Shown: positions 1 to 40,357 of the stretch, piece after piece
How positions within the stretch are numbered: position 1 is the stretch's first letter
Layout: each line of letters starts with the position of its first letter
From: Candidatus Moraniibacteriota bacterium
GTDB taxonomy: Bacteria; Patescibacteriota; Minisyncoccia; JAHIHE01; JAGLIN01
Direction of reading: 5' to 3'
DNA: 40,357 nucleotides
Assembly (NCBI GenBank): GCA_030638895.1
Contig: DAOWDS010000029.1
Location: 1 to 40,357 of the forward strand
The notes under the pieces: generated by a model
The model's database searches: none
What the model was told of the DNA's origin: nothing
Seen by the model: the letters and a program-made list of their open reading frames with translations, nothing else
Translations under genes and position numbers: made by a program

Positions 1-78
1 AAAGAAAATATAATAAAAGAAAAAATAAACAAAAAAGTTAGATATAAGGCAGTTAGAAAAATTAGGTTTGAGATATAA
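1..78 (+). CDS. 3' end of a probable DUF721/DciA-family protein (truncated by window edge)
   Basis: Frame 1 reads KENIIKEKINKKVRYKAVRKIRFEI* (TAA 76-78), resembling the 'IxxxINxx...VxxIRF' C-terminus of DciA/DUF721; only 25 aa visible. Confidence 0.45.
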   Translation, partial: KENIIKEKINKKVRYKAVRKIRFEI

Positions 79-189
79 ATTAAATATAAAACCTATTTTT
101 TATGTGAATGAAGTTAACTATTATTTTTTCAAACGTGTAAATCTTAAAATATAATAAAAGCTTAGTGTAAATTAATTTAGAAATCTATT

Positions 190-2919
190 ATGAAAAAAAA
201 TAAATTTATTATATTTTTATTAACCCCCATTTTGATTGTTGGGATTTTTTTAATTTATGGCAGTTTTATTTTAGCAAGCGAAGTTGATTATATTGTGATT
301 TCAAAAATTCAAATCGGCGGGAAGACGGTTTATGATGAGTTTATAGAGTTATATAATCCGACAGATCAAGAAATAAATCTTGAAAACTGGGATTTAAAAA
401 GAAAAACAAAAAGCGGGAGTGAAAACAATATGCTAAATAATATTGAAGGCATAATTCCAGCTTATGGATATTTTTTAATTGTTCCAAGAGCTAATTGCGG
501 CAGCAATAATAGTGAAAATTGTTATAACGGATTCATTATTGCTGATGATAAATATACAACAAATAGTTTTTTAGCAAAAAATAATACTATTTTATTATAT
601 GATGATAATAAAAATTTAGTTGATAAAGTTGGATGGGGCGAGGCAGGTGATTTTGAGGGTAAAGTTATTAACATAAATCCGGAAAACAATCAGAGCCTGG
701 AAAGAATAAATATTAATGGCATTGTTCAAGACCTAGATAATAATAAAAATGATTTTATTTTGCGAGATAATTTAGGGCCGCAGAATTCGAGCGTTGTTAA
801 TAATCAGGAGAATATTGGACAAAATAATAAAGATCAAGAAGTAAAAGATTTCGAATCCTTTGAACATTCGGAATCTAGTTTTGATCAAGATGCTAAAAAT
901 AATAATGATAGCGAGAAAGAAGAATCTACTCAGGAGAGTGGACCTAATGATGAAGATGATAATTTAGACAAAGAGAGTAAAAATGATGCGGATAACGATA
1001 ACAGCGGTGATAATAGTCAAAATGATTATACACAAGATAGTCCCATAGCCTTTCAGGACTATAAAGCCAGCAGCTTAAATAATTCCATGCAGGAGAATGG
1101 AGTTAGTAAAAAAACACACCCCAATTCCTCTCAAGGGGGGAATAAAATAATAATCATGGAATTTTTGCCAAATCCGGAAGATAGCGATAGGGACAATGAA
1201 TTTATTGAGATATATAATGATAGCGATGTAGAAGCTGATTTGAGTGGATGGATTTTGGAAGATAAAATTGGAAAAATAAAAAAGTTTGTCATTCCATTTA
1301 GGACTGAAATAAGCGCTGGAAAATACAAAGTATTTTATAGCGATGAAACAAAAATAATTTTAAATAATTCAGGAGATGGTGTTGTTTTGAGAGACGATAA
1401 AAATAATATTATAGACGAAACTTCAATAAGCGGTTCTGTACAGGAGGAACAGTCATATATCTTAGATAAAAATGGGAACTGGGTTTTAACTTTAAGACCA
1501 ACACCAGGGAGAGAAAATATAATTAAAGCGGAAGAAAAAATTATTTTTGAAAAGGTAAAAGAATTTAGCCTGGAAACTGAAGTTAATGAAGAAAAAGAGT
1601 CCGACTCCAAAGCTTCGGAGTTGGACTTCTTTTCTGCTGATCGCGGCGAACAAGACAGTTCTACACAGGAAAATAAAACCAACACGGGCTATAATTATTC
1701 TGACAGAATAGTTATTTCAGAAATTTATCCCAATCCTTTTGGCAGAGATAATAGAGAGGGCAATTATGAATGGATAGAATTATATAATAATTCCGATGAA
1801 AATGTAAACTTGAGAGGCTGGCAGATAGATGATATTTTAGAAAAAGGAAGCAGTGGATATATAATAAAGGAAGACAAAATAATTAAAGCAAGAAATTTTG
1901 CGGTTTTTGAAAATATTCAAACAAAAATAATACTTAACAATCCTGGCGATGAAGTTAATATTTTTTGGCCTGACGGAAAAATTATTGACAACATAAAATA
2001 TAAAAATGCAAGCGAAGGATTTTCATATAACAGGACTACTAATTCTTGGGCATGGAGCAAAGAAATTACTCCAGAAAAAAATAATAAAATTAGAATAATT
2101 AAAATAGAGAAGAAGTTAGATAAAAATGACTTAGAAAGAAGTTCTATTTTGGATGTTGAAAATATAAAAGAGGAGCCGAGTAAAATTGAAGACATAAAAA
2201 TTGATTATTTAGAAGCCAATATAAAAGACATTAAACACTTTTTAAGGAATTCAAGGATAAAAGTTTCTGGAGTTATTTCTACTCCGCCGGGAATATTTGC
2301 TGATAATATTTTTTATTTATCTGGAAGCGGAATTCAAGTTTATAGTTATAAAATAAAAGTTCCGGAAATTGAATTAGGAGATAAAATTGAAATAATTGGC
2401 AAAGTTTCAGAAGTTGGGGGAGAAAAAAGAATATTAATAGATAATTTAAAAAATATAAAAATTTTAAGCCGTAATCATTTAATTGAAGCTCAATTAGTTT
2501 TAACTGGAAACATAAATGAATCCGTAGAGGGATATCTAGTTGTTGTTGAAGGAAAAGTTTCACAAATAAAAAAAGACGTATTTTATCTTAACGATGGAAG
2601 CGGTGAAGTAAAAATTTATATTAAGCCTCAAACACAAATTGAAAAATTGGAAATAAAAAAAGATGATTGGATGACAATTACGGGACAGGTAAGCCAGACA
2701 TCTCTTGGTTATAGAATTTTGCCGAGATTTCAGGGAGATGTGAAATTGAGTAAGGTCTCAGGAATTTCAACCGCGCAAGCTTTTTTGGAAACTAAAGAAA
2801 TTAAAGAAAAAAACGAAAATACTAAAAACAAAAATTTATTGCGGAATATATTATTTTTTATGATAATAACAATAGTTTTGATTGATTGGATAAAAATGAA
2901 AATTAAAAACCATAAGTAG
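190..2919 (+). CDS. Membrane-anchored lamin-tail-domain (LTD) protein: 3 LTDs, acidic linkers, 2 OB-fold-like C-terminal domains
   Basis: N-terminal hydrophobic signal; three LTD starts (IVISKI..EFIELYN, IIIMEFLPNP..EFIEIYN, IVISEIYPNP..EWIELYN; TPG ending); OB-like 'VEGKVSQ..FYLNDGSGEVKIY..ITGQV..YRILPR'; C-terminal TM helix. Confidence 0.85.
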   Translation: MKKNKFIIFLLTPILIVGIFLIYGSFILASEVDYIVISKIQIGGKTVYDEFIELYNPTDQEINLENWDLKRKTKSGSENNMLNNIEGIIPAYGYFLIVPRANCGSNNSENCYNGFIIADDKYTTNSFLAKNNTILLYDDNKNLVDKVGWGEAGDFEGKVININPENNQSLERININGIVQDLDNNKNDFILRDNLGPQNSSVVNNQENIGQNNKDQEVKDFESFEHSESSFDQDAKNNNDSEKEESTQESGPNDEDDNLDKESKNDADNDNSGDNSQNDYTQDSPIAFQDYKASSLNNSMQENGVSKKTHPNSSQGGNKIIIMEFLPNPEDSDRDNEFIEIYNDSDVEADLSGWILEDKIGKIKKFVIPFRTEISAGKYKVFYSDETKIILNNSGDGVVLRDDKNNIIDETSISGSVQEEQSYILDKNGNWVLTLRPTPGRENIIKAEEKIIFEKVKEFSLETEVNEEKESDSKASELDFFSADRGEQDSSTQENKTNTGYNYSDRIVISEIYPNPFGRDNREGNYEWIELYNNSDENVNLRGWQIDDILEKGSSGYIIKEDKIIKARNFAVFENIQTKIILNNPGDEVNIFWPDGKIIDNIKYKNASEGFSYNRTTNSWAWSKEITPEKNNKIRIIKIEKKLDKNDLERSSILDVENIKEEPSKIEDIKIDYLEANIKDIKHFLRNSRIKVSGVISTPPGIFADNIFYLSGSGIQVYSYKIKVPEIELGDKIEIIGKVSEVGGEKRILIDNLKNIKILSRNHLIEAQLVLTGNINESVEGYLVVVEGKVSQIKKDVFYLNDGSGEVKIYIKPQTQIEKLEIKKDDWMTITGQVSQTSLGYRILPRFQGDVKLSKVSGISTAQAFLETKEIKEKNENTKNKNLLRNILFFMIITIVLIDWIKMKIKNHK
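1114..1143. repeat. GC-rich hairpin element in frame within the LTD gene (encodes THPNSSQGGN)
   Basis: ACACACCCCAATTCCTCTCAAGGGGGGAAT; stem ATTCCTCT/GGGGGAAT with G-T pairs; same layout as 5129-5160. Confidence 0.6.
1598..1627. repeat. 30-bp near-perfect palindrome (REP-like) in frame within the LTD gene
   Basis: AGTCCGACTCCAAAG|CTTCGGAGTTGGACT, 13 of 15 positions complementary. Confidence 0.7.
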
Positions 2920-2987
2920 GTTTTATTTATTTGCATATTTTGCTAAATTTTATAATAATGAATATATTATAATTATTAAAAAAACAT

Positions 2988-3287
2988 ATGAAAAAGCTAT
3001 ATAATGCAAGCGGACATATTAAAATTAATTTAATTGAAAGAGTTCTTAAAGAGGCCAAGAGAAAGGGGAATCTTCCTAATGTTCCTTCTTTAAAAATAAA
3101 ATATTTTATAGAAAGTCTTGAAGAAGAAATAAAGAAGTTTAAATCAAGGGTTGGAACGCAAATAAATAGGCGTGAAATGGAATTTTTATTTAAACAAATG
3201 ATGCGCAAGGACTATGATAAAATTACAGATAGGGAGCTTAAAATTATTGAGGAAATTCTTTTAGATAAAGATTTTAGAATTGGATAA
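2988..3287 (+). CDS. Hypothetical protein (99 aa)
   Basis: Clean ORF on the coding strand in a gene-sized gap; TATAAT at 2951; no recognised motif. Confidence 0.7.
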   Translation: MKKLYNASGHIKINLIERVLKEAKRKGNLPNVPSLKIKYFIESLEEEIKKFKSRVGTQINRREMEFLFKQMMRKDYDKITDRELKIIEEILLDKDFRIG

Positions 3288-3339
3288 AATAAATTGTCAT
3301 AAATTACGCCACTTTTAAGAACTAATAATTTGTTTTAAG

Positions 3340-3828
3340 ATGACTAAGTTAAAAATAAAGCATCTTTTCTTAGCTATGGGGTTGATAATAATTTTTTTTA
3401 TTTCTATTTTTTTGTCTAAAAACGAGATATATATAAATGATTTAAACAAATTAAAAACAAAAAACACATCCCAAGTATGTATTTCAAAAAATTGTTTTTT
3501 TGTGGAAATTGCAGATACTGCTCAAAAAAGAGAAAATGGATTAATGAATAGAAAAAATGTGCCAAATAATAGCGGCATGTTTTTTATTTTTAAAAAAGAA
3601 GGAAATTATACTTTTTGGATGCGAAACACTTTAATCTCGCTTGATATAATTTGGATTGATAAAAATAATAAAATAATATATATAGAAAAAAATGCTCAGC
3701 CATGCACGACTGAACAATGTAAAACCTTTGGACCAGATCAAAAAGCAAAATATATTTTGGAAATAAACGGAGGACTGGCAGGGGAAATGGGGTTTAAGGC
3801 TGGAGACATAGTGGTATGGCAGAAATGA
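3340..3828 (+). CDS. DUF192 family protein
   Basis: VEIADT..GLM.R, GMFF.F, FWMRNTLISLDIIW, YILEINGG motifs; N-terminal TM. Confidence 0.92.
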   Translation: MTKLKIKHLFLAMGLIIIFFISIFLSKNEIYINDLNKLKTKNTSQVCISKNCFFVEIADTAQKRENGLMNRKNVPNNSGMFFIFKKEGNYTFWMRNTLISLDIIWIDKNNKIIYIEKNAQPCTTEQCKTFGPDQKAKYILEINGGLAGEMGFKAGDIVVWQK

Positions 3829-3973
3829 GTTTAAAACCTATTTCTATCACGTATAAAAATATTTTCACGGTATATATTATTTAATTCAAATATAGGCGCG
3901 TTTAAAACGAGGGCGTATGTGAAACGTTCTTATAGGGAAGATATTATAGGAATCTCTGAAAAACGAAGTTTTT

Positions 3974-4000
3974 GTCATTCCCTTACAGAAGGGAATCTAG
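3974..4000. repeat. GTCATTCCC-type palindromic element (ATTCCC-N8-GGGAAT, dRS3-like core)
   Basis: GTCATTCCCTTACAGAAGGGAATCTAG; core 3977-3996. Confidence 0.65.
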
Positions 4001-4096
4001 AATTTAAGGCAAAAAATAAATTATAAAATTGAAATTTATTAGTTTATCAGAATTTCCTGTATGTCTTTATATATATTCAGCCACAATAATTTTTTA

Positions 4097-4124
4097 TTGA
4101 CCAGTTTATTTTAACTGGTATAAT
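4097..4124 (+). promoter_or_regulatory. Sigma70-type promoter with extended -10 and an inverted repeat across the spacer
   Basis: TTGACC(4097-4102)-16 nt-TATAAT(4119-4124) with TGn; ACCAGTT/AACTGGT inverted repeat at 4100-4119. Confidence 0.7.
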
Positions 4125-4158
4125 TTATAAAAGTGATAATTAATTTAAGTATTTTACT

Positions 4159-4500
4159 ATGAAAAGTGAAAACTGACTTAAACCAGTGAAACCAATAGAG
4201 CCGACTGTTAATGAAGTGCCAGAAAAAATAAAAGCATTTGGTGATATGTCAGAAGAAGAACTACAAGTAACAATAAAAATTCTTGAAAAAAACGAAATGA
4301 AAAATAGAGATGCTATACAAAAAATACGAAAGAATATAAAAAAAGCTTCAAGCTTTAGTGGAGAGAACGCGTTTCGGAATAAGTTGCAGAATAATTTTAA
4401 TGGAATTGCTTGCAATGGTGACTGTAAATCAATGGATTTTAAAACCTACTTACGCTGTGATAAGGTTAGAGATATTGGTGGAAAATATAATCCCAAATAG
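4159..4500 (+). pseudogene. Hypothetical protein; ATG 4159 in frame but interrupted by TGA at 4174 (alternatively an intact gene from GTG 4186)
   Basis: ATG AAA AGT GAA AAC TGA CTT AAA CCA GTG..., same frame as the 104-aa ORF; C-terminal Cys residues CNGDC..C. Confidence 0.5.
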
Positions 4501-4628
4501 TATTTATAATTTGAAGTCATAGAAATTTCAATATTTTTTTAAAAATTAAGAGACACCGTTTTAAACAAGGACAGCTCTTTGGGAAATATATAGCAAAAGT
4601 ACTTTTTTATTGGAAATATTACAATTTT

Positions 4629-5396
4629 ATGTCTGGACATAATAAGTGGTCAAAAATTAAAAGGCAAAAAGGAGTTGCTGATGTGAAGAAAGGGAAGATT
4701 TTTTCACAGCTCTCAAAACAAATTGCACTTGAGGCAAAAAATAGCGGAGATCCTGCAATGAACCCGGCATTAAAGCTTACAATTGAAAAAGCAAAGCAAT
4801 CCAATATGCCTGCTGATAATATTATAAAAGCAATTAAAAAAGGAACTGGGGAAATTGAAGGAGGAACGATTGAAGAGGTTTTATATGAGGCCTATGGTCC
4901 AGAGGGAACTGCTCTTATAATTGAAGGAACTACAGATAATACAAACAGAACAGTAGCGGAAATAAAACACATTCTTTCCAAAAATAACGGGCGGCTTGGA
5001 GAAGCTGGAAGCGTAAAATGGATGTTTAATAGATTTGGATATATTGAGATTGATAAAAAAAGTTTGCAAATCAGCGAAGAAGAAACAGAAATGATGATTA
5101 TTGATTCTGGTGCAGAAGATTTTAGTGTTCCAACCCCCCAACCCCCCTTATCAGGGGAAACTATAGAAGGTCAAGTTATTGTAGTTTATACAAAGCCAGA
5201 AGATTTATATAAAGTAAAAGAGAATCTAGAAAAAAATAATTTGATAATTGGTGATGTTGGTTTTGAATGGAAGGCAAAAAATACAATCAAAATTAAAGAT
5301 GAAAAAATTCATAATAGAATTGAAAAACTTTTTGAAGCTCTTGATGAACAAGAAGACGTGAATGATGTTAGTTCAAGTTTAGAGGAATGGGACTGA
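4629..5396 (+). CDS. yebC: YebC/PmpR family protein
   Basis: MSGHNKWSKIKRQKG, YEAYGPEG, TDNTNRT motifs; upstream of ruvC. Confidence 0.97.
   Translation: MSGHNKWSKIKRQKGVADVKKGKIFSQLSKQIALEAKNSGDPAMNPALKLTIEKAKQSNMPADNIIKAIKKGTGEIEGGTIEEVLYEAYGPEGTALIIEGTTDNTNRTVAEIKHILSKNNGRLGEAGSVKWMFNRFGYIEIDKKSLQISEEETEMMIIDSGAEDFSVPTPQPPLSGETIEGQVIVVYTKPEDLYKVKENLEKNNLIIGDVGFEWKAKNTIKIKDEKIHNRIEKLFEALDEQEDVNDVSSSLEEWD
5129..5160. repeat. C-rich hairpin element in frame in yebC (encodes PTPQPPLSGE)
   Basis: CCAACCCCCCAACCCCCCTTATCAGGGGAAA; stem CCCCT-TATC-AGGGG. Confidence 0.7.
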
Positions 5397-5455
5397 ATCT
5401 TAAATTAAATTTTTTAATTTTAATCAAATTAAATCTTAGTGAAAAAATAACATAT

Positions 5456-5575
5456 AAAAAACAAGAGATAAGAAACAAAGACACAAACAAATTCAAAATC
5501 ACAATAATCAATCCGTTTGAAATTTGTGATTTGATTATTAGAATTTTTTGATTATTGTATCTTGCATCCTTATAA
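5456..5575. repeat. Degenerate heptamer-like tracts in inverted arrangement
   Basis: A/C-rich tract (aaacaag agataag aaacaaa..aaaatca caataat) followed by a complementary T/G-rich tract (tttgtga tttgatt attagaa..ttgtatc ttgcatc). Confidence 0.5.
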
Positions 5576-5627
5576 TTTAATTTATGATATTTTTTTGATT
5601 CACTGTTCTAAATTTTAAATTTATTTT

Positions 5628-6122
5628 ATGATTATTCTCGGTATTGACCCCGGAACTGCAATTACTGGTTTTGGTGTGATTGAGAGTCAAAATAATAAAT
5701 TAAAAGTTATAGACGCTGGCTGTATCAAAACTGATAAAAATTTAGATATGTCCGAAAGGCTTGATTTGATTGCGAAAAAATTAAAAAATATTATAAAGAA
5801 ATATAAACCCCAAATAATGGCTGTTGAAGAATTATTCTATTTTAAGAATAAGAAAACTGTAATAACAGTTGCGCAAGCCCGAGGGGTTATTTTATTTATG
5901 GGTAAAAATCAAGGAATAGAGATCTGTGAATATACTCCTTTACAGGTTAAACAGGCAGTGGTAGGATATGGTCGTGCTGAGAAAAAACAGGTTCAACAGA
6001 TGGTTAAGTTAATTTTAGGCTTAAAAGAAATTCCTAAACCAGATGACGTAGCAGATGCGCTTGCAGTGGCGGTTTGTTGTGAAAGTAGTTATAAATTTGA
6101 GAAGAAAATTAACAAAAAATAA
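5628..6122 (+). CDS. ruvC: Holliday junction resolvase RuvC
   Basis: ILGIDPG, AVEELF, QARGV, YTPLQVK..GYGRAEK, PDDVADALAVA. Confidence 0.98.
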   Translation: MIILGIDPGTAITGFGVIESQNNKLKVIDAGCIKTDKNLDMSERLDLIAKKLKNIIKKYKPQIMAVEELFYFKNKKTVITVAQARGVILFMGKNQGIEICEYTPLQVKQAVVGYGRAEKKQVQQMVKLILGLKEIPKPDDVADALAVAVCCESSYKFEKKINKK

Positions 6123-6182
6123 AGTATTTAATATTGAGTGTTAGGCACAAAGCTTAATACTTAATACTTAATACTTAATACT
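6122..6182. repeat. Heptamer tandem repeat (CTTAATA)x4 preceded by a degenerate inverted copy
   Basis: Exact units at 6153-6180; 6122-6148 (agtattt aatattg agtgtta) is a degenerate reverse complement. Confidence 0.8.
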
Positions 6183-6188
6183 ATTTTT

Positions 6189-6836
6189 ATGTCAGAAATA
6201 ATTAATTTAATATTAAGCCAAGGAGTTGATGTTGATACTGTTTATCTAATCCTTACTCTGCCGTTTATCGCGACTCTTATTGCCGCCTTTAGACAATTGA
6301 TTGGGATTAAATCATTTGGTATTTATACTCCGCTTGTTTTAACGTTTGCTTTTTGGGCGGTTGGATTAAAATATGGATTAACTATATTTATAATAATCTT
6401 TTTAACTGGTACTGTAGTTAGATATGTTCTTAAAAATTTCCGTCTTTTATATATGCCTAGAATGGCGCTTGTTTTAACGGTAATTAGTTTGGCAATTCTG
6501 GTTTTACTTACAGTTGGTGGATATCTTCAAAAAACCGGATTGGCTTCAGTGTCCATTTTGCCGATTCTTATCTTAATAACTCTTATAGAAAAGTTTATTT
6601 CAACCCAAGTTGAGAAGGGATTTAGAACGGCGGCATTTCTTTCAGTTGAAACACTTGCTATTTCCATAGCAGGCTACTATTTTATAATCTGGGATGTTTT
6701 TAGGGGTTTAGTTTTAAATCATCCGGAGTATATTTTGTTGTTGTTTGCGGTTAATGTATTTTTAGGTAAATGGACGGGGGTTAGATTAAGCGAATATTTA
6801 AGATTTAGAGAAGTTATAAAAAATATTGATAGATAA
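6189..6836 (+). CDS. 7TM domain protein (7TM_transglut type) associated with ATP-grasp ligases
   Basis: RQLIGIKSFGIYTP, LLYMPRMA, LPILILITLIEK, LGKWTGVRLSEYLRF; multiple TM helices; adjacent to a glutamate-ligase-like gene. Confidence 0.85.
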   Translation: MSEIINLILSQGVDVDTVYLILTLPFIATLIAAFRQLIGIKSFGIYTPLVLTFAFWAVGLKYGLTIFIIIFLTGTVVRYVLKNFRLLYMPRMALVLTVISLAILVLLTVGGYLQKTGLASVSILPILILITLIEKFISTQVEKGFRTAAFLSVETLAISIAGYYFIIWDVFRGLVLNHPEYILLLFAVNVFLGKWTGVRLSEYLRFREVIKNIDR

Positions 6837-6840
6837 AAAC

Positions 6841-6953
6841 AAATTGTTAAATTGCCAAACTGTTAAATTGTTACGCGCGGCATAGCAATTTGTATGGTGT
6901 AATTATGAATATGCGTTATACATAATAATTTAGCAATGTAGTAATTTAACAAT
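6841..6953. repeat. Octamer tandem repeats (AAATTGTT-like x4) with an inverted tract (AGCAATTT-like)
   Basis: aaattgtt aaattgcc aaactgtt aaattgtt at 6841-6872; taattt agcaatgt agtaattt aacaat at ~6926-6953. Confidence 0.65.
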
Positions 6954-6959
6954 AGAACT

Positions 6960-8486
6960 ATGTTTACTTTAATAAAAAATAGCAAAGGTATTCTTGGGAT
7001 GAATGCCAGAAACTTTTCTTATATTAGACCAAACAATTTTCAAGGAGCGATTCGTTTGGCGAATAATAAATTGCGAAGTAAAGAAGTGCTTTTAAAAGCG
7101 GAAGTTCCTATTCCAAAGGTTTATGGTATTATTAAGAATAGACTTGAGCTGGAAATTTTTAAATGGGGCGATTTGCCAAAAACTTTTGTTTTAAAGCCAA
7201 ATCGCGGCAAAGGAGGAGAAGGGATAAAAGTGATTTTTGGACAAAAAAAAGATTTGAGCTGGGTCTCCACACAAGGCAAAACTATCACTATAAAAAATTT
7301 AAAAGACCATATTAGGGACATTTTTGAAGGATTTTATTCTTTTTCCGGAACATCAGACATCGCTTTTTTTGAAGAAAGAATTCAGCTTTTGAAAGTTCTT
7401 AAACCATATTCTTATGAAGGCATTCCTGATGTTAGAGTAATTATTTATAATAAAGTTCCGGTAATGGCGATGCTTCGTCTTCCGACCAGAGAGTCTGGCG
7501 GAAAATCCAATCTGCATTTGGGGGGCGTGGGGCTGGGAGTAGATATTGCTAATGGCGTTACAACAAATGCCATAATGCGCGATCAGCTGATTGAAAAACA
7601 TCCGGACACAAAATTAATTTTAAGCGGAATAAAAATTCCTAATTGGAAAGAAATTTTGGAAATCGCGATTAAATGCCAAGAAGCTTCAGGATTAGGATAT
7701 ATTGGTGTTGATGTTGCAATTGACAGCGGGCGCGGTCCTGTTGTGCTGGAAATAAATGCTCATGCCGGACTTTCAATCCAAATTGCCAATCTTGCGCCGC
7801 TAAAGTACCGTTTGCAAAAAATAAGCGGCTTAAAAGTAAAAAACGAAGCGCGTGGGATTAGAATCGCGCAAGATCTTTTTGGAGGTGAAATTGAAGAAGA
7901 AATTGAAGAAATTTCAGGAAAACAGGTTTTAGGAATTATTGAGGCCATTAAAATTAAACATAAGGTAAAAGAAAATGAAGAAACAAATAAAGACAGAAAA
8001 GATAAATTAAACATAGAAAAACAAGAAGATAAGCCAGAAGAAATGGAATTAAGAGCAAAAATTGATACAGGAGCAGATTTATCTTCAATCGACAAGTCTT
8101 TGGCAAAAAATCTTGGATATGCAGAAATTATAGATGAATTTGATGAAGCGATAAAAAACATTAAAATTGATACCGCTTTAACAAAAGAAATTTTAGATGA
8201 ACAAATTAAAGATAAACTTGAAAAATGGGGAGACGGCATTGATACTGTTATTATTAAATCTAGTCACGGAGCAACTTTTAGGCTTGTTATAAAAATGAAT
8301 ATAACACTTTCTGGCGTGGAAATTATTTCTAAAATGTCCGTCACAGACAGAAGCAATCTCGAATTTCCTATAATTATTGGGAGAAAAAGTTTAGGAAAAT
8401 TTTTAGTTGATCCAAGTAAAAAGTCTAAGGCGATTTTTGGGAAAGAAGTAAACGTGACTAATAATAAAAATAATTTAGAAAAATGA
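6960..8486 (+). CDS. Alpha-L-glutamate ligase-like ATP-grasp protein fused to a C-terminal retropepsin-like (RimB-type) aspartic protease
   Basis: LGMNARN, FVLKPNRGKGGEGI, GIPDVRVI, AMLRLPT..GKSNLHLGG, LEINAHAGLSIQIAN; C-terminal AKIDTGADLSSID..DRSNLEFPIIIGRK. Confidence 0.88.
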   Translation: MFTLIKNSKGILGMNARNFSYIRPNNFQGAIRLANNKLRSKEVLLKAEVPIPKVYGIIKNRLELEIFKWGDLPKTFVLKPNRGKGGEGIKVIFGQKKDLSWVSTQGKTITIKNLKDHIRDIFEGFYSFSGTSDIAFFEERIQLLKVLKPYSYEGIPDVRVIIYNKVPVMAMLRLPTRESGGKSNLHLGGVGLGVDIANGVTTNAIMRDQLIEKHPDTKLILSGIKIPNWKEILEIAIKCQEASGLGYIGVDVAIDSGRGPVVLEINAHAGLSIQIANLAPLKYRLQKISGLKVKNEARGIRIAQDLFGGEIEEEIEEISGKQVLGIIEAIKIKHKVKENEETNKDRKDKLNIEKQEDKPEEMELRAKIDTGADLSSIDKSLAKNLGYAEIIDEFDEAIKNIKIDTALTKEILDEQIKDKLEKWGDGIDTVIIKSSHGATFRLVIKMNITLSGVEIISKMSVTDRSNLEFPIIIGRKSLGKFLVDPSKKSKAIFGKEVNVTNNKNNLEK

Positions 8487-9364
8487 AAAAAATTAAGTTT
8501 GCTATAATTGGCGCCAGTGAAACAGAAAATACCAAGAATCTTATTGAAGAAATAAAATTAAGAGGACATTTGGTTTTTTTAATTCAACCTAAAAATTTAG
8601 TTTTTGAGTTTTCTAAAAATAAAAAGTTTAAAATTAAGCAGGGAAATATAAATTTGGATAAGTTGGATATATTTATTTTTAGAGGATATAACATAAATAT
8701 TGTTGTGGCAAAAATTTTGGCTGAAAAATTAATCAGGGATAAAAAGGTGGTTATAGATGAAGTTTTAGGAAAAAGATTTATTCCGAGTAAAATATTTGAA
8801 TGCAGTAAATTTGCCGAATATAATATAAATCATCCTGTGACATTTCAGGCATTGGATATTTCATCTTACAAAATTATTTTGGACAAGGTAACTTTTCCTA
8901 TAATTGTAAAACCATTGTATGGACAAAAGGGGCAAGGTATAATTAAAATAAATAATAAAACTAAAGCTTTGGCATTTTTCAAAAAAAATCCTAGAGGGTA
9001 TTTAGTTCAGGAGTATTTAAAAACAGATAGCGATATTAGAGTTTTTGTTGTTAACAATAAAATTCTTGGCGCTATGAGGAGATTTGTTCTGTCTGGCGAT
9101 TTTAGATCAAATGCGTCATTGGGCACCAAAGTGGAAAAAGTGATACCTACTAAAGAAATGAAAACGATTGCTATTAAAGCGACCAAAGCGATGGGATATG
9201 AAATTGCTGGTGTTGATTTTTTAGAATATAAAAATAAACTGTATGTTTTAGAGGTTAATTCTACTCCTCAGTGGCAAAAGTTTAAAGAGATTACAGGTAT
9301 TAATCCGGCAAAAAATATAGTCAGTTTAGCGTTAAAAAAATATAAAAAAAATAATACAAGTTAA
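8483..9364 (+). CDS. RimK-family ATP-grasp amino acid ligase
   Basis: PIIVKPLYGQKGQG, VQEY, DIRVFVV, DFRSNASLG, AGVD, LEVNSTP; ATGA overlap with upstream gene. Confidence 0.9.
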   Translation: MKKIKFAIIGASETENTKNLIEEIKLRGHLVFLIQPKNLVFEFSKNKKFKIKQGNINLDKLDIFIFRGYNINIVVAKILAEKLIRDKKVVIDEVLGKRFIPSKIFECSKFAEYNINHPVTFQALDISSYKIILDKVTFPIIVKPLYGQKGQGIIKINNKTKALAFFKKNPRGYLVQEYLKTDSDIRVFVVNNKILGAMRRFVLSGDFRSNASLGTKVEKVIPTKEMKTIAIKATKAMGYEIAGVDFLEYKNKLYVLEVNSTPQWQKFKEITGINPAKNIVSLALKKYKKNNTS

Positions 9365-9378
9365 CAATTTACATAAAA

Positions 9379-10713
9379 ATGAAAAAAATATTATACTTTA
9401 AAAACTACAAAATTTCTTCTGATTCTATATTATTTAAATACAAGTTTAACAATAAAAGTTATACTGTTGAATTTATTTCGAAAGAATTGCTACAAAATAA
9501 AAGCTTTGATCCTAAAAATGATTATGTTTTAAACAAAGTCATTTGTTATTTAGGTGTAATTTCTAGTTTTAACTTATTTGATTTAGAATATTTTAATGAA
9601 ATAATTGTAGAATGTATGGTATTAAACAAAGAAGAAGGCGATTATTTTTCTAATCTTTCTTTCGATGGCTTAGCTGAATTTAGATATATTAATAAAATAA
9701 ACATAAGTAAAAAAGTAAAATTTTCTTCTATCTGTAGTCAAAGTAATTGTCTATATAAAAAACCAAAACTATTTTTTAATAAAAAAACTATTTTGTTAAA
9801 TGGAGGAGGAAAAGATTCTGCCGTGGCAGCTGAAATGCTAAAATTGATAAAAGAAAATTATAGCTGGTTAACTTTAAATATGAATACTGCTAGAAAAAAT
9901 ATAATTTTAACATCAAAAATTAAAAGTTGCTTTTCATTATCGAGAGTTATAGACAAAAATATTAGAAAAGATAGTAAATACTTGGGTCACAAGCCAGTTA
10001 GCGCTCTCATAGCTTTTATAAGTATTCTTTACGCATATATTTATAAATACTCATATGTAGTTACGGCTAATGAATATTCATCAAATTTTTCTAATTTAAA
10101 AATAAACGATATATCAATAAATCACCAATATACTAAATCTCTAGATTTTGAAAAAAAATTTAATGTTTTTATACGAAACAGATTATTTAAGGGAGTTACA
10201 TATTATAGTGTTTTAAGACCTTTATATGAAATACAAATAACAAAAATATTTTCTTTCTATAGGCAATACTTTCCTCATTTCATAAGTTGTAATATAGGAG
10301 TTAAAGAAAACAAATGGTGTCTTAAATGTCCTAAATGCGCGTTTATTTTTCTTGCTTTAGCGCCTTTTATCTCAATTGCAAATATTAAAAAAATTTGGGG
10401 CTCCAATTTATTTTTAGATAAAAATATTACAGATAATATTTTAAAACTTATCGACAATAGTGCCAAACCATTTGATTGTGTAGGAACCAAAGAAGAATGT
10501 CGACTCGCTCTATATTTATGCGAAAAAAATAAACTTTTAGAAGAAGTTTCGAAAAGTACAAAAAAGGAATTATTTAAATATATTCAAAATTACGATTACG
10601 AAAAAAACTTAAAAAAATATTTACAGACATACAAAAGAGAAAATAATATTCCTAAAATCATTATTCCGAAAGTGGAAAAATTCTGGAAAAAAACACTGGA
10701 AATTAGACAATAA
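9379..10713 (+). CDS. MurL-like ATP-dependent peptidyl-glutamate epimerase (PP-loop, Cys cluster)
   Basis: GGGKDS PP-loop, GH.P, ANEYSSN, NHQYTKS, LRPLYE.QI, SCN, WCLKCPKC.F, KPFDCVG; 444 aa. Confidence 0.75.
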   Translation: MKKILYFKNYKISSDSILFKYKFNNKSYTVEFISKELLQNKSFDPKNDYVLNKVICYLGVISSFNLFDLEYFNEIIVECMVLNKEEGDYFSNLSFDGLAEFRYINKINISKKVKFSSICSQSNCLYKKPKLFFNKKTILLNGGGKDSAVAAEMLKLIKENYSWLTLNMNTARKNIILTSKIKSCFSLSRVIDKNIRKDSKYLGHKPVSALIAFISILYAYIYKYSYVVTANEYSSNFSNLKINDISINHQYTKSLDFEKKFNVFIRNRLFKGVTYYSVLRPLYEIQITKIFSFYRQYFPHFISCNIGVKENKWCLKCPKCAFIFLALAPFISIANIKKIWGSNLFLDKNITDNILKLIDNSAKPFDCVGTKEECRLALYLCEKNKLLEEVSKSTKKELFKYIQNYDYEKNLKKYLQTYKRENNIPKIIIPKVEKFWKKTLEIRQ

Positions 10714-10761
10714 TTATTCTGCTAATATTCTTTGCCTTTTAAGCTTATAATAAAACTTTGT

Positions 10762-12402
10762 ATGAAAAATGAACAGCCAAAATTAGAAATAATAATTTCT
10801 GAAATTAAAAAAGTGGGAGAAGAAAAAGAAGTTGAAGATGCAGTGATTAGGGAAGAGCGTGAGACTTTATCGGAAGTATTAGAAATTCCCGAAGAAGATG
10901 TTAAAAAATTAGAAATAAATATAGAAGAAAAAGAAAAATCTGAAAATAGTAAAATATTATTTGAGTATGCAGAAAAAATTTATGATATTACGAAAGATTA
11001 TAGAGCGGTTTATATATATTTAGATAACACAGATACAAAACTAATAAATATAGAAAAATTGAAAGAAGCTATTAATGATTTAGAAGAAATTCAGGACGAA
11101 GCGCAAAATAGAAATGAGCAAATTGGGAATATCATTAATAAAATAATATTTCCGGAAAAGGCCAAGATTCAACTTCTTTTAGAATTTAAAAACAGCAACT
11201 CAGAAGGAGTTTTTGAAAATGGTAAAATTGCTTACGGAGATATTGACGAAGAATTGTGCGCGAAAGCTCTTGATATTTATAATGATAAATTAGAATTTAT
11301 AAACAGTAAAAAGAATTTATTTAAAGAGATTGATAGTAACAACTCAGAAGAAGCTTTAAAGTATTTAAAATTGGCATATAAACATACTGATGAATTTTCA
11401 ATTGAGAATGATGATGATTGGTACAAAGAAAAATTAGAAGTAATAAAAAAAGAAAGACAGACAGACAGCATAGAAGAGAAACTTAAAAAAAGTAAGTTCA
11501 ACGCTGAAGATATAAAAAATTATTTTGAAATAGCTTTAATAAAGGGAGGGTTGGAAAATGCTGGGTATAAAGTGATTATTGATTCTGTTGCTAAATCTAT
11601 TGGGGTTTATAAGAAACATCCGAAATACGATAGTCCTGTAATTTTAATTCCTGAAAATAGAGAAGTTGACGGGATAAAGCTTCTTGAATTAATAGCTCAT
11701 GAAATAGGCGGGCATATAGCCTCGGGTTTTTACAGCAACAAACAAGGGCTTGGAGCGGTATCTATAGGAAGGGATTGGGAGACCTATAATGAAGGAATTG
11801 CAAAAAAAAATGAGATTGAAATAAAAAAAGAGATTTTAGAAAATTCTTACTTGAATTTTAAAATAAATTCAAGTCCGCTTTATGTCTTAGCTATGGAGAG
11901 AATAAAAAACGGAGGAGATTTTGATGAAACATGCGATTACATTTTTAGCTTGAAAAAGAAAGAACATTTAGCAGAAGGAAATGATAATTTAGAAAACGAA
12001 AGAGAAGCTAAGAAAACAGCGGAAAAAATATGTAACAGGGTATTTAGAGGATTTGATAAAAAAGAAAAAGGGAAATATTTTACGAAAGATTTAGCGTATT
12101 TGGTTGGAGAATCTGGTGTTCGAGAAATGAAAAAAACAGGAGTAGATAAATATTTATATTTGTCCAAAGTAGATCCCAAATTAATTCCAGATTTAATTAA
12201 AATGGGAGTTTATACTTATGAAAAAGGGTTGCAAATGACAAAAGATGTTGCTAAACAAGTTTGGCAAGATAAGGACTGGTTGGCAGATTATATAAAAAAC
12301 AAAAAGTGGTATGAAGAAAATACCCCAGAACATTTAGGACATTGGAATTATAGAGATAAATACATGAATGAGAATAAAACTGGATTGAAAAGCGAGGAAT
12401 AG
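10762..12402 (+). CDS. DUF1704 / MATCAP-like metallocarboxypeptidase
   Basis: HEIGGH (HExxxH), downstream NEGIA, RVFRG, FTKDLAYLVG; start taken at ATG 10762 rather than TTG 10732. Confidence 0.78.
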   Translation: MKNEQPKLEIIISEIKKVGEEKEVEDAVIREERETLSEVLEIPEEDVKKLEINIEEKEKSENSKILFEYAEKIYDITKDYRAVYIYLDNTDTKLINIEKLKEAINDLEEIQDEAQNRNEQIGNIINKIIFPEKAKIQLLLEFKNSNSEGVFENGKIAYGDIDEELCAKALDIYNDKLEFINSKKNLFKEIDSNNSEEALKYLKLAYKHTDEFSIENDDDWYKEKLEVIKKERQTDSIEEKLKKSKFNAEDIKNYFEIALIKGGLENAGYKVIIDSVAKSIGVYKKHPKYDSPVILIPENREVDGIKLLELIAHEIGGHIASGFYSNKQGLGAVSIGRDWETYNEGIAKKNEIEIKKEILENSYLNFKINSSPLYVLAMERIKNGGDFDETCDYIFSLKKKEHLAEGNDNLENEREAKKTAEKICNRVFRGFDKKEKGKYFTKDLAYLVGESGVREMKKTGVDKYLYLSKVDPKLIPDLIKMGVYTYEKGLQMTKDVAKQVWQDKDWLADYIKNKKWYEENTPEHLGHWNYRDKYMNENKTGLKSEE

Positions 12403-12421
12403 AATTTTTCAACAAAAACTT

Positions 12422-13465
12422 ATGATAAAAAATGCACCAAAAAGTATAAAAGCTATTAGCTCAATAATTTTAGCTGAAGAGGCATTAAAAAGAGGAATAA
12501 AGATTAATCATATTAATAGATATCAAAAAAGAATGGCTTTTTTGGAATTGTTGTACAAAAAACATTTTGAATATATAGCTGGTCAGAACGTTTCCCAGAC
12601 ATCTTTCACGGGTAATTATGCCACATCAAATAAAGCATTAACTAAAAGTTTGTTATTAAGAGCAAAGATAAATATTGCGAAAGGAAAATTATTTAGCAAA
12701 GGTGATATTGACAAAGCGCAAAATTTTATAAATAAAATAGGATATCCAATTGTAATTAAAAAGAAAGACGGAACTCATGGAGATTTGGTTTTTGTGGGAA
12801 TAAAAAACAGAAAAATGTGCGACAAAGCAGCCAATTGTATTTTAAAAGAAAATGACGATGTTTTAATAGAGAAAGAATTTAAAGGAAAAGAATATAGAAT
12901 TATAGCAACTAAAAATAAATTTATAGCTGCTACAAATAGAATTCCTGCTAATGTTATCGGAGACGGTATTCATACCATAAGAGAGCTTATTAAGAGTAAA
13001 AATAATGATATTAAACGCGGAAATAGTTTTTTTGAAAATAAACCACTAAGAAAAATAAAAGTGAATAATATTGTGAAACAAAATATAAGAGAGCAAAATA
13101 TGACATTAAATACAATACTTTTTGAAAAGGAAAAAATATATTTAAGAAAAACATCTAACCTGTCAACCGGCGGAGATAGTATTGATGTAACAGACCAGGT
13201 TCATCCGGAAATTAGAAAAATTGCAATTAGGGCTATAAGAGCTATTCCTGGACTTGCCTATGCCGGAATAGATTTAATGACTAACAATAACATTTCAAAA
13301 AAACCAACAAAAAATAGTTATATAATAATTGAAATAAATGCATCTCCTGGAATATTTATGCATCATTTCCCGTATCAAGGAAAATCAAGGAATGTTGCAA
13401 AAGGAATAATTGACATTTTATTTCCAGAAACGAAAGGGAAATATATTGACGTGAAAATTAAATAA
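12422..13465 (+). CDS. Stand-alone cyanophycin-synthetase/GshAB-like ATP-grasp ligase
   Basis: NKALTKSLL, YPIVIK, GKEYR, RIPANVIGDGIHTIRELI, NLSTGGDSIDVTD, AGIDL, IEINASPG; no Mur-ligase or GCL domain. Confidence 0.85.
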   Translation: MIKNAPKSIKAISSIILAEEALKRGIKINHINRYQKRMAFLELLYKKHFEYIAGQNVSQTSFTGNYATSNKALTKSLLLRAKINIAKGKLFSKGDIDKAQNFINKIGYPIVIKKKDGTHGDLVFVGIKNRKMCDKAANCILKENDDVLIEKEFKGKEYRIIATKNKFIAATNRIPANVIGDGIHTIRELIKSKNNDIKRGNSFFENKPLRKIKVNNIVKQNIREQNMTLNTILFEKEKIYLRKTSNLSTGGDSIDVTDQVHPEIRKIAIRAIRAIPGLAYAGIDLMTNNNISKKPTKNSYIIIEINASPGIFMHHFPYQGKSRNVAKGIIDILFPETKGKYIDVKIK

Positions 13466-13489
13466 ATACAGCAAACAATCTTTTATCCT

Positions 13490-13517
13490 TTAACATTTGT
13501 TAAATTTAAGCTATAAT
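13490..13517 (+). promoter_or_regulatory. Putative sigma70 promoter for the glgA cluster
   Basis: TTAACA-16 nt-TATAAT; AT-rich background lowers specificity. Confidence 0.4.
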
Positions 13518-13589
13518 GTAACTAGATATATACTGTCTGGTTATTTTATGACATAAATTTTTATTTTAGAATATAATAATACAAATTTT

Positions 13590-16055
13590 ATGCTGAAAGC
13601 GCTTAAAATACTTTTTGTGACAACCGATTTATCTCCTTTTTCAAAAGCGGGCGGACTTGGAGACGTTTCTTGCTCTTTGCCGAAAGCGCTTTTAAAAGCG
13701 GGTCTTAATATAAGAATTATTATGCCACGACATGGAGTTATAGATGAAAAGAAACATAATATAAAGCTTATAAAAGATAATTTAAAAGTAAAAATTATAA
13801 AAAATACCGAAATAAATTTCAGAATAAAAAAAGGGAATTTAACTAAGGAGCTGCCAGTTTATTTTATAGACAAATTCAAATATTTTGGAGGAAGAAACAA
13901 AATATATGGATATAAAGACGAAAATCAGCGTTTTATGTTCTTTAATTTTGCAGTTTTTGAAGCAATTAGAAATATGAATAATTGGGTTCCAGACATAATA
14001 CATTGCAATGACTGGCACAATGGATTGATTCCATATCTGCTTAAAACTAAATTTAGCAAAGAAGAAATATTAAAAAAAACAAAAACAATTTTTACGATTC
14101 ATAATCTCACTTTTCAATTAGGAAAAAATTGGTGGGAAATTGATAAGAAAGAGCAGGATGATGGCGTGAGCAAGCTGCCTGATTTTAAGGATAGATATAA
14201 AATTGACAGAATTAATTTTGCAAAAAGAGGGATATTAAGCGCGGATATAATAAACACCGTAAGTGAAAAATATGCTGAAGAGATAATTCAAAAAAAGTTT
14301 GGACAGGACCTTTATAATATATTGTTAGTAAAACATCAAGAAAAGAGATTTTTTGGAATAATAAATGGCATTGATTATAAGGAATATAATCCTCAAACTG
14401 ATCCCGGTCTTTGGATAAACTATGATCATAATTCTCTTCAAAAAAAAGTTATAAATAAAATGAAATTACAGGAAGATTTTGGCCTTGAAATTGATGATGA
14501 TGTTCCGTTAATAGCAATGGCGACTAGGATTACTGAGCAAAAAGGATTTGATTTAATTTTGGAAATTATAGACGCCTTATTGAGGCTTAATATGCAATTA
14601 ATTCTTATTGGCAGCGCAGATTCAGATTACAAAAAAATATTTAAAAAATTAAGCAAAAAAAATCCCAAAAAAGTAGCGACTCATTTAAAGTTTGAAACTA
14701 AAAAAATAACAAGAGTTTATGCGAGTTCCGACATGTTTTTAATGCCATCTCGTTTTGAACCATGCGGGCTGGGGCAGATGATAAGTTTGCGATACGGTTC
14801 TATTCCAATTGTTCGAGAAACGGGAGGACTTTCTGATACAATTACAAATTATAATCCGCGGACAAAAAATGGAAACGGATTTGTTTTTAAAACTTATGAT
14901 CCACAAGACCTTCTTGTTGCGATTGTTAGAGCGCTAGAGACTTATAAATATAAAGAAGATTGGCGAAATCTTGCAAAAAAAGGAATGCAAGAATCTTTTT
15001 CTTGGGAGGTTCCTGCTAAAAAATATAATATACTTTATAAAAAAGCAATTAATTTAAAAATAGATAAAAAATTTATGTATCAAACCATAGAAGATATTAA
15101 TAAAAAAATTAAAGAACTGGCAAAAAAAGAATGTTTTAAAATTATAAAACCCGTTAGTTATTTTATTAAAAAGAAAAAAAATTATTATGCTCACAATGTT
15201 TTAAAAGGCAACAAAAAAATATTTTTAAAAGCTAGAATTACGGCCAATAAAGGTTATATTTTTGGGATTGAAAAAGGAATGAAAATTTCAAAAATAATGA
15301 CTGAAAATAAAAAAATATCAAATAAGGTTAACTTCACGGGATTTTTGGGAGGATCTTTAAAAGAAATTCCAGAATGGTATGTTTATAATTATATTGAAGG
15401 AAATATTTTAGGAGATTTTTATAATATGCCTAAAAAACATGAAAAAGAAGTATATATCAAAAACTCTGTTAAAAATTTGAGAAATCTGCAAAGCGTATCT
15501 AACGAGCTTATAAAAGAAGCAGAAAAAAATGGAGTTATCGAACATATTAAGAAGAGAGGGTATACGGATTATTGTAATACAGTTGAATATTACGAAAAAC
15601 AAAAAGTTGAAGACGGAAAAATTGATTTTGCCAGTGTTTATAAACTGCTTGAAAAAAATAAGAAAGCATTAGATGAAAATTTTGTTATTGCTCATGGTGA
15701 TTTTACTCTTGCTAATCAAATTGTTTCAGACAAAGACGGAAAAGTATATCTTTCTGATTGGGACTCAGTTAGGATTGACAATATTGCGGCAGATTTAACT
15801 CATCTTTGGGTTCAAACATGGAGATATCCAGCTTGGCGCTCAAAACTTCTGCAAGAATTTTTAGGAAGTATTTCTGCAACAGACAAAAATAAATTTAAAG
15901 AAATTTTTAGAATTACAGCCATTGAACAGGCAATGGCGGAAATTAAATGGAATTCAACGGCATGTAAGAAAAAATATAAAAAAGGCGTTATTGACATTTC
16001 AATAAAAACTATCAAAACTGCGTTAGAAGGATTTGAATGGCTGATTGAAATCTAG
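13590..16055 (+). CDS. glgA: Glycogen synthase (GT5) fused to a C-terminal APH/choline-kinase-like phosphotransferase domain
   Basis: KAGGLGDV, IIHCNDWH, TIHNL, INTVS..YA.EI, NGID, RITEQKG, PSRFEPCGLGQM, TGGLSDT; extra ~325 aa with HGDFTLAN..DWD..DL. Confidence 0.9.
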   Translation: MLKALKILFVTTDLSPFSKAGGLGDVSCSLPKALLKAGLNIRIIMPRHGVIDEKKHNIKLIKDNLKVKIIKNTEINFRIKKGNLTKELPVYFIDKFKYFGGRNKIYGYKDENQRFMFFNFAVFEAIRNMNNWVPDIIHCNDWHNGLIPYLLKTKFSKEEILKKTKTIFTIHNLTFQLGKNWWEIDKKEQDDGVSKLPDFKDRYKIDRINFAKRGILSADIINTVSEKYAEEIIQKKFGQDLYNILLVKHQEKRFFGIINGIDYKEYNPQTDPGLWINYDHNSLQKKVINKMKLQEDFGLEIDDDVPLIAMATRITEQKGFDLILEIIDALLRLNMQLILIGSADSDYKKIFKKLSKKNPKKVATHLKFETKKITRVYASSDMFLMPSRFEPCGLGQMISLRYGSIPIVRETGGLSDTITNYNPRTKNGNGFVFKTYDPQDLLVAIVRALETYKYKEDWRNLAKKGMQESFSWEVPAKKYNILYKKAINLKIDKKFMYQTIEDINKKIKELAKKECFKIIKPVSYFIKKKKNYYAHNVLKGNKKIFLKARITANKGYIFGIEKGMKISKIMTENKKISNKVNFTGFLGGSLKEIPEWYVYNYIEGNILGDFYNMPKKHEKEVYIKNSVKNLRNLQSVSNELIKEAEKNGVIEHIKKRGYTDYCNTVEYYEKQKVEDGKIDFASVYKLLEKNKKALDENFVIAHGDFTLANQIVSDKDGKVYLSDWDSVRIDNIAADLTHLWVQTWRYPAWRSKLLQEFLGSISATDKNKFKEIFRITAIEQAMAEIKWNSTACKKKYKKGVIDISIKTIKTALEGFEWLIEI

Positions 16056-16079
16056 TTTTAATAATTAATAATAAAAAAT

Positions 16080-16835
16080 ATGTTTGTAGTAATTTTTACA
16101 ATTGTGATTATTTTACTTATTTTATTAATTGCAGTTCCTCATATTTTTTCTCGAATTTTAAAATATTTTAAATTTGAAAATGTCACTTTTAAAAAATCTA
16201 TATTAATATTATCCCTTTCATATGCTACAAGTTTTATTTTTAGCTTAATTTTCAATATTATAAATATTCAAATAATTTATTACATTTTAAATTTATTGTT
16301 TGCGTTTATAGTATTTCATTATTTTTTAAATAAATATTATCAAAACAATTTAAAACAAGCTTTAAAAATTTATATTGTTGCTAATATAATATATATTATA
16401 TTAGCTTTATTAATTATAATGCCAACAAGACAATTTATTTTTGAACCATTTTTTACGGCGGGAGAAAGCATGAATCCAACATTAAATAATGGTGATTATT
16501 TGATAATTAATAAAATAAATAAATCATATCAAAGAGGAGATATTATCGTATTTTATAATTCTTTGCATGACGGTTTTCTTACAAAAAGGATTATCGGAGT
16601 GCCGACTGAAATAGTTGAGATTAAAAATGGAAAAGTTTTTATAAATGAAATTGAATTAAAAGAAAATTATATTTTTCAAGAGGTTTTTCCAAATAAAATA
16701 ATTGCTCTTAATGATGATGAATATTTTGTTTTAGGAGATAATCTTTCTAAGAGCGCGGATTCAAGATTTTTTGGAGCGATAAAAAAAGATGATATTAGAG
16801 GAGAAGTCGTCTATAATTTTAACGAAGCTAAATAA
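16080..16835 (+). CDS. lepB: Signal peptidase I (S26) with extended multi-TM N-terminus
   Basis: GESMNPT (Ser), KRIIG (Lys), VLGDN..SADSR.FG. Confidence 0.88.
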   Translation: MFVVIFTIVIILLILLIAVPHIFSRILKYFKFENVTFKKSILILSLSYATSFIFSLIFNIINIQIIYYILNLLFAFIVFHYFLNKYYQNNLKQALKIYIVANIIYIILALLIIMPTRQFIFEPFFTAGESMNPTLNNGDYLIINKINKSYQRGDIIVFYNSLHDGFLTKRIIGVPTEIVEIKNGKVFINEIELKENYIFQEVFPNKIIALNDDEYFVLGDNLSKSADSRFFGAIKKDDIRGEVVYNFNEAK

Positions 16836-16840
16836 ATAAA

Positions 16841-17908
16841 ATGAAAAAGCTAAAAATCGCGCAAATTGCTCCTCTTTGGGAGACGATTCCTCCCCAAAAA
16901 TATGGGGGTATTGAAGTTATGATAGAAAAAATTACGAATGAGCTTGTGCAAAGAGGACATAGTGTTACTCTTTTTGCCAGTGGAAATTCAAAGACAAAAG
17001 CGGAACTCAAATCAGTTTTTCAAAAATCGCTTTTTGAAATGAACATTGATTGGTATCACAGGTCGCAGAATTTAATAAACGCGGCGAATGCTTTTTCAAT
17101 GGCAAATAAATTTGATGTAATTCATAATCATGCCGGTGATAATGGACTATTATTTTCTCAAACAACAAAAACACCAGTTGTGACAACGCTTCACAATGTT
17201 CTTCCTAATTCAGAACAAAAAAGTTCTGATGAATATATAACAATGAAATATTTTTCTCGCAAAACAAATTTTGTCAGTATAAGCCTTGATCAAAGAATAC
17301 ATACTGATATAAAATTTAAATATTCTGGAACAGTATATAACGGTATAAATTTAAAAGATTTTACTTTTAATCCAAAATCGCAAGATTATCTCGTCTGGCT
17401 TGGCAGAATTCACTATGGCAAAGGATTGCGGAATGCGGTCAATGTTGCTAAAATTTCGAAGGAAAAATTAATAATAGCCGGCAATATAACCTGTGAAACC
17501 GATGAAAAATATTTTAAAAGCGTGAAACCGATGATTGACGGAAAAAAAATAAAATATATAGGCGAAGTAGATTCAAGAAAAAAAAATGAATTATTAGGCA
17601 ATGCTAAGGGGCTTTTATTTCCGACAATATGGGAGGAACCATTCGGGCTTGTTATGGCAGAAGCAATGGCATGCGGAACTCCTATTATTGGATTTGATAA
17701 AGGATCGGTTTTTGAAGTTGTGAAGGATGGAGTAACTGGGTTTATTGTCAAAAATGACAAAGAAATAATTGAAGCCATAAAAAATATTTATAAAATAGAC
17801 AGAACAGAATGTAGAAAGCATGTAGAAAGTCATTTTACAGTTGAAAAAATGGTTGATGGATATGAAAAAATCTATGAAAAAATAATTAATAAAAGCAAAA
17901 TTAAATGA
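16841..17908 (+). CDS. GT4 glycosyltransferase
   Basis: IAQIAPLWETIPPQKYGGIE, GHSVTLFASG, YNGI, EEPFGLVMAEAMACGTP. Confidence 0.93.
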   Translation: MKKLKIAQIAPLWETIPPQKYGGIEVMIEKITNELVQRGHSVTLFASGNSKTKAELKSVFQKSLFEMNIDWYHRSQNLINAANAFSMANKFDVIHNHAGDNGLLFSQTTKTPVVTTLHNVLPNSEQKSSDEYITMKYFSRKTNFVSISLDQRIHTDIKFKYSGTVYNGINLKDFTFNPKSQDYLVWLGRIHYGKGLRNAVNVAKISKEKLIIAGNITCETDEKYFKSVKPMIDGKKIKYIGEVDSRKKNELLGNAKGLLFPTIWEEPFGLVMAEAMACGTPIIGFDKGSVFEVVKDGVTGFIVKNDKEIIEAIKNIYKIDRTECRKHVESHFTVEKMVDGYEKIYEKIINKSKIK

Positions 17909-19011
17909 AAAAACTAAGAATTGCGCAAGTGGTTTCACTTCAAGAAAGTGTTCCGCCAAAAGGCAAGAATGGTCTTGAATACGTTGTTCATTATTTAACA
18001 GAGGAGCTTGTTAAACGCGGACATAATGTGACACTTTTTGCAACAGAAAATTCAAAGACAAGTGCAAGGTTAATCGATGTTTTGCCATATCCTGCGGCAA
18101 AAAAAAGGCTGTTTGGATGGGGATCTACAGACTATTCTATGACAGCACTAACAAAAGCAATTGGTATGGAGAATGAATTTGATATAATTCATACGCATAT
18201 TGGACGGGTTTCATACTATTTTACAAATTTAATTAAAACTCCAATTGTTGAAACAATACACAGTCCGATTCATAAGATTCCAAAAAAGTATCTGCCTAAA
18301 AAAAATATCCAAGATAAATATTTAAAAGAAAGTAGGGCAAGATATAAAAAAATGCATCATGTGTTTGTAAGCAAAAATCAGAAAAAAAATGCTTTTATGC
18401 AAAATAGTGGAAGCGTCATCCATAACGGTATAGATTTAGGAGAGTTTAAATTTAAAAAAGATCCTGAGGATTACTATTTATATTTGGGATATATCACACC
18501 CGATAAAGGCGCACATTTGGCAGTTAGGTCCGCAAGAAGGGCAAGGGTAAAATTAAAATTGGCAGGTAGTTATAGATATTGTGAAAAATATTTTAAAGAG
18601 GAAATCAAGCCATATTTTAAAAAGGGGAAAATTGAATACGTTGGAGTTGTAAATCCAATTCAAAGAAATAAACTTCTTGGAGGCGCAAGAGCAATTTTGG
18701 TTCCTGTAGAATGGGAAGAACCCTTTGGCCTTATTATGACAGAAGCAATGGCTTGCGGAACTCCTGTTATTGGATTTAATCGTGCTGCTGTTTCTGAAAT
18801 TGTGAAAAACGAAATAACTGGATTTATTGTTGAGAATTATATGGGAATGGCAAGGGCGATTAAAAAAATAGACAAAATAAACAGGAATGAATGCAGAAAG
18901 CATGTGGAAAATCATTTTTCTGTTGAAAAAATGGTAGATGGTTATGAAAAGGTTTATGAAAAGGCAATTAGAAATTTTAAGAAACAACAAATATATGACA
19001 CAAAACATTGA
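17905..19011 (+). CDS. GT4 glycosyltransferase (tandem paralog)
   Basis: GHNVTLFA, HNGID, EEPFGLIMTEAMACGTP; ATGA overlap. Confidence 0.93.
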   Translation: MKKLRIAQVVSLQESVPPKGKNGLEYVVHYLTEELVKRGHNVTLFATENSKTSARLIDVLPYPAAKKRLFGWGSTDYSMTALTKAIGMENEFDIIHTHIGRVSYYFTNLIKTPIVETIHSPIHKIPKKYLPKKNIQDKYLKESRARYKKMHHVFVSKNQKKNAFMQNSGSVIHNGIDLGEFKFKKDPEDYYLYLGYITPDKGAHLAVRSARRARVKLKLAGSYRYCEKYFKEEIKPYFKKGKIEYVGVVNPIQRNKLLGGARAILVPVEWEEPFGLIMTEAMACGTPVIGFNRAAVSEIVKNEITGFIVENYMGMARAIKKIDKINRNECRKHVENHFSVEKMVDGYEKVYEKAIRNFKKQQIYDTKH

Positions 19012-19363
19012 AAAAAAAGAAAATAAAAAATCAAAGCATATATTATTTTTTGCATCAAAAATAATGGTTGTTATAACAATCATAGTAGGGATTGTTGGAA
19101 TATTAACTACTCCAGATTATACAAATAATTATTTTGCAGAAGAAAATGTTTTATTTTCTATTTTAGAATGGACATTAAGCTTTATTATTTCTTTGCAGAT
19201 GATTTTTCTTTCTATTGGATTTTTGGAGTATGCTATCGCTTGGAAAAATAATAATAGTGTGAACAAAAAAGAAGCTAAAGGAATTATGTTTTTTATGTTA
19301 ATTAGCATTGTTATAATCATAATTGCTTATTCATTTATGAATTCTATTCATGTATATATTTAA
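18995..19363 (+). CDS. Hypothetical membrane protein (3 TM)
   Basis: Three hydrophobic segments; ATG 18995 (MTQNIEK) chosen to minimise overlap with the GT4 gene. Confidence 0.65.
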   Translation: MTQNIEKKENKKSKHILFFASKIMVVITIIVGIVGILTTPDYTNNYFAEENVLFSILEWTLSFIISLQMIFLSIGFLEYAIAWKNNNSVNKKEAKGIMFFMLISIVIIIIAYSFMNSIHVYI

Positions 19364-19408
19364 TTTTAAAATTAAAATATTAAAATAATATTTATAAAAT
19401 AAACGACC

Positions 19409-21433
19409 ATGTCTAAAATATATTTTTTATTTGGGATTCATAATCACCAGCCGGTTGGAAATGATCCGTTTGTTTTTAATAAGGCTTTTGAGGATTGTTA
19501 TGGTCCATTTTTGGAAGTTTTGAAACAATTTCCAGAAATTAAATGCAATATCCACACGAGTGGGCCGCTTTATGACTGGATATTGAAAAATAAACCGCAA
19601 TATATAAAAGATTTGAAAGAAATGTCGAATAAGGGGCAGATAGAGATTGCGGGAGGAGCGTATTATGAACCCGTTCTTCCCATAATTTCCGATAAAGATA
19701 AGCTGGCTCAAATTCACTTGATGAACGATCTTATAAAAAAAGAATTTGGAAAAGTTCCTTCCGGAATGTGGCTTGCGGAGCGGATTTGGGAGCCGCAATT
19801 GGCGAGTATTATTAATAAGGCTGGTTTGAAATATACTTTTTTGGATGATGTTCATTTTCGCTCGGCTGGCATTTGTGATAAAGAATTAACCGGATATTAT
19901 ACGACGGAAAACAACGCGAGATCGATCGCTGTTTTTCCGATCAATAAAACTCTTCGCTTTAAGATCCCTTTTTCTAAGGTTGAAGAGTCCGTAGCATTGA
20001 TAAAAAGTTTTTCCCAGAAAAAAGATATTTTGGTCACTCTTTTTGACGATGGGGAAAAATTCGGCTCGTGGCCATTGACCCACGACTGGATCTATAATAA
20101 GGGGTGGCTGAAGAAATTTTTCAGTTTGCTTTTGAAAAATCACAAAACCATTGAAACTATTACAGCTTCGGAGGCAATGGAAAAATTCAAGCCGAAAGGC
20201 CTTGTTTATTTGCCTACTTCCTCATATCCGGAAATGGACGAATGGACAATGGAACCGAAAGAATTTTTATATTACAAAGAGCTTAAAGATCGTCTGAAAA
20301 ATTTTTCTGATTATAAAAAATTAAGAAACTATCTAAGAGCTGGATTTTTTAGGAATTTTTTTGTTAAATATCCTCGCGCAAATTATATGCACAAGAAAAT
20401 GCTTTATTTGAGCGAAAATATACATAAAAAGGCATCTATAAAAAAAGACAAAGAAATTTTTCAAGACCTCTACAGAGCTCAATGTAATTGCGGATATTGG
20501 CATGGACTTTTTGGCGGATTTTATTATGGAAATATCAGGTCTGCAATTTATGAAAATTTGATTAAAGCAGAAAAAAAATTGGATGAAAAGTTTGAAAAAA
20601 ATAATTTAGTGGCGCAGAAAGCTGATTTTGATTTTGATGGACTGTCTGAAATGGTTATTAAAAACAAACATTTGATCACATCGTTTTCAGATTATGGAGG
20701 AACGCTTTTGGAGCTGAGCTATAAAGACAAGAATTTTAATTTGCAAAACACAATCACACGAAAAGAAGAATCATATCACAACAAGATAAAAGATAAAAAG
20801 ACAAAGACAAGAAAAGGAAAGATAATAAAAAAACAAGAAATCATCTATGACCGATATGAACGATTGAGCTTGGTCGATCATCTCTTAGATAAAAAAATTA
20901 CATTAGACAATTTTAATAAACAGCAAAAATTTAAAACTCTTTCTGGTGAGATTTATAAATCTGATGTTGAGAAAAATGAAAAATTAGTTTTATTAAATTA
21001 TAAATATGATAAAAAAGATTTGGAATTCACGAAAAAAGTTAAGATAGGATTAAATACTGGATTAAATGTAGCATATAATTTCCAAAATGATGAAATTCTT
21101 AAAAAATATAATTTTGCTACAGAGTTTAATTTATTTTTTGAATCACTGCGATATGTTAAATTTCATACAGAAAAAGGGGAAACAGATTTAAAAAGAAAAA
21201 GAAAGTTCATAAAAATAAAAAGCTTGAAAATCGCTGATTATTTTAAGAAAATTTATTTGAAGTTTAGTTTTAACGAGGCGGATGTGTTTATCATGCCGGT
21301 TTATTCATTTGCTAATTCACAAGACGGAGTTGAAAAAGTTTTTCAAGAAGCATCGATCTTGTTTATTAAAAAAGACAAGGGAAAAGTGTTTGATTTGGGG
21401 TTGAAGATTAGCAAAAAAGAGAATTTACTATGA
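19409..21433 (+). CDS. GH57 alpha-amylase/4-alpha-glucanotransferase (DUF1925/DUF1926 type)
   Basis: HNHQPVGN, YYEPVL, GMWLAERIWEP (nucleophile), DDGEKFG (acid/base), YLPTSSY.EM, AQCNC.YWHG.FGG. Confidence 0.93.
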   Translation: MSKIYFLFGIHNHQPVGNDPFVFNKAFEDCYGPFLEVLKQFPEIKCNIHTSGPLYDWILKNKPQYIKDLKEMSNKGQIEIAGGAYYEPVLPIISDKDKLAQIHLMNDLIKKEFGKVPSGMWLAERIWEPQLASIINKAGLKYTFLDDVHFRSAGICDKELTGYYTTENNARSIAVFPINKTLRFKIPFSKVEESVALIKSFSQKKDILVTLFDDGEKFGSWPLTHDWIYNKGWLKKFFSLLLKNHKTIETITASEAMEKFKPKGLVYLPTSSYPEMDEWTMEPKEFLYYKELKDRLKNFSDYKKLRNYLRAGFFRNFFVKYPRANYMHKKMLYLSENIHKKASIKKDKEIFQDLYRAQCNCGYWHGLFGGFYYGNIRSAIYENLIKAEKKLDEKFEKNNLVAQKADFDFDGLSEMVIKNKHLITSFSDYGGTLLELSYKDKNFNLQNTITRKEESYHNKIKDKKTKTRKGKIIKKQEIIYDRYERLSLVDHLLDKKITLDNFNKQQKFKTLSGEIYKSDVEKNEKLVLLNYKYDKKDLEFTKKVKIGLNTGLNVAYNFQNDEILKKYNFATEFNLFFESLRYVKFHTEKGETDLKRKRKFIKIKSLKIADYFKKIYLKFSFNEADVFIMPVYSFANSQDGVEKVFQEASILFIKKDKGKVFDLGLKISKKENLL

Positions 21434-21742
21434 CGAAAAAATTATTACAAAAAACAAAAAAACCAAAAACCGCAATGACTGTTTCAGCATGTGATTGTTT
21501 TTGACATTAAAGGAAATGGAATTTATGGACCACTGAAAAAAGAAAATATGTATCCCACTGCTTCACTTTCTGGGGCAGGAGTAATAAATGGTCGTATTGT
21601 AAAGTGTATTTCGCCGGAATAGTTGGTTAAATTTCATATCGGTTACAAATTTCGCGATAGTGATTTTCAAGACGTCTTGGCTTTATGCGAGCGATTTAAT
21701 ATAGATTGTCCAAAAGAATATGTGAATGGCAAAAGAAATTAA
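21430..21742 (+). pseudogene. Remnant of an aminoglycoside/lincosamide nucleotidyltransferase (Lnu(A)/ANT(2'')-like)
   Basis: Not in ORF track. Frame from 21488 reads HVIVFDIKGNGIYGP..MYPTASLSGAGVINGRIVKCISPE*LVKFHIGY..DFQDVLALCERF..PKEY; TAG at 21620; short N-terminus from ATG 21430 is in another frame. Confidence 0.75.
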
Positions 21743-21744
21743 GC

Positions 21745-21795
21745 CTAGATTTTCGCCGGAGTTTATGCTGAATTTAGTTCAGTGCGAGAATGACA
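21745..21795. repeat. GAATGAC-ended palindromic element with a nested hairpin
   Basis: CTAGATTTTCGC...GCGAGAATGACA enclosing GCTGAATTTAGTTCAGT; reverse-oriented relative of 3974-4000. Confidence 0.55.
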
Positions 21796-21844
21796 GATTA
21801 AAATTTAATGTTATAATATAAACATAGATTTAAAAATACTTATT

Positions 21845-23656
21845 ATGAGAATCAATAAAAATTTATGGATTTCTGGAGGATATTACATAGATTTTGACGC
21901 TTATGAACAATTTCGCATTATCGGACCGAATAACCATCTTTATTGCGGGCTGATTGATATTCCAAGACATAAAATTACAATTAATGCAATAAAAGACAAG
22001 GATAATGTTTTGTATGTCAAAGGGCATTTTAACAGTCAAAAGGTAAATTTATATTATCCGGCAATGGACGACATGAGAACTGTCAGGGAAGAAATTGGCT
22101 CGGAAACTTTTTTACAAATTAGAGAAAATGTTTATGATCGGCTTGTCCCGCATTTTACAAGAAAATCAAAAAAAGACGGGAAAAATATTTTGAAATTTAA
22201 AAGAATGTACGGGAAAAAATATTATCAGACGATCTTTGAGTTTGATAACGATATTGAAATAAAAAAAATAAAAAAACCTTTTGCAGGTTTTGAATTAAGA
22301 GCTAAAGCAAAAAAAATATCTTTTACTATAAAAGCGAGCACCAATGATATAAACTATAATAAGATAAAAAAGGTTAGCTTAATTGATAAGAAAGATTTTA
22401 ATTTTCAAATTTTTGGAGATAAAAAAGATTTAATTGAAAAAATATGGTCTCAGACGGAGATTGAAATAAAACATTTGCTTGAATGGGAAAAAACTTCCGG
22501 TGATCGTTTTGGAACTATCTTTCCAAGAGACTGGATGGAGGCGGCGGATATAGGACATCATGATCTAATTTCCGAAGTCAAAAGCTATATGTATGAAGAG
22601 TCGTTAAAAAATGTAAATTCACGAGGGGAGGGATGGCATGAAGATGTAGTTGGGGAATTTAAATATGAGTATGAGATATCGGGGAAAGATATTTTAGACA
22701 GACATATGATTGATATTGAACCTCATTATTTAATGAATATTGAATATCTTTCTCAGGATTTTTGGCTCAAAAAAGAAAATAGAAAAAAAATGCATTTGGT
22801 GGCAAGGTATATTTTGCGACAGGCGAAAGCGAGGGGACATATTACATTCAAAAAAAACAATGATACGGGAAATTGGAGAGACAGCGGAGATGCTTTCAGA
22901 AAAGTTAGCGAAGTTATTGCGCCGTTTGATGTTAATGCTGTTTTTTATCCGAAAGCGCTTCAGTCTATAAAAGATAATTACAGAAAACTAGGATTTAAAG
23001 ATGATGAAATTTTAGGAATAAATAAAATATATCGCAAGTGGAAGAGCAAAAGAGATGAATATAAATTTAAAAACGAGGATGGGACAATGGCATATGCTCT
23101 CGCGCTTTATGGGATCACGGGAAAAGATGGAAAATTTGAGTATAAAAAAATGGCGTTGAATCATATTGATGAATCATATTTCTATACATATTGTGTTGGA
23201 GATAAAGAAGAGTTGAAAAGTTTTTGCGAGCGTCTTTTAAATCCGGATTATTTTTATACAAAATCAGGTCCGATTCTTGTCGCAAAAAAGAGTAAATATT
23301 TTTATTCGCCGCAAGAATATCACGGTTTGGTTATTTGGATCAAGCAAACCGCATTTGTTGTTTTGGGGCTTAGCAAGCATTTAAAACTTTCCATAATTGA
23401 AGGATGGCCTATTAGCACACAGCGGATAATTAAAGATACAATTTTGAAAATTACCGAGAATACATTAAATGCGGTAGAGCAAATGAGATCTATTCCTGAA
23501 GTTTATACTGATATTAATGGAAAACCGGTTCCATATTACGATTTGACTGGAAATAAAAACAAAGGAAGCGAAGTTCAGCTGTGGTCCGCGGTTGGAATTA
23601 GAAGAATTATAAGGAAATATTATGAATTATTAACTGATAAAATTTATGATATTTAG
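21845..23656 (+). CDS. (alpha/alpha)6 glycoside hydrolase, glycogen-debranching (amylo-alpha-1,6-glucosidase)-like
   Basis: FPRDW, NWRDSG, PFDVN, YHGLVIW, IPEVY, VQLWS; located in an alpha-glucan cluster. Confidence 0.65.
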   Translation: MRINKNLWISGGYYIDFDAYEQFRIIGPNNHLYCGLIDIPRHKITINAIKDKDNVLYVKGHFNSQKVNLYYPAMDDMRTVREEIGSETFLQIRENVYDRLVPHFTRKSKKDGKNILKFKRMYGKKYYQTIFEFDNDIEIKKIKKPFAGFELRAKAKKISFTIKASTNDINYNKIKKVSLIDKKDFNFQIFGDKKDLIEKIWSQTEIEIKHLLEWEKTSGDRFGTIFPRDWMEAADIGHHDLISEVKSYMYEESLKNVNSRGEGWHEDVVGEFKYEYEISGKDILDRHMIDIEPHYLMNIEYLSQDFWLKKENRKKMHLVARYILRQAKARGHITFKKNNDTGNWRDSGDAFRKVSEVIAPFDVNAVFYPKALQSIKDNYRKLGFKDDEILGINKIYRKWKSKRDEYKFKNEDGTMAYALALYGITGKDGKFEYKKMALNHIDESYFYTYCVGDKEELKSFCERLLNPDYFYTKSGPILVAKKSKYFYSPQEYHGLVIWIKQTAFVVLGLSKHLKLSIIEGWPISTQRIIKDTILKITENTLNAVEQMRSIPEVYTDINGKPVPYYDLTGNKNKGSEVQLWSAVGIRRIIRKYYELLTDKIYDI

Positions 23657-23681
23657 TTATAAAGATTTACATGTTTAATAT

Positions 23682-23789
23682 TTTAGAGGGGTCCAGCCCC
23701 TCCGCGCCAGCCTTTTATTTAAAGTATTCTTTGGCGCATAATGATGACTGTAATATATAATTAAAATACATAGGGACTAGACCTCTAAA
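23682..23789. repeat. Inverted REP-like doublet
   Basis: TTTAGAGGGGTCCAGCCCCT ... TAGGGACTAGACCTCTAAA. Confidence 0.6.
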
Positions 23790-23817
23790 CGCATAACAAT
23801 TAAGTATCTATATCACT

Positions 23818-24708
23818 ATGAAAAAATTAAAAAGAGCTCTTGCATTTGACATAGGCGGGACGAAAATTGCCAGCGGGATTATTGAATTTGAGAAAAATAG
23901 TTATAAAATTTTTGATTACCAAAAAATAAAAACTCCAAAAAAGAAAAAAGAGGTAATTCAAAAATTAATAGAGCTAATAATTTATTATAAAAAAGACAAT
24001 GATTTTGAAAAAATTGGAATTGCTACATTAGGAAGAGTTGATAATAAAAATGGAATTGTTATACGAGCAGGCAATTTAAAGGGCTGGGAAAATATAAAAT
24101 TAAAAAAAATAATTAAAAAAATAACCAACGAAGAAGTAAAAATTGATAATGATGTAAAATGTTTTGCTTTGGCTGAAAATGTTTTTGGGAGAGTGAAAAA
24201 TTATCACAACATTGCCTATCTTGCAATTGGAACAGGAATTGGAGGAGCAATTGAATTTGACAATAAATTGTATCGCGGGGAAAATAATATTGCTGGAGAA
24301 TTTGGGCACATGATTGTTGATTTTAATGGAAAAAAATGTGCTTGTGGAAATAAGGGTTGTTGGCAGCAATATGTATCAGGAAAAGCTATCGAAAAATTAT
24401 ATTTTGAACTTTATAGAGAAAAAAAAATGGCAAAAGAAATCGCGATTGATTCGACTAGGGGTGCTAAAAAAGATAAGAAAATCATAAAAGAAGCTAGCAA
24501 ATTTCTTGCAGTAGGCTTAGTAAATATTATTAATACCATAAATCCGGAAGCTATAGTTATTGGAGGAAGCGTTGTAAGGCAGGGTGAAATTTTGAAGTTA
24601 GCAAAAAAAAAGGCATTAAAAACAGTTTTAATACCAGGGAGAAAAACAAAAATATTAAAATCTAGACTAGGGAATGAAGCCACTTTAGTCGGCGCGGGGT
24701 TGTTGTGA
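23818..24708 (+). CDS. ROK family sugar kinase (glucokinase-like)
   Basis: DIGGTK, DNDVKC.ALAE, GTGIGG, GEFGHM, CACGNKGC. Confidence 0.93.
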   Translation: MKKLKRALAFDIGGTKIASGIIEFEKNSYKIFDYQKIKTPKKKKEVIQKLIELIIYYKKDNDFEKIGIATLGRVDNKNGIVIRAGNLKGWENIKLKKIIKKITNEEVKIDNDVKCFALAENVFGRVKNYHNIAYLAIGTGIGGAIEFDNKLYRGENNIAGEFGHMIVDFNGKKCACGNKGCWQQYVSGKAIEKLYFELYREKKMAKEIAIDSTRGAKKDKKIIKEASKFLAVGLVNIINTINPEAIVIGGSVVRQGEILKLAKKKALKTVLIPGRKTKILKSRLGNEATLVGAGLL

Positions 24709-24728
24709 TTTATTAATTATGGAAACAT

Positions 24729-25391
24729 ATGAAAATAGAAGAGTATTATAATACTAATCAAAAATCCAATAATGAGGATATGCGACGTGAATTGACAAAG
24801 AGCGAAAAATATAGAAAAAGAACAATGGAATTAAGGCGTGATCATGCAAAAACCATAGACAAGCTAATACAAATTGCTCAAGACGCAGGATTTGAAAAAT
24901 TGTATATTAAACCTTTTTATTGTTCTGGAAATATAGAAGTTGATTCTGAAATTAGCAGGCAAGCTGTTTTATTTTCTGAAGATGGTTTAGAAAATCATGA
25001 GATACTTGCTAAAATTGATAACAAATTTGCTTTAAATGGTGCAAGATTAATGATGTTGCATGAAAAACAACATTTTGAAGGACCTGCTGATAAAATGTTT
25101 AACGATTATATAGAAGAAGCAATTGAGTCTCAGACTAATTTACAAATGATTAATAAAAATAGTAAAGATTTTCAAGATTTAATTAGCGCGATAGCTATGG
25201 ATTCGGTATATACTGATATTATTTATAATGGAATGGAATGTTTAAAAGGAGGTGAACAATATGTTTTTTATGAAAAAAATTATAATTTTTTAAATTCTAA
25301 TATTATAGACAAGATACTAAAAAAAGAAAGTGAAATTAGAAAAGCATTATTGAGAAAGTATAATAAGTTTTTAGAAAATCAAAAAAAATAA
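24729..25391 (+). CDS. Hypothetical protein with HExxH motif
   Basis: 220-aa ORF; LMMLHEKQHF followed by EE; no family recognised. Confidence 0.65.
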   Translation: MKIEEYYNTNQKSNNEDMRRELTKSEKYRKRTMELRRDHAKTIDKLIQIAQDAGFEKLYIKPFYCSGNIEVDSEISRQAVLFSEDGLENHEILAKIDNKFALNGARLMMLHEKQHFEGPADKMFNDYIEEAIESQTNLQMINKNSKDFQDLISAIAMDSVYTDIIYNGMECLKGGEQYVFYEKNYNFLNSNIIDKILKKESEIRKALLRKYNKFLENQKK

Positions 25392-25437
25392 GTTAAATAA
25401 GTTTTTCATATCACAAAGAAAAATTTTATATAAATAT

Positions 25438-25465
25438 AAAATAATCCGCTTTAGCGGATTATTTT
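25438..25465. terminator. Bidirectional intrinsic terminator between convergent genes
   Basis: AAAATAATCCGCT-TT-AGCGGATTATTTT. Confidence 0.8.
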
Positions 25466-25518
25466 TATTAAGCTATTGTAAAAATATTATTAGATTTTAA
25501 TTAATAATTTATTTTTAA

Positions 25519-25546
25519 CACTATGATACTATGTAGTATCATAGTG
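25519..25546. repeat. Perfect 13-bp-arm inverted repeat
   Basis: CACTATGATACTA-TG-TAGTATCATAGTG. Confidence 0.75.
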
Positions 25547-25570
25547 CGGAATAAGTTTCTTTATTAGCTT

Positions 25571-26110
25571 TTAAAAACTATGGGACCAATAAACGTGTTT
25601 TTTATAATCATCATGCAAAGCATAAATGCTCTTAATAACTTTAATATCCAAGCATTCGCAAAAATATCCCATAGATTTGAGGCATCTTTTTGCGCACTCT
25701 TTTTCTTGATCATGTCGAAGGCATTTTCCGTTTTTATCAAATTTAAGCATATTTTTAAATCCTCCAGAAGCAAGTAAGACAGCTTTTTTATCTTTGAGCT
25801 TTTTTGAAAAATAAAAAGGCAAACATCGGTCCATAAAATTTTTCATCAATCCTGAAACATTGTGGAAATAGGTTGGGCTGGCAAAGACAATAATGTCCGC
25901 ATTCTCTAGTTTTTTGCATATTTTTTGCATATCATCTTTGATTTTGCATTCAAAAGTTGTATGGCAATTCCTACAGTCATTACAGGGTTTTATGTCTTTA
26001 TCTTTTAATAAAATAATTTCATAATCAAAACCCGTTTTTTTAAAAACGGTTTTTGTCATATTATATGTATTTTTTATTCGCGGACTGCCGACTATGCCTA
26101 TTGCTTTCAT
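25571..26110 (-). CDS. Flavodoxin-family / iron-sulfur flavoprotein (FMN_red)
   Basis: GSPR..NT, PCNDCRNC....C...DDM, FASPTYF..VSG.MK.FMDR. Confidence 0.9.
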   Translation of the reverse strand: MKAIGIVGSPRIKNTYNMTKTVFKKTGFDYEIILLKDKDIKPCNDCRNCHTTFECKIKDDMQKICKKLENADIIVFASPTYFHNVSGLMKNFMDRCLPFYFSKKLKDKKAVLLASGGFKNMLKFDKNGKCLRHDQEKECAKRCLKSMGYFCECLDIKVIKSIYALHDDYKKHVYWSHSF

Positions 26111-26136
26111 GGTGAGGATTTAAATTATGTTAACTG

Positions 26137-26222
26137 CGTTGGCTCCAGCCTCCTGACTGGAGCCTCTTGTTAAGTCTCATTGTAATTTATATAAAGTTCC
26201 AGTCAGGAGACACGGGACCAAC
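26137..26222. repeat. REP doublet (REPIN-like) downstream of RAYT
   Basis: CGTTGGCTCCAGCCTCCTGACTGGAGCC (26137-26164) and inverted degenerate copy GTTCCAGTCAGGAGACACGGGACCAAC (26196-26222). Confidence 0.85.
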
Positions 26223-26225
26223 ATA

Positions 26226-26766
26226 TTAAACAATCCTATCAACAACAATCACAGAATTATCATTCAGCAAATAATTTCTTGCGGATAAATATAGCCAATC
26301 CTCTAGTCTTATAACATAGCCTTTTTAACTGGATTATTATGGATATAGTTAAGCTTTTGTAAAAAGAATTTCTCTGATTCTATTGTTTCTGGATAGTTTT
26401 CTCTTTGCCAGATTTGAAAGGAAGTATTTTTCTTTTTAGAATAAAAGCTTTTTGTTAAAGCTGAGATATATTTTCGATTATCTTTTTCTAACAACTTTTT
26501 TGTTTGAGAAGTGGTAAACTTTTTAAATGACGCAATTATATCTTCTAAAAAATAGTTTTTTTAGCTGATACCAGACAATGAACACGATTAGTCATAATTA
26601 CAAATCCATACAAAAGCAATCCCTGGTTTTTCTGGCAGTATTTAAAAGTGTTTAGTATTAAATCAAAATATTCAGATTTTGTAAAAATATCAATCCATTC
26701 TATTGTCGTAAAAGTTAGAAAATGGATTTTGTTTTTGTTTTCTTTGTTTATTTTTGGTGTTGGCAC
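26226..26766 (-). pseudogene. REP-associated tyrosine transposase (RAYT, Y1 HUH), two frameshifts
   Basis: Three frames join: HFLTFTT..WIDIF..YGFVIMTNRVH / IASFKKFT..IWQ..Y..KLNYIHNNPVK / GYV...EDWLYLSARNY..IV*; slips in A-runs near 26559 and 26323; HUH reads RVH. Confidence 0.9.
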
Positions 26767-26786
26767 AGATATGATTTATGTTTTTC

Positions 26787-26820
26787 ACAAGTGGCTCTAG
26801 TCAGGAGACTTGAGCCAACG
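26787..26820. repeat. REP upstream of RAYT
   Basis: Reverse complement matches 26137-26170 at 30 of 34 nt. Confidence 0.88.
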
Positions 26821-26843
26821 AAGTTTAGCAATGCAACAATTCA

Positions 26844-28031
<1,188 letters not shown>

Positions 28032-28241
28032 AATATTGATTTTTAGCTAAGTTAAATTGATGCTAATAATTTCAATCTACCATAATTAACCAGCTTTCAC
28101 AAGAAAAAATAACTAGCTTGTCCTTTTCAAATATCCAAATTATGTCTATAATATATCAGTATAAAGTAGTTAGTAAGCATTAAGCAAAATTAGAACATAG
28201 CTTGATATTAAACACTATGGCAGTGTTATACTAAACTTTCC

Positions 28242-28348
28242 TGTCATTCTGAACTTGTTTCAGAATCTATTGTATACTACGTTTATCTTTAAAATAGACA
28301 AATATAATTTTGATTGGACGAAAATCCTGAAATAAATTCAGGATGACA
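28242..28348. repeat. GTCAT...ATGAC-bounded palindromic doublet (MITE/REPIN-like)
   Basis: TGTCATTCTGAACTTGTTTCAGAATCT ... ATCCTGAAATAAATTCAGGATGACA; each half is a hairpin and the halves are inverted. Confidence 0.8.
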
Positions 28349-28397
28349 ATGTTATTTCGTAATTTAAGGTAATATACTAAATACTAAACACCAACTA

Positions 28398-31385
28398 ATG
28401 CCAATAAGAAAGAAATATAGAGTGAAAAGTTCAAGCGTTAGAAAAAAAGAAGTCGCTAGAAAAAGGCGGACAGGCTTTAGGTTGCCAAGATTTACTAAAA
28501 TAAGGCCAAAAAAGAGATTAATTAAGAAAAGCGCGACTCCGTCTTTGCTTAGAAAGTTGTATAACTGCATAAAATCAAAAAAGAAAAAAAGTGGATTAAA
28601 AAAAACCTATAAAGCGGTTTTAAGACTGGCAATTTTATTTTCAGTTGTTGGGATAATTGGATTGATCGGAGTTTTTATCTATTTTTCAAAAGACATACCA
28701 AATCCGGACAAAATTGTTGATCGTAGCGTCGCGGAGTCTACAAAAATTTACGATCGCACTGGAGAACATCTTTTATATGAGATACATGGCGAAGAGAAAA
28801 GGACAATTGTCGGGCTTGATCAGGTTTCAAAAAATCTTATAAACGCAACGATTGCCACTGAAGACCAGGATTTTTACAAGCATCATGGCGTTGATTTTCG
28901 CGGAATAGCAAGAGCAATATATAAGGACATAAGAAGCGGAGAAAAGCTTCAAGGGGGGTCAACAATAACCCAGCAATTGATAAAAAATTCAATTTTAACT
29001 TCAGAAAGGACTTTTACAAGAAAAATAAAGGAAATAATTTTGGCGATTGAAACTGAACAAAAATTTAGCAAAGATGAAATTCTTGAAATGTATCTAAATC
29101 AAATTCCTTATGGATCTAACGCATATGGCATTGAAGCCGCTTCGCAGACCTTTTTTGAAAAATCTGCTAAAGATCTTGACGTTTCAGAAGCGGCTTTGCT
29201 TGCTGGCCTTCCCAAAGCTACGACTTATTATTCTCCGTATGGCGCGCATCCAGAAGCGCTGAAATCACGCTATAAAAACATCATTAACCAAATGAAGAAT
29301 GAGGGATATATAAGCGAAGAGGAAGCTAAACAAGCAGAAGAAGTTGAAATATTAAAAAAGATAAAACCATTTAGGGAAGATATAAAAGCGCCTCATTTCG
29401 TGATGTATGTTCGCCAGCAGCTTGCTGATGAATTTGGAGAAGAAAAGATTGAAAAAGGAGGGCTTAAAGTTTATACCACGCTTGATTATGATATGCAATT
29501 GATTGCCGAAAATGTTGTCAAAAAGGGGGCTGAGAAAAATTCTCAAAATTATAACGCGCGCAATGCAGCTTTAGTTGCTATTAATCCAAAGTCAGGACAA
29601 ATTTTGTCTATGGTCGGAAGCAAAGATTATTTTAATATGGAAGAAGATGGGAATGTGAATGTTGCAACTTCTAATCGTCAGCCAGGATCGTCTTTTAAGC
29701 CTTTTGTTTATGCTACGGCTTTTGGCAAAGAATACACTCCGGACACTATTCTTTTTGACGTTCAAACTAATTTTGGAAAAGACGGAAGCGGAAAAGACTA
29801 TGTTCCACAAAATTATAATTTTAGTTTTTCAGGACCAGTAACTATGAGATCTGCTCTAGCGCGGTCTTTAAATATTCCCGCTGTAAAAACATTATATTTA
29901 ACTGGAATTAATGATAGTATTCAAACAGCTCATAATTTGGGGATTTCCACTCTTAATAATCCGGAAAATTATGGATTATCACTGGTGCTTGGAACTGGAG
30001 AAGTAAAATTATTAGATATAGTTTCAGCTTATGGAGTTTTTGCAAATGACGGAAAAAGAAATTTTGCTGTTTCTGTTTTAAAAATAGAAGATGCAAATGG
30101 AAATATTTTAAAAGAATTTGAAGCAAATGAAAAACAAGTATTAGATATGGAAGTTGCGAGAAATATAAACAGTATATTATCTGATAATATTGCCAGAGCT
30201 CCGACGTTTGGGTCAGAAAGCAAATTATATCTTGACGAAAGGCCCGTGGCAGCCAAGACTGGGACAACAAGTGATTATAAGGACGGATGGACCGTAGGAT
30301 ATACTCCGAGTTTAGTGGCGGGAGTTTGGGCTGGGAACAATAAAGGCGAAAAAATGAAAAAAGGAGGAGGAATAACGGTAGCCGCTCCTATTTGGAATGA
30401 TTTTATGTATAAGGTTTTAGCGCTTGATTCAATTGAAAATTTTTCTGCTCCCGATAAAATTAAAACTGGAAAAACTGTTTTAGATGGAAATTATAAAAAT
30501 GAAGTAATTGTTAAAATTGACAAGGCTTGCGGAGATAAGCTTGCCAGCGAGCTTACGCCAGAAAATCAAATAGAAAAGAAAACCTATATAGAAGTTCATA
30601 ATATATTAAATTATGTCAAAAAGGACGATCCGCGCGGTGATTATCCTGAAAATCCAAGCAAAGATCCAAATTTTTCAAATTGGGAAGATGCTATTTTGAA
30701 ATGGGCAGCGGAAAATGCTGAAGAAGTGAATGTTAATCTTCCTATGGAAGTTTGTTCAGTAAGAGAAGACGATAAAATGCCAATTTTAAAAATCTCGTCT
30801 CCTCAAAACAACCAGATAATAAAGGCAGGCAAACTAGCCATAAAAGCAGAAGCTTCTACTGTTTTTGGCTTAAAACAGTTGGATTTTTATTTTGATGATG
30901 TTTTAATAGGGGTCGGAAAAACTTCTCCTTATGAGGTTTCTTATAAATTGCCAGCTGGAACTAAAGATGGCATACACACTGTTATAATCAGAGCTTATGA
31001 TAAAATAGACAATTCAGTTCAAAAAAACATATCAGTGATTGTAAGCAATAACAATATATCTTTATATTTAAAGCCCATACTAGACATCGATTTTCCATTT
31101 ATTATGAATGTTGCAACTTCAGGATTAGACGTAGAAAAAGTTTATTTTTATTATCAACTAGACAGCATATATGATGCTGATATGAATTTAATCAAAAAGC
31201 CTGGCTCAAAACAAGAAATAGGATCAGCCAAATTTTCCATTCCAGGCGAAAGCAATCTATATCAGATATTATGGGAAGAAGATAAACAATATTTTATTTC
31301 TGGAAAGTATAAGATTTTTGCTGTAATGGAAGATAAAAACGGAAAAACATACGAAAGCAACAAGAGATTTGTGGAAGTTAAATAG
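28398..31385 (+). CDS. Class A penicillin-binding protein (PBP1A family) with C-terminal Ig-like domain(s)
   Basis: EDQDFYKHHG, GGSTITQQL, RKIKE, YLN; SSFK (SxxK), SLN, KTG; C-terminal Big-like 'DFYFDD..PY..GIHT..RAYD'. Confidence 0.95.
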   Translation: MPIRKKYRVKSSSVRKKEVARKRRTGFRLPRFTKIRPKKRLIKKSATPSLLRKLYNCIKSKKKKSGLKKTYKAVLRLAILFSVVGIIGLIGVFIYFSKDIPNPDKIVDRSVAESTKIYDRTGEHLLYEIHGEEKRTIVGLDQVSKNLINATIATEDQDFYKHHGVDFRGIARAIYKDIRSGEKLQGGSTITQQLIKNSILTSERTFTRKIKEIILAIETEQKFSKDEILEMYLNQIPYGSNAYGIEAASQTFFEKSAKDLDVSEAALLAGLPKATTYYSPYGAHPEALKSRYKNIINQMKNEGYISEEEAKQAEEVEILKKIKPFREDIKAPHFVMYVRQQLADEFGEEKIEKGGLKVYTTLDYDMQLIAENVVKKGAEKNSQNYNARNAALVAINPKSGQILSMVGSKDYFNMEEDGNVNVATSNRQPGSSFKPFVYATAFGKEYTPDTILFDVQTNFGKDGSGKDYVPQNYNFSFSGPVTMRSALARSLNIPAVKTLYLTGINDSIQTAHNLGISTLNNPENYGLSLVLGTGEVKLLDIVSAYGVFANDGKRNFAVSVLKIEDANGNILKEFEANEKQVLDMEVARNINSILSDNIARAPTFGSESKLYLDERPVAAKTGTTSDYKDGWTVGYTPSLVAGVWAGNNKGEKMKKGGGITVAAPIWNDFMYKVLALDSIENFSAPDKIKTGKTVLDGNYKNEVIVKIDKACGDKLASELTPENQIEKKTYIEVHNILNYVKKDDPRGDYPENPSKDPNFSNWEDAILKWAAENAEEVNVNLPMEVCSVREDDKMPILKISSPQNNQIIKAGKLAIKAEASTVFGLKQLDFYFDDVLIGVGKTSPYEVSYKLPAGTKDGIHTVIIRAYDKIDNSVQKNISVIVSNNNISLYLKPILDIDFPFIMNVATSGLDVEKVYFYYQLDSIYDADMNLIKKPGSKQEIGSAKFSIPGESNLYQILWEEDKQYFISGKYKIFAVMEDKNGKTYESNKRFVEVK

Positions 31386-31406
31386 ATATTGAAAATTAGG
31401 ATATTG

Positions 31407-31510
31407 TTCTACGGCGCTTTAGCGCACGGTTTGCGAGGTTTTAACCTCGCGAGATTGATATTATTCGTGAGGTTAAAACCTCACCGACCCTCAGCTAAAG
31501 CTGGGTAGAA
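31407..31510. repeat. Composite inverted repeat: inner REP doublet within an outer inverted repeat
   Basis: GCGAGGTTTTAACCTCGC (31433-31450) and GTGAGGTTAAAACCTCAC (31467-31484), flanked by TTCTAC..GCTTTAGC / GCTAAAGC..GTAGAA. Confidence 0.85.
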
Positions 31511-31550
31511 TATTCACTTACTTATTTTTTAAATAAACTAAACAAAAAAC

Positions 31551-32189
31551 ATGGCACGAATTTTAGTTTTTGGGGATAGTATAACTTATGGGGCCTGGGA
31601 TGCGATAAGGGGGGGGTGGGCAAATAGATTGAAAAGTTTTTGTATGGAAAGAGAATTAGAAAATCCAGAATTTGATTATCCTGTTTATAATCTTGGAATT
31701 TCCGGAGATAATTCAAGAGAGATGGTAAAAAGATTTGAATTTGAAGCAAGTCAGAGGCTAGAAGAAGATGAACCAATAATTATATTTGCGATTGGTATAA
31801 ATGATTCTCAATTTGTTAAAAGCGAGGATGACTTTAGAGTTCCTAAAAATGAATTCAGAAAAAATATAGAGCAACTAATAAAGTTTTCTAGAAAATTTTC
31901 TTCAAAAATAGTTTTTATTGGACTTACTGCTGTTGATGAGTTAAAAGTAAATCCTAATCCATGGGATAATAATAAGTCATATAAGAATGAATATATAGAA
32001 AAATATGATTTTATTATAAAATCTATCTGCAAAGAGAAAAAAATACATTTTATAAATATATATGAAGAATTTAATAAACTGGATTATAAAAAATTATTAG
32101 AAGACGGATTGCATCCGAATTTAGAGGGGCATCAGAAAATGTTTGAGATTGTGATAGATTTTTTGATGGAGAGGGGAATTGTAAAATAA
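31551..32189 (+). CDS. SGNH/GDSL hydrolase
   Basis: FGDSIT, NLGISG, GIND, DGLHPN. Confidence 0.93.
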   Translation: MARILVFGDSITYGAWDAIRGGWANRLKSFCMERELENPEFDYPVYNLGISGDNSREMVKRFEFEASQRLEEDEPIIIFAIGINDSQFVKSEDDFRVPKNEFRKNIEQLIKFSRKFSSKIVFIGLTAVDELKVNPNPWDNNKSYKNEYIEKYDFIIKSICKEKKIHFINIYEEFNKLDYKKLLEDGLHPNLEGHQKMFEIVIDFLMERGIVK

Positions 32190-32199
32190 ATTGTTTAAT

Positions 32200-32346
32200 G
32201 CGGGAACTGTTTTGTAAACAGTTTCCAATGTTTCCCAAGCAAATAATATTTATCAAACATTCTATCCACAATAAAAACGCAAAACGGTAAGATAAAAATT
32301 ACTGAAACTTAAAAACAAAAAGAACTGTTTACAAAACAGTTCCCAC
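32200..32346. repeat. Inverted REP doublet (GTRG-type)
   Basis: GCGGGAACTGTTTTGTAAACAGTTTC and GAACTGTTTACAAAACAGTTCCCAC. Confidence 0.85.
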
Positions 32347-32419
32347 GGAGATATGGTGGTATTACTTTAAATTCTGAGTTTTAAATAAAACAAATGTATT
32401 AATCCATAAAAACAAAAAT

Positions 32420-35400
32420 ATGACAAAGAAAATTTTTACAAAAATGCATGATTATTTTCTTCGGAATAAGAAAAGATCAATTGCCATTGTTTTATTCTTG
32501 TTTATCCTATTGGTTAGCGGGATACTTTTTTTAACAAAAGACAGAAGGTCGGATTTTTTAAATCCGCGTTCTGAATACGCGCAGGTCTATTCTATTGTAA
32601 ACGACAAAATCTCTCAAAGCGCGAATATTGCCATTAATCTTCCCGCGAATATGAAAATTAGCAAGGCGGAGGCTCAGAATAGCATTAAATTTTCACCGGA
32701 AATAAAAGGAATATGGATAGAAACAGCAGAAAAGGAAAAAATTATCTTCAAACCGGAAGAAAAACTGAAACTTAACAGATATTATTCAGTTATTTTGGAA
32801 ATCGCGGATAGCTCTATCGGCGGAGATTTTCTCATTGTTGATGATCCGAAAGTTTTGACTGTTTTCCCGAAAGCTAATTCCGAAGCAAGCGAGGATTCAG
32901 AAATTACGGTAATGTTTAATAGGCCGATGGTGCCGATAACAACACTGGATGTTTTGGCGGATTTTGACATTCCCATAGAGATTAGTCCTGCGACGGCAGG
33001 CAAATTTAAATGGATTGGAACAAGAACTGTTCAGTTTGTTGCAGATGAAAGGCTGGCGCGCTCTTCAAACTACACGGTTAAAATAAAATCCGATTTTGTT
33101 TCTATGGACGGATTAAAGATAGGCGATTTTGAGCACAAATTTCAAACAAGAGCTTTGCGATATCTTTCTACTGACAATAGCGTTGTTATTTACAATAGTC
33201 CAATTAGAGTAGCATTTAATCAGCCAGTTGATCTGAAAAAAACAATTAATGAAATTACGCTTAAAAATGTTACCGATAATAATAAACAAATTGATTTTAT
33301 CGCCGAATATGGAACTAAAAGTATTTATAATAAAGAAAATAAAAAATATGAAAATATAACCGACGAAGCTGTAATTTTAATTTATAATAAAAAAGATAGG
33401 CATGGCAGAGGAAAGCTGTGGGATTTTAACAGTAGCTATTATTTTAATATTGAGAAGATTTATCCGCAAGAAGGAGATATTATTCTTGAAGAAGCGCGAC
33501 AGTTGACAATTGCTGTTTCCGGAGAAATTAAGCAAGTCAGCGCTTCTTCGGAAAGGACAAGTTTTTCTTCTTCTGATTTCTTTGATCCGCAGGGAAAACT
33601 ATGGATTGAATTTTATGAAGATATTGATTTGGCAAAAAGCGGGATAAGCGCTGACAAAATGACAGAAATCGGCTACGGGGAAAAGTGCAAAGATGAAAAC
33701 GAGAATTTAAAATTCTCAGGGAGCGTAGAATGTGAAAAAGGGGACGATCAAAAGAGAATTTACCTGACATTTAATTATGGCAAGATCAATAATTTAGATG
33801 CTTTAAAATTAAACATTAACGCAATCGTAAGCAGCAAAGGGTTTAAACTTAACGTTAAGCCGATTATAAAAGATATTAAAATAATTCCTAAATTAAAAAT
33901 ATTAAAAACTATTCCCGAATACAACGAGAGCAATGCCAGTTTAAGTGAATTTATAATTTGTTCTAATAGTCCGTTGACAGTTCCAGCAAAAGAGGATATC
34001 AGCGATTATATTAAAGCTAATCCGGGTTTTGAGTTTAAATATTGGAACAGACCGATAAAAATTACTGAAAATAATGTAAAATATCGCAAATGCCGTGTTA
34101 GCGAGTTTGAAACTAAAATTTCTTATGGATTAATGCCAGAGAATGACTACAGCATAGAAGTTAAAGCCATAGATGATTTTGGAGAAAAGGAAACAATAAA
34201 TAAAATATTTAAAACAGGAAAGATGCCAGAGCGCTATCTTAATTTTCATAATTTTCAAAGGCAATACAGCATTACAACTCCAGACAAAACCAAGCTAACT
34301 TACGCTGTTGAAAATATGGATTACGTTAATTTACATATCTGTAAATTAAAGCCGCAAGATATGCTTTATTATCTAGAGAACAAGCCGTCTTATACAAGCT
34401 CTGCTTATTCAATCGGAAATTGCGAAAAAGTTATCAGCAAGAAAATAGAATTGCAAAAAAAATATTGGGTCAAAAATTATTTTACGGTTGACCTTGAAGA
34501 TCATCTGAAAGATCCTCTGGGGCATTACATCCTGACTTTTTCGCATCCTGATTATAAAACAAGATCAAGATATGACAAAGATAAAAAACAGGTATATGAA
34601 AGAACTTATTTAACCGTGACAAATCTTGGCATTGTGGAAAAAAGAGTTGAGATAAGAAATAGCGGAACTAATCAAGAGATTAATTTAAACAGTGAACAGC
34701 AAGCTAAATTAAAGAATATTTATTGGGTAACTAATTTGAAAAGCGCGAATCCGATTGAAGGAGCGGAAGTTCAGCTTTTTGAAGGTGTTAAAGAAAAATC
34801 TTCAGTCAAGATGAAAAAATTGTCTTCATATGTTACGAATAGATCGGGTATTGTTGAGACGGCGGTCGCTAATAATTTGCATGGAGTTGTTGTTACGAAC
34901 GGAAGCGACAGCGCTTTAATTTCTCGCTACGACAATAAGCTTGGCCATGGAAACATCGCCAGAACCGCCCAAAAAATATATTCATATACGGATCGGCCGA
35001 TTTATAAGCCTGGACAAGAGGTTTATATAAAAGGGCTTTACAGAATAGGATATGACGGCGACTATGAAATTTTTAGGGAGAAAAACATTCCGTTGAAAAT
35101 CTATAATAGCAAGAATGAAGAAATATTAAATCAAGAATTGGAAGTAAATGACTTCGGCACCTTCAACACAAAATTGATTTTAGATACAAAAGCTCCATTG
35201 GGCCGGTACAGGATTGATGTCAAAGGCGTGAACACCTATTTTGAGGTTGAGGAATATGTTCCGGCCTCGTTTAAAGTTGAAGCGCAGATAGATAAAGAAG
35301 AATATATTTCGGGCGATGTTTTTAATATGGAAATTGACGCCAGTTATTATTTTGGAGCGTCTGTTGAGGGTGGAGAGGTTGAATATAGCATTGGAAGCCA

Positions 35401-38400
35401 AAATTATTATTTTGACAAATATAAGGATGAATATTTCAATTTTGGATCGTCGTGGTATTATTGTTACGATTGCAGTTATGGGGATAAATTTATTTTGAGA
35501 AATAAAACCGAATTAGACAGTTCCGGCAAGGCTAAAATATCGCACCAGCTTGATCTGAATAAATTATTTGAAGACCAAGAAGATATAAAAAGCAAAATAT
35601 TTGTTGTTTATCTGACTGTTAAAAATTCCAACGGTCAGGCTGTTTCCGCGCAGAGATCGTTTATTGTCCATAGGGGAGAATATTATCTTGGGCTGAAAAC
35701 TGATAAATACTTTTTGAGTAAAAATGAATCTTTCAAAACCAAAGTAAAATCAATTAATACTGAAGGAAAAGAAATTTCCGTTCAAAACATTAAACTGCAA
35801 ATTAATAAGATAAAATGGGTTCAGAATAAAAGGAAAGAGGTTGACGGCGGATATTATTATAAATGGGAAAAGGAACTGGAATTGATTCAAGAAAAAACAG
35901 TCAGTACCAACCAAAACGGTGATTGGAGCGGAAACTTTTCTTTAGACAGAGAAGGGGAATATGAATTAAAGGCGGTAAGCAGAGATAATAGAGGAAATGT
36001 GATCACAAACAGATATAATATTTATGTTTATGGAGGTGCTCAAGTTGACATTAGAAGAACAAACGACACGGAACTGGAAATAGTTGTTGATAAAAGCAAT
36101 TTAAAGGTAGGCGATGAGGCGAAGATCATTATTAAATCTCCTTATAAAAAGGCTAAAGCGCTGATTAGTGTTGAAAGAGGAAAAGTTTTTAAATATGAAA
36201 TCGTTGATATTGATCAAAATCTTTACGATTATAAATTTAAGGTATTATCAAATTATACTCCTAACTTTTATGTCTCGGTAATTCTGCTTTCCGCGGATTC
36301 AGATCCTGATGTTAAATTCGGGCAAGTTGGATTTAAAGTTGACACAGAGAGGAGGGAATTGGATATTTCTGTCCAGTCTGATAAAAAAACATATTTGCCG
36401 GGAGAAGAAGTAGTATTGAATTTTAATTCAAAAGATTACGCGGGCAATCCCGTGGAAACGGAATTTTCAGTGGCGGTTGCCGATTTGAGCGTTCTGGCGT
36501 TGAAAGGAAACCCAAAGAAAAATCCGCTCGTGTTTTTTTACGGCGGATTTCCTTTGACAATCTCAACTTCCAGCAATTTGGAAAATATTCTTTACGAAGT
36601 TGATATTGCCAGTGAAACTAAGGGCGGCGGCGGAGCGGAGTCAGAGGACCTGGCAAAGAAGAAGAGAGGAATTTTCAAAGATACCGCTTTATGGCAAGCG
36701 GTCGTTAGAACGGACCAGAACGGACAAGCGGAAATAAAATTTACTTTGCCAGATAATTTAACCACTTGGCAAATTGAGTCAATCGGAATCAGCAAGGATA
36801 CAAAATTAGGCGTTGATTATCAGGAATTTATCGCGCGCAAGAATGTAATGCTTGTTCCGCTAAAGCCGCGTTTCATAGTTCCCGGAGATGAATTTTATCT
36901 GGGCGCGAAAATTTTCAATCAGACCGATAAAATGCAAAATTTGAAAGTTGAATTTTCCAGCGGGACATTATCCTTGAGAAATGATCAAAGCAAAAAAAGC
37001 GTTCAAATAGAAGCAAATGAATCAAAAACTGTCTACTTTAATGTCACGGCTGATTCGTCCAAGCAAAATGGATCTCACCGGTTTATTCTGTCCGCTAAAA
37101 ATAGCGCTTACGAAGACACCGTGGAAAACACTATCAAGATAACAAGAAATGACACTTACGAGGCGACAGCGATGGCGGGATACTCAAACGCGGCTCTTGT
37201 CAAAGAATTTGTTTATTTGCCTGAAAATATTGTCGGAGACAAAGGCGGACTGACTGTTCAGAGCAGCGCTACTCTGGCTGTTTTCTTGTCAGACGCCTTA
37301 AATTATTTAATGGCTTATCCTTATGGATGCAGCGAGCAAATTGCCAGCAAGCTTGATTCGATCGCGATCGTTAAAAAGGGATTGAATCTAAAAAATATCG
37401 GCGATAAATTTGAATTGGAAGACATTGAATTTGACGGGCGGAAATGGACAATAGACGAGGTTGTGGAGATCGGACTGGCAAGGATCTATGAAAATCAAAA
37501 ATCTAACGGAGGATTTGCGTATTATCCGGATGGAGATCCGAGCATATATTTAACATTGCATATAACTGATACTCTAAAAGATTTGAAAGACGCGGGATAC
37601 GAGATAAATGATAACAGTTTAAAGCGAGCTTTTGTCTATATTAATAATACGGTGAGTTACGATAAAAATTTGCAGAAAAATAAGGACTTGGTTATTTTGG
37701 CAACTAATTCTTTGCTGGAAATTAGAGATTATGGAAAGATCAATCCCAGCTTGATAAGCTATATAAAAAGACTGAGAAACGACAAGTTGTTTCTTAATGA
37801 ACAAGTTAGCAATACTTCTCTCACTACTTTAGCTGTGATGCTAAGTGATAATGAAAATATTTTTGGCAAGGAATACAAAAATGAAGTGTTTAATATTCTG
37901 GAAAATAGAATTGACATTGATTCTCGCGGAGCATTCCTGCCATCCGGCAAAAATGTGATTTGGCAATATTATGGAACGCAAACCAAAGATACCGCTTTAT
38001 TGCTTAAAGCTTTGTCAAAAGACGAGAGGGATAATGAGATTCTAGACAAGATCCTGCGCTGGCTGTTGCGAAGCCGTGGCAAAGACGGATCGTGGGGTTC
38101 AACAAATAATACTATTTCTGTTATTGACGCGATGACCGACTATCTTATTTGGCAAAGGGAAACTGAGTCTGAATTTACTTTAAAAGTTCTGCTTGATAGC
38201 AAGGAAAAACAGTCTTTTGATTATAACGCGCAGACGATTCTTAATCAAAACAGTTTAGAAATTTCAGTAAGCGAATTGGGACTTGGATCTTTCAGTTCGC
38301 TTATCTTTGAAAAGACAAACCATAATAAACTAAATAATAACTTCTATTACGACATTTCTTTGAAATATTTTTTGCCTGTTGATACAATTCCTCCGCGAGA

Positions 38401-38866
38401 CGAAGGGTTTTCGATCACGCGCGAATTTTATCATCTAGAAGACAAAGAAGGAGAAAGTCCTATTACACAGGCAAGCCCAGGAGATGTGCTACGCGGACAA
38501 ATCAAAGTGTTTGTTCCCGAAGGCAGAAACTTTGTCGCGGTAGAAGATTTCATTCCCGCGGGAGTGGAGCTGATTAATTTCAACTTGAACACAGAGGATA
38601 AATCTCTTTTAGCGGAAGAGCAAAATGATCAAGACTGGTGGCGCGATTACTACAATAACAAAAAATTGCGTCCAAGTATGAAAGAACTAAGAGACGACCG
38701 CTTGTTCCTCTTTAAGGAAAATCTTCCTGCCGGAGAGTATGAATACGATTATTTCGTCCGCGTTTTAATCCCCGGCAAATTTCATCATCTCCCAGCCGTT
38801 GTCTCCGAAATGTACTTTCCCGAAAATTTCGCCAGAACAAGCGGGAGGTATTTTGAGGTGAAGTAG
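32420..38866 (+). CDS. Bacterial alpha-2-macroglobulin family protein with N-terminal Ig-like domains
   Basis: N-terminal TM; FNRPMV Ig-like; YTDRPIYKPG (MG2); FTLPDNLTTW; thioester YPYGCSEQ; C-terminal EMYFPE. Confidence 0.95.
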   Translation: MTKKIFTKMHDYFLRNKKRSIAIVLFLFILLVSGILFLTKDRRSDFLNPRSEYAQVYSIVNDKISQSANIAINLPANMKISKAEAQNSIKFSPEIKGIWIETAEKEKIIFKPEEKLKLNRYYSVILEIADSSIGGDFLIVDDPKVLTVFPKANSEASEDSEITVMFNRPMVPITTLDVLADFDIPIEISPATAGKFKWIGTRTVQFVADERLARSSNYTVKIKSDFVSMDGLKIGDFEHKFQTRALRYLSTDNSVVIYNSPIRVAFNQPVDLKKTINEITLKNVTDNNKQIDFIAEYGTKSIYNKENKKYENITDEAVILIYNKKDRHGRGKLWDFNSSYYFNIEKIYPQEGDIILEEARQLTIAVSGEIKQVSASSERTSFSSSDFFDPQGKLWIEFYEDIDLAKSGISADKMTEIGYGEKCKDENENLKFSGSVECEKGDDQKRIYLTFNYGKINNLDALKLNINAIVSSKGFKLNVKPIIKDIKIIPKLKILKTIPEYNESNASLSEFIICSNSPLTVPAKEDISDYIKANPGFEFKYWNRPIKITENNVKYRKCRVSEFETKISYGLMPENDYSIEVKAIDDFGEKETINKIFKTGKMPERYLNFHNFQRQYSITTPDKTKLTYAVENMDYVNLHICKLKPQDMLYYLENKPSYTSSAYSIGNCEKVISKKIELQKKYWVKNYFTVDLEDHLKDPLGHYILTFSHPDYKTRSRYDKDKKQVYERTYLTVTNLGIVEKRVEIRNSGTNQEINLNSEQQAKLKNIYWVTNLKSANPIEGAEVQLFEGVKEKSSVKMKKLSSYVTNRSGIVETAVANNLHGVVVTNGSDSALISRYDNKLGHGNIARTAQKIYSYTDRPIYKPGQEVYIKGLYRIGYDGDYEIFREKNIPLKIYNSKNEEILNQELEVNDFGTFNTKLILDTKAPLGRYRIDVKGVNTYFEVEEYVPASFKVEAQIDKEEYISGDVFNMEIDASYYFGASVEGGEVEYSIGSQNYYFDKYKDEYFNFGSSWYYCYDCSYGDKFILRNKTELDSSGKAKISHQLDLNKLFEDQEDIKSKIFVVYLTVKNSNGQAVSAQRSFIVHRGEYYLGLKTDKYFLSKNESFKTKVKSINTEGKEISVQNIKLQINKIKWVQNKRKEVDGGYYYKWEKELELIQEKTVSTNQNGDWSGNFSLDREGEYELKAVSRDNRGNVITNRYNIYVYGGAQVDIRRTNDTELEIVVDKSNLKVGDEAKIIIKSPYKKAKALISVERGKVFKYEIVDIDQNLYDYKFKVLSNYTPNFYVSVILLSADSDPDVKFGQVGFKVDTERRELDISVQSDKKTYLPGEEVVLNFNSKDYAGNPVETEFSVAVADLSVLALKGNPKKNPLVFFYGGFPLTISTSSNLENILYEVDIASETKGGGGAESEDLAKKKRGIFKDTALWQAVVRTDQNGQAEIKFTLPDNLTTWQIESIGISKDTKLGVDYQEFIARKNVMLVPLKPRFIVPGDEFYLGAKIFNQTDKMQNLKVEFSSGTLSLRNDQSKKSVQIEANESKTVYFNVTADSSKQNGSHRFILSAKNSAYEDTVENTIKITRNDTYEATAMAGYSNAALVKEFVYLPENIVGDKGGLTVQSSATLAVFLSDALNYLMAYPYGCSEQIASKLDSIAIVKKGLNLKNIGDKFELEDIEFDGRKWTIDEVVEIGLARIYENQKSNGGFAYYPDGDPSIYLTLHITDTLKDLKDAGYEINDNSLKRAFVYINNTVSYDKNLQKNKDLVILATNSLLEIRDYGKINPSLISYIKRLRNDKLFLNEQVSNTSLTTLAVMLSDNENIFGKEYKNEVFNILENRIDIDSRGAFLPSGKNVIWQYYGTQTKDTALLLKALSKDERDNEILDKILRWLLRSRGKDGSWGSTNNTISVIDAMTDYLIWQRETESEFTLKVLLDSKEKQSFDYNAQTILNQNSLEISVSELGLGSFSSLIFEKTNHNKLNNNFYYDISLKYFLPVDTIPPRDEGFSITREFYHLEDKEGESPITQASPGDVLRGQIKVFVPEGRNFVAVEDFIPAGVELINFNLNTEDKSLLAEEQNDQDWWRDYYNNKKLRPSMKELRDDRLFLFKENLPAGEYEYDYFVRVLIPGKFHHLPAVVSEMYFPENFARTSGRYFEVK

Positions 38867-38882
38867 GGAGTTTGGAATTATT

Positions 38883-38914
38883 CCGCCCAAGGCGCAATTG
38901 TCCGCCTTGGGAGG
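38883..38914. repeat. GC-rich hairpin downstream of A2M (repeat element or terminator-like)
   Basis: CCCAAGGCG-CAATTGTC-CGCCTTGGG; no U-tract; followed by (GGAATTATGAATC)x2. Confidence 0.55.
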
Positions 38915-38971
38915 AGACCAGCTCTGGGCTGGGAATTATGAATCAGGAATTATGAATCGCGTAAATTTAAC

Positions 38972-39008
38972 TGTCATTCTGGAGGGAGTGGAACGACCGA
39001 TAGAATCC
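38972..39008. repeat. GTCATTCT...AGAATC palindromic element
   Basis: TGTCATTCTGGAGGGAGTGGAACGACCGATAGAATCC; same termini as 3974 and 28242 elements. Confidence 0.6.
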
Positions 39009-39048
39009 CGTTTTTACACTCTCTTGAGAGGAGTAAGTCTGCGCAATC

Positions 39049-39100
39049 TTGACAGTATTTTGATATAATATACAATAGAAGTATACAAATTTGTATACTT
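39049..39100 (+). promoter_or_regulatory. abiE promoter and operator-like palindrome
   Basis: TTGACA(39049)-16 nt-TACAAT(39071); perfect 22-bp palindrome AAGTATACAAATTTGTATACTT at 39079-39100. Confidence 0.8.
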
Positions 39101-39111
39101 ATGTCAAAAAT

Positions 39112-39675
39112 ATGGCAAATATTACTCAAAAACTTAAAATTCTTACGGAGAGCAAAAAGACGGTTTTTCGTACTAAAAACTTGCAAAGCTTATGGGATGA
39201 AGATTACAGGAACACGGTCATTTATGCCAAAAGAATGGTGGTCAAAGGTTTAATCTTGAAATTGGCAAAAGGTTATTATGTTCTCAATAAGGAATACAGC
39301 GTTTACGAATTAGCCAATTTGATTATTTCTCCATCCTATGTTTCCTTTAATTCCGCTTTGCTTTTTAATGGTGTTTGTTTTCAAGTGAGCAACACCGTGC
39401 AAGCCGTTTCGCTTTTGAATTATCAAAAAGAAGTGGGGGATAGGATCTATAAATATCAATCAATGAAAAAAGATTTGTTTTTTAATGCGGAGGGGATTGA
39501 TTTTAAAAATAATGTCTCCGTGGCCAGTCCGGAGAGGGCCTTGCTTGATTCGTTTTATTTTGGTGTGGTGGCTAATGTGGACGACTGGGATAAAATAAAT
39601 AAAACTTACTTAAATAAGCTTGCGGGAAATTATCCCTTGAGTGTTCAGAAAAAAATAAAAGATTTAAAATTATGA
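39112..39675 (+). CDS. AbiEi-family antitoxin / transcriptional regulator (type IV TA)
   Basis: wHTH 'LILKLAKGYY', PSYVSFNSAL, ASPERALLD; start taken at ATG 39112. Confidence 0.85.
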   Translation: MANITQKLKILTESKKTVFRTKNLQSLWDEDYRNTVIYAKRMVVKGLILKLAKGYYVLNKEYSVYELANLIISPSYVSFNSALLFNGVCFQVSNTVQAVSLLNYQKEVGDRIYKYQSMKKDLFFNAEGIDFKNNVSVASPERALLDSFYFGVVANVDDWDKINKTYLNKLAGNYPLSVQKKIKDLKL

Positions 39676-40355
39676 CCAAAAAAAGTTTTGAATTAGATCG
39701 GCATAAAAGAGTTTTAACTGAAATTTTGATAGACATTATCAAACAATTAAATGGTAAGGTAATTTTTAAGGGTGGCACGGCGGCCATGATGTTTTATAAC
39801 TTGTCTCGGATGTCTCTTGATTTGGATTTTGACCTTTTGGAAGAATTGAGCGAGGAAGAAATTGATAATTTGAAGATTGTTATAAAAAAGCACGGCGAGA
39901 TTAAAGAATCCAAAAACAAAAGATTTACACTTTTCTTTTTGTTGGATTATGAGGCGAACTATCCTAACATAAAGTTAGAATTTAACAGGAGGCTTTGGAA
40001 AAACAACAGCTATGAAACTGTTTGGCTTTTAGGCGTAGAGATAAAAGTCGCTGATAAGAAAACAATGTTTTCCAACAAGCTGGTCGCGTTAAGCGAACGC
40101 AGAGCTTTGGCGGCCAGAGATCTTTTTGATGTTCATTATTTTTTGAAATTGGATTATCCTCTGAGCGAGGAGCTGATCAAAGAAAGGACAGATAAAACTT
40201 TGATCGAGTATCTTGAATATCTTAAGAAATTTATTATCAAAAATTACAGCTCCAAAAATGTTCTTCAAGGGCTTGGCAAGATTTTGGACGAGAGCCAGAA
40301 AAACTGGGCAAAGACCACCTTATTTCTGGGACAGTGGAGGAGTTGGAAGATTTAA
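39672..40355 (+). CDS. AbiEii/AbiGii-family nucleotidyltransferase toxin
   Basis: FKGGTA, RMSLDLDF, K..AL..R..ARDLFD; ATGA overlap with antitoxin; 3' end possibly frameshifted. Confidence 0.9.
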   Translation: MTKKSFELDRHKRVLTEILIDIIKQLNGKVIFKGGTAAMMFYNLSRMSLDLDFDLLEELSEEEIDNLKIVIKKHGEIKESKNKRFTLFFLLDYEANYPNIKLEFNRRLWKNNSYETVWLLGVEIKVADKKTMFSNKLVALSERRALAARDLFDVHYFLKLDYPLSEELIKERTDKTLIEYLEYLKKFIIKNYSSKNVLQGLGKILDESQKNWAKTTLFLGQWRSWKI

Positions 40356-40357
40356 TG

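What the first reader, a model, noticed from the sequence alone, without database searches (positions are those of the whole stretch)
6189..13465. Candidate undescribed peptide/polyglutamate system: three ATP-grasp ligases, a Glu epimerase, two peptidases and a 7TM protein
Seen: six co-oriented, closely spaced genes: 7TM, glutamate-ligase-like ATP-grasp fused to a retropepsin, RimK-like, MurL-like, DUF1704 peptidase, CphA/GshAB-like ATP-grasp. Known: RimK adds alpha-linked Glu and can make poly-alpha-glutamate; RimB-type retropepsins cleave polyglutamate; MurL converts terminal L-Glu to D-Glu; MATCAP-family enzymes trim C-terminal residues; the 7TM/ATP-grasp/pepsin trio is a predicted but uncharacterised module. 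Inference: a write-epimerise-erase pathway for a D/L-Glu-containing peptide, polymer or protein tag, possibly membrane-linked. This would be notable in an organism expected to have little biosynthetic capacity.
Basis: partly seen in the sequence, partly recalled or inferred. Interest (0 to 1): 0.85.

Follow-up and report, generated by a model that had tools for sequence, protein, structure and literature searches.

The report
ATP-grasp peptide-tail island with epimerase
A tiny-genome bacterium carries a tight gene cluster of three amino-acid ligases, two peptide-trimming enzymes, a membrane protein and a relative of a cell-wall enzyme that flips L-glutamate to D-glutamate. That relative belongs to a separate branch of its family that sits beside such ligases rather than beside cell-wall genes.

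Summary

- **Conserved core.** The 7TM protein plus an RloC-type ATP-grasp fused to a retropepsin lies at a fixed locus (YebC-RuvC-...-GlgA). It was found in 83 of 301 sampled genomes of the class.
- **Variable accessories.** A CphA-G-domain-like ligase, a RimK-like ligase and a MATCAP-like peptidase come and go around the core.
- **The MurL homologue is the rare part.**
  - In trees it falls in a 14-member clade that is never beside murD (0 of 14). Twelve of the 14 sit beside ATP-grasp ligases, seven of them RimK-like.
  - Of the 153 other MurLs, 119 are murD-linked.
  - The catalytic residues are kept; eight positions conserved in canonical MurLs are not.
  - One locus (L019) carries both kinds.
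  - In the nearest relative (G009) the gene is a pseudogene although murD is intact.

**Reading:** an rlo/rim-type system that extends, epimerises and trims a C-terminal acidic peptide. It is distinct from peptidoglycan synthesis.

**Limits:** acceptor, product and chirality are inferred, not shown. The six genes are not a fixed unit.

**Verdict:** a new variant of a known kind, of moderate to high interest.

The parts
6189..6836 (+). 7TM membrane protein. It corresponds to the C-terminal 7TM half of RloB and has no transglutaminase domain.
   Evidence: PF14402 101 bits, profile positions 51-247 of 248. NF052267 RloB positions 313-507 of 508, 71.8 bits against a cut-off of 900. About seven hydrophobic segments. 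Adjacent to the fusion gene in 15 of 16 fetched loci; the 16th is cut by a contig end.
6960..8486 (+). RloC-type ATP-grasp ligase (aa 1-~300) fused to a RimB/RloA-type retropepsin (aa ~350-490).
   Evidence: PF14397 237 bits, TIGR02291 291 bits (cut-off 314), PF05618 42.6 bits, NF052264 RloA3 42.6 bits. PDB sequence hits 9g58/9g59 for the peptidase part. Found in 83 of 301 class genomes. 4499 homologues at E<=1e-10, and nearly all of the best 120 carry both domains.
8064..8075 (+). Retropepsin catalytic motif D-T-G-A (aa 369-372 of the fusion protein).
   Evidence: Read from the translation. That this motif is the active site of clan AA peptidases is recalled knowledge.
8483..9364 (+). RimK-family alpha-L-glutamate ligase homologue.
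   Evidence: TIGR00768 162.8 bits, above the cut-off of 143.4; PF08443 129.9 bits. The best solved relatives are Pseudomonas and E. coli RimK: 7qyr, 4iwx, 5zct. Its start overlaps the stop of the fusion gene by 4 bp.
9379..10713 (+). MurL-family PP-loop enzyme, a putative ATP-dependent C-terminal L-Glu to D-Glu epimerase. It belongs to the ATP-grasp-linked paralogue clade.
   Evidence: NF041275 201.8 bits over the full length. It is the only homologue in the genome. Clade of 14 supported at 99-100. AF2 pLDDT 94.7; best folds are QatC, QueC and TtuA.
9802..9819 (+). PP-loop GGGKDS (aa 142-147) of the MurL homologue.
   Evidence: G142-D146 are invariant in A1 (29 sequences) and in both clades. 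The profile matches the PP-loop region of TtuA. This stretch lies inside the 461 bp deleted in G009.
10285..10338 (+). Conserved S-C-N and W-C-x2-C-x-K-C cysteine cluster (C304, C314, C317, C320) of the MurL homologue.
   Evidence: Invariant in A1 and in both clades. Its identity as a QueC-like metal site is inferred from the fold matches.
10732..12402 (+). MATCAP/DUF1704-family metallopeptidase homologue. The acidic, low-complexity N-terminal part covers aa 1-~230; the catalytic domain covers aa ~230-556.
   Evidence: PF08014 32.5 bits, cut-off 27. AF2 of aa 230-556 gives pLDDT 85.2. The top five PDB folds are all human MATCAP 7z5g/7z6s (E 9e-4, TM 0.5), followed by M32 carboxypeptidases.
11698..11715 (+). 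HExxxH metal-binding motif (HEIGGH, aa 323-328). The likely third ligand is E354 in YNEG.
   Evidence: H, E, H and E are invariant in 21 sequences and in A3. The motif and the 'EEG' third ligand are described for TMCP1/MATCAP in PMC10499314 (passages read).
12422..13465 (+). Stand-alone ATP-grasp ligase of the cyanophycin-synthetase G-domain / GshAB C-terminal type.
   Evidence: TIGR02068 positions 161-479, 295.7 bits; NF002688 positions 433-755, 249 bits. PDB: 3ln7 GshAB and 7lg5 CphA1. Found in 38 of 301 class genomes, and in 24 of those it lies next to the fusion gene.
4629..6122 (+). YebC and RuvC, the conserved upstream boundary of the island.
   Evidence: RuvC lies next to the 7TM gene in 13 of 16 fetched loci.
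13590..16055 (+). GlgA fused to an APH-type kinase domain, the downstream boundary of the island in this family.
   Evidence: TIGR02095 506.8 bits plus PF01636. The two best promoter-like sites of the region (11 of 12 matches) lie at 13490-13577, just upstream. The same neighbour is seen in 5 of 16 fetched loci, all from family f1.

Best explanation
**What it is.** A Patescibacteria (CPR) version of the rlo/rim type of ATP-grasp system. It is a small toolkit in which every enzyme works on the carboxyl end of a peptide chain.

**Core and accessories.**
- The conserved core is a 7TM membrane protein plus an RloC-type ligase physically fused to a retropepsin.
- Lineages add further C-terminal ligases (CphA-G/GshB type, RimK type) and a MATCAP-type metallocarboxypeptidase.
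- This genome and its nearest relative have also acquired a MurL paralogue beside the RimK-type ligase.

**Proposed mechanism (inferred).**
1. The ligases add acidic residues, probably L-Glu, one at a time to a terminal alpha-carboxylate of an acceptor that is not yet identified.
2. The MurL paralogue adenylates that terminal carboxylate and inverts the last L-Glu to D-Glu. [quoted passage not shown]
3. The D-residue either caps the tail against trimming or forms the acceptor for the next ligase.
4. The retropepsin (endo) and the MATCAP-like enzyme (exo) shorten or remove the tail.

**Shown:**
- Gene identities and intact catalytic motifs.
- Conservation of the island across the class.
- A separate ATP-grasp-linked clade of MurL paralogues.
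- Independence from the genome's murD.

**Inferred:**
- Glu specificity.
- D-chirality.
- Order of the steps.
- Role of the 7TM protein.
- Nature of the acceptor (protein tail, free peptide or glycan-linked residue).
For: **1. Identities and motifs.**

**2. Operon-like packing.** Gaps of -4 to 19 bp separate the five enzyme genes.

**3. Conserved island.**
- The fusion gene is in 83 of 301 class genomes, and in 9 of 9 other genomes of the family in that sample.
- 16 fetched loci share the order YebC/RuvC-7TM-RloC~pepsin. After it come CphA-like (12 of 16), RimK-like (9 of 16) and MATCAP-like (8 of 16) genes.

**4. A MurL paralogue clade.**
- IQ-TREE LG+G4, 87 rows: the window groups with 3 other RimK-adjacent copies and 2 contig-edge copies, SH-aLRT 100.
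- FastTree, 167 rows: clade of 14, support 99. Its contexts are murD-adjacent 0 of 14; RimK-adjacent 7; ATPgrasp_ST-adjacent 1 (L009); RiPP-type ATP-grasp-adjacent 4.
- The other 153 rows are 119 murD-adjacent and 0 RimK-adjacent. The RimK label needs 1 change on the tree against a shuffled mean of 6.9; 0 of 500 shuffles were as low.
- The clade survives a site-heterogeneous model (LG+C20+F+G4 PMSF, 44 rows, SH-aLRT 99), and the long-branched murD-linked L019 copy 2 stays outside it.

**5. Both kinds in one locus.** L019 holds RimK-MurL-RimK-MATCAP-RimK-like and, 5 kb further on, murE-murL-murD.

**6. Signature columns.** Positions 65, 66, 68, 71, 196, 199, 202 and 359 are 87% or more conserved in the 153 canonical MurLs and are not kept in the 14. 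All presumed catalytic residues are kept.

**7. Independence from murD.**
- G000 MurD is 60-78% identical to the MurD of family members that lack MurL.
- It is only 27-33% identical to MurL-adjacent MurDs.
- murD was found in 5 of 5 family genomes checked, G009 among them.

**8. Chemistry of the families, from papers.**
- MurL uses ATP, forms AMP and converts only L to D on a C-terminal Glu (PMC8788868, PMC5808125; passages).
- MATCAP/TMCP enzymes remove C-terminal Tyr and Glu from acidic tails (PMC10499314, passages).
- RimB/RloA cleave RimK-made Glu tails, and rloB/rloC deletions suppress the rloA triple mutant (PMC12239564, passages).
Against: - No biochemical datum exists for any protein of this cluster or of its CPR relatives.
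- The set is variable. MurL is in the island in only 2 of the 83 sampled genomes that have the core.
- In G009 MurL is a pseudogene while the neighbouring genes stay intact. The epimerase is therefore dispensable and might be a passenger.
- The classical RimK acceptor is unlikely. S6 of this genome ends ...EDSMI rather than Glu-Glu.
- No acceptor or precursor gene was found in the cluster.
- The clade has long branches (1.0-2.4 changes per column), so attraction cannot be fully excluded. The 'careful' tree search did not finish.
- The 80+80 loci used are those most similar to the query out of more than 586 and more than 583 matches, so they are a biased sample.
- The genome is 87% complete and murD lies at a contig edge. 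A second, murD-linked murL could have been missed.
Confidence: 0.5

Rival explanations
1. **Peptidoglycan MurL.** The MurL homologue simply supplies D-Glu in peptidoglycan synthesis, as in Xanthomonas. [quoted passage not shown]
For: - No glutamate racemase (TIGR00067) and no D-amino-acid aminotransferase (TIGR01121) were found in the genome at E<=0.01.
- murD, murC/E/F-like genes and a class A PBP are present.
- It is the only MurL homologue found.
- murD starts at a contig edge, so its upstream neighbour is unseen.
- MurL next to or fused with murD is the rule elsewhere: 119 of 167 rows.
Against: - The window's copy lies in the clade that is never murD-linked.
- It lacks eight positions conserved in murD-linked MurLs.
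- Lack of MurI is the norm in the family: 0 of 23 genomes are over the cut-off. MurL is found in only 1 of those 23, so these organisms obtain D-Glu in some other way.
- G009 keeps murD but has a broken MurL.
- G000 MurD is an orthologue (60-78% identity) of the MurD of MurL-less relatives.
- L019 has both kinds of MurL.
Confidence: 0.1
2. **Free D-Glu generator.** RimK-like ligase, MurL paralogue and MATCAP-like carboxypeptidase form a ligate-epimerise-release cycle. L-Glu is added to a carrier's C-terminus, flipped to D, then cut off. The cycle would yield free D-Glu for a canonical MurD in a genome without a racemase.
For: - The trio RimK + MurL paralogue + MATCAP-like recurs in the window, G009, L019 and L109.
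- The genome lacks MurI and a D-amino-acid transaminase.
- MurD looks like the family's ordinary MurD.
- MurL is unidirectional, L to D (PMC8788868).
Against: - L019 also carries a canonical murE-murL-murD set, which would make the cycle redundant there.
- G009 has lost MurL yet keeps murD.
- 22 of 23 family genomes lack MurL altogether.
- L013, L014, L111 and L151 have RimK + MurL without a MATCAP-like gene in the stretch seen.
- No MATCAP-family enzyme is known to me to release a D-residue (recalled, not searched).
Confidence: 0.1
3. **Glycan or small-molecule decoration.** The ligases amidate a sugar acid, a nucleotide-sugar or another small carboxylate with amino acids at the membrane. The MurL paralogue then epimerises the attached Glu, as canonical MurL does on a nucleotide-sugar peptide.
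For: - The core ligase belongs to Pfam's 'sugar-transfer associated ATP-grasp' family.
- In L009 a GT4 glycosyltransferase and two ATPgrasp_ST genes precede the MurL paralogue.
- The known MurL substrate is a UDP-sugar peptide.
- A 7TM protein is always adjacent.
- Glycosyltransferases lie downstream in the window.
Against: - The two peptidases (retropepsin, MATCAP-like) and the RimK and CphA-G types of ligase all point to peptide chains.
- The downstream glycosyl genes are glycogen-type (GlgA, GH57), and glgA has promoter-like sites of its own.
- No polysaccharide export or polymerase genes lie in the cluster.
Confidence: 0.15
4. **Neighbours without a shared pathway.** A variable island collects unrelated ATP-grasp and peptidase genes, and the six genes do not act on one substrate.
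For: - Content differs from genome to genome: CphA-like 12, RimK-like 9, MATCAP-like 8 and MurL 2 of 16 loci.
- MurL is decaying in G009.
Against: - The same family combinations recur in distant lineages and in different orders: L019, L109, L013/L151, L014, L111.
- Ligase-peptidase fusions recur: RloC~pepsin here, RimK~pepsin in L013/L151, and possibly RloC~pepsin~MATCAP in G001/G003 (931- and 961-aa open frames).
- Spacers are 19 bp or less.
Confidence: 0.1

Closest known systems
rloABC operon of Pseudomonas aeruginosa (RloA retropepsins, RloB 7TM-inactive transglutaminase, RloC ATP-grasp); mBio 2025, PMC12239564
   Same: The same three protein families lie adjacent: PF14402, PF14397/TIGR02291 and PF05618. 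The product is unknown in both cases.
   Different: - Here the peptidase is fused to the C-terminus of the cytoplasmic ligase. In Pseudomonas it is secreted with a signal peptide.
- The 7TM protein lacks the transglutaminase domain.
- Two further ATP-grasp ligases, a MATCAP-like peptidase and a MurL paralogue are attached.
- The paper reports RloB as 96% proteobacterial, whereas the 7TM half is common in this CPR class.
RimK-RimB (rim operon): poly-alpha-L-glutamylation of ribosomal protein S6 and its trimming
   Same: A RimK-family ligase (TIGR00768, above the cut-off) accompanies a RimB-like retropepsin. The MurL-paralogue loci L013, L014, L109 and L151 look like rim modules, with RimK-pepsin fusions in L013/L151.
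   Different: S6 of this genome has a long K/E-rich extension ending ...EDSMI, not Glu-Glu. The score against the RimK equivalog model is 79 bits with a cut-off of 331. No RimA is present.
MurD2-MurL alternative peptidoglycan pathway (Xanthomonas oryzae; Feng et al. 2017, as reviewed in PMC8788868 and PMC5808125)
   Same: Full-length homology, the PP-loop and the conserved Cys cluster are shared. The presumed chemistry is the same: ATP to AMP, with terminal L-Glu converted to D-Glu after a ligation step.
   Different: - It is not next to murD.
- It lies in a separate clade.
- Eight positions conserved in murD-linked MurLs are changed.
- The partner ligases are ATP-grasp enzymes, not Mur ligases.
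Tubulin tail code: TTL/TTLL ATP-grasp ligases with MATCAP/TMCP carboxypeptidases (PMC10499314)
   Same: An ATP-grasp C-terminal ligase is paired with a MATCAP-fold HExxxH carboxypeptidase that acts on acidic tails. The fold match to human MATCAP is the best in the PDB.
   Different: This system is bacterial, has no tubulin and has an unknown acceptor. Identity to human MATCAP is 14-15%. It adds an epimerase and an aspartic endopeptidase.
Cyanophycin synthetase CphA1 (G domain) and GshAB (C-terminal ATP-grasp)
   Same: The sixth gene aligns with the backbone-extending G domain of CphA1 and with the Gly-adding domain of GshAB.
   Different: It is a stand-alone 347-aa protein. It has no M (Mur-ligase-like) domain, no N domain and no GshA domain.
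QatC / Cap9 / QueC carboxylate-adenylating PP-loop enzymes
   Same: These are the best structural matches of the MurL-homologue model. QatC aligns over 425 columns.
   Different: Identity is 11-16%. Those enzymes handle 7-deazaguanine carboxylates (recalled). None of the six proteins matches a PADLOC defence model.

Membership tests
rlo system (RloA/RloB/RloC) | RloC-type ATP-grasp (PF14397 / TIGR02291) | tested here: met
   PF14397 237.4 bits (cut-off 31.4). TIGR02291 291 bits is just under its cut-off of 314.2.
rlo system (RloA/RloB/RloC) | [quoted passage not shown] | tested here: not met
   Only the 7TM half is present: 215 aa, NF052267 positions 313-507 of 508, 71.8 bits against a cut-off of 900.
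rlo system (RloA/RloB/RloC) | RloA: separate, secreted retropepsin with a signal peptide | tested here: not met
   The retropepsin domain is the C-terminal part of the ligase polypeptide (aa ~350-490), and the DTGA motif is present. No signal-peptide predictor was run; an internal domain cannot carry an N-terminal signal.
rlo system (RloA/RloB/RloC) | The three genes lie adjacent in one orientation | tested here: met
   (15 of 16 loci).
RimK family alpha-L-glutamate ligases | Score above the TIGR00768 subfamily cut-off | tested here: met
   162.8 bits against 143.4. The nearest solved structures are RimK.
RimK proper (S6--L-glutamate ligase) | Equivalog score, and an S6 protein with a Glu-Glu C-terminus as acceptor | tested here: not met
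   NF007764 79.1 bits against a cut-off of 331. S6 ends ...EDSMI. That RimK needs the EE terminus is recalled.
[quoted passage not shown] | Full-length homology with the PP-loop and the conserved Cys/His/Asn residues | tested here: met
   NF041275 positions 20-443 of 447. 28 invariant columns. All are kept in the window's clade.
[quoted passage not shown] | Equivalog score | tested here: not met
   201.8 bits against a cut-off of 700. That model is built for Xanthomonadales.
[quoted passage not shown] | Gene adjacent to or fused with murD (MurD2) | tested here: not met
   murD lies on another contig. 0 of 14 clade members are murD-adjacent, against 119 of 153 others.
[quoted passage not shown] | ATP-dependent L to D epimerisation of a terminal Glu | not testable with these tools
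   Needs an enzyme assay.
MATCAP / DUF1704 (PF08014) | Pfam gathering score | tested here: met
   32.5 bits against 27. PF08014 is precomputed for 36 of 38 homologues.
MATCAP / DUF1704 (PF08014) | HExxxH motif plus a downstream Glu as third metal ligand | tested here: met
   H323, E324, H328 and E354 are invariant. The motif is described in PMC10499314.
MATCAP / DUF1704 (PF08014) | MATCAP fold | tested here: met
   AF2 pLDDT 85.2. The top five Foldseek PDB hits are human MATCAP, E 9e-4 to 1.7e-3, TM 0.48-0.51.
MATCAP / DUF1704 (PF08014) | C-terminal carboxypeptidase activity on acidic tails | not testable with these tools
   Needs an assay.
Cyanophycin synthetase | N, G (ATP-grasp) and M (Mur-ligase-like) domains in one protein | tested here: not met
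   Only positions 161-479 of 862 are matched, 295.7 bits against a cut-off of 850.

The most novel reading that the evidence does not exclude
MurL-family enzymes are not only a peptidoglycan speciality. A separate, so far undescribed branch works as a general post-ligation C-terminal L-to-D epimerase for peptides made by ATP-grasp ligases. Its partners include RimK-type tails, RiPP-type ATP-grasp maturases and sugar-associated ATP-grasps.

In this CPR bacterium the branch would give a D-Glu-containing tail or peptide. RimK/RloC/CphA-like ligases would write it, and a retropepsin and a MATCAP-type carboxypeptidase would erase it. That would make it a bacterial counterpart of the tubulin tail code with an added chirality switch.
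Probability: 0.3. Interest if true: 0.8.

Novelty: new variant of a known kind. Interest (0 to 1): 0.65.

Why it matters
**A second job for MurL.** If the reading holds, the MurL fold has a role outside cell-wall synthesis. ATP-driven, one-way inversion of the last residue of a peptide would be a cheap way to make a tail resistant to peptidases, or to set the specificity of the next ligation.

**A handle on the rlo system.** The rlo/rim type of system affects osmotic tolerance, antibiotic sensitivity and biofilm in Pseudomonas, yet its product is unknown. In the CPR versions ligase and peptidase are fused and sit next to further enzymes of recognisable chemistry. That narrows the product to a C-terminally extended acidic peptide.

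**An evolutionary parallel.** Bacterial ATP-grasp ligases are here paired with a MATCAP-fold carboxypeptidase, the same writer/eraser pairing as on eukaryotic tubulin tails.

**Investment by a reduced genome.** An 866-kb genome devotes about 7 kb to this system.

Tried and rejected
- **Peptidoglycan role for MurL:** considered first because MurI and a D-amino-acid transaminase were not found. Largely rejected.
- **S6 as acceptor:** its C-terminus does not fit.
- **Precursor peptide in the 123-bp spacer 6837-6959:** the sequence was read and nothing convincing was seen. Small ORFs were not searched systematically.
- **Promoter/terminator scan:** uninformative in this AT-rich DNA. 86 promoter-like sites against 64 expected, 3 terminator-like sites against 3.8. 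Only the two best sites, upstream of glgA, were used.
- **Defence system:** none of the six proteins matches a PADLOC model.
- **Expression:** no RNA holder is listed for the stretch, so nothing can be said about expression.
- **Depth differences along the stretch:** not used, because the summed depth of contigs cannot rank genes.
- **PDB sequence searches for the MATCAP-like protein:** phmmer found no MATCAP. A 4-sequence profile found only a weak hit, 7z5g at E 0.099. The fold search settled the question.
- **Literature:** no paper in the held library describes MurL homologues beside ATP-grasp ligases or ATP-grasp systems of Saccharibacteria (one irrelevant hit). Searches found nothing on bacterial DUF1704 function beyond a transcriptome table. 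In that table a QEGLA/DUF1704 gene lies next to a 'GshB' gene and RimK is induced at low salinity in Photobacterium (PMC10308900). Subscription journals are mostly not held, so absence in print is not shown.
- **Iyer et al. 2009 (amidoligases):** not read. What I say of it is recalled, plus its citation seen.
- **Supplementary files:** not opened. Fig. S2 of PMC12239564, on the taxonomic spread of rlo genes, may bear on the claim that the CPR forms are unreported.

Full report
**Observation**

The window is a whole contig (C47) of an 866-kb, 60-contig genome that is 87% complete and about 30% G+C. Six ORFs on the + strand fill 6189-13465. The spacers are 123, -4, 14, 18 and 19 bp, and 124 bp follow before glgA.

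- A 7TM protein of the 7TM_transglut family.
- An ATPgrasp_ST / 'alpha-L-glutamate ligase-like' enzyme fused to a retropepsin, with DTGA at aa 369.
- A RimK-family ligase, above the subfamily cut-off.
- A full-length but distant MurL homologue.
- A MATCAP/DUF1704 protein.
- A stand-alone ligase of the cyanophycin-synthetase G-domain / GshAB type.

Contigs from two further samples of the same study bridge three of the gene junctions with 0-2 differences. Upstream lie YebC and RuvC. Downstream lie a GlgA~kinase fusion, glycosyltransferases, GH57, a class A PBP and an alpha-2-macroglobulin.

The nearest named homologues of the fusion protein come from Ca. Pacebacteria/Parcubacteria and 'Patescibacteria group' MAGs. 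The organism is therefore a CPR bacterium.

**The core is a known kind**

The 7TM / ATP-grasp / retropepsin trio corresponds to rloB / rloC / rloA of Pseudomonas aeruginosa. There the three secreted RloA peptidases are needed under hypo-osmotic stress. Loss of rloB or rloC suppresses the defect, and the product is unknown (PMC12239564, passages).

The present version differs in two defining features:
- The 7TM protein lacks the transglutaminase domain.
- The peptidase is fused to the cytoplasmic ligase, not secreted.

**Conservation**

Five of the six proteins were searched in a sample of 301 genomes of the class (G000 included); the 7TM protein was not.

| Protein | Genomes with a match |
|---|---|
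| Fusion protein | 83 (9 of 9 other genomes of the family) |
| CphA-like ligase | 38 |
| RimK-like ligase | 36 |
| MATCAP-like protein | 14 (8 of 9 in the family) |
| MurL | 18 |

From the coordinates, CphA-like genes lie within 3.5 kb of the fusion gene in 24 of 38 genomes, and RimK-like genes in 18 of 36.

I fetched 16 loci, chosen because they had hits, so they are not a random sample. tblastn shows one syntenic island: YebC-RuvC-7TM-RloC~pepsin, then a variable set.

| Feature of the 16 loci | Loci |
|---|---|
| 7TM gene present | 15 of 16 (the 16th is cut by a contig end) |
| CphA-like ligase | 12 of 16 |
| RimK-like ligase | 9 of 16 |
| MATCAP-like peptidase | 8 of 16 |
| MurL | 2 of 16 |
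| GlgA~kinase downstream | 5 of 16, all in this family |

Within the family the usual set is RloC~pepsin + MATCAP-like + CphA-like. RimK-MurL looks like a two-gene insertion in G000 and G009, and G010 has RimK alone.

**The MurL homologue**

MurL was described as an ATP-consuming, AMP-forming, one-way epimerase. [quoted passage not shown]

The family is far wider than those papers list. More than 586 species genomes and more than 583 metagenome stretches matched.

*Gene context.* Among the best 80 genome loci, MurL is followed by or fused with murD in most. Of 87 rows, 67 carry a MurD hit of at least 70 bits within 3.5 kb. RimK-like genes lie beside it in only three loci (L013, L014, L019).

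*Trees.* All three trees give the same split.

| Tree | Rows | Result |
|---|---|---|
| IQ-TREE LG+G4 | 87 | The window joins those three copies and two contig-edge copies, SH-aLRT 100. |
| FastTree | 167 | Clade of 14, support 99. None is murD-adjacent; 7 are RimK-adjacent. Of the other 153, 119 are murD-adjacent and none RimK-adjacent. |
| LG+C20+F+G4 PMSF | 44 | The 14 remain one side of a branch, SH-aLRT 99, and the long-branched murD-linked copy of L019 stays outside. The careful search did not finish. |

*Neighbours of the other clade members.* Two ATPgrasp_ST genes behind a GT4 glycosyltransferase precede the paralogue in L009. A RiPP-type ATP-grasp maturase precedes it in L106, L107, L108 and L110. 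L008 and L112 have unassigned neighbours. So 12 of 14 have an ATP-grasp neighbour.

*Loci with the full module.*
- L109 reads MATCAP-MurL-RimK-pepsin-RimK.
- L013 and L151 have RimK and a RimK~pepsin fusion divergent from MurL.
- L019 carries RimK-MurL-RimK-MATCAP-RimK-like and, further on, murE-murL-murD.

*Residues.* All invariant, presumably catalytic residues are kept in both clades: the PP-loop GGGKD, N-E-x-S, N-H-Q-x2-K, S-C-N, W-C-x2-C-x-K-C and C367. Eight positions that are at least 87% conserved in the 153 canonical sequences are not kept in the 14. This is the pattern expected for a change of substrate with the chemistry retained.

*Fold.* The AF2 model (pLDDT 94.7) resembles QatC over its whole length, then QueC, TtuA and Cap9. 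All are PP-loop enzymes. That several of them adenylate carboxylates is recalled.

**Is it nevertheless the cell-wall MurL?**

For this view:
- The genome shows no glutamate racemase and no D-amino-acid transaminase.
- It has only this one MurL.
- Its murD starts at a contig edge.

Against it:
- In the family, 0 of 23 genomes have a racemase over the cut-off and only 1 of 23 has MurL.
- That one (G009) carries the same cluster at 72-88% identity. Its MurL has a 461-bp deletion that removes residues ~19-172, PP-loop included, and shifts the frame.
- G009 still has murD.
- G000 MurD is 60-78% identical to the MurD of MurL-less relatives, and 27-33% identical to MurL-adjacent MurDs.

I therefore give the peptidoglycan reading about 0.1. 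The same facts show that the epimerase is an accessory, not a pillar, of the island.

**The peptidases and the third ligase**

- *MATCAP-like protein.* Its catalytic half folds with confidence (pLDDT 85). Its five best PDB matches are human MATCAP, followed by M32 carboxypeptidases. HExxxH and a downstream Glu are invariant. MATCAP/TMCP enzymes remove C-terminal Tyr and Glu from acidic tubulin tails (PMC10499314, passages).
- *RimK-like ligase.* It is closest to solved RimK structures.
- *Sixth protein.* It is closest to the ATP-grasp domains of GshAB and CphA1.
- *Shared theme.* By established knowledge of their families, all five enzyme types act at a peptide's C-terminal carboxylate or on C-terminal tails. 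That is the basis of the proposed mechanism.
- *Acceptor.* It is unknown. S6 ends ...EDSMI.

**Comparison and novelty**

The island is a new variant of the rlo/rim kind of system. The separate, ATP-grasp-linked clade of MurL paralogues was not found described in the held literature. I could not read Iyer et al. 2009 or any supplement.

**Verdict**

- Confidence in a functionally linked C-terminal ligation / epimerisation / trimming system distinct from peptidoglycan synthesis is 0.5.
- Interest is 0.65.

Noticed in passing
window 13590-16055; also L192, L193, L194, L195, L201: Glycogen synthase GlgA is fused to an APH-type (aminoglycoside phosphotransferase-like) kinase domain in an 821-aa protein. 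The fusion is conserved directly downstream of the island in family members at 55-69% identity.
   Followed up: partly
genome G000 and 60 relatives: Most genomes of this CPR family have murD and other mur genes but show no glutamate racemase over the cut-off (0 of 23) and no MurL (22 of 23). How they obtain D-Glu for peptidoglycan is unexplained.
   Followed up: partly
L017, L022, L025, L026, L029, L050, L051, L058, L062, L064, L068, L073, L074, L079, L080, L083, L087: Many murD-linked MurLs are fused with MurD in a single open frame of about 810-980 aa. They would be single-polypeptide ligase-epimerases. I did not find this mentioned in the passages read.
   Followed up: no
L106-L108, L110: A sister group of the window's MurL clade sits after a RiPP-type ATP-grasp maturase (TIGR04187-like). 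It is followed by a second, shorter MurL-like ORF (~344 aa, fused in L107) and three sulfotransferase paralogues. This may be a peptide natural-product cluster with an epimerase.
   Followed up: partly
window model m8a50dcf60483: The MurL-family fold aligns over its full length with QatC of the QatABCD anti-phage system (425 columns, TM 0.48). This suggests a common two-domain ancestor for MurL and QatC-type QueC-like enzymes.
   Followed up: no
G001:C16 and G003:C5: Matches to RloC~pepsin and to MATCAP-like lie in one open frame of 931 and 961 aa. This may be a triple fusion of ligase, retropepsin and metallopeptidase.
   Followed up: no
G000:C50:2975-3718: Ribosomal protein S6 has an unusually long (~140 aa) Lys/Glu-rich C-terminal extension.
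   Followed up: no
window 28398-38866: A class A penicillin-binding protein lies 1035 bp and one 212-aa ORF (31551-32189, not annotated) upstream of a 2148-aa bacterial alpha-2-macroglobulin. This is a known pairing (recalled), here in a CPR genome.
   Followed up: no
window 10732-12402, C-terminus: The MATCAP-like protein itself ends in ...KSEE, and its orthologue in G009 ends in ...KNGE. A Glu-Glu C-terminus is what RimK extends on S6 (recalled). This could be coincidence or a hint of self-modification.
   Followed up: no
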